Positions 1 through 64,000 of a stretch of DNA of 64,000 nucleotides are shown piece after piece. Origin of the DNA: Bradyrhizobium sp. (GTDB taxonomy: Bacteria; Pseudomonadota; Alphaproteobacteria; Rhizobiales; Xanthobacteraceae); NCBI RefSeq assembly GCF_047605465.1, contig NZ_JASGFS010000012.1, positions 22,214 through 86,213 of the forward strand. Reading direction: 5' to 3'. The stretch's first letter is position 1. Each line of letters opens with the position of its first letter. The position numbers and the translations under genes are program-made. Under the pieces are notes generated by a model. The model made no database searches. It was not told where the DNA came from and saw only the letters and a list, made by a program, of their open reading frames with translations.

Positions 1-248
1 CCCGATGCGGTGATGTCTGGTTCGATATCGATGGTGCCGACGGACGCGTGCTGCAGCGGCTGGATGCCTCGCGACGCGCTTATCGCTGGCTCTACAGCGC
101 GCTGCATACGCTCGATTTTCCGATCCTGATGGCGCACCCGCTCGTTCGCGATGTTCTCATCGTCGGGCTCTGTGCGCTCGGGCTGATGTTCTCCGTCACC
201 GGAATCGTCATTGGCTGGCGACGTCTGAGCCAGACCTTCGCAGCCTGA
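1..248 (+). CDS. PepSY-associated transmembrane protein, C-terminal fragment (gene starts upstream of the window)
   Basis: The frame of the 48..248 ORF stays open back to base 3 (RCGDVWFDIDGADGRV-LQRLDASRRAYRWLYSALHTLDFP...). It ends in a hydrophobic helix (VLIVGLCALGLMFSVTGIVIGW), as in PepSY_TM/PiuB-type proteins. It lies next to a siderophore-interacting reductase. Confidence 0.55.
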   Translation, partial: RCGDVWFDIDGADGRVLQRLDASRRAYRWLYSALHTLDFPILMAHPLVRDVLIVGLCALGLMFSVTGIVIGWRRLSQTFAA

Positions 249-312
249 GCCCAAATCGCGATCCCGAACCGAGAGCTCGCGCGAGCCGCCGTCCGGCTCA
301 GACGGAAACGTC

Positions 313-1068
313 CTAGTCCAATCCGGTCTTGCCCGGCGCCCAATAGGCCTTGGTCTTCAGGCGCGACGATGACACCCCGGCGGCTTTCACCGCGCGGCTG
401 GCGCGCTGGATCGATGATGCCTTGCCGGTCAGGATGAAAGACGCGCCGCTCTCGGCGAGGCCCGACAGCTTCGCTTCGACGATAGCGAGATGGGCGTCGT
501 CAGTGCCACGCTCGATCAACGTCGCCTCGCCTAGGCCGATCCTCTCAAGCACCAGCCGCGACTCCATGACATCGGAGACCTCGAAGATGTGGGTTGCGCC
601 GGGAGCCCGTGGGCCGGCGAGGAGGGCGGCTGCCAGTCCGAACGAGGTCTCGTCGCCGAACAGGACCACCGGCGATTGCAGTCCGGACAGATCGAGTGAA
701 CGACGCGGTCCCAGGAATTGGCAGCGGCCTCCTTCGCGCAGGCCGCTCGCCCATCGGCTTCCGGGGCCGTCGCCATGCGCGAAAGCGAGCAGCCGGGTTC
801 TACCGTTGTCGGCGTCCCAGGACATCGGCGTATAGGTTCGCGCGCTCAAGCCCGAGCCCATCGATACCTGAATCTTGGCGCCTGCCATCCAGGCGACGCC
901 CTTGAGCGCATCGCCTTCGAGGTCAACGAGCCGGAAGCGGGGCGAGGGCGCCTCGACAGCGGCAATGCGCGCCTCGCGCATCAGCCATCGCAACAATGCC
1001 CGCGTGACCGGGCCTTGCGGCACCCGCATTGGCTCGGAATCCTGCGGCTGGTTGCCGGACTGCATCAA
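313..1068 (-). CDS. Siderophore-interacting (ferric-siderophore reductase, SIP/ViuB-like) FAD-binding protein
   Basis: 251-aa ORF with an R-x-Y-T-P FAD motif (SARTYTPMSW), an NAD(P)-binding half (VVLFGDETSFGL) and the typical C-terminal KAYWAPGK. Confidence 0.75.
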   Translation of the reverse strand: MMQSGNQPQDSEPMRVPQGPVTRALLRWLMREARIAAVEAPSPRFRLVDLEGDALKGVAWMAGAKIQVSMGSGLSARTYTPMSWDADNGRTRLLAFAHGDGPGSRWASGLREGGRCQFLGPRRSLDLSGLQSPVVLFGDETSFGLAAALLAGPRAPGATHIFEVSDVMESRLVLERIGLGEATLIERGTDDAHLAIVEAKLSGLAESGASFILTGKASSIQRASRAVKAAGVSSSRLKTKAYWAPGKTGLD

Positions 1069-1107
1069 GGCTTCACTCCTGTGGTTCAGGTTTCGTGGCG
1101 GCGCGGA

Positions 1108-1816
1108 TCACCTGGTCCTGACCGTGAGTTCGTTGCCGCGCCCGGGATCAAGCGACAGCGGCAGTGAGACATAGCCGTTGCCGGGGTCGCGTACATAGTC
1201 GAGATAGCCAGGGCCTTCGTCGAACGCGTTCTCGCCGATGATGATCGCGCCGGGCTTCAGGTGAGGCTCGAGCAGCTTGAGGATGGGTAGATAGAGCGTG
1301 AACGCGCCGTCCAGCATTACCATGTCGATCTTGCCGCCGACGCCGGGCTTGAGGGTTTCGCGCGCATCGCCGACACGAAACTCAATCAGGTCATCGAGGC
1401 CGGCGGCGGCAAGATTCGCACGTGCACGTTCGACCTTGCCGGGTTCGAGGTCGGTGCCGACCAGGCGGCCACCGCCCATGTCGCGCAAGGCCGCCGCCAT
1501 GTAGATGGCGGAAATGCCCATCGATGACCCGAACTCGACGATACGCGTCGCCTTGCAGGCGCGCGCACATATAGAGAAACCGCCCGAACTGCGGGCTGAC
1601 GCTCAGGAAATTGCCCGCGAGCCCGCGATAGACTTCCGCCAGATCTCTGGTCTCGGCTTCGATGAACTGGCTGATGGTCTCCTGCAGATCGGTCCCTTCG
1701 CCCGCATGAGCCTGCATCAGAGGCGCATCGGCGATATCCGCTTCGTGATGAAGACGCTTGAGAGTGTCGGCGACGAGACCGCTGCTGAGGGAATCCATGT
1801 TTCCGGCTCCGGACAA
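1108..1816 (-). pseudogene. Class I SAM-dependent O-methyltransferase (family 3, caffeoyl-CoA OMT-like) split by a frameshift in a (GC)n run
   Basis: The N-terminal part (frame of ORF 1391..1816) reads ...VSPQFGRFLYMCAR and then turns into Arg-rich nonsense. The C-terminal part (frame of ORF 1108..1521, open 13 codons upstream of its Met) reads ACKATRIVEFGSSMGISAIYMAAALRDMGGGRLVGTDLEP...MVMLDGAF. Together they form a contiguous OMT. The junction is gcgcgcgc at 1559..1566. Confidence 0.6.
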
Positions 1817-1904
1817 TGCGCCTGACGGCGCGCCTGGGAGCCTTGGTACGAAATCGTCCCTGCGGCCGCATTCCGCAAACGGGACAATCTGTTGCGAATT
1901 CCGG

Positions 1905-2765
1905 TCATTGCAGGCCGATGCGGCGGTCCGCGAGATAGCGTGCCGGCGGCTTGCCGAGGGCCTTGCGGAACATGGTGACGAAGGCGCTCGCGCCCTCGTA
2001 GCCGAGATCGAGCGCCACGGTCTGGACCGACGCGCCCTGATCGAGGCGCTGAAGCGCGATCAGGATGTGGAGCTGCTGCCGCCAGCGGCCGAAGCTCATG
2101 CCGGTCTCGCGTTGCAGGATGCGGGTCAGCGTTCGCGGCGCCACCGCCATCCGCCGACCCCATTCATCGATCGTGGCGCGGTCGGACGGATCGGACATCA
2201 TGGCGCTCGCGATCCTGCGCAGCCTGACATCGGCCGGCATCGGAAAACTCAACGCCTCGGCGGGCGCCAGCGCGAGCTGGTCGAGCAGCACCGCGGCGAT
2301 GCGGCCGTCGGCGCCGTCGACGTCGTACAGGACCGGCATCCGCGAGACATGCATCATCAAATGCTCAAGCAATGGCGAGATCGACAGCGTGCAGCATTGC
2401 CGGGGGAGCATCGGCAGGGCATCCGGTTCAACGAACAGGCAATAGACCTCGACGTCTCCGGCGACGCTCACGCTGTGCGGGACGTTGCCGGGGATCCACA
2501 GCGCACAACGGGGCGGCACGATCCAGACGCCTTGCCCGGCCTCGCACCGCACGAGACCGCGCAAGGCCAGGACAAGCTCGTCCTTCCGATGCTCGTGCAT
2601 TCCGACCTCGGTGCCCTTCGTGACCATTTCACCCCCGAAGGCGGCGATGGCGCGCGGCACGTCCTCAGGGTCGAAATGCACGGTATCGTCGGGACGAAGA
2701 TCGTCTTCGTTGAGCCGGAAGAAGGGCATGGTGGGCGGCAGCCGATCCGAATGCGGTGATTTCAA
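1905..2765 (-). CDS. AraC family transcriptional regulator with N-terminal cupin domain
   Basis: Cupin-like N-terminus (GMHEHRKDELVLALRGLV...WIPGNVPHSV) and a C-terminal AraC HTH (IDEWGRRMAVAPRTLTRILQRETGMSFGRWRQQLHILIAL...LGYEGASAFVTMFRKALGKPPARY). An alternative start is at 2729. Confidence 0.85.
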   Translation of the reverse strand: MKSPHSDRLPPTMPFFRLNEDDLRPDDTVHFDPEDVPRAIAAFGGEMVTKGTEVGMHEHRKDELVLALRGLVRCEAGQGVWIVPPRCALWIPGNVPHSVSVAGDVEVYCLFVEPDALPMLPRQCCTLSISPLLEHLMMHVSRMPVLYDVDGADGRIAAVLLDQLALAPAEALSFPMPADVRLRRIASAMMSDPSDRATIDEWGRRMAVAPRTLTRILQRETGMSFGRWRQQLHILIALQRLDQGASVQTVALDLGYEGASAFVTMFRKALGKPPARYLADRRIGLQ

Positions 2766-2996
2766 TCACGCAATATCTGGCCCGCGGCCGCAACTTTCAA
2801 CGCAGGGCGCCGCAATATTGACCGGTTCTAACCGGGATTTGGCCTGCCGGCGGGCTCGTCGGCTGCCCCTCCGGGAAGACCGGCTGCCCGCCGAGGCGTC
2901 ATAGATCCCTTTCCGGCGGACGTCTTTCGGTGTAGCTCTGCGCGCATGAGCGGCGGGCGTACCGTCGCCAACGAGATCATGCAGGAGGTCACGAGG

Positions 2997-4430
2997 ATGT
3001 ACCCGAAAGTTCAGATGTTCATCGCCGGCGAATGGACCGACGGCACCTCCGGCAAGTCGGAAGACATCCTCAATCCCGCCACCGGCCAGCCGATCGGCAA
3101 GACGCCGCACGCTTCGCGCCAGGACCTCGACCGGGCGCTCGAGGCCGCCAAGGCCGGCTTCGAAATCTGGCGCAAGACATCGCCGTTCGACCGCTACAAG
3201 CTGATGCGGAAGGCGGCCGACATCATCCGCTCGCGCGCGGCCGAGATCGCGCCGGTCATGACCATGGAGCAGGGCAAGCCGGTCGTCGAAGCGCAAGGCG
3301 AGACCATGCTGGCCGGCGACATCATCGACTGGTTTTCCGAGGAGGCCCGCCGCGCCTATGGCCGCATCGTGCCGCCGCGGATGGGCAACGTCTCCCAGCT
3401 CGTGACGAAGGAGCCGGTCGGCCCGGTCGCAGCCTTCACGCCCTGGAATTTCCCGATCAACCAGGCGGTCCGCAAGATCTCGGCCGCGCTCGCCGCGGGT
3501 TGCTCAATCATCGTGAAGGGGCCCGAGGAAACGCCTGCGAGCTGCATGGAGCTGGTGCGGGCCTATGCCGATGCGGGCATTCCCGCCGGCGTCGTGCAGC
3601 TGGTGTTCGGCGTGCCGTCGGAAGTGTCGGAATATCTCATTCCGCATCCGGTCATCCGCAAGATCAGCTTCACTGGCTCGACCGCCGTCGGCAAGCATCT
3701 GGCGGCACTCGCGGGCCTGCACATGAAGCGCGTCACCATGGAGCTCGGCGGCCATGCGCCGGCCATCGTGTTCGCGGATGCCGATCTCGACAACGCCGCC
3801 AAGATCCTGTCGGCGAACAAGTTCCGCAACGCCGGTCAGGTCTGCGTCTCGCCGACGCGCTTCCTCGTGCACGAGAGCGTCTACGAGCCGTTCGTCGACA
3901 AGTTCGTGGCGGCGGCCAAGAGCCTCAAGGTCGGCAACGGCCTCGACAAGGAGACCCGCATGGGGCCGCTGGCCAACCCGCGCCGTGTCGACGCGATGGA
4001 AGGCTTCGTCGCCGACGCGGTGCAGCGGGGCGCCAAGGTGCGGGCCGGAGGCAAGCGTATCGGCAACGAGGGCTTCTTCTTCGAGCCGACCGTGCTGACC
4101 GACGTGCCGCGCGATGCGCGCATCATGAACGACGAGCCGTTCGGGCCGCTGGCGCCGATCACCTCGTTCCGCAGCTATGACGAGGTGGTGGCCGAAGCGA
4201 ACCGTCTGCCCTACGGGCTTGCGGCCTATGCCTATACGACCTCGACCAAGACGATGCAGGCGATCGGCGCCGACGTCGAGAGCGGCATGGTGTCGATCAA
4301 CCATCACGGCCTCGCGCTGCCGGAGGTGCCGTTCGGCGGCATCAAGGATTCCGGCTACGGCTCCGAGGGCGGCCTCGAGGCCATCGAAGGCTATCTCAAC
4401 ACCAAGTTCGTGACCCAGGCGAGCGCGTAG
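2997..4430 (+). CDS. NAD(P)+-dependent aldehyde dehydrogenase, succinate-semialdehyde dehydrogenase-like
   Basis: ALDH hallmarks are present: [34 protein letters not shown] (catalytic Cys), [21 protein letters not shown] chose the start at 2997 ([13 protein letters not shown]) because AGGAGG lies 8 nt upstream. The listed ORF begins at 2946. Confidence 0.9.
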
Positions 4431-4444
4431 GCTCGCCAGCCAAC

Positions 4445-4476
4445 GGGACGCGTCACGGCGTGCCGTGACGCGTCCC
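4445..4476. terminator. Strong inverted repeat between convergent genes (candidate bidirectional terminator)
   Basis: gggacgcgtcacggc-gt-gccgtgacgcgtccc has perfect 15-nt arms. It lies 15 nt after the ALDH stop and overlaps the last codons and stop of the MFS gene. There is no T-tract. Confidence 0.5.
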
Positions 4477-5613
4477 GCCTGGCGTCGCGGTGACCGTGCC
4501 GGCGGAAAGCGTGACGAGGCACATCAGCGCGGCGAGCATCCAGAACGCCGTGGCGAGCCCGCCGGCATGGGCGACGAAACCGATCCCGGCAGGGCCGACC
4601 AGGATGCCCGCGTAGCCGGCGGTGGTGATTGCCGCGACGGCAACGCCGACAGGCATCGCGGTCTGCTTGGCCGCGCCGCGGAACAGGACCGGCACGAGGT
4701 TCGACGCACCAAGGCCGATCAGCAGGAAGCCGGCGATGGCAAGGGCTGCGCCCTGGGCCGTCAGCAGCACCGCGAAGCCCGCGATCGCGAGCAAGCTCCC
4801 CCAGGACAGCGTCGCGCGATCGCCGATACGCGCAACGACCGCGTCTCCGCCGAGCCGGCCGGCCGTCATCGCGATCGAGAAGACGATATACCCGATGCCG
4901 CCCTGGGCTTCGGGAACCAGCGCCGCGCCGATGATCAGCAGTGCGCCCCAGTCGAGCACCGCGCCTTCGACGAGGAAAGTGATGGCCGCAAGCAGCGCCA
5001 GCAGCAGTACGCGTCCGCGCGGCAGGACGAAGAGCGGTCCTTCCTGTGCGGGTGCTGAGCGCAACAGGCGCGGCCAGGCCAGCCCCATCGCGATCAGCAT
5101 CAGGACGGAGCAGATCAGCGAGCTCGCGAGCGCGCCGAGATGGAGCGACAGCAGCGCCGTCATCAAGGCGGATCCCGCGAAACCGCCGATGCTGAAGAGC
5201 GCGTGGAATCCGGACATCAGCGGGCGTCCCGCCGCGCGTTCGACCTCGACCGCATGGATGTTCACGGCGACGTCGATGGACCCGAGCGCGGCGCCGAATG
5301 CGAGAAGCGCCAAGGCGAGCATCGCCGGCGAGGCGGCCATCACCAGCAGCGGAAGGACGAGGGCAAGCCCAATTCCACCCGCGATGATGATCGGCCTGCT
5401 GCCGTAACGGGCGCTCAGAATCCCCGTCGCAAGCATCGCGACGACCGAGCCGATCCCGAGGCTGAGGAGCAACAACCCAAGCGTCCCGTCGTCCACCGCG
5501 AGCCGTTCCTTCGCAAACGGCACGAGCGGCGCCCAGCACGCGATGCCGAAGCCCGCGACCAGAAATGAAAGCCGCGTCGCGAGCCGTGTCTCCGGCCGGT
5601 CTGCAGAAGTCAT
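4453..5613 (-). CDS. MFS transporter
   Basis: About 12 hydrophobic segments throughout (LSFLVAGFGIACWAPLV..., LLLSLGIGSVVAMLATG..., GFLLIGLGASNLVPVLF...). I moved the start to ATG 5613 (MTSADRPETRL). The upstream 48 codons of the listed ORF are non-membrane and His/Arg-rich. Confidence 0.85.
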   Translation of the reverse strand: MTSADRPETRLATRLSFLVAGFGIACWAPLVPFAKERLAVDDGTLGLLLLSLGIGSVVAMLATGILSARYGSRPIIIAGGIGLALVLPLLVMAASPAMLALALLAFGAALGSIDVAVNIHAVEVERAAGRPLMSGFHALFSIGGFAGSALMTALLSLHLGALASSLICSVLMLIAMGLAWPRLLRSAPAQEGPLFVLPRGRVLLLALLAAITFLVEGAVLDWGALLIIGAALVPEAQGGIGYIVFSIAMTAGRLGGDAVVARIGDRATLSWGSLLAIAGFAVLLTAQGAALAIAGFLLIGLGASNLVPVLFRGAAKQTAMPVGVAVAAITTAGYAGILVGPAGIGFVAHAGGLATAFWMLAALMCLVTLSAGTVTATPGGTRHGTP

Positions 5614-5877
5614 CGATGAACTCCGAACTAGAAGGGAACCACGCGATCGCGGGTGAGACCGGAATGCAGGATTCGGATGTGTGGTGTGGTTGTATCCGAC
5701 AGGGCATGACATCACGTCATGGGCATGGCGGCGCCGATGACAGATGGTCGCGGACACCTGAGTGAAGGCCGTGTCGTTCCGATGCGCGATCGCGCAGGGG
5801 CCAGATCAATCGCCGTCGCGTTCAGGCCGGATGCGTGGCTCGCCTCGCTATCTCACCATTGATTCGGTCTCAAGCCC

Positions 5878-6414
5878 GTGGCCGAGTTGAGCAACGCGGG
5901 CAAGGTCATCTTTCAGGGGATGACCAGAGTACCTTATTTGAAAGTCAGCGCCTGCCGCGTATTTCCATCAATGCGGATTGAGTCTGAGTCGTTGCGTTTG
6001 AGTGAGGAAGTGAGTTTTCAGCTATCGACACTCAAAATACTCGCTGGACAACCGGATGGCCGGGCCAGCGTCGAAGTCGTCAAACAACATTTGGCGCTCT
6101 TCTACACGGTCGGCCCGGAGTGGACCGAGCGCATGAAGCGTTTGGCCGACCGGGCTCCGGGCCTCGACATCTTCAGCCAGAAGCTCGTCGTGCGCGAGCC
6201 CGGCGAGTGGATTCTAACCGAGGCGGGGCGTCTCTTTCTTGAAACGCTGGAGCGTGGCGGCTCGGTCCCTGAAGCCGCGCGGGACGACGTCATGGACCGC
6301 GGTGCCGAACAACAAACCCTGTTGCCCGCGCCGAGCCTGCCCCCGACGTCCACCGAGCGCCGGAAACGGCGCGACGTGAGGCGGGGCAGGGAGCGAACGA
6401 ACCGCTGCGCTTAG
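5878..6414 (+). CDS. Hypothetical protein, possible winged-helix (Mrr_N-like) fold with basic C-terminal tail
   Basis: It is the only sizeable ORF in this gap. The segment LSTLKILAGQPDGRASVEVVKQHLALFY...GEWILTEAGRLFLETLE resembles stand-alone winged-helix domains. Codon usage is atypical for the window (many TTG, AAA, CAA, CTA). The start is uncertain: GTG 5878, ATG 5920 or ATG 5971. Confidence 0.4.
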   Translation: MAELSNAGKVIFQGMTRVPYLKVSACRVFPSMRIESESLRLSEEVSFQLSTLKILAGQPDGRASVEVVKQHLALFYTVGPEWTERMKRLADRAPGLDIFSQKLVVREPGEWILTEAGRLFLETLERGGSVPEAARDDVMDRGAEQQTLLPAPSLPPTSTERRKRRDVRRGRERTNRCA

Positions 6415-6507
6415 CTGCCGAAGCCTTGCACGGCATGTGCAGCCATGCTGCTGCGGCGGGCGCAAGGGAGTTCTTGCGCTCCGCCAAGCGATCAAGCGGC
6501 CAACCGC

Positions 6508-7599
6508 TCAGCGCGGCAGATTCCGCATCGAGGGATGCGATCGCGCATATTGCGGCGGGAACGCCGCCCTTTGGCCGAGCTTCTCGGCCGCATGCCAGCT
6601 CCAGCGCGGATCGTAGGTCATGCCCCGGCCGATCGCGATCAGATCGGCCGCGCCGCTGTCGAGGATCTGTTCGGCATGCTGTCCGTCTCCGATCATTCCA
6701 ACAGCCATCGTGGCGATGCCGGCCTGCTCCCTGATCGCGGCCGAGAACGGCACCTGGTAGCCGGGCCCGACCGTGATCTTCTGTTCGGGCACCACGCCGC
6801 CGCTCGACGGCGTGACGTAATCGCACCCAAGGGCCTTGAGCTCCTTGGCGAACGTCACGGAAGCGTCGATGTCCCAGCCGCCGTCCACCCAGTCCGTCGC
6901 GGAAATGCGAACGCCGAGCGGCAGGTTTTCCGGCCACGCCGCGCGGACGGCCTTGAAGACCGAGAGCGGGAATTTCATCCGGCCCTCGATGTCGCCGCCA
7001 TAGGCGTCGGTGCGATCATTGCTCAGCGGCGAGAGGAAAGAGTTCAGGAGATAGCCGTGCGCGCAATGCAGCTCCAGCAAATCGAGGCCGGCTTCGTGCG
7101 CCCTGCGGGTGGCGGCAACGTAGTCGGCGGTCAGCTTCGCCAACGCGGCATCGTCGAGCGCTGCCGGTGTTCGCCGGCCGGGATAGGGCGTCGTCGACGG
7201 CCCGACGGTGTCCCAGCCTCCTTCGGCGACCGATAGCTCCTTGCCCGTGAGCCAGGGCGGTGCGACCGAAGCCTTGCGGCCCGCATGAGCGAGCTGGATT
7301 CCGATCTTCACACCGCCATGCGCGTGGGCGAAATCGGTCACGCGGCGCAGGCCCTCGACCTGCGCATCCGACCACAGGCCGAGGCACACGGGGCTGACCC
7401 GTCCGCTGGGCTGCACCGCGGTGGCCTCCATGATGACGAGGCCGGGGCCCGACACGGCCAGCGAGCCGATATGCATCAGGTGCCAATCTCCGGCCACGCC
7501 GCCGTCGATCGCCGAATACTGCGCCATCGGAGAGACGACGATGCGGTTGTCGAGTTGCAGGCCGCGGAGGGAGAACGGTGAGAAAAGGCTCGATGGCAT
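6508..7599 (-). CDS. NADH:flavin oxidoreductase / ene-reductase, Old Yellow Enzyme family (YqjM-like class)
   Basis: NRIVVSPMAQYS, IQLAHAGRKAS, ELHCAHGYLLNSFLSPLSNDRTDAYGG, ISATDWVDGGW, ADLIAIGRGMTYDPRW. I trimmed the start to ATG 7599 (MPSSLFSPFSLRGL). Confidence 0.9.
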   Translation of the reverse strand: MPSSLFSPFSLRGLQLDNRIVVSPMAQYSAIDGGVAGDWHLMHIGSLAVSGPGLVIMEATAVQPSGRVSPVCLGLWSDAQVEGLRRVTDFAHAHGGVKIGIQLAHAGRKASVAPPWLTGKELSVAEGGWDTVGPSTTPYPGRRTPAALDDAALAKLTADYVAATRRAHEAGLDLLELHCAHGYLLNSFLSPLSNDRTDAYGGDIEGRMKFPLSVFKAVRAAWPENLPLGVRISATDWVDGGWDIDASVTFAKELKALGCDYVTPSSGGVVPEQKITVGPGYQVPFSAAIREQAGIATMAVGMIGDGQHAEQILDSGAADLIAIGRGMTYDPRWSWHAAEKLGQRAAFPPQYARSHPSMRNLPR

Positions 7600-7652
7600 T
7601 GCTTGTGTCTTCTTCTGGCGTGGGACGTCGTGAGGTGCGGATATGACGGGGT

Positions 7653-8813
7653 TCAACTGCCGGCGAGCGGTTGCTCGTCCATCGTTCGCAGCCCCGCGGC
7701 CCATTTGTTCAGCCACCATCCGTATTGCTGGGGCCATGTCTCGAAGTGCTGTTCCGCGCCGAGAACCTCTGCCGCATGCCGCGCCCAGAACGGATTGAAG
7801 AGCATCTGGCGACCGATCGCGATCAGGTCGGCCTTGCCGTCCCTGAGAACCTGTTCGGCGAGTTGCGGCGTCCGGATGAATCCGACGGCCTGCGTGAGCG
7901 CGCCGGTTTCCTTGCGGATCCTTTCCGCGAAGGGCACCTGATATCCCGGCCCGCGGGTCAGGCTGGAGTTCGTTGCGCCGCCCGAGAGATTGCCGCCGGA
8001 CGAGCAGTCGATGACGTCGACGCCACGGCTGAGAAGCTCGCGCGAGAGCTCGACGCTGTCGTCCATCGTCCAGCCGCCATCGATCCAGTCGGTCGAGGAG
8101 ATGCGGACGAACAGCGGCACGCTGTCGGGAAGGGCGCGCCGAACTGCATCGGTGACCTCGAGCGGAAAGCGCATCCGGTTTTCCAGCGAGCCGCCGTATT
8201 CATCCGTGCGAATGTTGGCGAGCGGAGACAGGAAGCTCTGCAGCAGATAGCCGTGGGCCATGTGGATCTCGATGATCTCGAAGCCTGCATCGAGTGCGCG
8301 CAGCGCGGTCGCCACGAAGCCTTGCAGTGTCTCCTGCATGCCGGCGCGCGACAGGGCCTGAGGTACGAGCCATCCGTTTGCAAACGGCTTGTCCGATGGT
8401 CCCACCGGTGTCCAGGTTTCGTCGCCGTTGGCGATGTTCTGCGCGGTCAGCGGTCCGTTGCCTTCCCATGCCCGCTGAGCGCTTCCCTTCCGTCCGCCAT
8501 GCGCGATCTGAATGGCAGGTGCGGAGCCGTGGGATTTCAGCGCTGACGTGATCGGCCGCAGGGCCTCGACTTGCTTCTCTTCCCAAAGGCCGAGGCAGCC
8601 GTTTGTGATCCTGCCGTCGCGGGTGATCGCCGTTTCCTCGATGAAGACCGTGCCTGCTCCGCCCATCGCGAACTTGCCGTAGTGCAGCAAATGAAACTGC
8701 GTGGGATAGCCGTTCTCGGCGCAATACATCGCCATCGGCGACACGACGATCCGGTTTCGAAGCTCCAGCCCACGGATTTTCAGGGGCTGGAAAAGCAACG
8801 CTTTGCTCTGCAT
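7653..8813 (-). CDS. NADH:flavin oxidoreductase / ene-reductase, Old Yellow Enzyme family (tandem paralogue)
   Basis: NRIVVSPMAMYC, IQIAHGGRKGS, EIHMAHGYLLQSFLSPLANIRTDEYGG, ISSTDWIDGGW, ADLIAIGRQMLFNPFW. Confidence 0.9.
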   Translation of the reverse strand: MQSKALLFQPLKIRGLELRNRIVVSPMAMYCAENGYPTQFHLLHYGKFAMGGAGTVFIEETAITRDGRITNGCLGLWEEKQVEALRPITSALKSHGSAPAIQIAHGGRKGSAQRAWEGNGPLTAQNIANGDETWTPVGPSDKPFANGWLVPQALSRAGMQETLQGFVATALRALDAGFEIIEIHMAHGYLLQSFLSPLANIRTDEYGGSLENRMRFPLEVTDAVRRALPDSVPLFVRISSTDWIDGGWTMDDSVELSRELLSRGVDVIDCSSGGNLSGGATNSSLTRGPGYQVPFAERIRKETGALTQAVGFIRTPQLAEQVLRDGKADLIAIGRQMLFNPFWARHAAEVLGAEQHFETWPQQYGWWLNKWAAGLRTMDEQPLAGS

Positions 8814-8919
8814 GGGTCCTCCGAGGTGTTTTGTCGTCCGTGTCCTTGATGATCCGACGTGCCGGATTCGACCGGGCGATGAAGTTGGAAAACCGCCGTG
8901 CCGATAGGTCGCAGGAAAA

Positions 8920-8931
8920 GGAAACGTTTCA
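8920..8931. promoter_or_regulatory. LacI-family-type operator candidate, site 1 (GGAAACGTTTCA)
   Basis: Perfect 10-bp palindrome GAAACGTTTC with a central CG, 107 bp upstream of the OYE gene start at 8813. The 12-mer is the exact reverse complement of the site at 9120..9131. Confidence 0.5.
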
Positions 8932-9119
8932 AAACACCCATTAGGTTCTCGGTGATCGGCCTGTCAACCCATGAGCTCCGATGCGATCGACGGCAAAAGT
9001 AGCTCCCGGCCGCAATATGCAGGATTTGGCTCGAAAATGGCTGTAATTCGATGCCTCACGTTCTCCTGAATGGGGGCGGAGGGGCGCTTGACAGGCCGGT
9101 TGGGCTTGGCGTACTGCCT

Positions 9120-9131
9120 TGAAACGTTTCC
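9120..9131. promoter_or_regulatory. LacI-family-type operator candidate, site 2 (TGAAACGTTTCC)
   Basis: It has the same palindromic core, 110 bp upstream of the ABC-operon start at 9242. It lies just downstream of a TTGACA hexamer at 9088..9093, which is followed 17-18 nt later by only a weak -10-like gtactgc. The centre-to-centre distance to site 1 is exactly 200 bp. Confidence 0.5.
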
Positions 9132-9241
9132 AATCTGGCTTGGAGAAACGTGTATAGCTGCGGCCTCAGGGAGGTCCGCTGCGGGGAGTCTTGCGCGCGT
9201 GACGGCAATCGTCGGCGCCAATCAGAAACGAAAGGTGGAAA

Positions 9242-10426
9242 ATGAAGCTCTGTATTTCGTCGCGCTTTGCGATCGGCGCCAGCGTGTGTGCTCTGGCCCT
9301 CGGTGCCCTGGGCTCCGGCGCATTCGGCTGCGAAGTGACGATCGGCGCGACCGGTCCTCTGTCCGGTGCAGCCACTCAATGGGGCCTGGCGATCAAGGGC
9401 GCGGCCGACTTCGCTGCAGCCGAAGCCAATCGCGACGGCGGCGTCATGGTCGGCGGCCAGCGCTGCACGGTGAAGGTCATCGCGATCGACGCGAAATACA
9501 CCGCTGAAGGTGCTGCCGCTGCGGCGAACAATTTCGTCAGCCAGAACGTGAAGTTCATTCTCGGTCCGATCGGTTCGCCGGAAGTGACCGGCATGAAGCC
9601 CGTCGCGACCCGCAACAAGATGCTGATGATGAGCGACAGCTATGCAAAGGACGCGATCGGACCGCGCTGGCCCTACACGTTCCACGTGGGACCGGGGCCG
9701 CTCGCCTGGGGCGATCCGATCGTCAAGCTCGCCAAGGAAAAGTTCGGCATCAAGAAGGTGCTGACGATCGCGCCGAACGATCAGGCCGGAACGGACGTCG
9801 CCGAGGCCGCGATCAGCGTCTACAAGAAGAACGGGGTCGACGCGACGCCGGAATACTACCAGCGCGGCACGACGAACTTCGCTCCGATCGTCGCGCGCAT
9901 CATCAATGCCAATCCGGACGTGCTCGATACGGTCTCGACTCCGCCGGGAGACGCCGGAATCATCATCAAGCAGCTGCGCCAGGCTGGATTCAACGGTGCG
10001 ATCGGTCGCCTCGGCGGCCCGGGCACCGAGGAGATCCTGCGCATCGCCGGCGGTAAGGATGTGGTCAAGAACTTCTACTGGTTCGAGCCCGTCTTCATCG
10101 ACGAGAACGTCAAGAAGCTCGGCGACGAATATCGCCAGCTGCTCGGTTCGGCGCCGCCCGAGAACAACTTCTTCTATCTCTTCGCGGCGGGCGGCCGGGC
10201 CATGCTCAGGGCCATCACGGACGCTGGCTCAACCGACGACGTCGAGAAGGTGGCGGCTTCGCTTCGCAAGCTGAACGTCGACGACCCAAATCTCGGCAAG
10301 GGCCGCTGGATCGGGCAGGAGGCTTACGGGATCAACCAGGAACTGTCGCTGCCGTTCGGCGTCGGCCTGCTGATCGACGGCAAGGACCAGCCGCTGGTCC
10401 GCATCGAAGCACCCGACGGGAAGTAA
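9242..10426 (+). CDS. ABC transporter substrate-binding protein, LivK/Peripla_BP_6 (HAAT family) type
   Basis: N-terminal signal peptide (MKLCISSRFAIGASVCALALGALGSGAFG) and type-1 periplasmic binding fold signatures (IGATGPLSGAA..., KFILGPIGSPE, NFAPIVARIINANPDV). Confidence 0.85.
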   Translation: MKLCISSRFAIGASVCALALGALGSGAFGCEVTIGATGPLSGAATQWGLAIKGAADFAAAEANRDGGVMVGGQRCTVKVIAIDAKYTAEGAAAAANNFVSQNVKFILGPIGSPEVTGMKPVATRNKMLMMSDSYAKDAIGPRWPYTFHVGPGPLAWGDPIVKLAKEKFGIKKVLTIAPNDQAGTDVAEAAISVYKKNGVDATPEYYQRGTTNFAPIVARIINANPDVLDTVSTPPGDAGIIIKQLRQAGFNGAIGRLGGPGTEEILRIAGGKDVVKNFYWFEPVFIDENVKKLGDEYRQLLGSAPPENNFFYLFAAGGRAMLRAITDAGSTDDVEKVAASLRKLNVDDPNLGKGRWIGQEAYGINQELSLPFGVGLLIDGKDQPLVRIEAPDGK

Positions 10427-10460
10427 GCGGTCGATCGAGCGCAACGTTAAGGAACTTGGG

Positions 10461-11327
10461 ATGGACGGCTTTATTTCCGCTGGCCTGATCGGGCTTTCGC
10501 TTGGAGCGCAATACGCGCTGCTTGCGCTCGGTTTCACCCTCATCTTCGGCATTCTGGGGGTGGTGAACTTCGCCCATGGCGGGTTCTACCTCCTCGGAGG
10601 CTACTTCGCGTACGCCTGCGTCGCGAAGCTCGGCTTTCCCTATCCCGTGGCGGTGCTCGCTGCCACGGTAGCGACCGCCGCGATCGGCTACGTGTTCCAG
10701 CTTCTTCTGCTGGACCGCGTGGCCGACGACCATTTGGCAACCCTGATCCTGACTCTGGGTCTGTACATGGTGATCGGCAGCGGCGTGCTGGTGACCTTCG
10801 GTCCCGACGCGCCGTTGTTCCAGTTTCCGGTCAGCGGGGCGCTTCGCTTCCACGGGCTGTACTTCCCGCTCGAAAACTTCATCGTCCTGATCGTCTGCAT
10901 CCTGGCGATCGCTGCGACCTACTATTTCATCTACAAGACCAATCTCGGCAGAAACCTGCGGGCTCTGGCCGAGGATCGCACGGTGGCGGTGGCGCTCGGC
11001 GTCAAGGCCCGGCTGCTCTTTCCGATGGCGTTCGCCATCTCGGTCGGGCTGGCCGGCATGACCGGCGCGCTGGTCACGCCGATCCTGTCGCTGACGCCGC
11101 ATGTCGGTGATCCCGTGCTCGCGATGTCCTTCCTGGTCGTCATTCTCGGCGGCCTCGGAAGCATCGCCGGAGCGACGGTCGCCGCGTTCTGCGTCGGAAT
11201 CATCGAAGCCTATTCGGCGGTCTATGTCGGCGGCTCGAAGGGTGCGCTCGCGCTGTTCGTGCTGGTCCTGATCGTGCTGGTGGTGAAGCCGACCGGACTC
11301 TTCGGCCGCGAGACCCGGGGAGCATGA
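10461..11327 (+). CDS. Branched-chain-amino-acid-type ABC permease (LivH-like)
   Basis: Polytopic membrane protein with FTLIFGILGVVNFAHGGFYLLGGY and RALAEDRTVAVALGV motifs. Its stop overlaps the next start (ATGA). Confidence 0.9.
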   Translation: MDGFISAGLIGLSLGAQYALLALGFTLIFGILGVVNFAHGGFYLLGGYFAYACVAKLGFPYPVAVLAATVATAAIGYVFQLLLLDRVADDHLATLILTLGLYMVIGSGVLVTFGPDAPLFQFPVSGALRFHGLYFPLENFIVLIVCILAIAATYYFIYKTNLGRNLRALAEDRTVAVALGVKARLLFPMAFAISVGLAGMTGALVTPILSLTPHVGDPVLAMSFLVVILGGLGSIAGATVAAFCVGIIEAYSAVYVGGSKGALALFVLVLIVLVVKPTGLFGRETRGA

Positions 11328-12325
11328 TGGTGAAAGACAAATCCCTGATCGATCGCATCGGCGGGAACGAAATCGTGTCCCTGCTGCTGGTTGCGGCGGC
11401 GCTGCTGGTGCCGGTCTATGCGACCAACGCCGCGGTCATCTCCCTCTTTACGCAGATCCTGATCGCGCTGATGGGCGCGCTCAGCGTCTACATCATGCTG
11501 CGCATGGACCTCATGAGCTTCGCGGTGCCGGCCTTCATGGCGATCGGCGGCTATGCGGTGGCCATCGTCAGCGCAAGGTACGACGTGACGGACGTGTTCG
11601 CGCTTGCCGCCGTCAGCCTCCTCGTTCCGATGTTGATCGCTCTTCCGATCGGCGCGTTGATCCTTCGCCTGAGAGGCGTCTATTTCGTTCTGGTGACGTT
11701 CGTCATCGCCGAGATCATGCCGCTGCTGCTGTTCGAAACGCCGACCCTCACGGGTGGATCGAACGGAATCTCGGGCCTTCCTCCCGTGGTCTTCTTCGGC
11801 ATGCCGATCGAGGACAACAACAAGATCCTGCTGATGACGACCGTTCTCGCGGTCGTCGCGGTGCTCGGCACGATCGGGCTCACCCGATATTACCGGCATC
11901 AGTTCGACGCGATCAAAGAGAACGAGCTGCTCGCGCAGAGTCTCGGGCTGACGATATGGCGCTACAAGGTCATCGGCTTCTGCGCAGCCGCGGGCCTGGC
12001 CGGTCTCGGCGGCTTCTGCCTGGTCGAGATGCTGATCACCGCGCATCCAAGCTCGTTCCAGGCGATTTCCTCGGTTAACTACGTCGCTTACACCGTCGTC
12101 GGCGGCCAGGGAGCGCTGCTGGGCGCGGTCGTGGGCTCGGCGCTGCTGGTCTGGGCGTCCAACCTGTTCAGCCTTCAAGGCGAGTTTTCTCAGGGCCTGT
12201 TCGGCATTCTGCTGATGCTGGCGGTTCTCTTTGCCAAGGGCGGCTTGATCGGCAGCCTGCAGGGGATCCTTGCCCGAAGCCGCAAGTTCGCGCCGGCGGC
12301 ACGCAGCCAGGGAGCCGAGGCATGA
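11324..12325 (+). CDS. Branched-chain-amino-acid-type ABC permease (LivM-like)
   Basis: Polytopic membrane protein. LRLRGVYFVLVTFVIAEI and TGGSNGISGLP are typical of LivM. It is translationally coupled on both sides. Confidence 0.9.
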   Translation: MMVKDKSLIDRIGGNEIVSLLLVAAALLVPVYATNAAVISLFTQILIALMGALSVYIMLRMDLMSFAVPAFMAIGGYAVAIVSARYDVTDVFALAAVSLLVPMLIALPIGALILRLRGVYFVLVTFVIAEIMPLLLFETPTLTGGSNGISGLPPVVFFGMPIEDNNKILLMTTVLAVVAVLGTIGLTRYYRHQFDAIKENELLAQSLGLTIWRYKVIGFCAAAGLAGLGGFCLVEMLITAHPSSFQAISSVNYVAYTVVGGQGALLGAVVGSALLVWASNLFSLQGEFSQGLFGILLMLAVLFAKGGLIGSLQGILARSRKFAPAARSQGAEA

Positions 12326-13071
12326 CGCAGCCCGTAACTCTCGAGATCAAGAACGCATCCAAGCGGTTTGGCGGCAACAGCGTTTTCCGCGACATCAGCC
12401 TGTCGCTCGAGCCGGGAACGGTGAAGGGCGTGATCGGGCCGAACGGCGCCGGCAAGACGACGCTGATCAACATCATGTCCGGCCAGCTCGCCCCGAGCGA
12501 TGGCAGCATCCTGCTCGGGGGCAAGGATATCACCGCCTTGCCGCTGCACCGGCGCAGCCAGCTCGGCATCGTGCGTAGCTTCCAGCAGACGAAGACGTTC
12601 AAGACGGCAACGGTCGCCGAAAACTTCGAGCGGGCCAGCCTGTTCAGCCAGGGCAGGGTGTCCTCGATCGAGGGCTATGTCCGTGACCTGATCGCCAAAT
12701 GCGGCCTCACCAACCGGCTCGACCAGAACAGCGATACACTGCCGTATGGCATGCAGAAGATGCTCGGCCTGCTGATGACCGTGATCACGGGACCGAAGAC
12801 GCTCCTGCTGGACGAGCCGGCGGCTGGCCTCGAGAAGCAGGAACGCCATCTCATCGACGAGGTCGTGCAATCCGCATGCGCCAATTTGGGTTGCGGAGTC
12901 CTGATCGTCGAGCACGACATGGAGCTCATCAAGCGGCTGTGTCCTTACGTCTACGTGCTCGATCGCGGCACGATCATCGCGCATGGCGATCCCGCGACTG
13001 TTCTGAGGCGCAAGGACGTGATCGAGGCCTATCTCGGTACGGCCGAGGAGGGGGAGAGCCTCGATGCTTAA
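12322..13071 (+). CDS. ABC transporter ATP-binding protein (LivG-like)
   Basis: Walker A GPNGAGKTT, signature-like LPYGMQKMLGL, Walker B LLLDEPAAGL, H-loop IVEHDM, C-terminal EAYLG. Confidence 0.9.
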   Translation: MTQPVTLEIKNASKRFGGNSVFRDISLSLEPGTVKGVIGPNGAGKTTLINIMSGQLAPSDGSILLGGKDITALPLHRRSQLGIVRSFQQTKTFKTATVAENFERASLFSQGRVSSIEGYVRDLIAKCGLTNRLDQNSDTLPYGMQKMLGLLMTVITGPKTLLLDEPAAGLEKQERHLIDEVVQSACANLGCGVLIVEHDMELIKRLCPYVYVLDRGTIIAHGDPATVLRRKDVIEAYLGTAEEGESLDA

Positions 13072-13756
13072 GATCAAGGATCTCGTCGTCCGCTATGGCG
13101 GCATCACCGCGCTCGACCGCGTCTCCGCCGAGGTCGGCAAGGGCGAGACGGTCATCCTGCTTGGCGCAAACGGGGCGGGGAAGTCGAGCCTGATCAACTC
13201 CATCATCGGCGTCGTTCCTTCGGCCGCCGGCGTGATCCAGCTCGACGATCGGACCATCAGCCAGTCGCCCGCTTCGAGCCGGGCCGGGTTCGGCATCGGA
13301 TATTCGCCGGAAGGCCGTCGCGTCTTCCCGACCATGACCGTGCGCGACAATGTGCTGGTCGGGGCTGCGCGTCTGGGCCGGGCGGCCCAGGCCGAAGCCT
13401 ATGGCAGGCTGGCGGCGCTGTTTCCCATGCTCGAAGGCCGCGCCAACGATCTCGCAGGTCACCTCAGTGGGGGACAACAGCAGATCGTGGCGATCGCGCG
13501 CGCGATGAGCGCGTCTCCGCGCCTGCTGTTGCTGGACGAGCCTTTCCTCGGCCTGGCTCCGGTCTGGATCCAGCAGATCAGCTCGGCGATCCGCCACTTC
13601 GCCGCGGCCGGCACGACCATCCTAATGACGGAGCAGATGGCCATTCCGGCGCTGAAGGTCGCGACGCGCGGCTATGTCATGCGGGGCGGCCAGATCATCC
13701 GCGGCGGCACCGTCGATGACATCAAGGAATCGGCTCTCACGGAGGATTACCTCTAA
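13064..13756 (+). CDS. ABC transporter ATP-binding protein (LivF-like)
   Basis: Walker A GANGAGKSS, signature LSGGQQQIVAIARA, Walker B LLLLDEPFLGLAP. Confidence 0.9.
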   Translation: MLKIKDLVVRYGGITALDRVSAEVGKGETVILLGANGAGKSSLINSIIGVVPSAAGVIQLDDRTISQSPASSRAGFGIGYSPEGRRVFPTMTVRDNVLVGAARLGRAAQAEAYGRLAALFPMLEGRANDLAGHLSGGQQQIVAIARAMSASPRLLLLDEPFLGLAPVWIQQISSAIRHFAAAGTTILMTEQMAIPALKVATRGYVMRGGQIIRGGTVDDIKESALTEDYL

Positions 13757-14637
13757 TGGCAAAGCCCGACGCTGGCCAACATCCGGAGCCGCAGTACCGG
13801 CTCTATGCGATCCACTATGCATCCAGCAATCCGGACCGGTCGGCCGACCACAATTTCATGTCCCGCGTCGACTTCCACGACATGCCGATGCCGCTGGATT
13901 TCTTCGTGTGGGTCGCCATCGGGGAAGGGCGCGTCATCCTGATCGACACCGGCGCCGAAGAGCACATCTGCCGCACGCGCGGCCATAACTACATGCGCTC
14001 CCCGGCCGATGGATTGGCCGCCCTCGGCCATGCGCCGGAGGACGTGACGGACGTTGTCGTGACGCACATGCACTGGGATCACCTTGGGCATCTGGCGCAG
14101 TTTCCCAATTCCCGCATTCACGTCCACAAGCAGGAGATGTCGCACGCCACCGGCTGCGCCATGTGTCACGAACAGCTCCGCCGCCCCTACGACGTGACGC
14201 AGGTGTGCAGCCTCATCGTTGCCCTCTACGGTGGACGGGTCTCGTTCACCGAGGAGAGCGCGGAGATCGCGCCGGGCGTGTCGGTGCGCCATGTCGGCGG
14301 GCACGCTCCCGGCCTTCAGGTTGCCCAAGTGCGCACGAAGCGCGGGAAGGTCCTGGTGGCATCCGATGCGATGCACTACTTCGCGAACTCCATCCTGACC
14401 AATCCCTATCCGGTGGTCGTCAACGTTCAGGAATATCTGGACGGTCTGGTCCAGGTCGAAAAGCTCGCGGATGGACCGGATCACGTCGTTCCGGGTCACG
14501 ACCCGCTCGTCAAGTCGATGTACCCGGCGCTGGAGAAGGCGCCGTACATCTTCGACCTCGGCGTTCCTCCGCGCGTCCCGCGGCCGCTCACCGTCTCCGG
14601 GTTCGTCGGCGCCTACGGGCCATCGAAACAAGCCTGA
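13756..14637 (+). CDS. MBL-fold metallo-hydrolase, N-acyl-homoserine-lactonase family-like
   Basis: HxHxDH zinc motif (VVTHMHWDHLGH), upstream VILIDTG, and downstream His/Asp ligand candidates (RHVGGHAPG, VASDAMHY, VPGHDP). The start overlaps the LivF-like stop by 1 nt (TAATG). Confidence 0.8.
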   Translation: MAKPDAGQHPEPQYRLYAIHYASSNPDRSADHNFMSRVDFHDMPMPLDFFVWVAIGEGRVILIDTGAEEHICRTRGHNYMRSPADGLAALGHAPEDVTDVVVTHMHWDHLGHLAQFPNSRIHVHKQEMSHATGCAMCHEQLRRPYDVTQVCSLIVALYGGRVSFTEESAEIAPGVSVRHVGGHAPGLQVAQVRTKRGKVLVASDAMHYFANSILTNPYPVVVNVQEYLDGLVQVEKLADGPDHVVPGHDPLVKSMYPALEKAPYIFDLGVPPRVPRPLTVSGFVGAYGPSKQA

Positions 14638-14668
14638 ATTAATCTCCAAGCAGCGTCACAGGTCTAAA

Positions 14669-16096
14669 ATGCAGGATTACGATCGTCTGGGACTTCAGCT
14701 CATCGATGGCGAATGGTTGGAGTCGGAGTCCAAGTTTCCCGTGCTCGACAAGTTCTCGGGGCGGGAATTCGCGCGCGTCCATTCCGCGACGCGCGAACAG
14801 GTCGCGCACGCGGTCAAGGTCGCCAAGCGCGCCGCCGACGCTGGCTGTCCGGCACCTTACGAGCGGGCGCGGGCCTTGTACGAGGCGTCGCGCCTGATCC
14901 ATGCCCACAAAGAGCAGTTCGTCGACCTGATGGTCGCGGAAGCCGGCTTCACGATCGCGGACGCCGGCGGCGAAGTCGATCGTGCCAAGGTGACGCTCGA
15001 ACTGTCCGCCGAAGTGGCGAAGAACATCGTCGGCAGCGTCGTGCCGTTCGGCGCGAGCCCGGGCGCCGAGCGCAGGATCGGCTTCACCGTCCGCGATCCC
15101 GTCGGTGTCGTCTGCGCGATCACGCCGTTCAATTCGCCACTGAACACGGTGCTTCACAAGATCGGCCCGTCGTTCGCGGCCGGAAATGCCACCGTCCTGA
15201 AGCCGTCTTCGGAGACGCCGCTGACGGCGGGGCTGCTCGGCAAATTGCTGCTGCAGGCGGGCATGCCGAAGGACTTCCTCAGCGTCATCCAGGGGCCGGG
15301 GACCGTCGGCGAATGGCTGCTCGCAGAACAGGACATCGGGTTCTACACCTTCACCGGAAGCACCCGCGTCGGCCGTTACATCCAGGATCATGCCGGCCTT
15401 CGCCGGACGCAGATGGAACTGGGCAGCATCGCCAGCACCATCCTGTGCGCGGACGGAGATCTGTCCAACGCGATCCCGAAGACCGCCAATGCGGGTCTTC
15501 GCAAGGCGGGCCAGGTCTGTACGTCGGTCCAGCGCCTCTATGTCCAGGACTCGATCTATGACGAGACCCTTGAGCGGCTCGTCAAGGAAGCCCGTGCACT
15601 GAAGAGCGGCGACCCCCGGGATCCCGCGACACGTGTCGGTCCGTTGATCTCGGAGCGCGCGGCGCAGCGCGGCGAGCAGTGGATCAAGGATGCCGTGGAC
15701 GCGGGCGCACGGCTCGTATGCGGCGGCAAGCGCGACGGCCGCGTACTCGAGCCGACCATCCTCGCCGACGTGCCGGAAGCCTGCTCCGCCTGGTGCCAGG
15801 AGGCATTCGCGCCGCTGCTGGTGCTGCGGCGGTTCTCCCGCTTTGAGGAGGCGCTCGAAAGCGCCAACGACACGCCATACGGCCTGTCGGTCGGCGTCTT
15901 CACCCGTGACATCACGACGGCGCTGACGGCGGTCAGGAAGTTCCGTTTCGGGACGGTGCAGATCAACGAGACATCGAGCGCGCGGGCGGACGTGATGCCG
16001 TTCGGAGGCGTGAAGGAGAGCGGTTTCGGCAAGGAAGGACCGGCCTATGCCGCGCTCGAAATGACGGTGGAGCGCCTCATCGTGCTCAATCCCTGA
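14669..16096 (+). CDS. NAD(P)+-dependent aldehyde dehydrogenase
   Basis: ITPFNSP, FTGSTRVG, MELGSIAS, KAGQVCTSVQR (catalytic Cys), EAFAP, PFGGVKESGFGKEG. I chose the start at ATG 14669 (MQDYDRLGLQLIDGEW). The listed ORF (from 14471) overlaps the previous gene in another frame. Confidence 0.9.
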   Translation: MQDYDRLGLQLIDGEWLESESKFPVLDKFSGREFARVHSATREQVAHAVKVAKRAADAGCPAPYERARALYEASRLIHAHKEQFVDLMVAEAGFTIADAGGEVDRAKVTLELSAEVAKNIVGSVVPFGASPGAERRIGFTVRDPVGVVCAITPFNSPLNTVLHKIGPSFAAGNATVLKPSSETPLTAGLLGKLLLQAGMPKDFLSVIQGPGTVGEWLLAEQDIGFYTFTGSTRVGRYIQDHAGLRRTQMELGSIASTILCADGDLSNAIPKTANAGLRKAGQVCTSVQRLYVQDSIYDETLERLVKEARALKSGDPRDPATRVGPLISERAAQRGEQWIKDAVDAGARLVCGGKRDGRVLEPTILADVPEACSAWCQEAFAPLLVLRRFSRFEEALESANDTPYGLSVGVFTRDITTALTAVRKFRFGTVQINETSSARADVMPFGGVKESGFGKEGPAYAALEMTVERLIVLNP

Positions 16097-16138
16097 GCCG
16101 ACCGAAGCCGCAAGACCGAACACAGGACCATTCCGACA

Positions 16139-17296
16139 ATGCAAACGATCTCGAGTTACTTCTGTCCGACCCGCGTCTACATGGGCGCCGGAAGCCATCG
16201 ACAGTTGCCCGAATTCCTCCGCGAATACGATTGCAAGCGCCTGTTCCTGGTCATGGATGGCGCGCTGAAGAGCACCGATTTCGCGAAGTCCGTTCTTGCG
16301 CTCCTCGCCGAGAGCAAGATCGAGGTGTCGACCTTCACCGAGATCGAGCCGGATCCGAGCGCCGGCACCGTGGAGAAGGCCTTCGCGCAGTGCCAGGGCA
16401 GCAAGGCGACCACGATCCTGGCCATCGGTGGCGGCAGCACGATCGACGTCGCCAAGGCCGTCGGCATCCTGAGCACCAATGGCGGCCGCATCCATGACTA
16501 CGAGGGGATCGAGAAGTTCAAGACCCCGCCATTGCCGCTGATCGCGATTCCGACCACCGCCGGAACGGGCTCGGAAGTGTCCGGGTCCTGCGTGATCACG
16601 GATACCGAACGCGAACTGAAAATGTCGATCCGGCATGCTTCGCTGAATCCGGCCCGCATCGCGATCCTCGATCCGTCCGCCTTGCGTACGATCCCGCCGA
16701 CGGTGGCCTGCCACGCGGGCGTGGATGCATTCGTGCACGCCTTCGAGTCCTTCATCTCGCGCAACGCCAATCCGTTCACGGATGCGGTGAACATCGAGGC
16801 GATCCGGTTGCTGTCCGCGAACCTGCGGCCGTTTGTCGCCAATCCCGCTAACGAGACGGCCGCGCTCAACATGCTCTGCGGCTCCGCGCTTGCCGGCATG
16901 GCCTTCGGACAGACCGGCCTCGGCAACGTTCATTGCATGTCGAGGTTCGTCGGAGCCCGCTTCCACCTGTCCCACGGACTCTCGAACGCGCTCTGCCTGC
17001 CCACGGTCGCGCGCTTCAACATGATCGCGAATCCCCAAAAATATGCGCGCGTAGCCGAAGCGATGGGCTACGACGTGTTCGGTCTTCCGGAGATCGAGGC
17101 GGCGCGGATCGCCGTGGAGCAGATCGGCGAAATGTGCGCTGATCTCGGGATTCCGGCGCGGCTCCGGGACGCCGGCGTGACCGAAGACAGCCTCGAAGAA
17201 ATGGCCAGGCAGTGCACCGACGCCAACTACAATCGCTGGAATCCCCGGTTCACCAGCACGTCGGACTTCCTGGGACTTTTCCGGCAAGCCTATTGA
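16139..17296 (+). CDS. Iron-containing (group III) alcohol dehydrogenase
   Basis: ILAIGGGSTIDVAKAV, IAIPTTAGTGSEVS, and metal-ligand His motifs (HAGVDAFVHAFES, GNVHCMS...HLSHGLSNA). Confidence 0.9.
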   Translation: MQTISSYFCPTRVYMGAGSHRQLPEFLREYDCKRLFLVMDGALKSTDFAKSVLALLAESKIEVSTFTEIEPDPSAGTVEKAFAQCQGSKATTILAIGGGSTIDVAKAVGILSTNGGRIHDYEGIEKFKTPPLPLIAIPTTAGTGSEVSGSCVITDTERELKMSIRHASLNPARIAILDPSALRTIPPTVACHAGVDAFVHAFESFISRNANPFTDAVNIEAIRLLSANLRPFVANPANETAALNMLCGSALAGMAFGQTGLGNVHCMSRFVGARFHLSHGLSNALCLPTVARFNMIANPQKYARVAEAMGYDVFGLPEIEAARIAVEQIGEMCADLGIPARLRDAGVTEDSLEEMARQCTDANYNRWNPRFTSTSDFLGLFRQAY

Positions 17297-17358
17297 CAGG
17301 TGTCGTCGCCAACTAGCAATTCGTGGGTGCGAAGCCGGTTGCGACAGAAAGCTGAGTC

Positions 17359-18411
17359 GTGAACTCGAAGGACAAGTCTGGCGCCCAGGGCAAGCGGAAG
17401 CGCATTACGGCGCGAGACGTGGCCCGCAAGGCCAAGTGTGCGCTCGGGACCGTTTCCCGGGTCGTCAACGATGTGCCGGGCGTTTCTCCGGAGACGCGCC
17501 AGCGCGTGCTCGACGCGATGGAATCCCTCGGGTGGGTGCCGAACGTTGCTGCGCAGAGCATGCGCGGCATGTCCTCGCGGATGGTCGGGTTCATTTTCTC
17601 CGACATCCGCAATCCGCTCTATGCCGCCATGGTCAAGGGGGCGGAGGACGTCTTCAGCGCCAACGGCTTCCTGCTCGTCACGGCGACCAGCAACAGCGAA
17701 GCCGACCGCGAAATCGCCCTGATCGAGCTGTTTCGGCGCCGCCATGCCGATGCTTTGCTGTTCTCCATCACGCAGGAGAGCGACAAGCGCGTCGTCGAGG
17801 CGGTCGAGGCGTCGAAGCTGCCGATCGTGATGATCGAGCGCGATCTTCCGATCCCCGTCGATTCCGTCGGGGCCGATCATCTCAGCGGCACGCGCCATGC
17901 GACAGAGCACCTCATTCAGCTCGGGCATCGCCGGATCGCGATCATCAGCGGCGGCAAGGGCACGCGCGTGGCTCGCGATCGCTTGCTGGGCTTCAATCAG
18001 GCGATGCGCGCCGCGGGGCTGAAATCCGACGAGAGCCTGCTGCATCTCGAGAGCTTCGCGTCCGAATACGCCTACCGGAAAACCCAGTGGCTGCTGTCGC
18101 TCGACAAGCCGCCGACCGCGATCCTCGCGCTTGGAATGCGCTTGCTGCCCGGTGTGCTTGCCGCCGTGCGGGCCTGCGGTCTCTCCGTGCCTTCTGACAT
18201 TTCGATCATCGCGGGAAACGACAGCAATCTCGCCCAGATGATGACGCCGCCGGTCACGGCGATCCGCTACGACCCCGAAGCGCTCGGGCGCGAGGCCGCT
18301 CTCGCGATATTGGCGCAAGTCGAGAGCAGCTCGGGTTCGGCCTCTCCGCGGCGCCTGGAGATTCCAACCGAGCTGGTTCTGCGGGGATCCTGCGGCCCGC
18401 CCAAGAAGTAG
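17359..18411 (+). CDS. LacI family transcriptional regulator
   Basis: N-terminal HTH (ITARDVARKAKCALGTVSRVVND...VSPETRQRVLDAMESLGWVPNVAAQSMR) followed by a periplasmic-binding-like sugar-binding core. GTG start, last gene of the 9.2-18.4 kb same-strand array. Confidence 0.9.
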   Translation: MNSKDKSGAQGKRKRITARDVARKAKCALGTVSRVVNDVPGVSPETRQRVLDAMESLGWVPNVAAQSMRGMSSRMVGFIFSDIRNPLYAAMVKGAEDVFSANGFLLVTATSNSEADREIALIELFRRRHADALLFSITQESDKRVVEAVEASKLPIVMIERDLPIPVDSVGADHLSGTRHATEHLIQLGHRRIAIISGGKGTRVARDRLLGFNQAMRAAGLKSDESLLHLESFASEYAYRKTQWLLSLDKPPTAILALGMRLLPGVLAAVRACGLSVPSDISIIAGNDSNLAQMMTPPVTAIRYDPEALGREAALAILAQVESSSGSASPRRLEIPTELVLRGSCGPPKK

Positions 18412-18452
18412 AGGGCCGGTCGCGCTTATCGCTGCTTTGCGCTCTGCGGCTA

Positions 18453-19370
18453 TCAGCCCGACCGCTTCTGCTTCACGCGCTTGCGGGCTTCGGGCCGCAT
18501 CGACCGGATGGTTTCGAGGAACGCCTGCAGGATCGGCGAGGCGTCGTCGCGACGATAGATGCAATTGAAGTCGACGGTGACCGGTGGCGATTCCGCGAGC
18601 CCCCGGAAGACGACGCCGGGCAATGTGAGCTGTGCGACGGTGGCCGGCACCAGCGAGACGCCGAAGCCTGCGGCCACGAGCGCCACCGCGGTTACGGAGT
18701 CGTCGACTTCCTGTGCGATTTCGGGTTGAAACCCGCTATCGAGGCAAAGCCCGAAGACCATGTCCATCAGATTGGGCCTGGGTCCACTGGCGAAGATCAC
18801 CATCGGGCGATCGGCGATCTGCTTCAGCGCCACCGATGATTGGGCGCATAGCGGATCGGCCGCGTTGAGGGCGACCATCAGCGGTTCGCTCCTTACCTTC
18901 TCGTTGGCGATGCCCGCAAGCTTCAGGCCCAGCAGGTTGAACCCGACGGTGACGCGGCGATCGTACAAGGCCTGCAACTGCTCTTCCTTGTTCATCGCGT
19001 GGACGATGACCTCGATGTCCGGATATTGCATGCGAAACATGCGCAGCAATTCCGGCACGGCCAGGATGTTCGATCCGAACAGGCCGATGTCGAGGCGTCC
19101 GGATTGCCCGAGCCCGGCCCGCTTGGTGCGTTCGCGGGCGCGGGCCGCGAGGACAAGCAGGTTGCGCGCTTCCTCGAACAGCACCTGACCGGCATCGGTC
19201 ATCTGAACGCCCCTGCGCGTTCGCTGGAACAGCGTCGCGCCGATCTCGGCTTCGAGCTGGTGGATCTGCCGCGTCAGCGGAGGCTGCGAGATATTCAGCC
19301 GCCGCGCGGCCCGCCCGATATTGGCCTCCTCGGCCACAGCAACGAAATAACGCAACCGCGTCAGGTCCAT
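18453..19370 (-). CDS. LysR family transcriptional regulator
   Basis: MDLTRLRYFVAVAEEANIGRAARRLNISQPPLTRQIHQLEAEIGATLFQRTRRG is a canonical LysR HTH. It has a LysR substrate-binding C-terminus. Confidence 0.9.
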   Translation of the reverse strand: MDLTRLRYFVAVAEEANIGRAARRLNISQPPLTRQIHQLEAEIGATLFQRTRRGVQMTDAGQVLFEEARNLLVLAARARERTKRAGLGQSGRLDIGLFGSNILAVPELLRMFRMQYPDIEVIVHAMNKEEQLQALYDRRVTVGFNLLGLKLAGIANEKVRSEPLMVALNAADPLCAQSSVALKQIADRPMVIFASGPRPNLMDMVFGLCLDSGFQPEIAQEVDDSVTAVALVAAGFGVSLVPATVAQLTLPGVVFRGLAESPPVTVDFNCIYRRDDASPILQAFLETIRSMRPEARKRVKQKRSG

Positions 19371-19384
19371 GAGATTGCTCCGAC

Positions 19385-19399
19385 ATACCCAAAAGGTAT
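19385..19399. promoter_or_regulatory. LysR-type T-N11-A box (ATACC-N5-GGTAT)
   Basis: Perfect dyad ATACCcaaaaGGTAT, 15 bp upstream of the lysR start, in the divergent lysR/tctC-like intergenic region. Confidence 0.5.
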
Positions 19400-19513
19400 C
19401 GTGATGAGCCTTAACACATATTGGACGGTATCGAAACGGCCAGCTATTGCAGTGTCCAACGTCCGCGTCGTGAAAAAAGCGGACGAGGGAGGATAGCGAA
19501 GTTGCGACAGAGG

Positions 19514-20482
19514 ATGCTTCTCAGGCTTGGCGGTATGGTGCTGGCGGCGGTGACGGCCGGCGGAGTCGTTTCGGGCGCGCTCGCGGCGGATTATCCGACG
19601 CGTGTGGTGCGGATCATCGTGCCCTATGCGCCCGGCGGATCGGCCGGAGCCCAGGCGCGAACGCTCGCCGAAGAACTGAGCCGCATCTGGAAACAGCAGG
19701 TTGTCGTCGAGGACAAGCCGGGGGCGGGCACCACGATCGGCGCGGCCTATGTCGCGGGCTCCGCGCCTGATGGGTATACGCTGTATCTCGCCGGGACGTC
19801 GCACACGATCTCGCCCAGTCTCTACAGCAACATCAAATATGACGCCGTGAAGAGTTTCGCGCCGGTCTCGCGATTGGCGACGTCGCCGTTCATCTGGCTG
19901 GTCAATCCGACGCTCGGCGTCAATTCCATCGCCGATTTCGTCGCGCTTGCGAAGAGCAAGCCCGGTCAGCTGAACTACAGCACCTCCGGTGTCGGTGCGG
20001 GCCCGCATCTTGCGGCCGAGATGATGAAGGCCGCGGGCAAGATCGACATCAAGCACGTTCCCTTCCGCGGCTCGGCTCCGGCGATGACGGCGCTGCTCGG
20101 GAATTTCGTCGAGTTCAGCATGGGCGATGTCAGCGCGCTGCCGACGGTGAAGGCAGGCAGCCTGAAGGCGCTCGCCGTCACGACCGCCACGCGGTTCTCG
20201 GAACTACCTGATGTCCCGACCCTCGACGAAACCATTCAGAAGGGCCTGAACGTCACCAACTGGAGCGCAATTCTGGCGCCGGCCGATACGCCGCCGGAAC
20301 TGGTCAAGTTCATCAACGGCTCCATCATGAAGGCGCTGGAATCGCCGGACTTGAAGAAATCGTTCCAGGCCCAGGGCTTCGAGCCGGCGCCGAGCACGCC
20401 GGAGGAGCTCCGTGATTTCATGACGGCGGAAGTCGCGAAATATCGCGACGTGATCGAAAAGGCCGGGATCAAGTCTGAATGA
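19514..20482 (+). CDS. Tripartite tricarboxylate transporter substrate-binding protein (Bug/TctC family)
   Basis: Signal peptide followed by AADYPTRVVRIIVPYAPGGSAGAQAR, YSTSGVGAGPHLAAE, and VPFRGSAPAMTALLGN, which are family hallmarks. I trimmed the start to ATG 19514. Confidence 0.85.
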   Translation: MLLRLGGMVLAAVTAGGVVSGALAADYPTRVVRIIVPYAPGGSAGAQARTLAEELSRIWKQQVVVEDKPGAGTTIGAAYVAGSAPDGYTLYLAGTSHTISPSLYSNIKYDAVKSFAPVSRLATSPFIWLVNPTLGVNSIADFVALAKSKPGQLNYSTSGVGAGPHLAAEMMKAAGKIDIKHVPFRGSAPAMTALLGNFVEFSMGDVSALPTVKAGSLKALAVTTATRFSELPDVPTLDETIQKGLNVTNWSAILAPADTPPELVKFINGSIMKALESPDLKKSFQAQGFEPAPSTPEELRDFMTAEVAKYRDVIEKAGIKSE

Positions 20483-20518
20483 CGTCGTCAGCTTGGTGAA
20501 TCAGCAAAGGAAGCCAAA

Positions 20519-21394
20519 ATGAGACTGGTATCGTTTGAACGCGGCGGCGCCTCCCATTACGGAGCCGTCAAGGGTGACAAGGTCGTGGACCTCAGCACCA
20601 GGCTGGGCGGCACGCACCCCACCATCGTCGATTTCATCGCCAAGGACGGCGTGCGGCTCGCGGCGCCGATCGTCACCGCCGAAAAGGGCGATTTCGAGTA
20701 CGACAAGTTGAAGCTGCTTCCGGTGGTGCCGAATCCGGCTCACATCATCTGCGTCGGCCTGAACTATCACGACCACATCAACGAGGCGAACAAGCAGCTC
20801 AGCCGCACGGACAAGGGGTTCGAGCGCCCGATGATCTTCGCGCGCTGGCCGGAATCCCTGACGGCGCACAATCAGCCGATCTTCCGTCCGAAGGTTTCGC
20901 ACCAGCTCGACTACGAAGCCGAGCTTCTCGTCGTGATCGGAAAGGACACCGGCCGCTACGTCAAGGCCGACAAGGCGCTCGACTATGTCTTCGGCTATTC
21001 GTGCCTCAACGAGGCGTGCCTGCGCGACTACCAGCGTCACAGCCGGCAGATCAATCCGGGCAAGAACTTCGAGCGAACCGGTGCGACCGGACCCTGGCTC
21101 GTGACCGCCGACGAGATCAAGCACCCGGAAAATCTCCTGATCGAGATGCGCCTGAACGGCCAGGTGATGCAGAAGGCCAATACCAGCGACATGATCCATT
21201 CGGTGGCGCAGGTCATCGAATACGTCACGGAATGGATGCCGCTGCGCCCGGGCGACCTGATCGCGAGCGGTACGATGGGCGGAGTCGGATTTGCCCGTGA
21301 CCCGCAGGTCTTCATGAAGCCGGGCGATGTCGCCGAAGTCACGATCGAAGGCATCGGGACGCTACGCAACGAGATCGCAGACGACCGTTTCTGA
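20519..21394 (+). CDS. Fumarylacetoacetate hydrolase (FAH) family protein
   Basis: IICVGLNYHDH, LDYEAELLVVIGK and PGDLIASGTMGGVG are the typical FAH-family metal-binding and C-terminal motifs. Confidence 0.85.
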   Translation: MRLVSFERGGASHYGAVKGDKVVDLSTRLGGTHPTIVDFIAKDGVRLAAPIVTAEKGDFEYDKLKLLPVVPNPAHIICVGLNYHDHINEANKQLSRTDKGFERPMIFARWPESLTAHNQPIFRPKVSHQLDYEAELLVVIGKDTGRYVKADKALDYVFGYSCLNEACLRDYQRHSRQINPGKNFERTGATGPWLVTADEIKHPENLLIEMRLNGQVMQKANTSDMIHSVAQVIEYVTEWMPLRPGDLIASGTMGGVGFARDPQVFMKPGDVAEVTIEGIGTLRNEIADDRF

Positions 21395-21412
21395 TCGCGA
21401 CGTCGGTCGCGA
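21395..21412 (+). terminator. Short hairpin immediately after the FAH-family stop codon
   Basis: tcgcgac-gtcg-gtcgcga has a perfect 7-bp stem and a 4-nt loop, with no T-tract. It could be an attenuator, a processing site or coincidence. Confidence 0.25.
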
Positions 21413-21486
21413 GACAATCTCTTGAGCTCCAGCGGCAGAGCCGTCGTTGGAGAGCAATTCCTGCTGACCAGATAAAGGAATGATCC

Positions 21487-23622
21487 ATGCCGTTGAGAGG
21501 CGATCCGTCGGATGCCGACAACCAGTCCGTTTCGGTCGGCGTCGACGTCGGCGGCACGTTCACGGATCTCGTCGTCTACGACGCGCGGGCCGACGAAGTG
21601 CGGACCGCCAAGGTGCTGACCACGCCCCGCGACATCCCGGCCGCCATCTTCGAATCGTTCGAACAGGTGTCGGTCGATCTCGCCGCGACCGCCTACGTGA
21701 AGCACGGCACCACGACGGCGATCAACACGGCCCTCGAGCGCACCGGCGCGAAGACGGCCCTGATCACGACCAAGGGCTTTCGCGACATCCTCGAGCTCGG
21801 CCGCGGCAACCGGCCGGATTCCTTCAACCTGTTCTATAAGCGGCTGTCGCCGCTGGTGCCGCGCAACCTGCGCTTCGAGGTCAGCGCGCGCATGGACGGG
21901 CAGGGCAACGAGATCGCACCGGTCCGCACCGAGGAGCTCGATGAGATCCTGCATGCGCTGAGCGATGCCGGTGTCGAGGCCATCGCCGTCTGCCTGCTGC
22001 ACGCCTACCGCAATCCCGCGCACGAGTTGCAGATCGGCGAATATCTGCGTGGCAAGACATCGCGGTTTGTGTCCCTTTCAAACGCCCTGTCACGTGAATG
22101 GCGCGAGCACGAGCGCACCTCGACCGCCGTGGTGAATGCCTATGTCGGTCCGCGGATGGAACGCTACCTGGAGGCGCTGCAGTCGCGCCTGACGGAGCGC
22201 AGCCTGTCCGGAAGGCTGCTGCTGATGGAATCGAACGGCGGGGTCATGACCAGCGAACTCGCCGCCCAGCATCCCGTGTACCTCTTGGAATCGGGTCCGG
22301 TCGCGGGTGCGGTCGCAGCGGCGGCGCTGTCGAACAAGCTCGGTTATCAGAACGCCATCTCCTTCGACATGGGCGGCACCACGGCCAAATGCACCTTGAT
22401 CAACAAGGGGCGCATCGAGATCGCCGACATCTACTATGTGGGCGGCTACGAGCAGGGTTATCCGGTTCAGGTTCCCGTGGTCGACATCGTCGAGGTCGGC
22501 GCCGGCGGCGGCAGCATCGCCTATCTCGACGAGGCAGGGTCGCTGAAGGTTGGCCCGCGCAGCGCCGGTGCCGAGCCGGGCCCGGTGTGTTATGGGCGAG
22601 GCGGGCTCGAGCCCACCATCACCGATGCCAACGCGGCGCTCGGACGGTTCGCGCCGTCGGGCCTGTTGGGCGGCGAGATGAGCCTGGATGCGGCGGCATC
22701 GACACGTGCGATCCGCGACAGGATCGCGACGCCACTCGGTTTGCCCGAGGTTCAGATCGCGAGCGGCATCATCCGCCTCGCGGTGGTCACGATGTCGGCC
22801 GCGGTGCGTCGGATCAGCATCGAGCGCGGTCACGATCCCAGGGATTTCGTGCTGATCGTCAGCGGCGGCGCGGGTCCGCTGCACGCGGCGGCGATCGCGC
22901 GCGAACTGTCGATCCCGACCGTTCTGGTGCCGCCATTGCCCGGGCACTTCTCCGCGTGGGGCATGCTGCTGGCCGATATCCGCTTCGACAATGCGCAGAC
23001 CTTCATTGCCGATCTGGAGACCGCCGACATCGCCGAGATCGAAGCGCAGTTCGGCGACATGGAGGAGGCGGCCAAACAGCGCCTGCGCGAAACCGCACCG
23101 CGCCTGGACAAGCTGCAACTGTCCCGTTTCATCGACGTCCGCTACGTCGGCCAGGAACATACGGTGCGTACGCCCGCGCCGGCCTCGTTCAAGACCGCCG
23201 CGGACAAGCAGCAATTGCGCGAGACATTCCTCCAGATGTACGCGCAGAGATATGGACATGCCGATCCGCGCGGCAAGCTGCAATTGGTGACGCTGCGCGT
23301 CATGCTCGACGGGATCGTCGACAAGCCGCGGCTCGAAAGCTTCAGGCCCAAGGCAACCGCCCCGGGCAAACCCGTCGCGACGACAAAGACCTATTTCGAC
23401 GAAACCGGATGGGTGGACTGCCCGGTCTACCAGCGCGAGACGCTGTCGAGCGGTCAGGCGCTTTCCGGCCCGGCGATCATCGTCGAGACCGGCTCGACCA
23501 CGGTCGTGTGGCCGCAGGACAAGGTCGAAGTCGACGGATACGGCAACATCATCATCCAGGTCACGCCCCGGCAGGCGGCTCGGGAGTTCGGCAAGGAAAC
23601 GGCAGGAGCAGCGGCATCATGA
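21487..23622 (+). CDS. Hydantoinase/oxoprolinase family protein, A-type (HyuA-like)
   Basis: VGVDVGGTFTDLVV N-terminus, ISFDMGGTTAK, and GAGGGSIA (ASKHA-fold ATPase motifs of Hydant_A). Confidence 0.9.
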   Translation: MPLRGDPSDADNQSVSVGVDVGGTFTDLVVYDARADEVRTAKVLTTPRDIPAAIFESFEQVSVDLAATAYVKHGTTTAINTALERTGAKTALITTKGFRDILELGRGNRPDSFNLFYKRLSPLVPRNLRFEVSARMDGQGNEIAPVRTEELDEILHALSDAGVEAIAVCLLHAYRNPAHELQIGEYLRGKTSRFVSLSNALSREWREHERTSTAVVNAYVGPRMERYLEALQSRLTERSLSGRLLLMESNGGVMTSELAAQHPVYLLESGPVAGAVAAAALSNKLGYQNAISFDMGGTTAKCTLINKGRIEIADIYYVGGYEQGYPVQVPVVDIVEVGAGGGSIAYLDEAGSLKVGPRSAGAEPGPVCYGRGGLEPTITDANAALGRFAPSGLLGGEMSLDAAASTRAIRDRIATPLGLPEVQIASGIIRLAVVTMSAAVRRISIERGHDPRDFVLIVSGGAGPLHAAAIARELSIPTVLVPPLPGHFSAWGMLLADIRFDNAQTFIADLETADIAEIEAQFGDMEEAAKQRLRETAPRLDKLQLSRFIDVRYVGQEHTVRTPAPASFKTAADKQQLRETFLQMYAQRYGHADPRGKLQLVTLRVMLDGIVDKPRLESFRPKATAPGKPVATTKTYFDETGWVDCPVYQRETLSSGQALSGPAIIVETGSTTVVWPQDKVEVDGYGNIIIQVTPRQAAREFGKETAGAAAS

Positions 23623-25376
23623 ACAAGCCGACCAAGATGCGCACGGATCCCATCACGTTCGAGGTGATCGACTTCCTACTGCGCGCCATCGCGAGCGAGC
23701 TCGAGACCAATCTCACGCGCACCTCTTACAGCCTGATGATCTACGAGTACAAGGATTTTGCCGTCGGCATCGTGGCCGCGGACGGGCAACTGATCTGTCA
23801 GGGGACCGGAGGGCTGCCGATCTTCCTGGCGGACATCGGCGCGCCGCTGAAATCCGTGCTCGAAGCCCACCCGATCGAGACGATACGTCCGGGCGATGCC
23901 TTCGTCACCAACGATCCGGAGGCCAGCGGTCAGCATCTGAACAACGTGACGATGTACATGCCGGTTTTCGGCGACGAGGGCGAAGGGCTGATCGCGTTCA
24001 TCACCGTGCGGGCGCACTGGACCGACATCGGCGGCTGTGTCTTCGGCTCGATGATGACGAGCAGCAGCACCGAGATCTTCCAGGAGGGCGTGCAGTTTCC
24101 CGCACTGAAGTTCTGCAATGCCGGACAGGACGACGAGCAGATCCTGCGCCTGATCGCCAGGAACAGCCGCATTCCCGAGATCACGATCGGTGATCTCCAG
24201 GCTCAGCTCGCGGCCTGCCGGCTCGGCGAGCAGCGCCTCAAGGAGATGATGTCGCGCTACGGCTGGGAAACCATCAAGGGAACGATCGACGAACGGTGGG
24301 TGCGTTCCGAGCAGCTCGCGCGCAAGCGCATCGAACAGATCCCCGACGGCGTCTATGAAGCGTCCTGCTGGCTCGACAATGACGGCATTGAAATGGACCG
24401 TCGGCTGCCGTTCAACTTCAAGGTCATCGTCAAGAACGATGAGGTCACGATCGATTTTTCGGACATCGTCGGGCAGGTGAAGGGCCCCTACAATGCGGGC
24501 ATGGTGGGTGGCGGCATCACGGCGGCCAAGGTCGCCTATAAATATGCGCTGATCCCGGACCTGCACTCGGATGAAGGCTGCTTCCGGCCGTTGAAAGTGA
24601 TCCTGCCGCCCGGCAAGATCCTCAGCGCGCGCGCAGGCGCGCCGATGGCGCGGTTCAATGTCATCATGGCCACCGTGATCGATGGATTGATCAAGGCGTT
24701 CGGCGAGGTGGTTCCGGAGAACGTCGCGGCCGCTCACCACGCGGCGCAGAATTCCATTCAATTCACGGGATTGCGCGCGGACGGCAGGCTGTGGAATTAC
24801 AACGACACCGCTCACGGCGGCTGGGGTGCGTCAAGGCATGGCGACGGCAGCGGTCCGTTCAAGACCATGTCGCACGGGGACTGCAAGGACATTCCCGTCG
24901 AGATCGTCGAGGCGCTTTATCCGATCAGGATCGATGAGCTTTCGCTGCGACCGGACTCCGGCGGCGCCGGTCGCGCGCGCGGCGGGCTCGGCACCGTCAG
25001 GCGCTGCACGGCGCTCGATCCTGCCAATCTCACCGTCGCGTGGGAGCGTACGACGTGCGCGCCCTGGGGATTGTTCGGCGGCAAGGCTGCTGAAGTCGGA
25101 TCGGTGGTCGTTCACCAGCCGGAATCGGCTCCGGCTTCCATCACCAAGGTGACCCAGATGCCGATCCGGCAGGGCACGCAGATCACGTTCCTGACCGCGG
25201 GCGGGGGTGGGGCGGGCGATCCCTTCGAGCGGCCTGTCAGTGCCGTCGCACGCGACGTCGAGATGGGCTACATCAGCGCGGAGCGCGCATTGCAGGACTA
25301 CGGCGTGTCGATCTCCGCGCAGGGAAAAGTCGACGAACCCGCGACGGCGAAACACAGGGAAAAGCGGCCGAGGTGA
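23619..25376 (+). CDS. Hydantoinase B/oxoprolinase family protein (HyuB-like)
   Basis: DPITFEVIDFLLRAIASELETNLTRTSYSLMIYEYKDFAVGI and VTNDPEASGQHLNNVTM are Hydantoinase_B signatures. ATG 23619 overlaps the hyuA-like stop (ATGA). The upstream part of the listed 1092-aa ORF is an alternate-frame artefact. Confidence 0.9.
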   Translation: MNKPTKMRTDPITFEVIDFLLRAIASELETNLTRTSYSLMIYEYKDFAVGIVAADGQLICQGTGGLPIFLADIGAPLKSVLEAHPIETIRPGDAFVTNDPEASGQHLNNVTMYMPVFGDEGEGLIAFITVRAHWTDIGGCVFGSMMTSSSTEIFQEGVQFPALKFCNAGQDDEQILRLIARNSRIPEITIGDLQAQLAACRLGEQRLKEMMSRYGWETIKGTIDERWVRSEQLARKRIEQIPDGVYEASCWLDNDGIEMDRRLPFNFKVIVKNDEVTIDFSDIVGQVKGPYNAGMVGGGITAAKVAYKYALIPDLHSDEGCFRPLKVILPPGKILSARAGAPMARFNVIMATVIDGLIKAFGEVVPENVAAAHHAAQNSIQFTGLRADGRLWNYNDTAHGGWGASRHGDGSGPFKTMSHGDCKDIPVEIVEALYPIRIDELSLRPDSGGAGRARGGLGTVRRCTALDPANLTVAWERTTCAPWGLFGGKAAEVGSVVVHQPESAPASITKVTQMPIRQGTQITFLTAGGGGAGDPFERPVSAVARDVEMGYISAERALQDYGVSISAQGKVDEPATAKHREKRPR

Positions 25377-25499
25377 CGCGAGCGCAGTGAGCCGTTCGCT
25401 AGCGTGTAGAGCGCCGCAATAATCCTCGCGGAGCGGCTTGTGACAGGGGCGGGCGCATCAGCCGCACGGTCGCGTGCGCTCATGAATGCCGAGTTCGCC

Positions 25500-26195
25500 T
25501 CACGGCACCCGGCAGGCGGCGAGGAAGAACGTAACGCTCCGCGCCACGTGCTGGTCGATCTCCGCATCCAGCACATCGAGGTCCATCTCGAACAGCGCCC
25601 GCAGCAGCATGGGCACGGCGACGAGATCGAGGAACAAGCGGGCCGTCGTCGCCAGGCGCTCCGGCGCAAAGGCCGGCAATGACCGGAGTTCGCCGGATTG
25701 TGTCACCTCGCTCAGCAGGCGGATTCCGAGGTCCGTGCTGAGATCGCGCGCCCTGCGGCTGACCGTGCTGGCCAGCTCGGGAAAGCGGCGCGCTTCCGCG
25801 ATCGCGAGCCGCATCAGCGCGATCCGCTCCCGGTCGAGACCCCAGTGGATCAGGGTGCTCGCAGCGCTGGTCAGGCGTTCCTCGATCGTCCCGCCGGTCA
25901 GCGTCTTCGCGTCGAACTCGGAGATGCGTGAGAGGATGTCCCGCGTCACCACTTCGGTGAACAGCGCGCGCTTGTCGCGGAAGCGGGCATAGATCGTCGC
26001 CTTGCCGGAGCGGGCAACCTCGGCCACCTCGTCGATGCTCGCGCCTTCGAAGCCGCGCTCCAGAAATATCTTCCGTGCGGCGGCGAGGATGCGGGTGTCG
26101 ACCTCGCCGGCGAGCTGCTTGGGCGGGCGGCCGAAGCGGACCGTGGCGCGCTTCGGCTTCGCCGCTGGCAACTTCTTCAAAGTGCTGGGTTTCAT
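25500..26195 (-). CDS. TetR/AcrR family transcriptional regulator
   Basis: HTH region ILAAARKIFLERGFEGASIDEVAEVARSGKATIYARFRDKRALF. It is divergent from the efflux genes. Confidence 0.9.
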   Translation of the reverse strand: MKPSTLKKLPAAKPKRATVRFGRPPKQLAGEVDTRILAAARKIFLERGFEGASIDEVAEVARSGKATIYARFRDKRALFTEVVTRDILSRISEFDAKTLTGGTIEERLTSAASTLIHWGLDRERIALMRLAIAEARRFPELASTVSRRARDLSTDLGIRLLSEVTQSGELRSLPAFAPERLATTARLFLDLVAVPMLLRALFEMDLDVLDAEIDQHVARSVTFFLAACRVP

Positions 26196-26261
26196 CGCGA
26201 TAAAGCCCGGTTCGAGATCCGTAAGTCCCTCAATCTACACGCATCTGTGATGATTGTAAAT

Positions 26262-26282
26262 AGAACGGAACAGTTCCGTTCT
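26262..26282. promoter_or_regulatory. Operator candidate 1: perfect 10-1-10 palindrome AGAACGGAAC-A-GTTCCGTTCT
   Basis: Read directly from the sequence. It lies in the tetR/efflux divergent intergenic region and shares the core ACGGAAC-N-GTTCCGT with site 2. Confidence 0.6.
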
Positions 26283-26319
26283 TATTGACTGGAGCGGCCC
26301 GCGGCATTATGTCCACCCC

Positions 26320-26340
26320 GAAACGGAACGGTTCCGTTTC
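26320..26340. promoter_or_regulatory. Operator candidate 2: perfect 10-1-10 palindrome GAAACGGAAC-G-GTTCCGTTTC
   Basis: Read directly from the sequence. Its centre is 58 bp from site 1, and it lies 50 bp upstream of the proposed efflux-adaptor start. Confidence 0.6.
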
Positions 26341-26389
26341 TTTATTCGAGCGTCGCAGTGGCAACCACCTGAGATCAGGAGCGGCAATC

Positions 26390-27670
26390 ATGTTCGAAGA
26401 CAATGTTTTGCAACGGGACGATCGCGCGCCCGACGGCGCCGAAAGCGAAGCACCGGTCGCGGCCCCGCACGAGCCCACCATCGAAACCCGCGAGGAGGTC
26501 ACCCAGCCTCGCAATCCTCAGCCCACAAACCCGACCGCCAAGGCGCCTGCCTCGCGTCCCGAAGGGGAGCCGATCCAGGTGCAGGCGGATGACAAGGCGC
26601 GCAGGCCCGGCTTCCTCCGCCGCCGCCCGATCGTCTCGGTCATCGGCGCTGTCATGCTCGCCTCGGCGATCGGCGGCGGATACCTCTACATGGACTATTC
26701 GAGACATTTCGAGACGACCGACGATGCCTTCGTCGCGGCACGGCAGTTTTCGATCGCGCCGAAGATTTCCGGTTATGTTACCGCCGTCCCGGTTACCGAC
26801 AACCAGCACGTCAAGGCCGGCGACGTGATTGCCCGCATCGACGACCGCGACTACCGCACCGCGCTCGAACAGGCGGAAGCGCAAGTCGCGGCGGCGAGAG
26901 CCAGCATCGAGAACATCGATGCGCAACTCGACGTGCAGCAGGCTCAGATCAGCGCCAATCAGGCGCAGGTGGACCAGGCGCAGGCGGCGCTGGTGTTCGC
27001 ACAGCAGCAGGCGGCCCGCTACCAGCATCTGGAACAGACGGGTTACGGCACCGTCCAGAACTCCGAGCAGTACACCTCACAACTGCATCAGCAGCAGGCT
27101 ACGCTCCAGAGCGCGCAGGCGACCTTGAAACTCGCGCAGCGGCAGGTCGAGTCGCTGACCGCGCAGCGCAGAAGTGCCGTTGCCAGCCTCGCGCAGGCCG
27201 ATGCCCAGCGCGACCAGGCACAGCTGAATCTGTCCTACACGACGATCACGGCGGCTCAGGCGGGGCGTGTCGTCGGCCTGAGCGCCGCGGCCGGCCAGTT
27301 CGCCCAGCCGGGCAACAGCCTCGCGATGTTCGTGCCGGATCAGGTCTGGGTGACCGCGAACTTCAAGGAAACGCAACTCGACCACATGCGGCCGGGAGAT
27401 CCCGTGACGCTTGCGATCGACGCCTATCCGGAGCGCAAGATCCGCGGTCACGTCGAGAGCGTGCAGCCGGGCTCAGGCACCGCTTTCTCGCTGCTGCCGG
27501 CGCAGAACGCGACAGGCAATTACGTCAAGATCGTGCAGCGCGTCCCGGTCAAGATCGTCATGGACGACGCCCCGACGGACGTCGCGCTCGGACCCGGCAT
27601 ATCGGTCGTTCCCACCGCGCGGATCGACCAGCGGCCGTCCCTTTATGAACGCCTGAGGAGCGAGCTATGA
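26390..27670 (+). CDS. HlyD/EmrA-type membrane fusion (efflux adaptor) protein
   Basis: A single TM (IVSVIGAVMLASAIGGGYLY) is followed by a lipoyl/barrel region (ISGYVTAVPVTDNQHVKAGDVIARIDDRDY), a long coiled coil (QAEAQVAAARASIENIDAQL...) and LSYTTITAAQAGRV. I chose the start at ATG 26390, preceded by aggagc. Confidence 0.85.
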   Translation: MFEDNVLQRDDRAPDGAESEAPVAAPHEPTIETREEVTQPRNPQPTNPTAKAPASRPEGEPIQVQADDKARRPGFLRRRPIVSVIGAVMLASAIGGGYLYMDYSRHFETTDDAFVAARQFSIAPKISGYVTAVPVTDNQHVKAGDVIARIDDRDYRTALEQAEAQVAAARASIENIDAQLDVQQAQISANQAQVDQAQAALVFAQQQAARYQHLEQTGYGTVQNSEQYTSQLHQQQATLQSAQATLKLAQRQVESLTAQRRSAVASLAQADAQRDQAQLNLSYTTITAAQAGRVVGLSAAAGQFAQPGNSLAMFVPDQVWVTANFKETQLDHMRPGDPVTLAIDAYPERKIRGHVESVQPGSGTAFSLLPAQNATGNYVKIVQRVPVKIVMDDAPTDVALGPGISVVPTARIDQRPSLYERLRSEL

Positions 27671-29268
27671 GTGCCGCGGCAGTTCAGGCTGCTCCTCCCG
27701 CGACCGCGAGCGGCACCGCAGTCAATCCTTGGCTGATCGCCATCCTCGTCGCGCTCGCCAGCTTCATGGAGGTGCTCGACACCACCATCGCCAACGTTGC
27801 GCTGCCCTACATCGCCGGCGGCATGGGGGTGAGCGAGGACGAAGCGTCCTGGGTCGTCACCACCTACCTCGTTTCCAATGCCATCATCCTGACCGCCTCC
27901 AGCTTCCTCGCCCGGATGCTCGGCCGCAAGAGATTCTTTCTGATCTGTCTCGGCGCTTTCACTCTGAGTTCGCTGCTGTGTGGTCTCGCTCCCAACCTGA
28001 ATGCGCTGCTGCTGTGCCGCATGCTCCAGGGCTTCGGCGGTGGCGGCATGGTGCCGGTGGCACAGTCGATCCTCGCCGATGCATTTCCTCCGGCAAAGCG
28101 TGGCCAGGCCTTTGCCGTGTTCGGCGTTGCGGTCGTGGTGGCCCCGGTGGTCGGGCCGACCCTCGGCGGCTGGCTATCGGACAACGTCTCCTGGCAGGCG
28201 TGCTTCCTGATCAACGTGCCGGTCGGCATCATCGCGACGGCGCTGATCGCCCTGGTCCTGCGGGACCCTCCCGCTGTGCACGCGCAGGCACGTCAGCAGC
28301 AAGGCTACGGATTCGACGTGGTCGGGTTCGTGCTGGTCGCGACCTTCCTCGGTGCCCTCGAGGTCGTGCTGGATCGCGGCCTGGAAGACGACTGGTTCGG
28401 TTCGTCCTTCATCGTAACGTTCACGGTCATCTGCGTTCTGGCATTCGCATTGATGATTCCGTGGGAGCTGAGCCGCCGCAATCCGATGATCGATCTGCGC
28501 ATGGTGGCGACGCGCCAGTTCGGCGCCTGCTTCCTGGTCATGCTCGCGACCGGCGCGATCCTGCTCGCGACGACGCAGTTCCTGCCCCAATTGGTGCAGC
28601 AGGATTTCGGCTATACCGCCACCTGGGCCGGTCTGGTGCTCTCGCCCGGCGGCGTTGTCACCATGATGATGATGTTCGTGGTCGGCCGCGCGGCAGCGAA
28701 GGTGCAGCCCAAATATCTGATCGCGTTCGGCGCAGTGGCTTGCGCGGTTTCCATGTATACGATGACGAACGTCTATGCCGATCTCGGCTTCTGGTTCATG
28801 GCACGCTCGCGCATGATCCTCGGCGTCGGACTGCCGTTCATCTTCGTTCCGATCATGGCTGCGTCCTATGACGGCATCGATCCTTCCAAAACCGACCAGG
28901 CATCGGCGTTGATCAATGCGGCGCGCAATACCGGCGGCTCGATCGGTGTCTCGGTGGTGTCCAACATCCTGACCCATCGCGAGCAGTTTCACCAGAGCCG
29001 GCTCGTCGAGCAGGTGCTTCCGTCCAGCCCGCAATACCAGGACACGCTGCAGCAGATCACGAGCTTCTTCGCCAGCCATGGCAGCTCGCTGGGGCAGGCG
29101 CGCGAGCAGGCGATCCAGTGGATCGGCCAGCAAGTCCAGGCACAGGCGTCCTATCTCGCTTATTCGGACGCCTTCTGGGTGTTGATGCTGATCTCGCTTT
29201 CGGCCGTCCCGCTCGCGATGATGCTGCGGACGGTGAAGCTCGGCGGTAACGTTCCCGTCGGTCACTGA
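27667..29268 (+). CDS. MFS drug:H+ antiporter, DHA2 (EmrB/QacA, 14-TMS) family
   Basis: FMEVLDTTIANVALPYIAGGMGVS and RMLGRKRFFLICLGAFTLSSLLCGLAPN are typical DHA2 motifs. The start overlaps the adaptor stop. Confidence 0.9.
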   Translation: MSAAAVQAAPPATASGTAVNPWLIAILVALASFMEVLDTTIANVALPYIAGGMGVSEDEASWVVTTYLVSNAIILTASSFLARMLGRKRFFLICLGAFTLSSLLCGLAPNLNALLLCRMLQGFGGGGMVPVAQSILADAFPPAKRGQAFAVFGVAVVVAPVVGPTLGGWLSDNVSWQACFLINVPVGIIATALIALVLRDPPAVHAQARQQQGYGFDVVGFVLVATFLGALEVVLDRGLEDDWFGSSFIVTFTVICVLAFALMIPWELSRRNPMIDLRMVATRQFGACFLVMLATGAILLATTQFLPQLVQQDFGYTATWAGLVLSPGGVVTMMMMFVVGRAAAKVQPKYLIAFGAVACAVSMYTMTNVYADLGFWFMARSRMILGVGLPFIFVPIMAASYDGIDPSKTDQASALINAARNTGGSIGVSVVSNILTHREQFHQSRLVEQVLPSSPQYQDTLQQITSFFASHGSSLGQAREQAIQWIGQQVQAQASYLAYSDAFWVLMLISLSAVPLAMMLRTVKLGGNVPVGH

Positions 29269-29305
29269 CGATGCGGCAGTTGCGCGGTGCGTCGTAACTC
29301 ACTGT

Positions 29306-29334
29306 CTTTGCGGCTCGGTGTACGAGCCGCAAAG
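29306..29334. terminator. Bidirectional hairpin terminator candidate between convergent operons
   Basis: ctttgcggctcg-gtgta-cgagccgcaaag has a perfect 12-bp stem and a 5-nt loop. It is flanked by tgt/ggttt and lies between the emrB-like stop (29268) and the permease stop (29368). Confidence 0.65.
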
Positions 29335-29367
29335 GGTTTCCGGGAAGTGCAGGGCGCGCGAGAGGGA

Positions 29368-30192
29368 CTATGCCTTGACGGCGCCGGCCGTCATGCCGTC
29401 GATGAAGCGCCGTTGCAGCAACACGAAGACAACGACGACCGGCAGGACGATGATCACAGCTGCCGCCAGCATCTCGCCCCAATCCGTGGAATATTGCCCG
29501 GTCAGGCTATAGAATTTCACGATGGCTGTGACGTTGTCGTTGTTCTGCAGGAACGTGACCGCGATGACGAACTCGTTCCAGGCATTGAGACCGACGATGA
29601 TGGCGACCGTCAGAAGTCCCGGCCGCATCATCGGCAGGATGACGTAATAGAATTTCTGCCAGGCGGTCGCCCCATCGACCTCCGAGGCTTCCTCCAGCGC
29701 ATAGGGGATCGAGAGAACATAGGTGCGCAGCAGGAAGATCGCGAACGGCGAGAACATCGCCGTGTAGATCAGCGCCACGGCCGGGATCGAATTGACGAGA
29801 CCGAGCTTGGCGAAGATGAAATACAGGGGATAGAGATAGAGCTGTACCGGAACGGTGATCGTCGCCATCAGGTAGAAGGTCACGAAGCGCCAGCCGCGCC
29901 CCTTCTGGCGGGCAAGCACGTAGGCGCATGGCGCGGCCGTGAGGCACACGAGGATGACGGTGAGGCCCGCCACCTCGATGCTGTGCAGCAGGCTCGGGCC
30001 GAGCGCGGCATTCTTCCAGGCGGCCGAGAAGTTCTCCCAATGCATCTGGACGGGCGGCGCCAGCGGATTGGTGCTGATCTCGACCGTGGTCTTCAGCGCA
30101 TTCATCACCGTGAGCGCGATCGGCAGCAGCGAGGCGAATGACGCCACTCCGATCAGGATCAGGCAGAGTGTCCGGTTCAGGCGGCTTTCCAT
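29368..30192 (-). CDS. Carbohydrate ABC transporter permease (CUT1, MalG/UgpE-like)
   Basis: Starts MESRLNRTLCLILIGVASFASLLPIALTVMNALKT. It carries an EAA-loop region (LEEASEVDGATAWQKFYYVILPMMRPG). ATG 30192 overlaps the upstream permease stop (ATGA). The rest of the listed 484-aa ORF is an artefact. Confidence 0.9.
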   Translation of the reverse strand: MESRLNRTLCLILIGVASFASLLPIALTVMNALKTTVEISTNPLAPPVQMHWENFSAAWKNAALGPSLLHSIEVAGLTVILVCLTAAPCAYVLARQKGRGWRFVTFYLMATITVPVQLYLYPLYFIFAKLGLVNSIPAVALIYTAMFSPFAIFLLRTYVLSIPYALEEASEVDGATAWQKFYYVILPMMRPGLLTVAIIVGLNAWNEFVIAVTFLQNNDNVTAIVKFYSLTGQYSTDWGEMLAAAVIIVLPVVVVFVLLQRRFIDGMTAGAVKA

Positions 30193-31040
30193 CACGCGGC
30201 CTTGGCGCCATCGCGCGTTTGCAGCCACAGATACACCGCCGTCGCGCACAGGCCGAACAGGCTCATCACGCACGCCGCCGCCGTCGCCTTGCCGACATCG
30301 CCGTTGAAGAAGGCGTTGCGATAGGCCAGCGTCGCGAGCACCTCGCTGCCATAGGCCGGGCCGCCCTGGGTCACGATGTAGATGAACTCGAAGACCTGGA
30401 ATGACCAGATCACGGTGAGGATCATCATCAGCAGCAGCGTCGGCTGGATTCCCGGCAGCAGGACATAGCGCAGCAGGGCGAAGAAACCGGCGCCGTCGAG
30501 ACGGGCCGCCTCGATCTGGTCGACGCTGATCTGCCGCATGGCCGCGAAGAACACCACCGCGAGAAATCCCCACCAATGCCAGATGTCGACCGCGGCGACG
30601 GCATAGAGCGACCGGTCCGGGTCGGCGAGCGGGTCCGAGATCGAGAATCCGAGACCGTTGAGCCAGCCGAGCAGCCCGGTCGTGGGGCTGAAGATCATGC
30701 CCTGGAAGATGCGTCCCGTGATCGCGGCAGCGAGAATTCGCGGCAGGAAAATGATCGATTGGACCACGATACGCGACTTGGGGGCCATCATCAGCGCCGC
30801 AGCCATGACCAGGGCGAGGCACATCGGGACGATCAGGAAGATGGCCGTCCAGATGAAGTTATTGGTCAGCGCGGTCCAGAATACGGGATCCTCGAACAGG
30901 CCCTGGAAGTTGGCGAGGCCTGCCCACACCGGCGTGCCGACGCCGTCCCAGAAGAAGAACGCCGCCGCGAGCGTGAGCAGAGCCGGAATGAGGATGATGC
31001 AAACGTTGATGAGGAGCGCGGGAAGCGCAAACAGCCACAT
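30192..31040 (-). CDS. Carbohydrate ABC transporter permease (CUT1, MalF/UgpA-like)
   Basis: Polytopic, with EAA loop IEAARLDGAGFFALLRYVLLPGIQPT. Confidence 0.9.
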   Translation of the reverse strand: MWLFALPALLINVCIILIPALLTLAAAFFFWDGVGTPVWAGLANFQGLFEDPVFWTALTNNFIWTAIFLIVPMCLALVMAAALMMAPKSRIVVQSIIFLPRILAAAITGRIFQGMIFSPTTGLLGWLNGLGFSISDPLADPDRSLYAVAAVDIWHWWGFLAVVFFAAMRQISVDQIEAARLDGAGFFALLRYVLLPGIQPTLLLMMILTVIWSFQVFEFIYIVTQGGPAYGSEVLATLAYRNAFFNGDVGKATAAACVMSLFGLCATAVYLWLQTRDGAKAA

Positions 31041-31049
31041 CAGTTCATC

Positions 31050-32393
31050 TCAAGCCGTGCGGGGAGGGAGCGGCGGCACTTTGCCTTCCTTCAATTCCTG
31101 GGCGAATACGGTCTGCAGGCGGCTGAGGAACGCCTCGGTGGTGATCCGGTTCAGCCAGACCTGCTCGGTGCCTTCGATGATGTAGCTGTTGGCCGCGTTC
31201 GGCCAGAACGTCCAGGTCGTGAAGCCGAACCGGCCCGACGCGAAGGCTTCTTGCAGCCCCGCAATGGTCTTCTCGAACAGCGGATAGCCGATTCCCTTGA
31301 GCAGGTCGGGCGGCAGATCCTTCACCGGCAGCGCCCATTTGCCCGGCCAGTCGCGGTTCATCGTCTCGTAGAATTTCCGCGACAGCATGAATTCGAACAC
31401 CGCCGCCGCGCCTTCGGCGTTCTGCGAATTCTTCGCGATCGACAGCGTCGCGCCGCATGCGAGGTGCACGAGCGGCGCGGTCACCAGATCACTCAGGCCA
31501 GGGATCGGAGCCACGTCCATCACGGTGTCCGGCTTGGACATGCCGTAGGACTTGGTGCCGAAGGCCCAGGTGCCGCCGAAGGCCATGGCGGCCTTGCCGT
31601 TGACGACCTGCAGGAAGCTCTGCTCGATGGTGAGCGAGAAATAGTTCTTTCCGAAGTAGCCCTTGTTGTACCACGACTTGGCGAGCTCGACCGCTTCTAC
31701 GAAGGGCGGTGCGGTCCACGGCAACTCGCCGCTGAGTGCCTTGCGGACGTTGTCCGGTCCCGCGACGTTGTTGAAGAACACCGTCATCAGCCATTCATTC
31801 ACGCCCTTCCAGTCGGCATTGCCGGCGCCGAAGGGAACGATGCCCTTGGCGAGGGCGGCATCGGCGAGTTGCTCGAATTCCGCACGGTTGGTCGGCAGCT
31901 TCCAACCGTTCTGGCTCAACAGCTCCTTGTTGTAGAACAGGTGCATGGATTCGTAGTCGCGCGGCAGCGCGTACAGCTTGTCGTCGAACACGCCGGTGTT
32001 GAGAAGCGCAGGCAGGAAGCGCTCTTTCCACTTGTACTTGGCCGCGAAATCGTCGAGCGGCAACACCTGGCCGGCCTTGGCGATGGCCGTGAGATAGGAG
32101 GGGCCCGAGGTCTGCACGATGTCGGGGCCGTTGCCGGCGAGCAGCGCGACCTTCAGGAGGTTGTTGACCGCAGCGCCCTTGACCTCGAGCTGCAGCAGAT
32201 ATTTGTCCTGCGATGCGTTGAACGCGTCGACGAGATTGTTGCGCAGCGCGGCCTGGCCGTCGGAATTGGCTTGAGCGAACCAGAAGGTGACGACCTTGCG
32301 TCCGTCCTGCGCCATGGCGGGACCACGCGGCAGGCTCGCTGCAACGGCGGCGGCTGGAATGGCAGCAACGATCTGGCGACGGGTTACGGACAT
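31050..32393 (-). CDS. Extracellular solute-binding protein family 1 (sugar ABC substrate-binding protein)
   Basis: Signal peptide MSVTRRQIVAAIPAAAVAASLPRGPAMAQ followed by VVTFWFAQANSDGQ..., the size and composition of CUT1 binding proteins. It is first in a 3-gene operon that lacks an ATPase. Confidence 0.85.
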   Translation of the reverse strand: MSVTRRQIVAAIPAAAVAASLPRGPAMAQDGRKVVTFWFAQANSDGQAALRNNLVDAFNASQDKYLLQLEVKGAAVNNLLKVALLAGNGPDIVQTSGPSYLTAIAKAGQVLPLDDFAAKYKWKERFLPALLNTGVFDDKLYALPRDYESMHLFYNKELLSQNGWKLPTNRAEFEQLADAALAKGIVPFGAGNADWKGVNEWLMTVFFNNVAGPDNVRKALSGELPWTAPPFVEAVELAKSWYNKGYFGKNYFSLTIEQSFLQVVNGKAAMAFGGTWAFGTKSYGMSKPDTVMDVAPIPGLSDLVTAPLVHLACGATLSIAKNSQNAEGAAAVFEFMLSRKFYETMNRDWPGKWALPVKDLPPDLLKGIGYPLFEKTIAGLQEAFASGRFGFTTWTFWPNAANSYIIEGTEQVWLNRITTEAFLSRLQTVFAQELKEGKVPPLPPRTA

Positions 32394-32449
32394 GGCGGCG
32401 CTTTCTCTTCCCTGGAAACGGTTGGATCATGGCGGTTGATATTGTTTTG

Positions 32450-32463
32450 GTAATACGTATAAC
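32450..32463. promoter_or_regulatory. LacI-type operator candidate (GTAATACGTATAAC, 12/14 palindromic, central CG)
   Basis: It lies in the 78-bp divergent region between the sugar-binding-protein gene and the LacI gene, in an AT-rich patch. Confidence 0.35.
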
Positions 32464-32471
32464 TAACGCAT

Positions 32472-33524
32472 ATGAAGACGTCAACACGGATGCCGCGACG
32501 CGGCGCGGGCAGCGAGCGCGCAGGCTCGCGGCCGACCCAGAAGGACATCGCGCTCGCCGCCGGTGTCTCGCAGGCCGCCGTGTCGCTGGTGCTCAACAAG
32601 TCGGAAACGCCGTCGGTTCCTGAGGCGACGCGGGCGCGCATCCTCAAGCTCGCGGGCGAGATGGGCTATCAGCCGCATCATCCGGCGCGAATGTTGCGCC
32701 GCGCCCGAACCATGGCGATCGCCTGCGTCGTGCCCGACATCACCAACCCGTTCTATCCCGGCCTCGTCAGAGGCGTGCAATCGGTCGCGGCGCCTGCCGG
32801 TTACGACGTCCTGATGTTCGATACGGACGGACGGGAGGACGGCGAGGCCCGCGCGCTGAACTGGTTGCTTCAGGGGCGCGCGGACGGCGTGGTCGGCACG
32901 TTCTTCCACTTGCGCGTGCCGGAATTGGCTGCGCTTGCGCGGCAGAGCGTTCCGATCGTGCGGCTGGAGAGCCGGCACAAGGCCGGCGGCGACGTGCCGG
33001 TCGACAGCGTCTACATCGACAATGCCGAGGCATCGGCGGCGATGACACGCTACCTGATCGAACGCGGCCATCGGAGGATCAGCATGATTCTCGCGCAGGT
33101 GGGCCCGAGCCGTCAGCGCGAACTGGGATACGCCGCGGTGATGAAGGACGCCGGGCTCACGGTCGATGTGGTCACGGACAGCCGCTATTCGGAAGAGTCG
33201 GGCGCGCGCGCGATGACCGAGATTCTGGCGCGGGGACGCAGCCGGCCGACCGCCGTGTTCGGCGCCAACGACATGCTCGCGGTCGGCGCGATGGTCTGCG
33301 CGCGGAGCGCGGGCCTGTCCGTGCCCGGGGACGTCGCGATCGCGGGATTTGACGACATTCCCGCGGCGAAGCTGCTTGGCCTGACCACGGTTCGCCAGCC
33401 GGAGTTCGACCTCGGCGCGCTCGCGGCGCGCACATTGGTGGGCCGCCTGCAGCCGGGCGGCCTGAAGCCGCTCGGGCAGAGTCTCGAGCTGAAGTTTGAA
33501 ATCATGAAACGTTCGTCGGCCTGA
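32472..33524 (+). CDS. LacI family transcriptional regulator
   Basis: HTH PTQKDIALAAGVSQAAVSLVLNKSE...PEATRARILKLAGEMGYQPHHPARMLR plus a sugar-binding core (IAGFDDIPAA). Confidence 0.9.
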   Translation: MKTSTRMPRRGAGSERAGSRPTQKDIALAAGVSQAAVSLVLNKSETPSVPEATRARILKLAGEMGYQPHHPARMLRRARTMAIACVVPDITNPFYPGLVRGVQSVAAPAGYDVLMFDTDGREDGEARALNWLLQGRADGVVGTFFHLRVPELAALARQSVPIVRLESRHKAGGDVPVDSVYIDNAEASAAMTRYLIERGHRRISMILAQVGPSRQRELGYAAVMKDAGLTVDVVTDSRYSEESGARAMTEILARGRSRPTAVFGANDMLAVGAMVCARSAGLSVPGDVAIAGFDDIPAAKLLGLTTVRQPEFDLGALAARTLVGRLQPGGLKPLGQSLELKFEIMKRSSA

Positions 33525-33549
33525 TGCCGGCGGATCAAGGGAGCAACGC

Positions 33550-35700
33550 GTGCCTGCGATACCAAATGACTATGCCGAACGCGTCTATGCGGGTGTGCTC
33601 GGTAAACTGATCGGCGTCTATCTCGGGCGTCCGTTCGAGGGCTGGACCTATGAGCGGATCATGCAGGAGCTGGGTCCGATCAATTTCTACGTCAACGAGC
33701 GTCGCGACGTGGCGTTGCGTTCGCACCATCTCATCGTCACCGACGACGATGTGTCCGGCACCTTCGCTTTTCCACGGGCGCTGGCCGATTGCGGCTTTCC
33801 GGAACGGTTGACCTCTCGGCAGATCGGGAACGGCTGGCTCAACTACATCGTCGAGGACCGTTCGGTCCTGTGGTGGGGAGGGATGGGCAACTCGACCGAG
33901 CACACCGCCTATCTCAGGCTCAAGTCCGGCATTCCGGCGCCGCAGAGCGGTTCGATCGAACTGAACGGCAAGACCGTGGCCGAACAGATCGGCGCGCAGA
34001 TCTTCATCGATGGCTGGGCGATGGTGAGCCCGGGGGATCCGGAGCGGGCGGCCTATCTCGCCGACCAGGCAGGCCGCGTCAGCCATGACGGCGAATCCGT
34101 TCACGCCGCCAAATTGCTGGCGGCGATGGAAGCGCAAGCCTTCGTCGAGGGGGATGTCCAGCGGCTCCTGGATGTCGGCCTTGCATTCGTTCCCGCCGAC
34201 AGCCTGATTCGTCGGGTGGTGCAGGACGTGCGCGACTGGCATGCAGGCGACAACAGCCATGATTGGGAACGTACGCGCGCGCTGATCGCCGACCGCTACG
34301 GCTACGACAAGTTCAAGGGCAATTGCCACGTCATTCCCAATCACGCCCTGATCGTGCTGGCCACACTCTATGGCGGGGACAGTTTCCAGACCGCGATGAG
34401 GATCGCCAACACGGCCGGCTGGGACACCGACTGCAACGCGGGCAATGTCGGATGTCTGTTCGGGATCCGGACCGGGCTCGCGGGCATCGACGGCGGGCCG
34501 GACTTCCGCACGCCGATCGCGGACCGCATGTATATCTCCACGGCGGATGGAGGCGGATCGATCACCGATGCCGTGATCGAGGCGAACGCGTTGATCAAGG
34601 CCGGCTATGCGCTGGCCCGAACGGAGCCGCCGGCGCCCGCCAAGAACGGTGCGCGTTTCAGTTTCGAGTTTCCCGGCAGCTTGCAGGGCTTCTGCGTCAA
34701 GTCCGATGCGCCGGCGCATTTGCATCAGGTCGAGATCGGCAATGTGGAAGGGCACAGCCGCGACGGGCAGCGCAGCCTGGCCATCGGCTTTCGGCGTCTG
34801 GCGCCGGGCCGGGTGGCGCGCGTCGCGACACCGACGTTCTTCGACAAGGACGTTTTCACGATGCCGATCTACCAGCTCCTCGCTTGTCCGACGCTGCATT
34901 CCGGACAAGTGGTCGAGGGCAGGGTGGAGGCCGGCGACGGCGTGAATGACGTCACGGTGCGGCTCTATGCGAGCGTCTATGACGAGCAGGATCAGCTCAG
35001 GCAGATCTATGGCGAGCCGCGGCAATTGGAGGGAGGCCGCGAGGCGATCCTGAGTTGGCGGCTTCCCGATACGAGCGGATACCCGATCTTCGAGATCGGG
35101 CTCGAGCTCGAGGCGCAGCAGCCATTCGGAACCGACGGCACGGTCTATCTGGATTATCTCACCTGGTCCGGCGCGCCGGAGACCAGGCTTTACCGGCCGG
35201 ACAACAATCTGAGCTCGATGTGGAAGCACGCCTGGGTGAACAACGTCAGTCAGTTCCAGACGCGCTGGGAAGGCCTGCGCGTGACCAACGGCGAGGGCAT
35301 CGGCTCGATTTCCCAGGGATCGCGTGACTGGTGCGACTATTCCGTCAAGTCGGAGATCACGCCGCTGATCGCAAAGGCGTGGGGGCTCGCTGCGCGCGTG
35401 CAGGGACGCGAGCGCTACTATGCGCTGATGTTCGACGATGCCGACGGCGGCCACGTCAAGCTGATCAAGCGCGATCACGACGAGACCATCCTGGCCCAGG
35501 AACGGTTTGTCTGGAATCTCGACCGGCCTTACGCGGTGGAGTTGCGCCTGCAGGATACGCAGATCCGCGCCTTCGTCGACGGCAGGGAGGTGTTTTCGGT
35601 GCGCGACGACGACAAGCTGCGGCTACGCGGCGGCGCCGCCGGACTCGTCGTCGATACCGGATCGATCTCGTCGCAGGCAGTCCATATCTCTCCGCTCTGA
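33550..35700 (+). CDS. ADP-ribosylglycohydrolase (ARH/DraG)-fold domain fused to C-terminal beta-sandwich modules (ConA-like lectin/glucanase or DUF1080-like)
   Basis: The N-terminal ~350 aa carry ARH motifs: GVLGKLIGVYLGRPFEGW (Lys where Asp is usual), LIVTDDDVSGT, NTAGWDTDCNAGNVGCLFG. The C-terminal ~360 aa are beta-rich and end ...WGLAARVQGRERYYALMFDDADGGHVKLIK...YAVELRLQDTQIRAFVDGREVFSVRDD...GGAAGLVVDTGSI, typical of LamG/DUF1080-type jelly rolls. Confidence 0.75.
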   Translation: MPAIPNDYAERVYAGVLGKLIGVYLGRPFEGWTYERIMQELGPINFYVNERRDVALRSHHLIVTDDDVSGTFAFPRALADCGFPERLTSRQIGNGWLNYIVEDRSVLWWGGMGNSTEHTAYLRLKSGIPAPQSGSIELNGKTVAEQIGAQIFIDGWAMVSPGDPERAAYLADQAGRVSHDGESVHAAKLLAAMEAQAFVEGDVQRLLDVGLAFVPADSLIRRVVQDVRDWHAGDNSHDWERTRALIADRYGYDKFKGNCHVIPNHALIVLATLYGGDSFQTAMRIANTAGWDTDCNAGNVGCLFGIRTGLAGIDGGPDFRTPIADRMYISTADGGGSITDAVIEANALIKAGYALARTEPPAPAKNGARFSFEFPGSLQGFCVKSDAPAHLHQVEIGNVEGHSRDGQRSLAIGFRRLAPGRVARVATPTFFDKDVFTMPIYQLLACPTLHSGQVVEGRVEAGDGVNDVTVRLYASVYDEQDQLRQIYGEPRQLEGGREAILSWRLPDTSGYPIFEIGLELEAQQPFGTDGTVYLDYLTWSGAPETRLYRPDNNLSSMWKHAWVNNVSQFQTRWEGLRVTNGEGIGSISQGSRDWCDYSVKSEITPLIAKAWGLAARVQGRERYYALMFDDADGGHVKLIKRDHDETILAQERFVWNLDRPYAVELRLQDTQIRAFVDGREVFSVRDDDKLRLRGGAAGLVVDTGSISSQAVHISPL

Positions 35701-35709
35701 GGACGCAAC

Positions 35710-36729
35710 ATGCTGGAGATCCCTTCGAACCGCTTCGAGGCCCATGTTCTGGCGTGCCTCGTGTTCGGCGTGATCGGCGATGCCATGGGGACGCCCACGG
35801 AGAATCTCGAACCGGCCGAGATCGAGCGCCGCTTCGGCTGGGTGGACCGGTTCGAAGGCGATGGGACCGACGACACGATCATGCGCGATCTGATCGCTGC
35901 CGCGCTAATCAGGACCGGAGGCTATGCGGACGCGGATCATTGGGCCGAGGAGTGGCTTGCGCAGTACCAGATGATCTTCGGCGGCAAGGTGGGGCGCTTC
36001 TTCCCATCGGTTCTGCACGCAGCCGCCAAGCTTCGCCACGGATATCCGCCGCGCACGATCGCGGTGGGCACCATGCCGAGCTCGAGTTCGGCGATGGCGA
36101 TCGCGCCGGTCGGAATCGTCAATGCCGGCAACCCGCGCGCCGCCGCCGCACAGGCCATGGAGATCGCGAGCCTGATCCACGTGGCGGATGTCGGGTTCTG
36201 CCAGGATGGCGCCGCCGCCATTGCGGCCGCCGTAGCCGAAGCGCTGGTGCCGGGCGCAACGGTGGCATCGGTCCTGCAGGCCTCGACCGCGCATCTGAAG
36301 CCGAAGAGCGGCGAGGAAATGCGGTCGCTGATCGTCACTGCGCTGGAACTTGCGGATGAGGCCGGCGACTACAAGACATTCCGTGACCGCTACCACGCCA
36401 GGTTTCGGCAACGGATCGCCTGCGACAGCCGTGAAACGGTGCCTGCGTCCCTCGCGATCGTCCATCTGTCCCGCGGCGACCCGGCGCTGGCCGCCGGCTA
36501 TGGCGCGAATTTCGGGCGCGATGCGGACACGGTTGCGTGCATGGCCGCCGCCGTCTGCGGGGCGCTCAGCGGCATTTCCGCTGGGAATGCCGAACTGATC
36601 GAAGCCTTGCCGGTCGATGCGCAGCGCGCCCAGGTCGACCTTGCATCGCGGCTGGTGATCGTGACGCGTGCCAAGGTGGAAAGCGAACTGAAGGCGATAG
36701 CGCGCTGCCCGGTCGGCGTATCGGCCTGA
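35710..36729 (+). CDS. ADP-ribosylglycohydrolase family protein (canonical metal-site motifs)
   Basis: CLVFGVIGDAMGTPTE, GDGTDDTIM, and ANFGRDADTVACMAAAVCGALSG form the complete ARH/DraG-type binuclear-metal signature. It starts 9 nt after the previous stop. Confidence 0.85.
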   Translation: MLEIPSNRFEAHVLACLVFGVIGDAMGTPTENLEPAEIERRFGWVDRFEGDGTDDTIMRDLIAAALIRTGGYADADHWAEEWLAQYQMIFGGKVGRFFPSVLHAAAKLRHGYPPRTIAVGTMPSSSSAMAIAPVGIVNAGNPRAAAAQAMEIASLIHVADVGFCQDGAAAIAAAVAEALVPGATVASVLQASTAHLKPKSGEEMRSLIVTALELADEAGDYKTFRDRYHARFRQRIACDSRETVPASLAIVHLSRGDPALAAGYGANFGRDADTVACMAAAVCGALSGISAGNAELIEALPVDAQRAQVDLASRLVIVTRAKVESELKAIARCPVGVSA

Positions 36730-36731
36730 TC

Positions 36732-36759
36732 GAGATGGCGCCGAATGCGCGCCCATCTC
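36732..36759 (+). other. Imperfect hairpin directly after the second ARH gene (attenuator/terminator candidate)
   Basis: gagatggcgc...gcgcgcccatctc forms about 10 bp of stem with one bulged C and a 5-7 nt loop, with no T-tract. It lies in the 163-bp gap before the TIM-barrel gene. Confidence 0.3.
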
Positions 36760-36892
36760 CGGAATGAAGCGTTGCAGCGAGCGAAGCTCCAGGCCCGATT
36801 GCGAGCGGGCATCTGCCGGTTATCCTGAAGATCGCCACGACGTGCGCCGGTGGTGCGGCGGTTGAGCGATCCGTCGTGCCGGGATATAGGAA

Positions 36893-37990
36893 GTGTTGAT
36901 CACTGCACTCCCGGATGCGCTCATGAAACCAAGAACAATGCGCGGGCCTGGGCTGTTCATCAGCCAATTCATCGGTGGACAGCCACCATTCGACACGCTC
37001 TCCGGCCTCGCCGGGTGGGCGCGCGAGATCGGCTTCAAGGCGCTGCAGATACCGCTCTCCGATCCGCGCCTCAAGGATCTGGCGGGACTGCCCGAGCGAG
37101 ATACGCTGGCCAGAATCGAGGCGGTCATGTCGCAGGCGGATCTCATCGTCAGCGAGGTTGCAGCGCAGCGATCGGGCCAGTTGCTGGCCGTTCACCCCGC
37201 CTATGATGAAACGATGGATGTGCTGGCGTCGCCGGATGTCCGCGGGCGCCCCGCTGCGCGTCAGGCACAGGCCGAGCAGGATCTGCGGCGCGCCATCGCT
37301 CGCGCCGCAGCGCTCGGGGCCGGCAAGGTCGTGGTATTCTCGGGCGGGCTTGCTTGGCCTTACTTCTATCCCTATCCGCCGCGTCCGGAAGGTCTCATCT
37401 CTCGTGCGTTCGACGAACTTGCCCGGCGTTGGCGTCCGCTCCTCGACGAAGCCGATCGCGCCGGCGTCGACCTCTGCTTCGAGCTCCATCCCGGGCAGGA
37501 TCTACACGACGGCGTCACCTTCGAACGGTTCCTCGCCAGCGTAGATCACCATCCGCGCGCCAAGATCAACTACGATCCCAGTCATTTCCTGCTGCAGCAG
37601 ATGGACTATCTCGGCTTCATCGATCGCTACCACGCGCGCATCGGGGCCTTTCACGTCAAGGACGCCGAGTTCACGCCGAGTGCGACAAGCGGCGTCTATG
37701 GCGGCTATCAGGACTGGCTCGACCGGCCCGGACGTTTCCGCAGCGTCGGCGACGGCCAGATCGACTTCGCCGGCATCTTCGATCGCCTGACCCGCTACGG
37801 CTATGACGGCTGGGCCGTGCTCGAATGGGAGTGTTGCCTGAAGAACTCCGACGACGGGGCGCGGGAAGGGGCACAATTCATCGAAGCGCACATCATCCGT
37901 GTTTCGGAGCGATCGTTCGACGCCGCGCTCGGTACGTCCATGCCCGCGGAGAAAATCGATCATTTGCTGGGCCTGGCGAGGCGTTCATGA
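36893..37990 (+). CDS. Sugar phosphate isomerase/epimerase (xylose isomerase-like TIM barrel, AP_endonuc_2)
   Basis: GFKALQIPL, VVVFSGG, LCFELHPGQD, NYDPSHF, FHVKDA, and WAVLEWE carry the conserved Glu/Asp/His metal ligands of this fold. An alternative start is at 36923. Confidence 0.8.
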   Translation: MLITALPDALMKPRTMRGPGLFISQFIGGQPPFDTLSGLAGWAREIGFKALQIPLSDPRLKDLAGLPERDTLARIEAVMSQADLIVSEVAAQRSGQLLAVHPAYDETMDVLASPDVRGRPAARQAQAEQDLRRAIARAAALGAGKVVVFSGGLAWPYFYPYPPRPEGLISRAFDELARRWRPLLDEADRAGVDLCFELHPGQDLHDGVTFERFLASVDHHPRAKINYDPSHFLLQQMDYLGFIDRYHARIGAFHVKDAEFTPSATSGVYGGYQDWLDRPGRFRSVGDGQIDFAGIFDRLTRYGYDGWAVLEWECCLKNSDDGAREGAQFIEAHIIRVSERSFDAALGTSMPAEKIDHLLGLARRS

Positions 37991-39162
37991 CCAATCCCGT
38001 CCTGAAGGCGCTCGGGCGCCCCTTTCGGCTCGGCATCGTCGGTGGCGCCCCGCCATCCATGATCGGGCCGGTCCACCGGGTGGCGGCGACCATGGACCAG
38101 CGCTTCGCACTGGTCGCGGGTATGCTGTCCTCCCGCGCGGAGCGATCGAAGGCGGAAGGCGTCGCCGCGGGCCTGAACGAAGCGCGTTGCTATGGCAGCA
38201 TCGAGGAGTTCATCGCAAGTGAACGCGCGCGCGAAGACGGTATCGAGGCCATTGCCATCATCACGCCGAACGACAGCCACGCCCCGTATCTGAAACTGGC
38301 TTTAGCAGCAGGGCTCGACGTGATGATCGAGAAGCCGCTGTGCAACGAACTGAGCGAGGCGCGGCAACTGCGCGATCTGGCGGCCTCCAGCGGTTGCGCG
38401 GTCGCAGTGACGCACACCTATTCCGGCTATCCGATGGTCCGCGAGATGCGCGCCCGCTGCCTGTCGGGTGAGATCGGCTCGCTTCGTCTGGTCCAGATCG
38501 AATATCTCGCAGGTGGACTTGCGACGGCGGTCGAACTCGGGCCGGACGCCGACCAGCGCTGGCGGCTAAAACCCGAGCGCAGTGGGCCGTCACTCGTCCT
38601 CGGCGATATCGGCACTCACGCACACCATCTCGTTTGCTTCGTCACCGGGCAGCCGTTCGAGCGCGTGTCCGCGGACGTCGGGACCATGGTTCCCGGCCGC
38701 AAGGTGCATGACGTCGCGCAGGTGCGCTTTCGTCTCGCCGACGGGTCCCGCGGACAGCTCGACGTCAGCAACGCGGCGACCGGCATGTCCAACCATATCC
38801 GGCTGCGTCTCTATGGCGAGAAGGGGCAGATGGAGTGGGTGCATGGCAGGCACAATGAGCTTTCGATCGCTGCGCTCAGCGGAGAGGTCCGCACGATTTC
38901 CGGCGGCCAGCCGATGCTGACGGCGGATGCGCAGCGTTCATCGCGGCTGATGCGCCCCGGTCATCCCGAGGGACTGCAGGAGGCCGTGGCCAACCTCTAT
39001 TGCGGGCTGGCCGGCATGATGCTCGCGCGCCGCGGCCACTCGTCGTCGGAAGCGCCCGGACTGGTGCCGACGATCGATGACGGCGTCGCGGGGCTTGCCT
39101 TCGTGATGGCATGCCTGGAAAGTTCGGCGAAAGACGGGGCGGTGGTTCGTTTGGACCAATGA
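37987..39162 (+). CDS. Gfo/Idh/MocA family NAD(P)-dependent oxidoreductase
   Basis: Rossmann N-terminus FRLGIVGGAPPSMIGPVHR, AIAIITPNDSHAPY and the MIEKPL (EKP) motif. ATG 37987 overlaps the upstream stop (ATGA). Confidence 0.85.
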   Translation: MTNPVLKALGRPFRLGIVGGAPPSMIGPVHRVAATMDQRFALVAGMLSSRAERSKAEGVAAGLNEARCYGSIEEFIASERAREDGIEAIAIITPNDSHAPYLKLALAAGLDVMIEKPLCNELSEARQLRDLAASSGCAVAVTHTYSGYPMVREMRARCLSGEIGSLRLVQIEYLAGGLATAVELGPDADQRWRLKPERSGPSLVLGDIGTHAHHLVCFVTGQPFERVSADVGTMVPGRKVHDVAQVRFRLADGSRGQLDVSNAATGMSNHIRLRLYGEKGQMEWVHGRHNELSIAALSGEVRTISGGQPMLTADAQRSSRLMRPGHPEGLQEAVANLYCGLAGMMLARRGHSSSEAPGLVPTIDDGVAGLAFVMACLESSAKDGAVVRLDQ

Positions 39163-39180
39163 TTTGAGGCGCGAGATACG

Positions 39181-39852
39181 ATGGCGACAATATTGGTGAC
39201 GGGGTGCGATACGGGGCTGGGTGTCGAATTCGCCCGGCAATATGCGGGTGACGGACATCGCGTGATCGCAACCTGCCTCGATCCCGCCGCGGCGACGGAG
39301 GCCACAGCCATTCGAGGCAATATCGAGGTGGTGAAGCTCGATGTGACTGATCATGCCGCGATCGAAGCTTTGTCACGACAGCTCAAGGGCGAGGCGATCG
39401 ACATTCTCCTCAACAATGCCGGGATCGGCCGCCCGCATCCGCCATTCGGCGAAACGGACTATGGGCTCTGGCAGCGGATCCTGCAGACCAATTTGGTCGG
39501 GCCCATGAAAATGGCCGAGAGCTTCGTTGCTCAGGTGGAGCGAAGCGAACTGAAGATGATGGCGTTCGTGTCGAGCCGGATGGGCTCGATCGCGCTGAAC
39601 AATTCCGGTGGATCGTACGCCTATCGTTCGAGCAAGGCGGGCCTGAACATGATCGTGAAGACGCTGGCCGTCGACCTCGCGCCGCGTCATATCTGCGTTT
39701 TGGCACTGCACCCGGGATGGGCGGCAACCGAGCCGGGCGGACGCGTGCCGGTCGCCGAAAGCGTCGCCGGCATGCGCGGGGTGATCCATCGCGCCGGCCG
39801 CCATCATACCGGCAGCTTCGTCACCTATCACGACCAGCCGCTGCCGTGGTGA
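39181..39852 (+). CDS. Short-chain dehydrogenase/reductase (SDR)
   Basis: ILVTGCDTGLGVEFA (TGxxxGxG), NNAGI, S...YRSSKAGLN (YxxxK catalytic motif). Confidence 0.85.
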   Translation: MATILVTGCDTGLGVEFARQYAGDGHRVIATCLDPAAATEATAIRGNIEVVKLDVTDHAAIEALSRQLKGEAIDILLNNAGIGRPHPPFGETDYGLWQRILQTNLVGPMKMAESFVAQVERSELKMMAFVSSRMGSIALNNSGGSYAYRSSKAGLNMIVKTLAVDLAPRHICVLALHPGWAATEPGGRVPVAESVAGMRGVIHRAGRHHTGSFVTYHDQPLPW

Positions 39853-39856
39853 TGCA

Positions 39857-40273
39857 TTACTTGCCTTCTTCCGCTGCGTCGGAGAGCTGGAGAGGGCGTC
39901 TCAGGGTGATGTCTTCAGACTGGAAATAGAGCCTGACCGGAATGCGGGATCTTCCGACGCCGGCTTTCTCGGCGCTGAGCTGAATGTTGTGCGACGGGTT
40001 GCTGGTGAACTCGAAAGAGCCGTCGCTCCGGGTCCGCGTGGAAGCCTTTTCGACGAACGTCGTGAAATTGAACACCCACAGCTTGACCTCCGCGCCCTCG
40101 ACCGGCGCACCCGAGGCATCGACGACGCGGCCGGCGATCACGCCGTGATTATGGGTGAAGACCCAGGCATTCCAGGCCATCGCGACGATGACGAGCGTGG
40201 CCGGCACCAGGACGAAGCGGTTGAGCAACCAGCGCCTCCACCAGGGGCGGGCGAGATCGTCTTCAACGCTCAT
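39857..40273 (-). CDS. Small single-pass membrane protein with carboxypeptidase-regulatory-like (CarboxypepD_reg) beta-sandwich domain
   Basis: MSVEDDLARPWWRRWLLNRFVLVPATLVIVAMAWNAWVF (TM anchor) is followed by GVIAGRVVDASGAPVEGAEVKLW...TRSDGSFEF. ATG 40273 overlaps the permease stop (ATGA). The rest of the listed 417-aa ORF is an artefact. Confidence 0.6.
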   Translation of the reverse strand: MSVEDDLARPWWRRWLLNRFVLVPATLVIVAMAWNAWVFTHNHGVIAGRVVDASGAPVEGAEVKLWVFNFTTFVEKASTRTRSDGSFEFTSNPSHNIQLSAEKAGVGRSRIPVRLYFQSEDITLRRPLQLSDAAEEGK

Positions 40274-41085
40274 CCCTTGGTCGCTCCGGTGGTCAGGCCC
40301 TGAACGAACTCCTTCTGCGCGAGCAGGAACAATAGGATGCCTGGCGCAAGCACCATGATGCAGAACGCATAGAGCGCACCCGTCGTATCCTCCTGATAGG
40401 AGATGAAGCGGGCCAGCCCGAGCGGCAACGTCTGCATGTCCTGCGAGCGCGTTGCGATCAGCGGCCACATGAAGTTGTTCCAGGACCAGATGAAAGAGAG
40501 GATCACATTGGTCGCGACGGCCGACTTGGCGAGCGGCATCATCACCTTCCAGATGATCCGCCATTCGGACAGCCCATCGACACGTGCGGCATCGATCAGC
40601 GAGCGCGGCACTGCGTCGAAGCTCGCCTTGAACACGAAGATGCAGATGATGGTGGAGAACATCGGCAAGGCAAGGCCGAGATAGGAATCGAGGAGGCCGA
40701 GCTTGCCCGTGATCAGATAGGCCGGGATGATCGTGGCCTGGAAGGGGATCATCATGCAGGACAGGAACAGCATCAGCACGATCTGCTTGCCCGGAAACGT
40801 CTGCGTCAGCGCATAGCCTGCCATCGCGTTGAGGACGATGTTCGCGATGATCGTCAGGACGGATACGACGACGCTGTTCAGGAAGTAGCGCGCGAAGGGG
40901 ATCGCGTACCAGACGTCGACATAATAGAACGGGTGCGGATCGCGCGGGATGATGCTGGGCGGGTAGGAGAAGATGTTCTCCCCGGAGATCGAGGTCTTCA
41001 GCACCCAGTAGAACGGCACGAGCATGACGAAGCACACGGCGATCAGTGCGAGGTGAATCGGCCAGCGCCGTTGCCGCCTCGCCAT
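40270..41085 (-). CDS. Carbohydrate ABC transporter permease (CUT1, MalG-like)
   Basis: MARRQRRWPIHLALIAVCFVMLVPFYWVLKTS and EAA loop LIDAARVDGLSEWRIIWKVMMPLAKS. ATG 41085 overlaps the upstream stop. Confidence 0.9.
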   Translation of the reverse strand: MARRQRRWPIHLALIAVCFVMLVPFYWVLKTSISGENIFSYPPSIIPRDPHPFYYVDVWYAIPFARYFLNSVVVSVLTIIANIVLNAMAGYALTQTFPGKQIVLMLFLSCMMIPFQATIIPAYLITGKLGLLDSYLGLALPMFSTIICIFVFKASFDAVPRSLIDAARVDGLSEWRIIWKVMMPLAKSAVATNVILSFIWSWNNFMWPLIATRSQDMQTLPLGLARFISYQEDTTGALYAFCIMVLAPGILLFLLAQKEFVQGLTTGATKG

Positions 41086-42029
41086 CAGTCCTGCTCCACC
41101 GCGCCGACATTGCCGCCCGAGAGCCGGTTGGCGGCCCACGTCACGACCAGCAGCAGGACGAAGAAGACGACGGTGATGGCCGCCGCGTAGTCGAATCGAG
41201 TCTGGTTGAAGGCGAGCTTGTAGATGTAGGTGACCAGGATCTCGGTGGCATGGCCCGGTCCGCCATTGGTCATGACGTAGATCAGGTCGAAGCTCGTGAC
41301 CGAATTGAGCATACCGATCACGAAGCAGAGGAACAGAGACGGCCGCAGCAAGGGCAGGGTGATGCGCAGGAAGCGGCGGAAGGCGTTAGCGCCGTCGATT
41401 TCGGCCGCCTCGTACAGATTGCCGGGAATGGTCTGCAGGCCCGTCAGGATGATGATCATGTAGAAGCCGAGCATCTGCCAGATGTTGGCGGCAATGACGC
41501 ACGGCAGTGCCCATGTGAACGAGTTGAGAAAGGGGATCGGCTGATCCGCCAGGTGCAGAGATCGCGCGACGTAGTTGATCAGTCCGACGCGCTCGTCGAA
41601 CATCCAGCGCCAGATGATGGCGACCGCGACCGTCATGAGCGGATAGGACAGGAAGATCAGGGTGCGATAGACCTCGCGGCCCCGGATGTTGGCGTTGACG
41701 AGGAGAGCGAGCCCCAGCGCGATCGCGATGCCGAGTGGCGCGGAGGCGATGATTCCGAGCGTGTTCCAGAGCGCTTGCCAGAACACGTCGTCGTCCGAGA
41801 ACATCTCCTGGTAGTTGTCGAAGCCGATGAACACCGCGAGCTTGAGCGGCGACCAGGCCTCGAAGGAGAGCACGACGTTCCAGCCGAGCGGTAGGATCCG
41901 GTAGAGCAGAAAGATCAGCAGCGAGGGCGCAAGGAAGGCCCAGATCAAGACCGCCTTGCGCGTCGATCGGCGCTCGGTGAAGCGGGGGCGCGCGCGGGGC
42001 GTATCGATGGCCGTCACCGACATGATCAT
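41085..42029 (-). CDS. Carbohydrate ABC transporter permease (CUT1, MalF-like)
   Basis: Polytopic, with EAA loop LYEAAEIDGANAFRRFLRITLPLLRPS. Confidence 0.9.
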   Translation of the reverse strand: MIMSVTAIDTPRARPRFTERRSTRKAVLIWAFLAPSLLIFLLYRILPLGWNVVLSFEAWSPLKLAVFIGFDNYQEMFSDDDVFWQALWNTLGIIASAPLGIAIALGLALLVNANIRGREVYRTLIFLSYPLMTVAVAIIWRWMFDERVGLINYVARSLHLADQPIPFLNSFTWALPCVIAANIWQMLGFYMIIILTGLQTIPGNLYEAAEIDGANAFRRFLRITLPLLRPSLFLCFVIGMLNSVTSFDLIYVMTNGGPGHATEILVTYIYKLAFNQTRFDYAAAITVVFFVLLLVVTWAANRLSGGNVGAVEQD

Positions 42030-42079
42030 TCCCTGGTCGTCCGCAATGTCGCCCTGCCGACGCCGCGGCGATGCCTTGA

Positions 42080-43330
42080 TTACGACCGCCGCAGGACGCG
42101 GGTGACGGCGCGCTCGGCGTCGGCAAGCGCGGTCTTGGCATCCTTGCGTCCGAGGACCGCGTTCTGGAATTCCGGCCAGAAAGCTTCCTTGATCTGGGCG
42201 TCGTTCGCCAGCGGCCAGTTTCCGGTCATCTTGTCGGTGTGCTCGAGCTGGGTCTGCAGCACCGCGTAGGCCAGGGGATCATCGGCCTTGACCGACTCCA
42301 GGCCCGCCTTGTCCGCCTCGATGTTCGCCGTGAGCACGCGGCGGATCTGCGCAAGCCGCGTCGCCCATTTCACGCTCGTCATGTGCTTGACGAGGGCAAA
42401 CGCCAGCTCGGGGTTCTTCGAGCTCTTGGAGACGCCAAAGCCGTGGTTGGTCGGCGTCGACCAGTCGCCCGGTGCCTGGGTTGCGCCCAATGTCTCCGGA
42501 TTGATCCAGCGGCCCTGTCCCTTGACGAAGAAATAGGACGCCGAATGAGCCTGCAGCATGCCGACCGTCCCGGATGCGAAGGCGCCGTTCGGCTCGACCC
42601 AGCGGCCGGTCCAGGCGATCTTGTTGATCGCGCCGGCGGCCGTGGATTTGGCGAGACGATCGAGCAGTTCGGCCGCCGCCGCCGTGTTGAAGGCGGGCTT
42701 CTTCAGATCGGGCGTGAGGAGCTCGATGCCGTTCATTTTCATCAGCGGCCAGTACAGCCAATCGAAATTCAGCGTCAGGAAGCCCGTCTTCTCGCCCTTG
42801 CCCATCGCCTGGGCGGACGTGAGAAGTTCGTCGAACGTCTTGGGCGGCCCGGCGAGCCCGGCCTCCTTCAACATGGTCTTGTTGTAATAGAGCAGGGTCT
42901 TGGCGACGTAGAACGGGACGAGATAGTTCTTCTTCTCGTAGACGAAGGAGGACATGTAGTCCGGATTGAACATCTTCACGAAGGCAGGATCGGCCTGGAA
43001 GTAGGGTGTCAAATCCAGCAGGGCGCCGTTCGCCGCCCACTCGACCCACAGCGCGCCCTGGATGTCGATGACGTCGGGCGCGGTGCCGGCGACCAGCTGG
43101 GTCTGGTAGAAGGCGGGAAGGTCCGGTCCCTTCTTGTCGAGCCATTCGATCTCGACGCCGGGATTGGCCTTCTTGAAGTCCTCGAACTCTTCCTTGAACA
43201 GCGCCTCCTGGTCGGCGATGTTCCAGGTCAAGATGCTGATCTTCTTGTTCGATTGCGCCCGCAGATAAGCAGGCATCGCCAGTGTTCCGGCCGCGGCCAG
43301 ACCCGTCTTGAGAACCGTCCTGCGATCCAT
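42080..43330 (-). CDS. Extracellular solute-binding protein family 1 (sugar ABC substrate-binding protein)
   Basis: Tat-like signal MDRRTVLKTGLAAAGTLAMPAYLRAQ followed by KISILTWNIADQE.... I chose ATG 43330, preceded by GGAGGA. Confidence 0.85.
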   Translation of the reverse strand: MDRRTVLKTGLAAAGTLAMPAYLRAQSNKKISILTWNIADQEALFKEEFEDFKKANPGVEIEWLDKKGPDLPAFYQTQLVAGTAPDVIDIQGALWVEWAANGALLDLTPYFQADPAFVKMFNPDYMSSFVYEKKNYLVPFYVAKTLLYYNKTMLKEAGLAGPPKTFDELLTSAQAMGKGEKTGFLTLNFDWLYWPLMKMNGIELLTPDLKKPAFNTAAAAELLDRLAKSTAAGAINKIAWTGRWVEPNGAFASGTVGMLQAHSASYFFVKGQGRWINPETLGATQAPGDWSTPTNHGFGVSKSSKNPELAFALVKHMTSVKWATRLAQIRRVLTANIEADKAGLESVKADDPLAYAVLQTQLEHTDKMTGNWPLANDAQIKEAFWPEFQNAVLGRKDAKTALADAERAVTRVLRRS

Positions 43331-43405
43331 CTCATCCTCCCGGCTCGTGAACGCAGAGGCTCTCGATGGGCATCCGTCGTCCGACATGATGGTCGTTTTT
43401 TCAAA

Positions 43406-43419
43406 TGTTAGCGCTTGCA
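43406..43419. promoter_or_regulatory. LacI-type operator candidate (TGTTAGCGCTTGCA, 10/14 palindromic)
   Basis: It lies in the divergent region between the binding-protein operon and the LacI gene. Half-sites are TGTTAGC/TGCAAGC around a central GC|GC. Confidence 0.3.
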
Positions 43420-43493
43420 TAGGCGTGGTCAAGAGTTTGCGGAATCTTTGAAACAGCCAGAGTTTTTGCAGTGCATCTTGATTGACAGAGGCA

Positions 43494-43507
43494 TGAAAGC
43501 GCTCTCA
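43494..43507. promoter_or_regulatory. LacI-type operator candidate (TGAAAGCGCTCTCA, 12/14 palindromic)
   Basis: It begins 6 nt downstream of a TTGACA hexamer (43482..43487), so it would overlap the -10/+1 zone of a promoter reading toward the LacI gene. Confidence 0.4.
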
Positions 43508-43536
43508 TTCTTGGCCTCGTCCGATTTTCCTGCGGT

Positions 43537-44580
43537 ATGGCCATGGTGGAAGCGCAGCCCTCGAGACGCTATCGCACTGGCTTGCCTCGCTCGCGGATGG
43601 CGGACGTGGCACGGCTTGCCGGTGTCTCGATCTCGACCGTTTCACGCGCGTTGCGTCAGCCCGATATCGTGTCCCCCGATGTGCGCGGCCGCATCGACGA
43701 GGCGGTTGCGCGACTGTCCTACCGGCGGAATGTGGTTGCCGGTGCGCTCGCGAGCGCGCGCAGCATGACGGTCGGCGTGATCATTCCGTCCATCATCAAC
43801 TCCTTCTTCGCCGCGACGATCGAGGCGCTCGAACAGGGCATGGCCGGCAGCGGCTATCAGCTCCTGCTCGGCAATACCGGCTATTCGGCGGAGGCCGAGC
43901 GGCAGCTGGTGTCGTCCTTCCTGGCGTGGTCGCCGGCCGCCATGGTGCTGACCGGCCGGCGTCATCACAGCGAGACGGTGGGAGCCCTGCTGTCGAGCCA
44001 GATTCCCGTGCTCGAGATGTGGGAGCTCTCCGATCACCCCATCGACATGATCGTCGGCTTCTCTCATCGCGCCGTGGGGCAACTGGTCTTTCAGCACCTT
44101 GCCAGGCGTGGCGCGGAGCGGCTCGGCTTCATCGGCGCGTACATGGACAGGGATTACCGGACCGCGGATCGGCGCGCCGGATTTGCCGAGGCCGCATTGC
44201 AGGCCGGTTACGATGCGCCGATCGAGGTCCATCTGCCCGAGCGCGCCAGCGCGATGGGAGGGGCAACCGGGCTCAGGGAATTGATGGCGCGAAGTCCCGG
44301 CGTGGATGCCGTGTTCTGCAGCAACGACATGATCGCGCTGGGGGCGCTGTTCGAAGCAGGGCGGCGTGGCCTCTCTGTTCCCGGCGATCTGAAGATCTGC
44401 GGTTTCGGTGACCTCGAATTCGCCGCCGCTTGCGATCCGCCGCTCACGACGGTGCGGCCGCCGGGACGAGAGATCGGCCTGCAGATCGCGACATTGCTGC
44501 GCGGCCGTCTCGAAGGAACGATCGATGGCGGCGGCAGCTTCGACCTCGGCGCCGAGCTTGTGTCGCGCGAGAGCACGTGA
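43537..44580 (+). CDS. LacI family transcriptional regulator
   Basis: HTH MADVARLAGVSISTVSRALRQPDIVSPDVRGRIDEAVARLSYRRNVVAGALA plus a sugar-binding core (ICGFGDLEFAA). The true start may be ATG 43597. Confidence 0.9.
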   Translation: MAMVEAQPSRRYRTGLPRSRMADVARLAGVSISTVSRALRQPDIVSPDVRGRIDEAVARLSYRRNVVAGALASARSMTVGVIIPSIINSFFAATIEALEQGMAGSGYQLLLGNTGYSAEAERQLVSSFLAWSPAAMVLTGRRHHSETVGALLSSQIPVLEMWELSDHPIDMIVGFSHRAVGQLVFQHLARRGAERLGFIGAYMDRDYRTADRRAGFAEAALQAGYDAPIEVHLPERASAMGGATGLRELMARSPGVDAVFCSNDMIALGALFEAGRRGLSVPGDLKICGFGDLEFAAACDPPLTTVRPPGREIGLQIATLLRGRLEGTIDGGGSFDLGAELVSREST

Positions 44581-44592
44581 GGTGGAGGGCCA

Positions 44593-45687
44593 ATGGCAAC
44601 GGTAGAGTTCCGCAAGCTCGTCAAGCGTTACGGCACGGTCGAAGTGGTTCACGGAATCGATCTGTCGATCGATGACGGTGAGTTCATCGTGCTGGTCGGG
44701 CCTTCCGGTTGCGGCAAATCGACCACGCTGCGCATGCTCGCGGGTCTCGAGGACGTTTCCGACGGCGAGATCCTGATCGGCGCGCGCAACGTCAACGAAA
44801 CCGCGCCGCGCGATCGGGACATTGCGATGGTGTTCCAGGACTACGCGCTCTATCCCCACCTGTCGGTCTACGACAACATGGCGTTTTCGCTGCTGTATCG
44901 GAAAATGCCGCGCAAGCAGATCGACGCACGCGTGCGCGAGGCAGCCGAAATCCTCGGGCTCACGCCGTATCTCGGCCGCCGTCCGAAGCAACTGTCGGGC
45001 GGGCAGCGCCAGCGCGTGGCCATGGGGCGGGCGATCGTCCGCAAGCCGCAGGTTTTCCTGTTCGACGAACCGCTTTCAAACCTCGACGCCAAGCTCCGCG
45101 GGACCATGCGGGTCGAAATGAAGAAGCTGCATCAACGGCTCGGGGTCACCACGGTCTTCGTCACGCACGATCAGGTCGAGGCCATGACGCTGGCGGACCG
45201 TGTTGTCGTGATGAACGGGGGGCACATCGAACAGACGGGATCGCCGGACGAGGTCTATCACGCGCCGGCAAGCCTGTTCGTCGCGGGCTTCATCGGGGCT
45301 CCCACCATGAACTTCCTGAGGGCGCAGGCGCTCGATGCCGATACGCTGCGGCTGGGCGAGGGAGAAGTCGTTCGGCGTCGGGGTATGGGCGGCGCCGGCA
45401 GCGACGTCGTGTTCGGGATCAGGCCCGAGGACGTCGAGATCGCTTCCGGTGCGCTTCCTCCGGGCTGGGTCGATCTGCCCGCGACCGTCGAGGTCGTCGA
45501 GCCGCTCGGCTCGGACACGCTCGTCTTCACCAGCGTCCTCGGCTCGTCGATGACGGCGCGGGTGCGGCCGGATCAGCGGCCGGCGCCCGGCTCGCAGATC
45601 AAGCTGAGGGTGAATGCGGAGCGCGCTCACATCTTCGATGCGGGATCCGGCAAGTCGGTCCTGAACGCGGTCCATTCATCCAGCTAG
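44593..45687 (+). CDS. Sugar ABC transporter ATP-binding protein (MalK/UgpC type, with C-terminal TOBE-like domain)
   Basis: Walker A GPSGCGKST, Q-loop, signature LSGGQRQRVAMGRA, Walker B FLFDEPLSNLD, H-loop VTHDQ, about 120-aa regulatory C-terminus. Confidence 0.9.
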   Translation: MATVEFRKLVKRYGTVEVVHGIDLSIDDGEFIVLVGPSGCGKSTTLRMLAGLEDVSDGEILIGARNVNETAPRDRDIAMVFQDYALYPHLSVYDNMAFSLLYRKMPRKQIDARVREAAEILGLTPYLGRRPKQLSGGQRQRVAMGRAIVRKPQVFLFDEPLSNLDAKLRGTMRVEMKKLHQRLGVTTVFVTHDQVEAMTLADRVVVMNGGHIEQTGSPDEVYHAPASLFVAGFIGAPTMNFLRAQALDADTLRLGEGEVVRRRGMGGAGSDVVFGIRPEDVEIASGALPPGWVDLPATVEVVEPLGSDTLVFTSVLGSSMTARVRPDQRPAPGSQIKLRVNAERAHIFDAGSGKSVLNAVHSSS

Positions 45688-45698
45688 AAGGCGCATCC

Positions 45699-47384
45699 TC
45701 AGTTCGGACGATCATCGTGGACAATGCGGCCGTCGACGATGGTGAGATCGCAGCGCAGGTTCTTGAGCTCCGTCACCGGCAGCGAGGTCGGATCAGCCGA
45801 AAGCACGGCGAGATCGGCGGCGAAACCGGGCTTCAATGGTCCTTTCCAGTCCTCGTCGAAGGTAAGACGGGCGCCGTTGACGGTGAAGAGACGCAGCGCT
45901 TCCTCGGCGCTGAGTTGCTGTTCGGTCCCGATCACGCGGCCGCTGGTTCGTTCCTCGCGTGCGCAGGTGACCCAGAGGGTGAAGAACGGATCGTAAGGAA
46001 TGTTGTCGGTGGCGATGGCGAGCGGTATCCCGGCGTTCAGAAGTTGACGATGCGGCACGACCTGATTGCCGCCATCGGGCTCGTCGAGATATTTCTCGCC
46101 GCCTTTCCAGAGGTAATAGGTCGGTATCGTGGTGACGAGGACGCCGAGCCGGGCGAGCGCTTCGATGTCGGCCTCACGGGCGCGGCCGATGTGCTCGATG
46201 ACCCAGCGGCGCGCACGCAGTGGAAAGCGGGCGTCGACCGCCTCCAGTACGGGGACGATCTCGTGGAGCTTGTCGCCCACGATCGTATGCAGGCGCAGAT
46301 CGAATTCGGCGGCGAGGAAGCTGGCCTCTCGAAAATCGGCCGGTGTCACGGCTTGCTCGACGAAGCCGCTCCAGCCGGTGTCGGGCAAGTGGGCCCGGGC
46401 GCATCGCGCCACCTCGGGATCGCCGCCGTAGGCGATGTGGATGCCGGAGACCCGCAGCCAGGGATCCCCGAGGCCGGCTCCGCGCGCGGTGGCGAGCCAG
46501 TCCCGCATGATCCGCCGTGCCTCCGTGAGGTCCGACCAGCTCGGGCTGACCACAAGGCCGACGCGGACGGTGAGCTCTCCGAGCTCCCACAGCTTGCGAT
46601 AGACCGAGATGGTTTCGGCGGCGGATCCATGTCCCTCGTAGATGCTCGTCGTGCCCTTGGCATTGTAGAGGCGTTGCGAGAGGCGAACGCCCTCGATGCG
46701 TTCCGCAAATCCAAATCGGGGGACGGCGGGGAGAAGGTCGAATTCCACGGCCGGGCGGTTGTTGCGCTCGACGATGATGCCCGTCGGCTCTCCGTTGGAA
46801 TCTGTCTCGATGTCCAGGCCGCCGAGGCGGGGCTTGCTGCCGGCATCGATGCCGTTGAGCGCCAGTGCGCGCGAGTTGAGGGCTGAATAGCCGGGCGGCT
46901 TGCCCCAGTTGCCGAACACTCCGGGAATGTACACGGGATGGTCGGGAGCAGCCTTGTCGAGTTCGTACCGGTTCGGCAGGCGCTTCTCGGCCAATGAAGC
47001 GACCCCGTCAAAATAGAAGGGAGGCCGTCCGGCCGGCATGGTCACGATCCACTGCCCGGGCGGTGTGCTCGCCGCGAGGGTGCGGATCACGCCGATGATG
47101 TCGGCAACTGAACGGGCGTCCGCCAGCGAGGCGCGCTGGTGTTTCAGCCCTTCACGCTCCATGTGGGCGTGCGTGTCGTTGAAGCCGGGGATGACGCAGG
47201 CGCCCTTGAGATCCAGTTCACGAGCACCGGGAATCGAGGAGACGTCGGCCTCGTCGCCGATCGCCGTGATCCTGCCGCCCTGGAGTGCGATGGCGCTTGC
47301 GCGCGGCCGTGCGTCGTCGAACGTGATGATGCCGGCGTTTCGCAGTACCAGAGGCGGCTCCGACGCACCGGTCGGCGGCCTCAT
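45699..47384 (-). CDS. Amidohydrolase family protein (Amidohydro_3 / YtcJ-like metal-dependent hydrolase)
   Basis: LVLRNAGIITFDD...ACVIPGFNDTHAHME (HxH metal motif), ...EHIGRA..., ATDNIPYDP, and C-terminal ADLAVLSADP...TIVDGRIV. ATG 47384 overlaps the permease stop. The upstream 258 codons of the listed 820-aa ORF are an artefact. Confidence 0.85.
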   Translation of the reverse strand: MRPPTGASEPPLVLRNAGIITFDDARPRASAIALQGGRITAIGDEADVSSIPGARELDLKGACVIPGFNDTHAHMEREGLKHQRASLADARSVADIIGVIRTLAASTPPGQWIVTMPAGRPPFYFDGVASLAEKRLPNRYELDKAAPDHPVYIPGVFGNWGKPPGYSALNSRALALNGIDAGSKPRLGGLDIETDSNGEPTGIIVERNNRPAVEFDLLPAVPRFGFAERIEGVRLSQRLYNAKGTTSIYEGHGSAAETISVYRKLWELGELTVRVGLVVSPSWSDLTEARRIMRDWLATARGAGLGDPWLRVSGIHIAYGGDPEVARCARAHLPDTGWSGFVEQAVTPADFREASFLAAEFDLRLHTIVGDKLHEIVPVLEAVDARFPLRARRWVIEHIGRAREADIEALARLGVLVTTIPTYYLWKGGEKYLDEPDGGNQVVPHRQLLNAGIPLAIATDNIPYDPFFTLWVTCAREERTSGRVIGTEQQLSAEEALRLFTVNGARLTFDEDWKGPLKPGFAADLAVLSADPTSLPVTELKNLRCDLTIVDGRIVHDDRPN

Positions 47385-48247
47385 CGTGCGCCCTCGTACC
47401 AGGGAAACAACCATCCGGCGAGCGCGACGAAGGCGCGATCGGCGAGAAAACCGAAGATGCCGAGTAGAGCGAGGCCAATGAACATGATGTCGACCCGGAA
47501 CAGCTGATTGCCCTGCGACATCATATAGGCCACACCGGCCGAGGCCCCCGACAATTCGGCAGCGACGAGGACGATCAGCGAGACCGCGATCGCCTGACGC
47601 AAGCCAGAGAGGATGAAGGGCAACGCCGCCGGCAAGATGACAAGGAACAGCGTCGCCAGCCGTCCGGCTCCGAGACAGGCCGCGGACCGCAGATAGATGA
47701 CGTGGACGTCGCGGACCCCGATGTGGGTGGTGATCCAGATCGGGAAGAACGCGCCCCATGTGACGAGCGCAAGCTTGGAGGTCTCGCCAATGCCGAACCA
47801 TAGAATGCACAGAGGCACCAGCGCGATGGTCGGGATTGCGCGGAAGCCGTGCAGCAACGGCTCCAGCAGATACTGGAAGAAACGGACGCGGGAGGTTATC
47901 AGCCCGGCCGCGATGCCGAGCACGAACGCCAGGCCGAACCCCGTGCCGGCGCGACGCAGGCTCACCATGATGTTGTGACCGATTTCGCCCGACTTCAGCA
48001 TCGGCCAGAACGCTTCCAGGACCTGTGATGGCGGCGGAAAGAGCACCTCGTTGACCCAGTTCGACCAGCGCGGGATCGCCTCCCAGGCTGCGATGAACAG
48101 GAGCACGCCGGCGGCGTTCAGCGCGAGCCGTAACAGCACGGCGCGGCGGCGTGCGCGCCAATAGGCGGTCTGGAACTCAGCTTCGAAGCCGGGCGTCTCG
48201 GCATCCCGGGACGGCGACAAGGTCCCGTCGGTGGAGGCAATGCTCAT
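47381..48247 (-). CDS. ABC transporter permease, NitT/TauT (SsuC/TauC-like) family
   Basis: Six hydrophobic segments and an EAA-type loop (YLRSAACLGAGRLATLFLVILPAALP). It is translationally coupled on both sides. Confidence 0.85.
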   Translation of the reverse strand: MSIASTDGTLSPSRDAETPGFEAEFQTAYWRARRRAVLLRLALNAAGVLLFIAAWEAIPRWSNWVNEVLFPPPSQVLEAFWPMLKSGEIGHNIMVSLRRAGTGFGLAFVLGIAAGLITSRVRFFQYLLEPLLHGFRAIPTIALVPLCILWFGIGETSKLALVTWGAFFPIWITTHIGVRDVHVIYLRSAACLGAGRLATLFLVILPAALPFILSGLRQAIAVSLIVLVAAELSGASAGVAYMMSQGNQLFRVDIMFIGLALLGIFGFLADRAFVALAGWLFPWYEGAR

Positions 48248-49014
48248 GCGGCGCTCCGCGTCGGTACGGCAAGGCTGGCGGAGATCGTGCTGTAGAGCTC
48301 TCCAAACGCGGCACTGCTGCGATCGCGCGGATAGGGAGCATCGATCCGGATGTCGGCACGGATCGCGCCGGGGTGAGGGCTCATGACGACGACGCGCTGG
48401 GCGAGGAAAGCCGCCTCGTCGATGTTGTGGGTGACGAATATCACCGAGAGTTCACTGTCGCGCCAAAGGCGCAGCAGATCCTCCTGAAGCGCTTGCCGGG
48501 TGATCGCGTCGACGGCGGCGAAGGGTTCGTCCATCAGCAGGACCGCAGGCTGGACGACGAGCGCGCGAGCCACCGCCACGCGCTGACGCATGCCTCCGGA
48601 CAGTTCATGCGGATATTTATCCGCCGCGTGCGCGAGGCCCACACGCTCCAGCGCGGCGAGTGCCCGGCCGGTGCGTATCCGCGATGGATAGCCGCGCATG
48701 CGTAGCCCGAATTCCACGTTCTGGCGTGCGGTCATCCAGGCGAACAGGGCGTATTCCTGGAATACGACGCCGCGATCGGGACTTGGTCCCGTCACCGGCG
48801 CACCGGCGAAGCTGACGCGGCCACGGGTCGGCGTCATGAAGCCTGCGATCAGATGCATCAACGTGGTCTTGCCACAACCGGAGGGACCGATGAGGCAGAC
48901 GAACTCGCCCTTGCCGATGGACAGGGAGACGTCGCGCAATGCGAAGCTCGGCGAGCCATCGCGCGTCGCGAAGATCTGCGAAACCGACGCGATGTCGATG
49001 AGTGCGTCGCTCAT
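48244..49014 (-). CDS. ABC transporter ATP-binding protein, NitT/TauT (SsuB/TauB-like) family
   Basis: Walker A GPSGCGKTT, signature [15 protein letters not shown], Walker B LLMDEPFAAVD, VTHNIDEAAFLAQRVVVMSPHPG. I chose ATG 49014 (MSDALIDIASV), which overlaps the binding-protein stop. Confidence 0.9.
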   Translation of the reverse strand: MSDALIDIASVSQIFATRDGSPSFALRDVSLSIGKGEFVCLIGPSGCGKTTLMHLIAGFMTPTRGRVSFAGAPVTGPSPDRGVVFQEYALFAWMTARQNVEFGLRMRGYPSRIRTGRALAALERVGLAHAADKYPHELSGGMRQRVAVARALVVQPAVLLMDEPFAAVDAITRQALQEDLLRLWRDSELSVIFVTHNIDEAAFLAQRVVVMSPHPGAIRADIRIDAPYPRDRSSAAFGELYSTISASLAVPTRSAA

Positions 49015-50072
49015 GTCAGGGTGACGCGGTCGGGGCGCAATGCCCTGGTTGGGCCTTCCGCGACAAGCGACCGGAGCAAATGGCGCAAGTCGCCCTTGGG
49101 CGGCTTGGCGAGGCCTGCGGCGATGGCCCATTCCGCCTGCGAGACAAGGTCGTCCACGAAGCGTTGGTCGAACCCGATCTTGAACGCGAATGTCGACGTC
49201 GCCTCCGCGATATCGGCGGCGGGCGTCTTGATGCGTTCGGCGATCAATTGCGGCCATTCGCGGTCGGTCGTGATCCGTTCCTCGGCCGTGAACAGGGCGC
49301 TCAATACCGCCTTGACCAGCTCCGGCTTCTTGTCGATCACAGCCTCCGTCGTCAGCAGCAATTGATGGCTCTGGAAATAGCGCTCGATTCCATCGAAGGT
49401 CATCTCCGCGATCTTGCCTCCGGACTGCCGCTGCGCCACCGCGACGGTCTGGCTGCTCCAGCAGAAGCCGTCGATGTCGCCGCGCGTCAGGGCGGTGGCC
49501 ATGTTGTTCGGCGCGAGATCGATGATGGTGACGTCGTTGGCCTTGAGCCCGGCAAGCTCCAGATATTTGGCGACCAGGTACTGACCGGAGGTGCCGACCC
49601 GGGTGGCGATGCGCCGGCCCTTGAGGCTGGCGGGTGTCTTGGGATCGACGACGCCGTCGCTGCGCACGGCGATCTTCATGTCGCGGGAATAGCGGCTGTA
49701 ATTCGCGATCGCGATCGGCCGGAGACCGGACAGTGCGGCGAACACCAGCGGCGTATCCGTCGAAGCCGAGAAGTCGGCCGAACCGGACAGGAGCGCTTGC
49801 ATCGCGTCACGGCCGGACTCAAACGACGAAGTCGTCAGCTCGACGCCTTGTTTCTTGAAGTAGCCGGCGGCCTCCGCGACATAGGGCACCGCCCAAGTAT
49901 AGCCGACGCTGCCATAGGCCAGCACGCCATTCAATTGTTGCTCCGCGGCTGCCCGCCCGCTGAACAGGGCTGCCGCGCCCGCGCCGGCGAGACCCGCGAG
50001 CACGTTGCGGCGATCGAACAGGGGCGATGCGGAGCGTTCGGCGGCCGAGGCCGGATAAGAGGAGCGGAGCAT
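49011..50072 (-). CDS. ABC transporter substrate-binding protein, NMT1/THI5-SsuA/TauA-like
   Basis: Tat-like signal (FDRRNVLAGLAGAGAAALFSGRAAA) and a type-2 binding fold typical of sulfonate/nitrate/taurine binding proteins. The start is at ATG 50072. Confidence 0.75.
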   Translation of the reverse strand: MLRSSYPASAAERSASPLFDRRNVLAGLAGAGAAALFSGRAAAEQQLNGVLAYGSVGYTWAVPYVAEAAGYFKKQGVELTTSSFESGRDAMQALLSGSADFSASTDTPLVFAALSGLRPIAIANYSRYSRDMKIAVRSDGVVDPKTPASLKGRRIATRVGTSGQYLVAKYLELAGLKANDVTIIDLAPNNMATALTRGDIDGFCWSSQTVAVAQRQSGGKIAEMTFDGIERYFQSHQLLLTTEAVIDKKPELVKAVLSALFTAEERITTDREWPQLIAERIKTPAADIAEATSTFAFKIGFDQRFVDDLVSQAEWAIAAGLAKPPKGDLRHLLRSLVAEGPTRALRPDRVTLT

Positions 50073-50339
50073 GTCAAACCCGTTAACGGAGAGAGGAATC
50101 TCGCCGCACTCTGGTGACTCCGCTTCGTTGTGGCAATTGCGGAAATCCGGGGCGTGGGAGAGCAAAATTTTGCGCGAAAGCGAGGAATGAGAATTCCTTT
50201 CCCCGCGTGTTCATCCGCGTTGACGCGCAATGCCGTGGATTGCTCAAGGCTCCATTCGGGCGCGTGCGAGCCTGCTCGCGGAGGGGCGCAACGATCGACG
50301 CTTCAATCCGCCAAAGGATGGCGCGCGATGATGCCTTGA

Positions 50340-50620
50340 TCGGCACGCGACCGGGATTGAGGACGACGACGTCCTCCACGATGCGATCGGCGACAAAAGC
50401 GTTTCCGCGGTGTCATGGGTGATCAACAAGCACAGCGGAGCGACGCTGTTCGTGCGCCGCCGGCAACTGCTCCGTGGCGCGCGATCGATGCGACCGATGG
50501 TCGAACGGATTCTTCTTCCGTGCCGGGCTCGATGGGAAGCTTCATCTAACTCACGCCCGATATCCGAAATTGCCAGAGGCGCTGTCTCGCGCGATCCTTG
50601 TTGCGCCGCGGACATCGCGC
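50340..50620 (-). pseudogene. Decayed ABC-transporter ATPase fragment (signature, Walker B, H-loop and C-terminal regions only, several frameshifts)
   Basis: Minus-strand translation across three frames gives MSAAQQ..(LSGGQQ-like), ELDEAS (LLDEPx-like), AVLV/LLITHDTAE (H-loop) and FVADRIVEDVVVLNPGRV (ADRIxVLxxGRV). I found no Walker A. It lies in the 577-bp gap upstream of the intact transporter operon. Confidence 0.4.
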
Positions 50621-50649
50621 CGCGCACAGAATCGATCCGGAGCCAAACA

Positions 50650-52278
50650 ATGACGAACCCACCCAGCCGCGCCGAGAAGCTATCGAGCTCGGCAGGATCC
50701 GTTGCGTTCGATGCGGACGTGCTGGTGCTCGGTGGCGGTCCCGCCGGGACATGGGCTGCGATCAGTGCCGCGGAGCAGGGCGCGCGTGTCGTGCTGGCGG
50801 ATAAAGGGTTCTGCGGCACGTCCGGAGCGACCGCCGCGGCCGGGACCGGCGTGTGGTACGTCGATCCGATTCCCGAACGCCGCGAGGCGGCGATGGCCAG
50901 CCGGGAGAAGCTCGGTGGCCATCTCCAGGATCGGCGCTGGATGGCGCGCGTCCTGGACCGGACCTATGCCCAGAGCAATCAGCTCGCCGATTGGGGCTAT
51001 CCGTATCCCACCGACGACAGCGGCAAGCCGCAGCGGAATTCGCTCCAGGGGCCGGAATATATGCGTCTGATGCGCAAACGAACCAAGCAGGCCGGCGTCA
51101 CCATCCTCGATCATTCCCCTGCGCTCGAACTGCTGGTTGACGGAAATGGCGCGGTTGCCGGCGCCGCGGGCTTGCGGCGTCAGAAGGGAGACCGTTGGAC
51201 GGTCAACGCCAGGGCCGTGGTGATCGCGACCGGCGGATGCGCCTTTCTGAGCAAGACGCTGGGCTCGAACGTGCTGACCGGCGACGGCTATCTCCTTGCG
51301 GCAGAAGCAGGCGCGGAATTCACCAGCATGGAATTCTCGAACGCCTACGCGATTTCTCCGGCATTCGGATCTGTGACCAAGACCCTGTTCTACAGCTGGG
51401 CGAGCTTCACCGATGAAGAGGGCAGCATCATCCCGGGAGCATCCTCGAAGGGGGGCCGTTCGGTGATCGCACGTTCGCTGCGGAAGGGAGCCGTGTACGC
51501 CCGACTGGATCAGGCGGACGCGGAGACGCAGCATCAGATGCGCGTATCTCAGCCGAATTTCTTCCTTCCATTCGACCGAACCGGCATCGATCCCTTTACG
51601 CAACGCTTTCCCGTCACGCTGCGTCTCGAGGGAACGGTCCGCGGCACGGGAGGCCTGCGGATCGTCGACGACAGCTGCGCGACGACCGTTCCGGGCCTCT
51701 ACGCGGCGGGTGATGCCGCAACGCGCGAGCTGATCTGCGGTGGATTTACCGGCGGCGGCAGCCACAACGCCGCCTGGGCAATGTCCTCGGGATATTGGGC
51801 CGGCCAGGGCGCCGCCGAGTTCGCGCACCAGCTGGGTGCGACCGTCGGGCGTCAGGCATTCCGGCGCGGCACCATTGGCCTGCGCTCCGGCCACGGGCGA
51901 GCATTGCAGCCAGCCGGGCTCGCACAGAATGTCCAGGACGAGGTTTTTCCCTACGAGCTGAATTATTTCCGCGAGGCCGGCCGGCTGGGCGACTCGCTGC
52001 GGCGCCTGGACGCGCTGTGGTCGGCGGCGTCGGACGCGGCCGCATCGGACGAGCAGGATCTGCTTCGCACGCGCGAGGCGGCTGCCATGCTCGCGACCGC
52101 ACGCTGGATGTATCGCAGCGCCCTGGCGCGCAAGGAGAGCCGGGGAATGCATCGCCGCGACGATTATCCCGCCCCGGACGACAGCTATCTTCACCTGGTC
52201 ACGACGGGCGGGCTCGATGACGTCTGGACATCGACGCGTCCGGTGGCGCCCGCCCATTATTCGGAGGCCGCGGAATGA
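50650..52278 (+). CDS. FAD-binding oxidoreductase of the fumarate reductase/succinate dehydrogenase/AprA flavoprotein superfamily
   Basis: Dinucleotide fold DVLVLGGGPAGTWAAISAAEQGARVVLADKG, VIATGGCAF, LYAAGDAA, and C-terminal ESRGMHRRDDYP (capping/helical domain motif). I chose ATG 50650. The listed ORF starts at 50410 inside the relic region. Confidence 0.8.
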   Translation: MTNPPSRAEKLSSSAGSVAFDADVLVLGGGPAGTWAAISAAEQGARVVLADKGFCGTSGATAAAGTGVWYVDPIPERREAAMASREKLGGHLQDRRWMARVLDRTYAQSNQLADWGYPYPTDDSGKPQRNSLQGPEYMRLMRKRTKQAGVTILDHSPALELLVDGNGAVAGAAGLRRQKGDRWTVNARAVVIATGGCAFLSKTLGSNVLTGDGYLLAAEAGAEFTSMEFSNAYAISPAFGSVTKTLFYSWASFTDEEGSIIPGASSKGGRSVIARSLRKGAVYARLDQADAETQHQMRVSQPNFFLPFDRTGIDPFTQRFPVTLRLEGTVRGTGGLRIVDDSCATTVPGLYAAGDAATRELICGGFTGGGSHNAAWAMSSGYWAGQGAAEFAHQLGATVGRQAFRRGTIGLRSGHGRALQPAGLAQNVQDEVFPYELNYFREAGRLGDSLRRLDALWSAASDAAASDEQDLLRTREAAAMLATARWMYRSALARKESRGMHRRDDYPAPDDSYLHLVTTGGLDDVWTSTRPVAPAHYSEAAE

Positions 52279-52595
52279 TCGAGGTCATCGATTCGGAGCG
52301 CTGCACCTCCTGCGATATCTGCGTCAACGTGTGCCCGACGAACGTCTTCGACAAGACTGACGGCATTCCCAGGATCGCGCGTCAGAACGACTGCCAGACC
52401 TGCTTCCTTTGCGAGCTTTATTGTCCTGAGGACGCCATGTTCGTCTCGCCATTCGCGGACGCGCCCCAGCAGGTCGATGTCGCCGCTTTGAAGGAGACGA
52501 GCCTGTTGGGCAGCTATCGGCGCGCGGTCGGCTGGGTCGATGAGAGCCGCCACTTGCGGGCGGCGGACCGCAGCTATCGGCTGTTCGGGCATTGA
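52275..52595 (+). CDS. 2x[4Fe-4S] ferredoxin
   Basis: Two CxxCxxCxxxCP motifs (CTSCDICVNVCP and CQTCFLCELYCP). The start overlaps the flavoprotein stop (ATGA). Confidence 0.85.
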   Translation: MIEVIDSERCTSCDICVNVCPTNVFDKTDGIPRIARQNDCQTCFLCELYCPEDAMFVSPFADAPQQVDVAALKETSLLGSYRRAVGWVDESRHLRAADRSYRLFGH

Positions 52596-52658
52596 AGACG
52601 ACGTCAATCGTTCCGGCGCCGGGAAGCCCCGGTGCGTGAACGGCCTGGAAGGATGATC

Positions 52659-53882
52659 ATGTCGCAGATTGATCTGGCCTGGGGCAGTGGACCCTCGGCG
52701 CGCTACGAGGCGCTCGCCGCGCCGTTTCGGCCATTGTTCAAGTCGATCAGAGAGGGCGCGGTGGCACGCGATCAGGAACGCCGCCTGCCTTACGATGAGA
52801 TCAAGGCGCTGCGGGACGCAGGCTTCACGGCGGTTCGCGTGCCGAAGGATTTCGGCGGCGCCGGAGCCAACCTCCCGGAGCTGTTCAATCTCCTGATCGA
52901 ATTGTCCGAGGCCGATTCCAACGTGACCAACGCGGTCCGTTCGCATTTCGGCTTCACCGAGGACGTCGTCAATTCGCCCGATCCAAAGCGCCGCGAATTG
53001 TGGTTGCGCCGCATCGGCGACAAGGCGTTCTTCGGCAACGGCCATAGCGAGATCGGCGACACCAAACTGCAGGCGTTCTCGACGACGGTGTCGGCCAAGA
53101 ACGGTCAGCTGGTGCTGAACGGCAAGAAATATTACACCACCGGGACGCTGTTCGCCGATTGGATCAACATCGCCGCGCAGCACGAGAATGGCGATCCGGT
53201 CGGCGTGGTGGTGTCGCGCCATGCGCCCGGTGTCGAGGTCCTCGACGATTGGGACGGTTTCGGCCAGGCGCTGACCGCAAGCGGGACGACGTTGTTCTCG
53301 GACGTTCCGGTCGAGGGCAACCGGGTGATCCCTGTCAACGAGCGCTTCAAATACTCCAATCCGTTCTACCAGCTCGTCCATCTCGCGACGCTTGCCGGCA
53401 TCGCCCGCGCGGCGGCCAACGACGTCGCGGGGATCGTCAGGAAGCGAACCCGGGTCTTCAGTCATGGAAACGGCAACAGCGCCGCGACTGATCCGCAGAT
53501 TCTTCAGGTCATCGGAAGGGTTCGCGGCAACGCCTATGCGGCAGGCGCGATCGTCCTGAAGGTCGCCGAGTCGTTGCAGCGTGCGCACGAAGCCCAGCTC
53601 GCCGGCGACGCCGATCGCATTGTGGCGGCAATCGCGATCGCCGAGATCGAGCTCGATCAGGTCGTGACCGTGGTGTCGGATCTGGTGCTGGAGGCGACGA
53701 CGATCATCTTCGACGCGCTCGGTGCGTCTTCGACGGCGAAGAATCTCGCGCTCGATCGTTACTGGCGCAATGCCCGGACGATCGCGACGCATAATCCGCG
53801 CGTCTATCGCGATCGTATCGTGGGCGACTTTGCCGTCAACGGGACGCCGCCGCCCGGGCAATACCGGATCGGGACACCATGA
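52659..53882 (+). CDS. Acyl-CoA dehydrogenase-fold flavoprotein, SfnB/DszC-like sulfur-acquisition oxidoreductase
   Basis: The N-terminus ...ARDQERRLPYDEIKALRDAGFTAVRVPKDFGGAGA... and the middle/C-terminal ACAD-like domains (KYYTTGTLFADWI, ...LDRYWRNARTIATHNP) match the SfnB-type family as I recall it. The start is at 52659 or 52653, after GGAAGGA. Confidence 0.7.
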   Translation: MSQIDLAWGSGPSARYEALAAPFRPLFKSIREGAVARDQERRLPYDEIKALRDAGFTAVRVPKDFGGAGANLPELFNLLIELSEADSNVTNAVRSHFGFTEDVVNSPDPKRRELWLRRIGDKAFFGNGHSEIGDTKLQAFSTTVSAKNGQLVLNGKKYYTTGTLFADWINIAAQHENGDPVGVVVSRHAPGVEVLDDWDGFGQALTASGTTLFSDVPVEGNRVIPVNERFKYSNPFYQLVHLATLAGIARAAANDVAGIVRKRTRVFSHGNGNSAATDPQILQVIGRVRGNAYAAGAIVLKVAESLQRAHEAQLAGDADRIVAAIAIAEIELDQVVTVVSDLVLEATTIIFDALGASSTAKNLALDRYWRNARTIATHNPRVYRDRIVGDFAVNGTPPPGQYRIGTP

Positions 53883-53929
53883 ACCGGCTCCGGCGTGTGG
53901 CGCATCCCGACTGACGAGGAGCTGAAGCG

Positions 53930-54988
53930 ATGGCGTCCCCTTTGCGATTTGGCGTATGGGCCCTGACCCACGGCAGTTGGGCGTCGCGGCACCATCCTCT
54001 CGACCCGCCGGATGCATCCTGGAAGCGCGTCAGCCGCCAAATCCGCGAGGCCGAGGCGCTCGGCTACGAATCGACTCTGCTGGCGCAACACATCATTCAT
54101 CCCAGCGGCGATGATCAGGATCTGCTGGAGAACTGGACCGGCGCTGCCGCATTGGCCGCGGTGACCGGCAAGATCGAGTTGATTTCCGCGATCAAGCCGC
54201 TGCTGGTTCATCCGGTGGTGCTGGCGAAGATGGCGCTTCAGATCGAGGACATCAGCCAGGGCCGGTTCGGGATCAATCTGGTGAATGCCTGGTACAAGCC
54301 CGAACTGGAGCGTTCGGGCATCGGATTTCCCGATCACGATGACCGCTATGCCTATGGGCGCGAATGGATCGAGATCGTAAGGGAGCTGACGGCGGGCAAG
54401 CGCGTCGACTTCCAGGGTCGGCATTTCCACATCGAAGCCTACCAGCTCCGTCCGGGCGACAGGTTTCGTCCTCGACCGACGGTCTATCTCGGAGGCGAAT
54501 CCGAAGCGGCGCGGGCGCTGGCGGCGGAATCCGCCGACGTCTATTTCATGAACGGGCAGCCGTTCGACGACATTCGCGCGCTGATCCAGGATGTCGCGCG
54601 CAGGCCGCGCCGCGGCCCGCCGATCCGCTTCGGGATGTCCGCCTTCGTGGTCGCGCGCGGGAGTGACGCGGAGGCGCAGGACGAGCTCGCGGAGCTGTTC
54701 GCGATTTCCGAGCAGGACAAGCCGACCCGTGCTCGCCTGGTCGGCAATGCGGATCCGGAGGCGCAGATGTTCAGGACGGCGGCGAAGGAGGCGAGGGTCG
54801 GCACGAACGGTGGCACCTCGGCGCGGCTGGTCGGGAGCTACGACACGGTCGCCGAACGCATCCTGGCGTTCAACGCCATCGGCGTTGAGCTGTTCATGCT
54901 TCAGTTCCAGCCGGTCGACGCGAACATGCGGCGTTTTGCGGAGCACGTCATTCCGCGCGTCCGGTGGCTGCAGGCGAGGGCGGCCTGA
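53930..54988 (+). CDS. LLM-class (luciferase-like) flavin-dependent monooxygenase, SfnG/SsuD-related
   Basis: LRFGVWAL..., GYESTLLAQH, QGRFGINLVNAWYKPE, TVYLGGESEAA, VGSYDTVAERILAF form a bacterial luciferase-like TIM-barrel pattern. Confidence 0.8.
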   Translation: MASPLRFGVWALTHGSWASRHHPLDPPDASWKRVSRQIREAEALGYESTLLAQHIIHPSGDDQDLLENWTGAAALAAVTGKIELISAIKPLLVHPVVLAKMALQIEDISQGRFGINLVNAWYKPELERSGIGFPDHDDRYAYGREWIEIVRELTAGKRVDFQGRHFHIEAYQLRPGDRFRPRPTVYLGGESEAARALAAESADVYFMNGQPFDDIRALIQDVARRPRRGPPIRFGMSAFVVARGSDAEAQDELAELFAISEQDKPTRARLVGNADPEAQMFRTAAKEARVGTNGGTSARLVGSYDTVAERILAFNAIGVELFMLQFQPVDANMRRFAEHVIPRVRWLQARAA

Positions 54989-55026
54989 ACCATCGCACGA
55001 CGAGTGCTGAATTTCGGAGAGCGGCC

Positions 55027-55374
55027 ATGAGCGGAGATCGCCTTTTCCTGTTGAAGCCGGGATTTGAAGATCCGGCGCAACCCGGACGGTTTTTCGTCTG
55101 TCCCCACTGCAACGCGATCGAGGGACTGCTGGCGTCCTTCCCCGGCTTGGCGACGCAGATCGAGGTGCACCGCCTGCCGTTCCCGCGGCCGCGATCGGCG
55201 ATCGTCGACATCCTGGGCGAGCAGCATCAATCGCTGCCGGTCCTGGTCTTCGACCAGAGCCGGCCCGTGCCCGAGGATGCGGACGTCGCCAACGGCTGGC
55301 GTTTCATCGACACGACGGAGCGGATCCTTCGCTATCTCGGCGACCGCTACGCGTTTCCGTACATCCATCACTGA
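55027..55374 (+). CDS. DUF3088-like small protein with thioredoxin-fold-type CPHC motif
   Basis: MSGDRLFLLKPGFEDPAQPGRFFVCPHCNAIEGLLASFP...SLPVLVF. The CxxC follows a beta-strand-like stretch and a cis-Pro-like LPVLV lies downstream. There is no signal peptide. Confidence 0.6.
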   Translation: MSGDRLFLLKPGFEDPAQPGRFFVCPHCNAIEGLLASFPGLATQIEVHRLPFPRPRSAIVDILGEQHQSLPVLVFDQSRPVPEDADVANGWRFIDTTERILRYLGDRYAFPYIHH

Positions 55375-55453
55375 GCGTCACGAAATCCATCGGTCGAAAA
55401 ATTCTCGCGGCCGGCATTCGATCCGCGCAATCCGTCTCTTTTCTCGTTTCAAT

Positions 55454-55483
55454 TTGCCATGGACAGGATGTGACCCCGACCAT
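55454..55483 (+). promoter_or_regulatory. Weak sigma-32 (RpoH)-like promoter candidate upstream of groES
   Basis: TTGCCA-N14-CCCCGACCAT, compared with the E. coli-type consensus CTTGAAA-N13-15-CCCCATNT. It lies about 85 nt upstream of the groES ATG. This is only a partial match. Confidence 0.2.
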
Positions 55484-55568
55484 AACGTTTTGTGATCGTC
55501 CGCGATCAGGCAGCAGCGAATGTCGATGGCGCGCAACAGTAACGCAAGACTATTCAAGGTGAATCCCG

Positions 55569-55856
55569 ATGAGTTTTCGACCATTGCATGATCGCGTGGT
55601 GATCCGCCGTATCGAGGAGAGCAACAAGACGAAGGGAGGGATCATCATTCCCGACACGGCCAAGGAGAAGCCGCAGGAGGGCGAGGTCGTCGCGGTTGGA
55701 AGCGGGGCGCGGGACGAGACCGGCAAGCGTCATCCGCTCGACGTCAAGAAGGGTGACCGGGTCCTGTTCGGAAAATGGTCGGGCACCGAAGTGAAGATCG
55801 ATGGCGAGGATCTGCTGATCGCCAAGGAATCCGACATTCTGGGCGTGATCGCCTGA
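55569..55856 (+). CDS. groES: Co-chaperonin GroES
   Basis: [46 protein letters not shown]...[14 protein letters not shown] is an unmistakable Cpn10. Confidence 0.97.
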
Positions 55857-55882
55857 CACCCGACCCGACCTAACAATCACAG

Positions 55883-57568
<1,686 letters not shown>

Positions 57569-57902
57569 GCCGGCAGGCCGGGGTGGGGGTGGTCTGTCGC
57601 TCGGAACGGCTGTCGCGTGAGCTCACGATCGGATGGCGGTCTGGATCGTGGGTCTCACGCGACAGTCTTTTTCCAGATCGTGAATGATGAGGGCGCGATG
57701 GGCGTGCCCGGGATTGATATTGAAGAGGGAAGGCAGTGTCTTACGACAGAGTGAAACCGGCGCACCGGCGGTTGGCCGGCTCGGCGCGGGCAGCAGCGCG
57801 CCTCGGGCGCTTCGCCTTGTACCGCGGCCCTGAAGCCGTCCACGACCATCCGCACGAGTGCCACGGATGGATTGTCGACCTCTTCGGATCCGGGAGCGCA
57901 TC

Positions 57903-59492
57903 ATGACACGGATCTCGCGGCGAGGCTTTGTTGCGGGGACGGCTGCGCTCGCGGCTTTGTCTCCGATCCGCGCGCAGGAGGGCGCTCCCCGTTCCGGAGG
58001 ACGCCTGTCCTTCGTCATTCATCCTGAGCCGACCACCCTTGTGTGCTTCAACACGACCGAGGGGCCTGCGATCCAGGCGAGCACCAAGGTCGTCGAAGGT
58101 CTCCTGACCTACGATTTCGACCTCAATCCCAAGCCTCAGCTTGCGACCGCCTGGACCGTCAGCGACGACGGCCTCGAGTATCGGTTCGAACTCCGCCGGA
58201 ACGTGAAGTGGCACGACGGACGGCCGTTTACTGCGGCTGACGTCGTCTATTCGGTGGGCCTGTTGAGGTCGGCGCATCCGCGCGGCCGGACCACCTTCGC
58301 GAACCTGCTCGAAGCGACGGCCGTCGACGACAACACCGTCGTCCTGAAGCTGTCCAAACCGGCGCCATATCTGCTCTACGCACTCGCAGCCGGCGAGTCC
58401 CCGATCGTGCCGCGGCATGTCTATGAGGGCAAGGGCGATCCGCTCCAGAACCCGAACAACCGCGCGCCCATCGGCACGGGTCCGTTCGTGTTCAAGGAAT
58501 GGGTTCTCGGCAACTACGTCAGCTATGTGCGCAATCCGAACTATTGGGACAGCCCCAAGCCCTATCTCGAGGCATTGCTGGTTCGCGTGATACCGGACGG
58601 AGCGGCGCGCGCCGTCGCGTTCGAGACCGCCGAACTCGATCTGGGTGGATCGACGCCGGTGTCTCCGCTGGATCTCGAGCGCTTCCAGAAGATTCCACAT
58701 CTCGGGCTCGAGACGCGCGGCTACGAATATTCGCCGACATTGTACGGCCTCGAGTTCAACCTGGATCATCCCATCCTCAGCAACGTCCGGGTCCGCAAGG
58801 CGATCGCGCACGCGGTCGATCCATCCGTCATCCTGAATGTGGCCTGGTACGGCCTCGGGGAGCGAACGGCCAGCATCGTGAGCCCGACCCTGAAGCGGTT
58901 CTACAATTCCAAGGTGCCGACCTATGCCTACGATCCGAAGGCCGCCGCTCGCCTCCTCGACGACGCCGGATACCCGCTGAAGGGACGGTGGCGATTTGCC
59001 CTGACGCACGACTTCCAGCCCTTCGGCGAGAACTTCAAGCGCAGCGGCGAGGCGCTCAAGAGCGCGCTTGCCGCCGTCGGCATCGACGTTACCGTGCGCG
59101 GGCAGGATTTCCCGAGCTATCTCAAGCGCGTGTATACCGATCGCGACTACGATTTCACGTTCCATCCGTTCACGAACATGTTCGATCCGACCGTCGGCCT
59201 GCAGCGGTTCTTCACCAGCGACAATTACCGGAAGGGGGTCGCCTTCACCAATGCAAGCCATTACGCCAATCCGGAGATCGACAGGCTCTTTGCGGAAATT
59301 GCCGTGGAGGCGGACGCCGTGAAGCGCAAGGCGTCGATCGACCGCTTCCAGGAGATCGTCGCCGACGAACTCCCGGTTCTTCCGCTGATGCTGAGCAAGC
59401 CCGTGACCGTCTACAACAAGCGGGTGGTCGGACACACCGTCGATAGCGCCGGGCCGCAGGGCAATTTCGCCGATATCTGGCTGCGGTCCTGA
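57903..59492 (+). CDS. ABC transporter substrate-binding protein, family 5 (peptide/nickel/opine, DppA/OppA-like)
   Basis: Tat-like signal MTRISRRGFVAGTAALAALSPIRAQ, followed by LATAWTVSDDGLEYRFELRRNVKWHDGRPFTAADVVYS and PIGTGPFVFKEW. Confidence 0.9.
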   Translation: MTRISRRGFVAGTAALAALSPIRAQEGAPRSGGRLSFVIHPEPTTLVCFNTTEGPAIQASTKVVEGLLTYDFDLNPKPQLATAWTVSDDGLEYRFELRRNVKWHDGRPFTAADVVYSVGLLRSAHPRGRTTFANLLEATAVDDNTVVLKLSKPAPYLLYALAAGESPIVPRHVYEGKGDPLQNPNNRAPIGTGPFVFKEWVLGNYVSYVRNPNYWDSPKPYLEALLVRVIPDGAARAVAFETAELDLGGSTPVSPLDLERFQKIPHLGLETRGYEYSPTLYGLEFNLDHPILSNVRVRKAIAHAVDPSVILNVAWYGLGERTASIVSPTLKRFYNSKVPTYAYDPKAAARLLDDAGYPLKGRWRFALTHDFQPFGENFKRSGEALKSALAAVGIDVTVRGQDFPSYLKRVYTDRDYDFTFHPFTNMFDPTVGLQRFFTSDNYRKGVAFTNASHYANPEIDRLFAEIAVEADAVKRKASIDRFQEIVADELPVLPLMLSKPVTVYNKRVVGHTVDSAGPQGNFADIWLRS

Positions 59493-59508
59493 CCGCAGCC
59501 TAGCTCCC

Positions 59509-60447
59509 TTAAGGGGTGGCGTGGTGGCAAGCCACGCTCTGGCCTGACGGGCCCTTGCGCAGTTCGGGATCCTGCTGCGCGCACAAATCGGTCGCCATCG
59601 GGCAGCGCGGTTGGAAACGGCAGCCTGTGCCCGCGCTGCGGGGGTCCGGCAGGTCTCCGGGCAGGGGAGCGGCATATCGGCGGCGCGACGGGTCCGGCAC
59701 GGCGTCGATCAGTGCGCGCGTATAGGGATGGAGCGGATTTTTCCAGATCTGCTCATGACTGCCGCTCTCGACGATGCGGCCGAGATACATCACCAGAACC
59801 CGGTCCGACAGATATCGCACCACCGAAAGATCGTGCGAGATGAACAGCAACGACAGCTTCAGGCTGCGCTTGATGTCGGCGAGCAGATTCAGGACCTGGG
59901 CCTGAACCGAAAGATCGAGCGCGGAGACCGGTTCGTCGCAGATGATCAGGTCCGGCCCCAGGATGAGGGCACGCGCGATGCCTATCCGCTGCCGCTGGCC
60001 ACCCGAGAATTCGTGAGGATAGCGCGAGGCCGAATCCTCGGGCAGGCCGACCTGCGAGAGGATCTCGCCGACCCGCTGCCGGCGTTCGCTGCGCGAGCCC
60101 ACGCGGTGAACGTCGAGCGGCGCGCCAAGGATGTCCCCGATCGTGTGCCGCGGGTTGAGCGATGCGAACGGATCCTGGAACACCATCTGCAGCCTGCGGC
60201 GATAGGAGCGCAGGCGCTGGTCCGGCAATGCGGTGAGATCGGTTCCGTCGAACGTGATGCTGCCTCCGGACGGCTCGACCAGCCTGAGGATGGTCTTGCC
60301 CAGGGTAGACTTGCCGCAGCCGGACTCTCCGACGAGGCCAACGGTCTCGCCCGGAGCGATATCGAACGAAACGCCGTCGACAGCGTGGACCGGCGTCGAG
60401 CCCGAGCGATAGGTTGTCCTGAGTTCAGAGACTGACAGCAGCGTCAT
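59509..60447 (-). CDS. Oligopeptide/dipeptide ABC transporter ATP-binding protein (DppF/OppF-like)
   Basis: Walker [10 protein letters not shown], signature [15 protein letters not shown], Walker [11 protein letters not shown], and C-terminal oligo_HPY region ([12 protein letters not shown]...[11 protein letters not shown]). I chose ATG 60447. Confidence 0.9.
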
Positions 60448-61429
60448 GGGGCGTTCCGTGAGAGTCGTGGACGAGGTCGGCATGGCAGGCTACGCGGCGC
60501 GCCGGCCCTGTTTGCCGTTCGGACGGGAATTGGGTTCGGCAGGGTGCAAGCCGCTCCGAGCATCGCGGCGAGAACGGGCAGCCTTGCTGGTTTGCGGCAG
60601 AGGCGATGCTGCCGGGAATTTCGGCCAATCTGGCGTTCCGGTAGTGCAGCCGGTCATGCAGGCGCGGCGAGGCAGCCAAAAGGCCGCGCGTATACGGATG
60701 AAGAGGGCGCGCGAACAGCTCGCCGGGCGAGGCTTCCTCGACCTTGCGCCCCGCATACATGACGACGACACGGTCGGCCCATTGGCCGACCAGGCCGAGA
60801 TCGTGGGTGATGAGCAGGAGCGAGAGCGACAATTCACGGCGCAGCCGGTCGAGCAATTCGAGCACCTGCGCCTGGATGGTCACGTCGAGCGCCGTCGTCG
60901 GTTCATCGGCAATCAGGATCTTCGGCTGGCACGCCACTGCGATCGCGATCATGACGCGCTGGCGCATTCCCCCGGACAGGCGGTGCGGATAGTCGTCGAG
61001 ACAGCGCTCCGGATTGGGTATTCGAACGAGGTCGAGCAGCGCCGCCGCTTCGCGGCGTGCCTGTGCCCTGGTCAGTCCGCGATGCAGGCTGAGCACCTCC
61101 GTGATTTGCCGCCCGATCGTCAGCACCGGATTGAGCGACGTCATGGGTTCCTGGAAGATCATCGCGATGTCGCGGCCCCGCCGGCGCCGCATCTCGATAT
61201 CGGACAATGCGAGGAGATCTTCCTCACCGAGCCGGACACGTCCGGACGCGATGCGCGCCGTCTTCGGCAACAGCTGCATCAGGGCCAGCGCGGTCAGGGA
61301 CTTGCCGGAGCCGGACTCGCCGACGACGGCGAGCGTCTCTCCCGGTGCAACGGCAAAGCTCAGATTCCGGACCGGCGTGGCGCCCGGAAAGCTGATGGTG
61401 AGATCCTGGATGTCGAGCAGGGCGGTCAC
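60425..61429 (-). CDS. Oligopeptide/dipeptide ABC transporter ATP-binding protein (DppD/OppD-like)
   Basis: Walker A GESGSGKS, signature [15 protein letters not shown], Walker [11 protein letters not shown], and C-terminal [12 protein letters not shown]...[11 protein letters not shown] start. Confidence 0.9.
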
Positions 61430-61430
61430 G

Positions 61431-62414
61431 TCAGCGCTCCCGGCTGAGGCGAGGATTGAGAACGTCCGTCAAACCGTCGCCGATCAGGTTCAACGACAGC
61501 ACGGTGAAGACGATGACGACACCTGGCAGGGCCGTGAGGTACCAGGCCGTCCTGATCAGCTCGCGACCGGAGCCGATCATGCTACCCCAGCTCACGACAT
61601 TGGGATCGCCGAGACCGAGGAACGACAACGCGGCTTCCATCAGGATCGCCGAAGCGACCATGACCGATGCCGTGACGATGATCGCCGGCAGCGCATTGGG
61701 CAATATCTCGCGGACAACGATCCGGGCGTGACCGAAACCAAGGCTTCTTGCCGCCATCACGAATTCCTTCTCGCGAAGCACCCTGAATTCCGCTCGCACG
61801 AGGCGGGCAATCGTCGGCCACGTGACCAGTCCGATGGCCCAGGTCACGGTGACGATGGATGGCTGGGCGATCGCGACGAGGACGACGAGCAGGATGAAGC
61901 TCGGCACCGTCTGGAACAGCTCGATCACGCGGACGAGAATGTCGTCGACACGGCCACCGCGATATCCGGCGGTTGCGCCGACGAGGATGCCGACCGTGAG
62001 CCCGATCGTGGTTGCGACGAACCCGATCAGAAGCGAGACGCGCGCGCCGTGCATCAGGCCTGCGGCCACATCGCGGCCGAGCGAGTCCGTTCCAAGCGGA
62101 TAGGCGAGATCCTGCCCCGGCCACAGCAATGGCCGCGCCACCATGCCGAGCGGATCGGACGGATAGAGCACGGGCGCCAGCGCCGCGGCGGCGACGATGG
62201 ACAGCAACAGCAGGGCGCCGGCGACGAACGACGGATTTCGCCGGAGACGGCGCAACAAGTGAGGCCGCACACGCTCCACCTCGGTGGCGACGACATGCGT
62301 GTCCGGCGCGTGGATATTGGGCCAGTCGGCATCATCCGGCACGGGAGTCGGAACGTTGGGAGTGCTTCGCTTGGTCGATGCGGTCGATTGGAGAGCGGTG
62401 CCGGCCATGATCAT
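61431..62414 (-). CDS. Oligopeptide/dipeptide ABC transporter permease (DppC/OppC-like)
   Basis: LLRRLRRNPSFVAGALLLL..., LGTDSLGRDV, and EAA region (EFVMAARSLGFGHARIVVREILPNALP). ATG 62414 overlaps the upstream stop. The N-terminal cytoplasmic extension is about 50 aa. Confidence 0.9.
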   Translation of the reverse strand: MIMAGTALQSTASTKRSTPNVPTPVPDDADWPNIHAPDTHVVATEVERVRPHLLRRLRRNPSFVAGALLLLSIVAAAALAPVLYPSDPLGMVARPLLWPGQDLAYPLGTDSLGRDVAAGLMHGARVSLLIGFVATTIGLTVGILVGATAGYRGGRVDDILVRVIELFQTVPSFILLVVLVAIAQPSIVTVTWAIGLVTWPTIARLVRAEFRVLREKEFVMAARSLGFGHARIVVREILPNALPAIIVTASVMVASAILMEAALSFLGLGDPNVVSWGSMIGSGRELIRTAWYLTALPGVVIVFTVLSLNLIGDGLTDVLNPRLSRER

Positions 62415-63397
62415 CGGGTCTCGATGCGAGGGTCGAGCCAGGCCTGAACGAGATCGACCGTCATGTTGGCGATGATCACGAGCAGGGAGGACAGGAGGAG
62501 GATGCCGAGAAGCACGCTGAAGTCGCGGCTCATCACCGCCTCGAAGGCGAGACGGCCGAGCCCCGGCCAGCTGTAGACGGTTTCGACCACCACGGCGCCG
62601 CCGAGCAGGCCGCCGAAATGCATGCCGGCAACGGTGGTGACCGGCAGCAACGCGTTGCGCAGGACGTGGCGCACCGTGATGGTGAGTGGCGACAGACCCT
62701 TGGCCGCGGCCGTGCGGACGTAGTCCTGGGCCTGGGCCTCGAGCATCGCGGTGCGCGCAAGCCTGGAATAGATCGCGATGTAGAAAAGCGCGAGCGACAG
62801 CGCGGGAAGAACCATGTAGCGCGCCCGATCGAGCAGGGCGGCGACCCCGCCATTGGTCGAACCGATCGTCGTCGAGCCGCCGCTGGGCAGCCATCCCAGC
62901 TTGACGGAGAATAGCAGGATCAGCATGAGGCCGATCCAGAAGCCGGGGACCGAGTAGAGCAGCGTCACGACGATCGAGATCACTCGGTCCGGCCATCGTC
63001 CCGCGTACGTGGCCATGACAATGCCGAGCGCGATACCGCCGGCGAGCGCGATGATCAGGGCGGTCGCCATGAGGGCGACCGTGCCAGGCAGGCGCTGTCC
63101 GATGATGTCGGCAACAGGCAGATTATATCGTGGCGAGTAGCCAAGGCTGAAGTGAACGAGATTATCCAGATAGGCGATGAGCTGCACGAGCACGGGCTGA
63201 TCCAGGCCGAAGCGTGCGCGCAAAGCCGCGACCGTTTCCATCGTCGCCGATCCCGACTCTCCGGCCAGGACATCGGCGGCATCGCCGGGAGCGAGCTGCA
63301 GAAGAAAAAAATTGATGATGACGATTCCGATCACGGTCGGAACGGCCTGCCATATCGTTCGACGCAAACTGTTTGCGATGCGCTGGATGCTCGACAT
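62411..63397 (-). CDS. Oligopeptide/dipeptide ABC transporter permease (DppB/OppB-like)
   Basis: IWQAVPTVIGIVIINFFLLQLAPGD and EAA region (DYVRTAAAKGLSPLTITVRHVLRNALLP). I chose ATG 63397 (MSSIQRI). The upstream part of the listed ORF is an artefact. Confidence 0.9.
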   Translation of the reverse strand: MSSIQRIANSLRRTIWQAVPTVIGIVIINFFLLQLAPGDAADVLAGESGSATMETVAALRARFGLDQPVLVQLIAYLDNLVHFSLGYSPRYNLPVADIIGQRLPGTVALMATALIIALAGGIALGIVMATYAGRWPDRVISIVVTLLYSVPGFWIGLMLILLFSVKLGWLPSGGSTTIGSTNGGVAALLDRARYMVLPALSLALFYIAIYSRLARTAMLEAQAQDYVRTAAAKGLSPLTITVRHVLRNALLPVTTVAGMHFGGLLGGAVVVETVYSWPGLGRLAFEAVMSRDFSVLLGILLLSSLLVIIANMTVDLVQAWLDPRIETR

Positions 63398-63596
63398 GTT
63401 TCTTCTAACTTTCGAGATGGGCCAACAAAATGCTTTTGATCGCGGTCCGGCGCGCGAGCGGCGACATCGCCACGCTGTCGTTGTGGTGCGGTTGACAAGG
63501 CCGAAGGCCGATATCAACGTCGATGCACGCGCGTGCGATCGTGTCGACACTGCGAACCGGCAGCGAACGGCGCGCATCATCAAGGCGGATGTGATC

Positions 63597-64000
63597 ATGA
63601 CGATAGTACACAAGCCCGGCGAAATCGTCGGCTGGCCTGTCTTCCCGAGCCCGGCGCAATATCCCGACAGCCCGCTGGCGAGATCGCTGAAGCAGCCGTT
63701 GCTGCTCGGCTTGTTTCTTCCGATCCAGGCCGGTGGCTGGAGCGCATCGACGCTGCCACGTTCGACCACCTGGACTTTCGACTACAATCGCGATCTGACG
63801 CTCGCGGCCGAAGCCTTCGGCTTCGATCTCGTCTTTGCCTTGTCGCAATGGCTGCCGAAAGGCGGCTATGGCGGCGTGTTCAGCGGCCAGGCGCTCGATT
63901 CCTTCATCACGACGGCGTCGCTCGCCGCGGTGACGTCGCGGATCATGCTGATCTCGACCATCCATGTGCTTTACGGTCCCATCCATCCCCTGCATCTCGC
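63597..64000 (+). CDS. LLM-class flavin-dependent monooxygenase, N-terminal fragment (runs off the window end)
   Basis: My own translation, not in the ORF track because there is no stop in the window: MTIVHKPGEIVGWPVFPSPAQYPDSPLARSLKQPLLLGLFLPIQAGGWSASTLPRSTTWTFDYNRDLTLAAEAFGFDLVFALSQWLPKGGYGG...MLISTIHVLYGPIHPLHL. This is the RutA/SfnG-like N-terminal pattern. ATG 63597 is preceded by aaggcgga. Confidence 0.65.
   Translation, partial: MTIVHKPGEIVGWPVFPSPAQYPDSPLARSLKQPLLLGLFLPIQAGGWSASTLPRSTTWTFDYNRDLTLAAEAFGFDLVFALSQWLPKGGYGGVFSGQALDSFITTASLAAVTSRIMLISTIHVLYGPIHPLHL

Follow-up and report, generated by a model that had tools for sequence, protein, structure and literature searches.

The window, a 64,000-nt stretch of a Bradyrhizobium sp. 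contig, contains an 11-gene, 11.9-kb catabolic module at 6508–18411 (Table 1). Nine co-directional plus-strand genes encode the five parts of a HAAT-type importer, an MBL-fold hydrolase, an aldehyde dehydrogenase (ALDH), an iron-type alcohol dehydrogenase (Fe-ADH), and a LacI-type regulator. The original prediction spoke of ten same-strand genes; the count is nine, to which its own list also sums. It correctly placed the gaps at 62 nt or less (junctions of 34, −4, −4, −8, −1, 31, 42, and 62 nt), and Pfam and NCBIfam upheld the family assignments of all nine genes. The proposed span of 9242–18411 was right in its genes but not in its coordinates, which omit a pair of ene-reductase (OYE) genes at 6508–8813 and an operator region at 8814–9241. 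Both belong to the same unit as the nine-gene operon. Read from their spacing alone, the nine genes would be co-transcribed.

Table 1. Genes and predicted regulatory sites of the module (positions within the 64,000-nt window).
Feature	Position	Strand	Basis or remark
Second ene-reductase (OYE, YqjM/XenA class), 363 aa	6508..7599	-	Pfam Oxidored_FMN 1e-60
First ene-reductase (OYE, YqjM/XenA class), 386 aa	7653..8813	-	Pfam Oxidored_FMN 2e-67
Predicted LacI-type operator 1, core GAAACGTTTC	8919..8932	.	106 nt upstream of OYE start codon
Predicted LacI-type operator 2	9119..9132	.	Reverse complement of operator 1 over 12 bp
HAAT-family periplasmic SBP, signal-peptide-like N-terminus	9242..10426	+	Pfam Peripla_BP_6 9e-50
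HAAT permease (LivH/UrtB-like)	10461..11327	+	Pfam BPD_transp_2 6e-35
HAAT permease (LivM/UrtC-like)	11324..12325	+	Pfam BPD_transp_2 2e-27
ABC ATPase (LivG-like)	12322..13071	+	Pfam ABC_tran, BCA_ABC_TP_C
ABC ATPase (LivF-like)	13064..13756	+	Stop codon overlaps MBL start (TAATG)
MBL-fold lactonase-like hydrolase, cytoplasmic, distinct family	13756..14637	+	Fold, metal ligands, tree
NAD(P)-dependent aldehyde dehydrogenase, 475 aa	14669..16096	+	Pfam Aldedh 2e-135
Group III iron-type alcohol dehydrogenase	16139..17296	+	Pfam Fe-ADH, ADH_Fe_C
LacI/GalR-family repressor	17359..18411	+	Pfam LacI HTH, Peripla_BP_3/1; last gene of operon

The limits of the module were drawn by comparison with two other genomes. 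L017 (89%) and L001 (79%) are homologous to the window at the nucleotide level from ~6505 to 18405, within differing flanks, which defines the 11.9-kb, 11-gene stretch as the unit. The grouping is more than chance, as these genes also adjoin one another at no fewer than eight further loci of various taxa. No orthologue was found in the 300 other species genomes searched. The module is a rare accessory trait in Bradyrhizobium and was probably acquired horizontally.

As originally proposed, the regulator is of the LacI type, combining an N-terminal LacI HTH with a periplasmic-binding-protein-like effector domain (Pfam). Throughout the seven-member clade that holds the Bradyrhizobium MBL protein, orthologues of the regulator (50–96% identity) lie beside the enzymes. 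Two exact GAAACGTTTC sites with a central CG, inverted and 200 bp apart, are the predicted operators. Even with one mismatch allowed, this 10-mer has only these two matches in the 64 kb, both in the 428-bp spacer between the OYE and SBP genes. Operator 2 is located 110 nt upstream of the SBP start, just past a TTGACA hexamer at 9088. The site pair is also found in L001 and L017, and L003, in which all genes lie on one strand, has a single intergenic site, which precedes its SBP gene by 63 nt; the core was not found in the L018 or Hoeflea loci. The repressor may bind both operators and thereby switch off two divergent promoters, one driving the two ene-reductase genes and the other the nine-gene operon, with the substrate or a pathway intermediate releasing it.

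The importer comprises a Peripla_BP_6 SBP, two BPD_transp_2 permeases, and two ATPases, the composition of the HAAT family (LivJHMGF/UrtABCDE type), and none of its proteins reached a Liv or Urt equivalog cut-off in NCBIfam. PDB matches to the SBP are weak (best E 1e-10) and offer no ligand clue; its orthologues (61–97% identity) occur in L017, L001, L003, L018, and L027. The importer had been described as attached to the enzymes, and the TAATG stop/start overlap, with GGAGG upstream, bears this out as translational coupling to the hydrolase. Among orthologous clusters the importer type differs, being HAAT, TRAP (Hoeflea), or a BugD-like TctC (Candidimonas; match to 2f5x at E 2e-83). TRAP and TctC importers are of the carboxylate type, and their use in place of HAAT speaks against the main substrate being neutral γ-butyrolactone (GBL) or AHLs.

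In the hydrolase, the previously noted HMHWDH motif is present as THMHWDH. Its metal ligands (H104, H106, D108, H109, H183, D204, and H248) occur in 77 of 77 family members, align with those of BlcC, and correspond to the HxHxDH plus distal His, Asp, and His of the lactonase clade. No signal peptide was detected in the protein. Searched with an AF2 model (pLDDT 85.5), the top 29 PDB matches (Z 19–29) are all MBL lactonases or methyl-parathion-hydrolase offshoots; B3 β-lactamases gave Z ≤16. Placing the protein among lactonases, as had been suggested, was partly borne out: as modeled, it falls structurally within the lactonase clade, but it is not AttM-type, and in the tree BlcC lies outside its family on a 6.45-substitution branch. 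Sequence comparison sets it apart as a separate family from AttM, AiiB, and the P. poae lactonase, and every curated lactonase model scored far below its cut-off, the best being AidB (62 of 360 bits). The family lacks the active-site Tyr three residues past the bridging Asp, the position of Tyr194 in AiiA. An invariant His207 stands there, where AttM/BlcC, AiiB, and the P. poae lactonase (8x78) have Tyr, and lactonase chemistry is therefore not guaranteed.

The catalytic Cys reported for the ALDH is Cys284, which aligns with that of BlcA, as do Glu250 and Asn155. At its longest, the ALDH ORF begins at 14471, overlapping the MBL gene; an ATG at 14669 is the likely start and yields 475 aa, the length found in relatives. 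The best PDB matches are Burkholderia ALDHs, ALDH21, and GabD for this enzyme, and methanol and 1,3-propanediol dehydrogenases for the Fe-ADH. No module enzyme, these two included, reached any curated NCBIfam equivalog cut-off, so that no substrate is assigned, in agreement with the original view that the substrate could not be deduced from sequence.

Both ene-reductases are Oxidored_FMN TIM barrels nearest to YqjM, TOYE, and XenA, placing them in the YqjM/XenA ('thermophilic-like') class. The first is transcribed divergently from the importer operon, matches chromate reductase/TOYE and XenA in the PDB (E 1e-104 to 1e-82), and has orthologues (58–94% identity) in six related loci. The second scored 338 bits with NCBIfam NamA. 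Its longest ORF extends to 7737, yet relatives have 363 aa, and orthologues (60–90% identity) adjoin the MBL gene in L017, L001, L003, L018, L019, and L020. XenA reduces coumarins, and with XenA among their closest PDB relatives the two enzymes could probably act on unsaturated lactones. Two ene-reductases in the regulon point to an unsaturated substrate.

Conserved linkage across orthologous loci supports the notion of the enzyme trio as a unit. Among loci whose MBL protein is at least 56% identical to the 13756..14637 product, all nine of those scored as Fe-ADH plus ALDH (in two 83-member sets) carry an orthologous ALDH (56–97%) and Fe-ADH (61–96%); L008, which has neither, is excepted. The seven-row clade holding the Bradyrhizobium protein (SH-aLRT 99) keeps both OYEs and the LacI regulator in three gene orders. 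Across the wider family, one conserved Zn-ADH (57–64%) accompanies the MBL gene at 19 loci, often together with an ALDH. L027, from an Acidobacteriota genome, has an MBL protein (53%) and an orthologous HAAT importer (SBP 61%) alongside a Zn-ADH, a 644-aa enoate reductase, and an aldehyde:ferredoxin oxidoreductase. These unrelated families take the same roles.

Some relatives hint at the product. In L021, tcuA (763 bits with model NF006130, cut-off 369) and tcuB immediately precede the orthologous trio (MBL-ALDH-FeADH) on the same strand, and tcu genes also occur near the trio in L003 and L020, which suggests that the trio feeds a tricarboxylate into the TcuAB step. In ~20 of the 77 MBL family loci a TcuA-like gene is found no more than 10 kb away, and PrpD pairs recurrently adjoin the family. 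The Bradyrhizobium module has no tcu genes; a TcuA is encoded at another position of the genome, and 98 of the 101 Bradyrhizobium genomes searched have one. Given that TcuAB lies outside the module and, in L003, behind a separate GntR gene, the link to tricarballylate is circumstantial.

Across the observed gene content, unit bounds, predicted operators, fold, metal site, and linkage with swapped or replaced parts, the reading we favor, at a probability of about 55%, is a self-contained module that imports an unsaturated lactone or hydroxy acid for oxidation to a di- or tricarboxylic acid. What follows on step order, on the substrate being a lactone, and on the product is inferred. The HAAT system would import a small polar compound with an activated C=C bond and a lactone (or an ester or ω-hydroxy acid), probably also bearing a carboxylate. 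The ene-reductases would saturate the double bond(s), acting either on the unsaturated lactone itself or, at a later stage, on an enal made by the Fe-ADH. Ring opening by the cytoplasmic di-metal hydrolase would expose a primary alcohol, which the Fe-ADH could convert to an aldehyde and the ALDH to a new carboxylate. The resulting di- or tricarboxylate would enter central metabolism, perhaps as tricarballylate or an analogue that the host TcuAB turns into cis-aconitate. Two generalities count against this reading: classic HAAT cargo consists of amino acids, urea, and amides, and LacI regulators usually respond to sugars or nucleosides. More tentatively, the module and its wider family may represent an undescribed cross-phyla pathway for carboxylated, often unsaturated lactones, centered on a new MBL lactonase subfamily with His for Tyr, in which ring opening followed by two oxidations yields tricarballylate or a close analogue for TcuAB or PrpD-type enzymes. 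If true, this would be the first physiological source of tricarballylate besides aconitate reduction and fumonisin-type esters.

The original prediction was a rewired blc/att module, possibly with a quorum-quenching side activity. Taken as a route that converts mainly GBL and γ-hydroxybutyrate to succinate, with AHL quenching on the side, it is in our view quite unlikely. Its enzyme trio is real insofar as MBL, Fe-ADH, and ALDH are the same three superfamilies as BlcC, BlcB, and BlcA; AHL lactonases are the nearest solved structures to the MBL protein, and succinate-semialdehyde dehydrogenases (SSADHs) are among the PDB neighbors of the ALDH. The blc chemistry, from GBL through γ-hydroxybutyrate and succinate semialdehyde to succinate, and its IclR-type control are established (PMC5924552). 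Nevertheless, identities to BlcC, BlcA, and BlcB of pAtC58 (locus L105) are 24, 35, and 34%, and the AttM model (NCBIfam NF045700) gave 36.7 bits versus a cut-off of 390, the MBL protein ranking only 11th among the AttM-like matches of its own genome. The SSADH model TIGR01780 (307 of 646 bits for the ALDH) and the 4-hydroxybutyrate dehydrogenase model (229 of 500 bits for the Fe-ADH) also stayed below cut-off. The low identities, the AttM score, and the outside branch of BlcC indicate convergent chemistry rather than descent. The module resembles blc in enzyme types only, by analogy and not orthology. As had been noted, gene order and regulator differ as well, with MBL-ALDH-FeADH under a LacI-type protein here and A-B-C under the IclR-type BlcR in blc. 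GBL requires no ene-reductase, whereas two are conserved in the regulon, and the carboxylate-type importers of orthologous clusters and the His aligned with the lactonase Tyr also speak against it. Finally, the ALDH differs from BlcA at two positions (TVLHK for MITRK and KEGP for REGS), presumably those contacting the substrate carboxylate in SSADH.

The MBL protein could instead be an esterase acting on an imported ester of an unsaturated polycarboxylate, such as a mono-ester of aconitate, itaconate, or fumarate. The OYEs would reduce the alkene, the hydrolase would free a small alcohol for disposal by the Fe-ADH and ALDH, and the acid would pass to TcuAB/PrpD-type enzymes. OYEs favor alkenes that carry an activating ester or carbonyl group, phosphotriesterases and aryl-ester hydrolases also arose from the lactonase clade, and the TcuAB, PrpD, and TctC neighbors point to tricarboxylates. 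We nonetheless regard this as unlikely. A dedicated ADH and an aldehyde oxidizer stay with the MBL protein across phyla despite changes of enzyme family, a pattern easier to reconcile with oxidation of the main carbon skeleton than with removal of a released alcohol. The methanol and propanediol dehydrogenase matches of the Fe-ADH would suit a small alcohol, but Group III ADHs are ~35–40% identical to one another, so the methanol dehydrogenase match has little specificity. The amino-acid importer type would suit homoserine lactone or a relative, imported and converted through homoserine and aspartate semialdehyde to aspartate. An Asp/Glu racemase and an amidohydrolase in the Acidobacteriota locus agree with this, as does the TctC beside the Candidimonas orthologue, closest to PDB entry BugD, which binds aspartate. 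Such a route is highly improbable: it leaves the two conserved ene-reductases, TcuAB, and PrpD without a role, neither dehydrogenase matches a homoserine or aspartate-semialdehyde enzyme family, and TRAP systems usually bind organic acids, not cationic amino-lactones. That importer, enzymes, and OYE pair are mere neighbors with unrelated functions is hardly credible. Importer type does vary among orthologous loci, but homology across the conserved block ends sharply within differing flanks, a predicted operator is common to both transcription units, the last importer gene overlaps the MBL gene stop-to-start, and the enzymes remain linked through three rearrangements.

In databases, hundreds of proteins of this MBL family carry the label 'N-acyl homoserine lactonase family protein'. 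Their conserved partners (ADH/ALDH, C=C redox and tricarboxylate enzymes, and carboxylate importers) suggest nutrient catabolism rather than quorum quenching, and, if so, the label misleads genome-based quorum-quenching claims. With its own importer, repressor, and predicted operators, the compact module is tractable for substrate finding. The SBP and LacI repressor represent ready-made ligand sensors, and the natural ene-reductase/lactonase/ADH/ALDH cascade might find use in biocatalysis.

Several known systems share parts of this design. The α-β/β-α fold of the MBL protein is common to the P. poae AHL lactonase (8x78), GcL, AaL, AhlX, AiiB, AiiA, and 4-pyridoxolactonase (Z 23–29 over ~240–257 residues, 19–23% identity). 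As in the quorum-quenching lactonases, the HxHxDH...H...D...H di-metal site is complete; the genes that accompany the MBL gene encode ADH, ALDH, and C=C redox enzymes and are not quorum-sensing genes. The blcR-blcABC (attJ-attKLM) operon of Agrobacterium fabrum C58 likewise places an MBL lactonase, an Fe-type dehydrogenase, and an ALDH under a repressor. Unlike blcABC, the Bradyrhizobium module has a dedicated importer, two ene-reductases in its regulon, and His for the lactonase Tyr. Salmonella tcuRABC serves tricarballylate utilization, and the likeness, confined to the loci of relatives, is true TcuA/TcuB beside the trio. In Acinetobacter, chnC-chnD-chnE encode a lactone hydrolase, an Fe-type ω-hydroxy-acid dehydrogenase, and an ω-oxo-acid ALDH that lead to adipate. 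Compared by description, ChnC is an α/β hydrolase, the lactone is made by a Baeyer-Villiger monooxygenase that the Bradyrhizobium module lacks, and chnCDE has no importer or ene-reductases; what the two have in common is the logic of turning a lactone into a dicarboxylate.

The real feature at this locus is an 11-gene, 11.9-kb module, in which two ene-reductase (OYE) genes lie divergently upstream of a nine-gene operon on the + strand (9242-18411; see table). The original prediction had counted ten same-strand genes there; its description was otherwise essentially right, save that the unit had been cut too small. The longest open reading frame of the aldehyde dehydrogenase (ALDH) gene starts at 14471, within the gene for the metallo-beta-lactamase-fold (MBL) protein, while the ATG at 14669 gives 475 residues, as in its relatives. 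With the latter start, successive junctions in the operon measure 34, -4, -4, -8, -1, 31, 42, and 62 nt. The stop codon of the last importer gene and the start codon of the MBL gene are joined in TAATG, with GGAGG upstream. None of the nine operon proteins reached any NCBIfam equivalog cut-off, so homology assigns no substrate. A PDB search with the HAAT binding protein (SBP) gave weak matches only (best E 1e-10), and the ESM Atlas returned only generic names for the SBP and the MBL protein.

Genes of the module, with positions in the window
Feature	Position (nt)	Orientation	Domain match
Second Oxidored_FMN (OYE) gene	6508-7599	divergent, upstream of operon	Oxidored_FMN (Pfam)
First Oxidored_FMN (OYE) gene	7653-8813	divergent, upstream of operon	Oxidored_FMN (Pfam)
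Binding protein (SBP)	9242-10426	+	Peripla_BP_6 (Pfam)
Two permeases		+	BPD_transp_2 (Pfam)
Two ABC ATPases		+	Pfam, NCBIfam
MBL-fold protein	13756-14637	+	Lactamase_B (Pfam)
Aldehyde dehydrogenase (ALDH)	14669-16096	+	Pfam, NCBIfam
Iron-type alcohol dehydrogenase (Fe-ADH)	16139-17296	+	Pfam, NCBIfam
LacI-family regulator	17359-18411	+	Pfam, NCBIfam

The extent of the module follows from the divergent OYE pair, from sites in the OYE/SBP spacer that recur in relatives, and from the limits of nucleotide homology. The nearest solved relatives of the OYEs are TOYE/chromate reductase, XenA, and YqjM (PDB; E 1e-105 to 1e-78). Even with one mismatch allowed, GAAACGTTTC matches only twice in the 64-kb window, both times in the 428-bp OYE/SBP spacer; the two sites, flanks included, are mutual reverse complements 200 bp apart. 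The OYE start is 106 nt away from one site, and the SBP start 110 nt away from the other. The genome, a Bradyrhizobium whose best named relative is Bradyrhizobium cenepequi (L001), has paired sites in this spacer in common with that species and with a metagenome-assembled genome (L017). At locus L003, where the OYE genes come after LacI and share its strand, a single intergenic site lies 63 nt before the SBP gene. The core was not found in L018, L019, L020, L021, L004, or L027, nor did scanning the promoters of L018, L019, and L020 for palindromes turn up a convincing candidate. A promoter scan called no sigma-70-like promoter, and terminator-like sites stood at chance level (9 versus 8.4 expected). 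Nucleotide homology of the window with L017 (89%) and L001 (79%) spans ~6505 to 18405, so that its left end coincides with the second OYE stop codon and its right end, to within a few bases, with the LacI stop codon.

The genes flanking the module differ among the three genomes. Upstream in the window, outside the block common to L017 and L001, are a second ALDH gene (2946-4430, + strand; Pfam 2e-159) and a 438-residue open reading frame on the - strand (4391-5707) with no Pfam match at the threshold used. A 178-residue frame without a Pfam match (5878-6414) sits immediately outside the left boundary and could mark an insertion junction. Directly after the module, 18453-23622 holds a convergent LysR gene followed by genes for a TctC-family binding protein, an FAA-hydrolase-family protein, and hydantoinase/oxoprolinase A; this separate cluster is not shared with L017 or L001. 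In B. cenepequi, a Zn-ADH and a cluster for a soluble di-iron monooxygenase of the phenol/methane type come after the module instead (L001:14836-20840), a neighborhood unlike that of the window, which supports mobility of the module. MBL orthologues at E 1e-90 or better were absent from the 300 other Bradyrhizobium species genomes searched, and none above ~45% identity occurred among 400 genomes sampled from across the phylum. The genome that contains the window encodes three MBL paralogues (41-43% identity), one of which adjoins PrpD-like and HAAT genes. At that locus (L108, contig C1:246000-266000), the 41%-identical paralogue has two PrpD-like genes and two HAAT importer gene sets as neighbors, so the hydrolase/PrpD/HAAT association recurs inside one genome. 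We found nothing in the literature on such a cluster.

To compare relatives, we scanned species-representative genomes and collected 80 loci with 10-kb flanks, in which homologues of all window proteins were located by tblastn. In the wider clade of the window, orthologous ALDH (56-97%) and Fe-ADH (61-96%) accompany the MBL gene at nine of ten loci, the exception being Achromobacter L008. A clade of seven including the window (SH-aLRT 99) retains both OYEs and LacI as well, in three arrangements: OYEs divergent upstream (window, L017, L001), after LacI (L003, L018), or between Fe-ADH and LacI (Hoeflea L019, L020). At L018 the ALDH and Fe-ADH genes are additionally shifted ahead of the importer.

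Importers are exchanged freely among orthologous loci. A HAAT system serves the Bradyrhizobium type, L003, and L018; Hoeflea carries a divergent TRAP system, together with a further ALDH and a second MBL protein resembling AidB; Candidimonas has TctC proteins, of which the one upstream is most similar to BugD (E 2e-83). The Hoeflea TRAP SBP found nothing closer than E 1e-20 in a PDB search. In Hoeflea olei (L019:3445-9291), the genes divergent from the enzyme operon encode a betaine-aldehyde-dehydrogenase-like ALDH, a DctPQM TRAP transporter, and the second MBL protein, which scores 221 bits against the AidB lactonase model (cut-off 360); counterparts 49% identical to the TRAP SBP lie 3 kb from MBL homologues at Rhodobacterales and Alcaligenaceae loci. 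A 776-residue frame at L019 was considered as an Fe-ADH-OYE fusion and rejected, as it holds the OYE domain only.

More distant loci fill the same roles with enzymes of unrelated families. The Acidobacteriota locus L027 (MBL 53%) has an orthologous HAAT importer (SBP 61%) together with a Zn-ADH, a 644-residue OYE/Pyr_redox enoate reductase, and an aldehyde:ferredoxin oxidoreductase, and resembles the form that the pathway might take in an anaerobe. Its oxidoreductase is of the tungsten type, and this metagenome-assembled stretch (L027:4942-20557) further holds a sodium:solute symporter, an Amidohydro_3 protein, and an Asp/Glu racemase. One conserved Zn-ADH, with 57-64% identity across phyla, partners the MBL gene at 19 loci of the wider family (in Actinomycetota, Acetobacteraceae, and Rhodobacterales), and an ALDH is usually there too. 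The functional set that recurs comprises a hydrolase, an alcohol dehydrogenase, an aldehyde oxidizer, and an enzyme whose target is a C=C or C-C bond beside a carboxyl group; it provides the strongest evidence for hydrolysis exposing a primary alcohol of the carbon skeleton that is then oxidized to an acid.

Neighboring genes offer a lead to that acid. In two representatives, a flavoprotein beside the MBL-ALDH-Fe-ADH trio passes the 369-bit cut-off of NF006130, the model for the tricarballylate dehydrogenase TcuA, with 572 bits in Actinoallomurus and 763 bits in an uncultured beta-proteobacterium (L021). In the latter, tcuA and tcuB directly precede the trio on one strand as five contiguous genes (L021:7062-13634; MBL 60%, ALDH 56%, Fe-ADH 63% identity), which connects the trio with the oxidation of tricarballylate. 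TcuA and TcuB (CitB) lie ~1 kb past the OYE pair of L003, behind a GntR gene, TcuA is 10 kb away in Hoeflea L020, and a TcuA-like gene occurs within 10 kb at ~20 of the 77 loci of the aligned MBL family. Pairs of MmgE/PrpD genes (tricarboxylate dehydratase family) replace or join the Tcu genes in Candidimonas, Achromobacter, Rhodobacterales, and the Bradyrhizobium paralogue locus. The host encodes TcuA elsewhere in its genome, and a search of 101 Bradyrhizobium genomes found it in 98; we rejected this co-occurrence as a test, since a gene nearly universal in the genus is compatible with the proposal and does not discriminate. Together with the TctC and TRAP importers, the TcuA and PrpD neighbors in relatives tentatively suggest a carboxylate-bearing substrate and a tricarboxylate such as tricarballylate as the final acid (probability about 0.3).

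We modeled the MBL protein with AlphaFold from 31 homologues (mean pLDDT 85.5). The best 29 PDB matches (Z 19-29) are all MBL-fold lactonases or methyl-parathion-hydrolase offshoots, headed by the Pseudomonas poae AHL lactonase 8x78 (Z 28.9, 23% identity) and followed by GcL, AaL, AhlX, AiiB, AiiA, and 4-pyridoxolactonase; B3 beta-lactamases reach Z 16 or below. All seven metal-ligand positions are invariant in 77/77 family members. The fold and metal site agree with the predicted lactonase-family assignment. The protein differs from the known lactonases in two ways: it scores far below the cut-off of every curated lactonase model (62 bits against a cut-off of 360 for AidB, 52/375 for AiiA, 37/390 for AttM), and three residues after the bridging Asp, where BlcC, AiiB, and 8x78 have Tyr, every one of the 77 has His. 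It belongs to the lactonase structural clade as a separate, uncharacterized family, which carries quorum-quenching-enzyme labels in databases. It likely hydrolyzes a lactone or ester.

In the pathway we propose, LacI would repress both promoters through the two operators until released by the substrate or an intermediate. The compound would be imported by the HAAT system, and the two ene-reductases would saturate one or two activated double bonds, possibly in an unsaturated lactone or alternatively in an enal formed after the ADH step. XenA reduces coumarins. The MBL enzyme would open the ring, Fe-ADH and ALDH would oxidize the primary alcohol so released to a carboxylate, and the resulting di- or tricarboxylate would enter central metabolism. 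Speculatively, candidate substrates include butenolides, dihydropyranones, and alpha-methylene-butyrolactones, especially carboxylated ones, or ring-opened hydroxy-enoates.

Other readings account for parts of this pattern. Were the MBL protein an esterase, with ADH and ALDH disposing of the small alcohol released, the tricarboxylate neighbors would fit, as would the favored OYE substrates, ester-activated alkenes; the retention of an ADH and an aldehyde oxidizer across phyla is less well explained, and we regard this reading as unlikely. A blc-type module for gamma-butyrolactone (GBL) or AHLs is quite improbable: homology, the ene-reductases, and the carboxylate-type importers all speak against it. 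A route from homoserine lactone to aspartate would leave the ene-reductases without a role; we consider it very improbable. We give almost no credence to the genes being mere neighbors, a notion contradicted by operators common to both units, sharp module boundaries, and conserved linkage.

We compared the enzymes pairwise with those of blcR-blcABC from pAtC58. The blc route runs from GBL through gamma-hydroxybutyrate (GHB) to succinate semialdehyde (PMC5924552) under the IclR-type repressor BlcR (PMC5924552; pAtC58 annotation), as the original prediction correctly stated. Its interpretation held for the type of chemistry and failed on kinship: identities of 24% (MBL versus BlcC), 35% (ALDH versus BlcA), and 34% (Fe-ADH versus BlcB) are ordinary superfamily-level values, the MBL protein ranks only 11th in its own genome when scored with the AttM model, and a maximum-likelihood tree places BlcC outside the family on a branch of 6.45 substitutions. 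The likeness to blcABC is one of chemistry, not descent. The module represents a known kind of pathway, from lactone through hydroxy acid and aldehyde to acid, to which are added ene-reductases, a dedicated importer, a LacI switch, and an uncharacterized His-for-Tyr hydrolase family.

Follow-up and report, generated by a model that had tools for sequence, protein, structure and literature searches.

The question raised by this locus is whether six consecutive + strand genes, running from a LacI-family repressor through two ARH-fold proteins to a xylose-isomerase-like TIM barrel, a Gfo/Idh/MocA oxidoreductase and an SDR, constitute one catabolic pathway. The window analysed is a stretch of 64,000 nucleotides from a Bradyrhizobium contig. 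The six genes very likely belong to two separate modules rather than one. The fuller statement, that the region holds two independent carbohydrate-utilisation modules adjoining only in this Bradyrhizobium lineage and having the functions proposed below, is held with less assurance, as the probable reading.

Gene content and synteny of the six-gene array

The array begins with LacI-1 (32472-33524, + strand, 350 aa), a LacI-family repressor with Pfam LacI and Peripla_BP domains. It is followed by the ARH fusion (33550-35700, +, 716 aa; PF03747, E 1.3e-53, residues 15-314) and by ARH2, a single-domain ARH protein (35710-36729, +, 339 aa; PF03747, E 5.4e-40). The remaining three genes encode the TIM barrel (36893-37990, +, 365 aa; AP_endonuc_2, E 6.3e-41), the Gfo/Idh/MocA oxidoreductase, hereafter Gfo (37987-39162, +, 391 aa; GFO_IDH_MocA N and C domains), and a short PRK08177/PRK06953-like SDR (39181-39852, +, 223 aa; adh_short, E 6.5e-32). 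By ORF coordinates the intergenic gaps are 25, 9, 163, -4 and 18 nt. ORF calls and Pfam matches bear out the genes, gaps and domains described in a sequence-only reading of this DNA. The absence of glycoside hydrolase, sugar kinase, nucleoside hydrolase and phosphorylase domains is likewise upheld for the ORFs scanned at 22-48 kb, and the two binding proteins exist (SBP1 and SBP2), each with two permeases.

That reading also treated the six genes as a single co-inherited cassette, which does not hold: synteny breaks at the ARH2 stop, and none of the loci surveyed combines ARH with TIM/Gfo/SDR genes. On one side, positions 29368-36723 are colinear with four Bradyrhizobium loci (L001, L004, L081 and L082) at 81-84% by blastn. 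This block consists of permeases, a binding protein, LacI, the 716-aa ARH fusion and the 339-aa ARH (Module A), and its synteny with all four loci stops at 36711-36723, at the ARH2 stop codon. On the other side, positions ~36935/37149-44580 are colinear with L084, L085 and L089 at 68-78% (blastn), synteny beginning at 36935 for L085 and at ~37149 for L084 and L089. Here the block consists of the TIM barrel, Gfo, the SDR, a second ABC system and a second LacI (Module B).

A survey for loci containing ARH, TIM and Gfo genes together, as the sequence-only reading had proposed, returned zero co-occurrence among ~100 ARH-fusion loci and 80 TIM loci. The ARH-fusion loci represent many phyla, and homologues of TIM, Gfo or SDR lie beside the ARH fusion in none of the 80 genome loci, 6 metagenome contigs and 11 plasmid loci that make up this set. 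Conversely, ARH genes appear in 0 of the 80 TIM-homologue loci. The flanks of Module A vary in every relative, and include cytochrome oxidase, CN-hydrolase, PAS/GGDEF and another ABC system. The TIM-Gfo-SDR genes belong with the downstream ABC system and LacI-2.

Module A and the ARH-fold enzymes

Module A (29368-36729) comprises LacI-1, the ARH fusion and ARH2 together with a divergently transcribed CUT1 ABC importer. The importer includes SBP1 (31050-32393, - strand; SBP_bac_1, 3e-23), a family 1 periplasmic solute-binding protein of the oligosaccharide/glycoside type, together with permease 1 (30192-31040, -; BPD_transp_1) and the CUT1-type permease 2 (29368-30195, -; BPD_transp_1, 1.2e-19), which has a GTG start and overlaps permease 1 by 4 nt. 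Orthologues of permease 2 are 83-93% identical in Bradyrhizobium loci and 37-48% identical in Chloroflexota/Bacillota loci, adjoining ARH-fusion homologues. The families most commonly co-occurring with the ARH fusion are LacI, the binding protein and the two permeases (30-40 of 80 loci). Among the genome loci, the LacI-1 orthologue adjoins the ARH fusion in 35 of 80, permease 1 co-occurs with it in 38 and SBP1 in 30.

The best NCBIfam matches of LacI-1 are RbsR/CytR, far under cut-off. The divergent promoter region contains the palindrome GTAATACGTATAAC (32450-32463), a candidate LacI-1 operator present in a single copy in the window. Upstream of the LacI orthologue, GTNATACGTATNAC occurs in L003, L004, L005, L081 and L082, and also in Chloroflexota L056 and L071. 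From these sequences we infer that LacI-1 binds at the GTAATACGTATAAC palindrome. The genes of Module A are inherited together as a unit, which is found again, with this candidate operator, in lineages from Bradyrhizobium to Chloroflexota.

The ARH fusion has no signal peptide and is composed of an N-terminal ARH catalytic domain (~33550-34630) and two beta-sandwiches (~34645-35190 and ~35215-35697). In its AlphaFold model (pLDDT 83, pTM 0.89) the Foldseek neighbours of the N domain are MJ1187, ARH3 and DraG. The modelled C-terminal beta-sandwich 2 is CBM66/lectin-like, with Foldseek matches to CBM66 4b1l (TM 0.80, rmsd 2.1) and the GALC lectin domain; PF21708/PF06439-type matches to the fusion are weak. 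In the fusion, TDDD (64-67) and DTDCN (292-296) are invariant across 47 sequences; in ARH2, GDAxG...E, TDD and NxGRDxD are invariant across 12 homologues. Of the 80 genome loci, 11 have an ARH2 homologue next to the ARH fusion, and the same arrangement is seen at every Bradyrhizobium metagenome locus and in Ensifer-type operons.

The ARH fusion is accompanied by a LacI-type regulator and a CUT1 ABC importer for sugars, and sometimes by a second ARH, an ATPase and a ribokinase. A PfkB kinase is the sole other tightly linked same-strand neighbour (median 31 bp, 6 loci), and five of these six kinases exceed the cut-off of the curated ribokinase equivalog. The ARH operon on an A. tumefaciens plasmid ends with a gene that PGAP annotates as ribokinase. 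Ribokinase is adjacent in about 7 of the ~100 loci, one on an Agrobacterium plasmid and the rest in Chloroflexota or unclassified MAGs; tblastn gave zero ribokinase matches across the entire 64-kb window. ARH genes also occur in ribose-utilisation loci of Bacteroidetes (10.1101/574913).

The ARH-fold enzymes share a conserved linkage with LacI and a CUT1-type importer, which places them in a context of sugar uptake rather than protein modification, as the sequence-only reading had supposed. Given this linkage and the ribokinase adjoining them in several relatives, the ARH half is best read as removing the sugar from a ribosylated compound that has been imported. To our knowledge, every characterised ARH-family enzyme acts on ribosyl linkages. 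Module A may be an uncharacterised, widespread transporter and ARH-hydrolase unit that frees ribose from an imported glycoside, a reading that we prefer and hold tentatively. An extracellular glycoside or oligosaccharide bearing a ribofuranosyl residue would be imported by the CUT1 ABC system, and LacI-1 would leave the GTAATACGTATAAC palindrome in response to an effector. The ribosyl linkage(s) would be cleaved in the cytoplasm by the two metal-dependent ARH-fold hydrolases, while the two lectin/CBM66-like beta-sandwiches of the fusion grip the sugar part. The released ribose would pass to a ribokinase encoded elsewhere in the genome, or within the operon in some relatives.

Alternatively, Module A could be a glycoside or oligosaccharide system that cuts a non-ribose sugar, for example another furanoside, which would represent a new non-ribosyl specificity of the ARH fold. 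CBM66 is a fructan-binding module, and the resemblance of the modelled C-terminal domain to CBM66 and to the lectin domains of glycosidases is consistent with such a substrate. So is SBP1, which resembles oligosaccharide binders; its nearest solved relatives bind xylo- or chito-oligosaccharides, with weak matches of E 1e-24 or weaker. In most loci ribokinase is not nearby, and the Deinococcus gene sits amid GH2 and trehalase-family glycosidase genes. However, this specificity would depart from the ribosyl action of the characterised enzymes, and outside the core genes only ribokinase is tightly linked, in two phyla. A non-ribose substrate is thus unlikely, and release of ribose remains the preferred function of Module A.

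The junction and Module B

The 163-nt gap between the modules (36730-36892) shows no similarity to the fetched loci, and the slightly longer segment 36717-36934 is unique. The gap contains neither a LacI-1-type nor a LacI-2-type operator, and no promoter or terminator consensus is recognised within it. A hairpin 3' of the ARH2 stop scores no better than shuffled sequences. Because recognisable terminators, promoters and operators are absent, read-through from ARH2 into TIM is possible in this strain. In L084, L085 and L089 a LacI-2-type site, TGTAAGCGCTATCA, is conserved upstream of TIM. Here this site is missing and a LacI-1-type palindrome is also absent before TIM; given the missing LacI-2-type site, TIM-Gfo-SDR may now rely on upstream transcription. 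The conservation of the LacI-1-type palindrome across phyla before the LacI orthologue, its absence before TIM and the LacI-2-type site preceding TIM in relatives favour two modules.

The lack of a terminator-like site in the gap and of the LacI-2-type site before TIM, together with the shared strand and a separation of 163 nt, argues for a single pathway in which the ARH enzymes would strip a ribosyl or glycosyl group, the sugar would pass via a 3-keto intermediate (Gfo, TIM and SDR) and the LacI-1 promoter would drive all six genes. However, the two sets of genes never co-occur in the ~100 ARH-fusion and 80 TIM loci, the break in synteny coincides exactly with the gap, and the operon terminates at ARH2 even in relatives that are 85-86% identical. 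A recent juxtaposition, moreover, gives no grounds for expecting a common substrate. One pathway is distinctly improbable, and the following description takes Module B as a separate unit.

Downstream of the SDR, Module B (36893-45687) continues with a small membrane-anchored protein carrying a CarboxypepD_reg (Ig-like) domain (39857-40273, -; Pfam 8.6e-10), two ABC permeases (40270-41139 and 41085-42029, -; BPD_transp_1, 4.8e-20 and 7.5e-18) and the solute-binding protein SBP2 (42080-43432, -; SBP_bac_1, 3.5e-36). The Ig-like protein is ATGA-coupled to the upstream permease. In L084 and L089 it is 57-59% identical, the permeases 75-76% and SBP2 78%. LacI-2 (43537-44580, +; Pfam) is divergent from SBP2, and their divergent region contains the LacI-type palindromes ATGTTAGCGCTTGCAT (43405-43420) and ATGAAAGCGCTCTCAT (43493-43508), which are the sole exact matches in the window. 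The last gene encodes an MsiK/UgpC-type ABC ATPase (44593-45687, +; Pfam); the scan of 22-48 kb revealed no other CUT1 ATPase. The protein is 50-55% identical to UgpC inside Rhizobium/Ensifer ARH operons, and by inference could energise both importers.

The TIM barrel aligns over 336 residues with AtHYD, the 2-hydroxy-3-keto-glucal hydratase of Agrobacterium (PDB 8ro4), at E 1e-128 (~60% identity by our own count on the printed alignment), and is probably an AtHYD orthologue with the same activity. The start of Gfo overlaps the TIM stop (ATGA), so that the two are translationally coupled, and about 60 of 80 metagenome loci have a Gfo homologue immediately next to that of TIM. AtHYD acts together with a Gfo reductase in the 3-keto-glucoside pathway of Agrobacterium (PMC10628242); by analogy, Gfo (PDB 3v5n, 9e-82) is a probable 3-keto-sugar reductase/dehydrogenase. 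The SDR falls below its NCBIfam cut-off. A copy 78-80% identical follows TIM-Gfo only in L084, L085 and L089 among the 80 TIM loci, and the SDR is a lineage-specific companion of the pair.

The TIM-Gfo pair would hydrate a 2-hydroxy-3-keto-glycal and then reduce the 3-keto-sugar to a plain sugar, steps forming the lower half of an oxidation-elimination-hydration-reduction route for glucosides. We consider it probable that the chemistry of Module B is this lower half of the 3-keto-glucoside route. The eliminase and glycoside 3-dehydrogenase are missing, so both the substrate and the direction in which Gfo works are putative. Since TIM matches AtHYD and is paired with Gfo almost everywhere, this half represents known chemistry. 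The sequence-only reading had matched the gene combination to no known pathway, and had itself named an already assigned pathway as grounds against novelty. Assignment of the AtHYD/Gfo pathway (PMC10628242) removes the novelty of the TIM/Gfo half, and the statement is half wrong.

Comparison with known systems

Both ARH proteins resemble the ARH/DraG family (ARH1, ARH3, DraG, MJ1187; PF03747) in covering nearly the full model length and in retaining the Thr/Asp-Asp and Asp-x-Asp motifs, and MJ1187, ARH3 and DraG can be superposed on the N domain of the fusion model. However, the fusion family profile gives no sequence-level match to solved structures, the last metal-site position of the fusion is Cys (invariant C295) rather than Thr, the family has invariant loops of its own (WWGGxGNSTEHTA), the fusion carries two beta-sandwich domains, and the neighbouring genes point to sugar import, not to protein modification. 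That the two proteins undo protein or nucleic acid ADP-ribosylation in a DraG-, ARH3- or antitoxin-like manner beside incidental sugar genes would agree with their Pfam membership, intact metal-site motifs and structural neighbours ARH3 and DraG, but is highly improbable in view of an operon association with LacI and a sugar ABC importer that is kept across phyla, a DraG equivalog score of 19.9 bits where the cut-off is 337 (only ARH2 scored), the lack of an ADP-ribosyltransferase gene among the neighbours and the sugar-binding-type beta-sandwiches of the fusion.

The rus loci of Bacteroidetes (Glowacki et al., bioRxiv 10.1101/574913) share with Module A the idea of scavenging ribose from ribosylated nutrients. 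They combine a ribokinase and a regulator, often LacI, with a varying set of cleavage enzymes; in some species ARH-family proteins are among these. Uptake there is by SusC/D at the outer membrane plus a permease, whereas here it is by a CUT1 ABC importer.

For Module B, the IolG/IolE and MocA/MocC pairs of inositol and rhizopine catabolism also place a Gfo/Idh/MocA protein beside a xylose-isomerase-like TIM barrel. This analogy, drawn in the sequence-only reading, fails, the scores falling far below the curated thresholds for the equivalogs (iolE 57.6 against 290, iolG 45.8 against 355), and AtHYD is a much closer characterised relative. The 3-keto-glucoside pathway of Agrobacterium tumefaciens consists of GlycDH, the eliminase AtOGE, the hydratase AtHYD and a Gfo reductase (Bitter et al. 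2023, PMC10628242). As in that operon, an AtHYD-like TIM barrel is followed by Gfo/Idh/MocA, here with start/stop overlap, and the pair adjoins a sugar ABC importer. The second TIM barrel (the eliminase) and the GMC-type glycoside 3-dehydrogenase of the Agrobacterium system are absent from the scanned 22-48 kb, whereas the SDR and the small membrane-anchored Ig-like protein are additions of Module B.

Gene content and the boundary between two modules

Six forward-strand genes in the window (~65% GC) were taken by the sequence-only reading as a single novel catabolic cassette. They encode a LacI regulator (LacI-1, 32472-33524; Pfam LacI), a 716-aa fusion protein (33550-35700) with a Pfam ADP_ribosyl_GH (ARH) domain in residues 15-314, a second protein with the same Pfam domain (ARH2, 35710-36729), a xylose-isomerase-like TIM barrel (36893-37990; Pfam AP_endonuc_2), a Gfo/Idh/MocA oxidoreductase (Gfo, 37987-39162; Pfam GFO_IDH_MocA), which overlaps the TIM barrel stop in an ATGA, and an SDR (39181-39852; Pfam adh_short). 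The strand and the gaps of 25, 9, 163, -4 and 18 nt are borne out by the ORFs. The reported lack of any glycoside hydrolase, kinase, nucleoside hydrolase or phosphorylase domain also holds for the ORFs scanned, which cover 22-48 kb. The ARH fusion is 100% identical to a protein on a Bradyrhizobium sp. contig. Upstream of LacI-1 and divergent from it, the reverse strand carries the binding protein SBP1 (31050-32393) and two permeases (30192-31040 and 29368-30195) of a CUT1 ABC system. Downstream of the six genes, a second ABC system on the reverse strand comprises two permeases (40270-41139 and 41085-42029) and the binding protein SBP2 (42080-43432), and is followed on the forward strand by LacI-2 (43537-44580) and an ABC ATPase (44593-45687).

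By nucleotide synteny, the boundary between two modules is the 163-nt gap. The segment 29368-36723 aligns at 81-84% nucleotide identity with four Bradyrhizobium loci (L001, L004, L081 and L082), and the similarity ends on both sides of this block, the right end being the stop of ARH2 (36729). The segment 37149-44580 aligns at 68-78% with two other loci (L084 and L089), in which the genes for the TIM barrel, Gfo, SDR, a small Ig-like protein, two permeases, SBP2 and LacI-2 occur in the same order as in the window. The alignment of a further locus, L085, begins at 36935. Synteny is broken at 36723-36935, and the segment 36717-36934 has no match in any fetched locus.

The idea that the six genes are inherited together does not survive a survey of gene neighborhoods. 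None of ~100 ARH fusion loci has the TIM barrel, Gfo or SDR genes beside the fusion, and none of 80 metagenome loci found with the TIM protein has an ARH gene. Homologues of the window TIM barrel, Gfo and SDR adjoin the ARH fusion in none of the 80 listed genome loci, in none of six metagenome contigs of close Bradyrhizobium relatives (the nearest 85-86% identical), and on none of 11 megaplasmid loci. On comparative evidence, the six genes do not form one real unit, and the ARH half (Module A, 29368-36729) is best regarded as a different, self-contained one. A shared strand and a 163-nt gap are here no evidence for a common pathway, and what gives the finding its value is now the ARH half rather than the set of six genes.

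Candidate operators fit the same division. The palindrome GTAATACGTATAAC at 32450-32463 occurs once in the window, and five Bradyrhizobium and two Chloroflexota loci have this pattern upstream of their LacI orthologue. Two ATGnnAGCGCTnnCAT palindromes (43405 and 43493) lie between SBP2 and LacI-2. Upstream of the TIM barrel gene, a LacI-type palindrome of the same type as these two, TGTAAGCGCTATCA, is kept in L084 (9946-9959), L085 (5405-5418) and L089 (9946-9959), while no palindrome of this type is present at the corresponding place in the window (36730-36934). The missing site suggests that, in this strain, the region that normally controls TIM-Gfo-SDR was removed by the junction. Read-through from ARH2 into these genes may occur. 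The 163-nt gap shows no operator, no promoter and no significant terminator, and a scan of 32300-40000 for promoter and terminator consensus sequences gave nothing beyond the expectation from shuffling. A hairpin after ARH2 (36731-36759), considered as a terminator, is no more stable than shuffled sequence (z -0.04) and is not taken as one.

Two further features were seen in the window. The small membrane-anchored Ig-like protein (39857-40273, reverse strand) has a membrane helix at its N terminus and a CarboxypepD_reg/Ig-like domain. A gene of this kind is not usual as the fourth in a CUT1 importer operon; its start overlaps the stop of an ABC permease gene (ATGA), and the protein is 57-59% conserved in L084 and L089. 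An ORF of 1092 aa on the forward strand (22098-25376) matches Hydantoinase_B in residues 517-1042 only, and its N-terminal half has no Pfam match at E 0.001. Either the start is over-extended or the ORF contains an unrecognised fused domain.

The ARH module and its fusion protein

Homologues of the ARH fusion number more than 7,900 in the protein collection. A scan of one genome per species, queried with an alignment built on the 716-aa protein, gave at least 517 confirmed examples among at least 599 pattern matches. The 80 genome loci listed, with ~50% full-length identity, span Bradyrhizobium, Reyranella, many Chloroflexota, Poribacteria, Bacillota, Verrucomicrobia and Chthonomonadales; carriers overall include soil rhizobia, sludge and sediment Chloroflexota, sponge-associated Poribacteria, Deinococcus and an Enterobacter record. 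Neighbors in these 80 loci were identified by tblastn with the window proteins and by clustering of all ORFs. The two ABC permeases accompany the fusion in 40 and 38 of them; a LacI regulator is present in 35, a binding protein of family 1 in 30 and a single-domain ARH protein in 11. ARH2 is the final gene in the six Bradyrhizobium metagenome contigs, and is followed there by unrelated genes on the opposite strand. On megaplasmids the order is LacI-SBP-perm-perm-fusion-UgpC in Rhizobium spp. and LacI-perm-perm-SBP-ARH-fusion-UgpC in Ensifer, Sinorhizobium, Agrobacterium, Phyllobacterium and Nitratireductor. Gfo-family genes do occur near the fusion in 14 of the 80 loci, but these belong to a different subfamily and lie mostly on the other strand and more than 1 kb away; their number would be roughly that expected by chance, given an assumed abundance of such genes in these genomes, and they are not counted in favour of an ARH-Gfo link.

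The fusion cluster has 90 members over the 80 genome loci, so that some loci hold multiple copies, which hints at diversified specificities. In Anaerolinea thermolimosa (L062), two fusion paralogues (3258-5378 and 9998-12115) flank LacI and ABC genes. Immediate neighbors left unclustered are heterogeneous by eye, and include apparent kinase, LRR, GH30-like and MutS2-like proteins. In a record of Enterobacter hormaechei (CP103578.1, pMB8072_1; L167), a LacI gene, a 47% identical fusion and a binding protein lie between chiP and glnS (7960-12419), with no permease genes listed beside them. This 517-kb record is labelled a plasmid, yet has the housekeeping genes glnS, fur, seqA, pgm and nagABE. 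Plasmid pDAETH-1 of Deinococcus aetherius (L168, 2756-14577) carries a 50% identical homologue whose neighbors encode an ABC importer and a RICIN-domain protein as well as a GH2 enzyme and a glycosidase of the trehalase family. Three places in the record match. A complete nine-gene operon (LacI-perm-perm-SBP-ARH-ARH fusion-UgpC-ribokinase) is found at 3382-13127 in a conjugative plasmid of A. tumefaciens HAMBI 105 (NZ_CP139999.1; L170), where it adjoins acyl-homoserine-lactone synthase and LuxR genes and has IS elements on its flanks. It offers a good experimental handle.

Both ARH proteins of the window are clear members of PF03747. The fusion scores 183 bits and ARH2 138 bits against a cut-off of 26.2, and they cover positions 2-285 and 1-283 of the 287 in the model. 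In ARH3 and DraG structures, T/S-D-D and D-x-D-T/S motifs supply the ligands of a binuclear metal site. The corresponding residues of the fusion, T64 D65 D66 D67 and D292 T293 D294, are invariant in an alignment of 47 sequences, in which C295 occupies the position of Thr in other ARHs. In ARH2 they are T53 D54 D55 and D271 x D273, which do not vary among 12 sequences; ARH2 and its relatives retain GDAxG..E, TDD and NxGRDxD. The fusion has no signal peptide. An AlphaFold model built from the 47-sequence alignment (pLDDT 83, pTM 0.89) has an all-helical N domain up to residue ~355 and two beta-sandwiches, at residues ~366-548 and ~556-716. In Foldseek searches the N domain resembles MJ1187 (1t5j, TMt 0.74), DraG (2woc, 0.75) and ARH3 (0.63-0.67). 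The last sandwich resembles CBM66 (TM 0.80, rmsd 2.1) and also the lectin domain of galactocerebrosidase, and the pair of sandwiches is like tandem galectins and CBM22 tandems. Weak Pfam matches to 3keto-disac_hyd, DUF6250, TS_C and Glyco_hydro_59_C agree with these sandwich assignments.

At the level of sequence, the fusion family is far from anything solved, with zero PDB matches for either the protein or the 47-sequence profile. Matches of ~385 residues in a representative search, considered as an independent form of the C-terminal domain, proved to be truncated gene calls of the fusion. Since the shorter C-terminal matches inspected are all of this kind, and the region is confined to the fusion architecture among them, no other architecture lends it a function. 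Two stretches with pLDDT below 50, residues 108-120 (WWGGxGNSTEHTA; window 33871-33909) and 133-156 (SG...N...V..QIG.QIF.D.W; window 33946-34017), are invariant in the 47 homologues. They may represent mobile, family-specific substrate loops near the active site.

A possible role in ribose catabolism

In Module A, ARH-fold hydrolases appear to have been taken into nutrient catabolism, with carbohydrate-binding-type domains attached to one of them; the module is widespread and, in the literature searched, uncharacterised. Full-text searches found no paper on the fusion family. Our best, though tentative, reading of Module A is that a ribose-bearing glycoside or oligosaccharide would be taken up and then cleaved inside the cell by a single ARH-fold enzyme or a pair of them, in the cytoplasm, and that the freed ribose would pass to a ribokinase for phosphorylation. 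To our knowledge, all characterised ARH enzymes target ribosyl linkages. A PfkB kinase is the only tightly linked non-core neighbor of the fusion (same strand, median distance 31 bp, in 6 of the 80 listed loci), and five of these six kinases, at 333-373 bits, exceed the ribokinase equivalog cut-off of 299.65. A ribokinase directly adjoins the fusion in L013, L044, L064 and L066, lies nearby on the other strand in L034, and persists as a decayed copy 3' of the fusion in L075. On the A. tumefaciens plasmid, a PGAP-annotated ribokinase ends the LacI-ABC-ARH-fusion-UgpC operon. Ribose-utilisation loci of Bacteroidetes contain ARH-family genes among their variable cleavage enzymes (10.1101/574913), and this preprint on rus loci was the only mention of ARH genes in ribose loci found by the full-text search. 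It is the linkage to ribokinase, the plasmid example, the Bacteroidetes loci and the ribosyl specificity of known ARHs that together suggest ribose.

Our confidence is kept low because a ribokinase is adjacent in only ~7 of 100 loci, with none in the whole window by tblastn, and because the binding protein gives no clue to a ligand, its only matches among solved structures being distant oligosaccharide binders. A non-ribose sugar is also a possible target of the ARH-fold enzymes, and this would fit the CBM66-like domain of the fusion and the glycosidase genes that neighbor it in Deinococcus; the ribosyl specificity of known ARHs speaks against it. Reversal of protein ADP-ribosylation is an unlikely role: the sugar-import context is conserved, and for the DraG equivalog TIGR02662 ARH2 reaches 19.9 bits against a cut-off of 337 and the fusion has no match.

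More tentatively still than for ribose import and cleavage as such, Module A could represent an undescribed, phylum-spanning catabolic class in which ARH-fold metalloenzymes, one of them fused to CBM-like beta-sandwiches, act in the cytoplasm as glycosidases on an imported glycan or glycoside that contains ribose. If so, the 'ADP-ribosyl' hydrolase fold would be a mainstream nutrient-acquisition enzyme. If ribose is freed from a common environmental glycoside, this would name both a nutrient and an enzyme class hidden under the annotation 'ADP-ribosylglycohydrolase', and would give the ARH fold a non-signalling role. An ARH-plus-lectin-domain protein of ~700 residues, for which no relative is solved or characterised, is encoded beside sugar importers.

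The TIM-Gfo pair and the 3-keto-glucoside route

The claim that the gene combination matches no known pathway stands for the ARH half, which is uncharacterised in the literature searched, and falls for the TIM-Gfo half. The TIM barrel matches PDB 8ro4 ('2-hydroxy-3-keto-glucal hydratase') with E 1e-128 over 336 residues, at ~60% identity as counted from the alignment, and is thus predicted to be an AtHYD-type hydratase. In a four-enzyme operon of A. tumefaciens (Bitter et al. 2023, PMC10628242), oxidation of the glucoside by a glycoside 3-dehydrogenase is followed by elimination of the aglycone, for which the TIM barrel AtOGE is responsible; another TIM barrel, AtHYD, then hydrates 2-hydroxy-3-keto-glucal, and a Gfo oxidoreductase (WP_038490970.1) converts 3-keto-glucose to glucose. 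The nearest solved relatives of the window Gfo are uncharacterised oxidoreductases (3v5n, 9e-82). Among the 80 metagenome loci found with the TIM protein, a Gfo homologue directly adjoins the TIM barrel gene in ~60, essentially wherever the contig permits. The IolG/IolE pair, to which the sequence-only reading had pointed, does not fit (45.8 against a cut-off of 355 for TIGR04380 and 57.6 against 290 for TIGR04379). Assignments as levoglucosan dehydrogenase or DgpA-type enzymes fall far under their cut-offs.

Within the ORFs scanned (22-48 kb), a single AP_endonuc_2 protein is present, so that there is no second TIM barrel to act as an AtOGE-type beta-eliminase, and no GMC oxidoreductase was found that could serve as the GMC/FAD glycoside 3-dehydrogenase. 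The window Gfo might be the oxidising enzyme in place of the latter. In plasmid p3 of A. brasilense Sp7 (L177, 6998-12064), an AtHYD-like TIM barrel and a Gfo have a CUT2 sugar ABC system on one side and xylA-xylB on the other, and the pair turns up in varied sugar loci without eliminase or 3-dehydrogenase.

Module B (36893-45687) is predicted to supply the hydratase/reductase part of the 3-keto-glucoside route. It would be a further example of this recently described, non-hydrolytic pathway, and one in which the hydratase/reductase pair travels independently of the other two enzymes. Compared with the Agrobacterium operon, Module B has the predicted hydratase/reductase part without the eliminase and without the dehydrogenase, and joins this pair to an importer and a regulator of its own.
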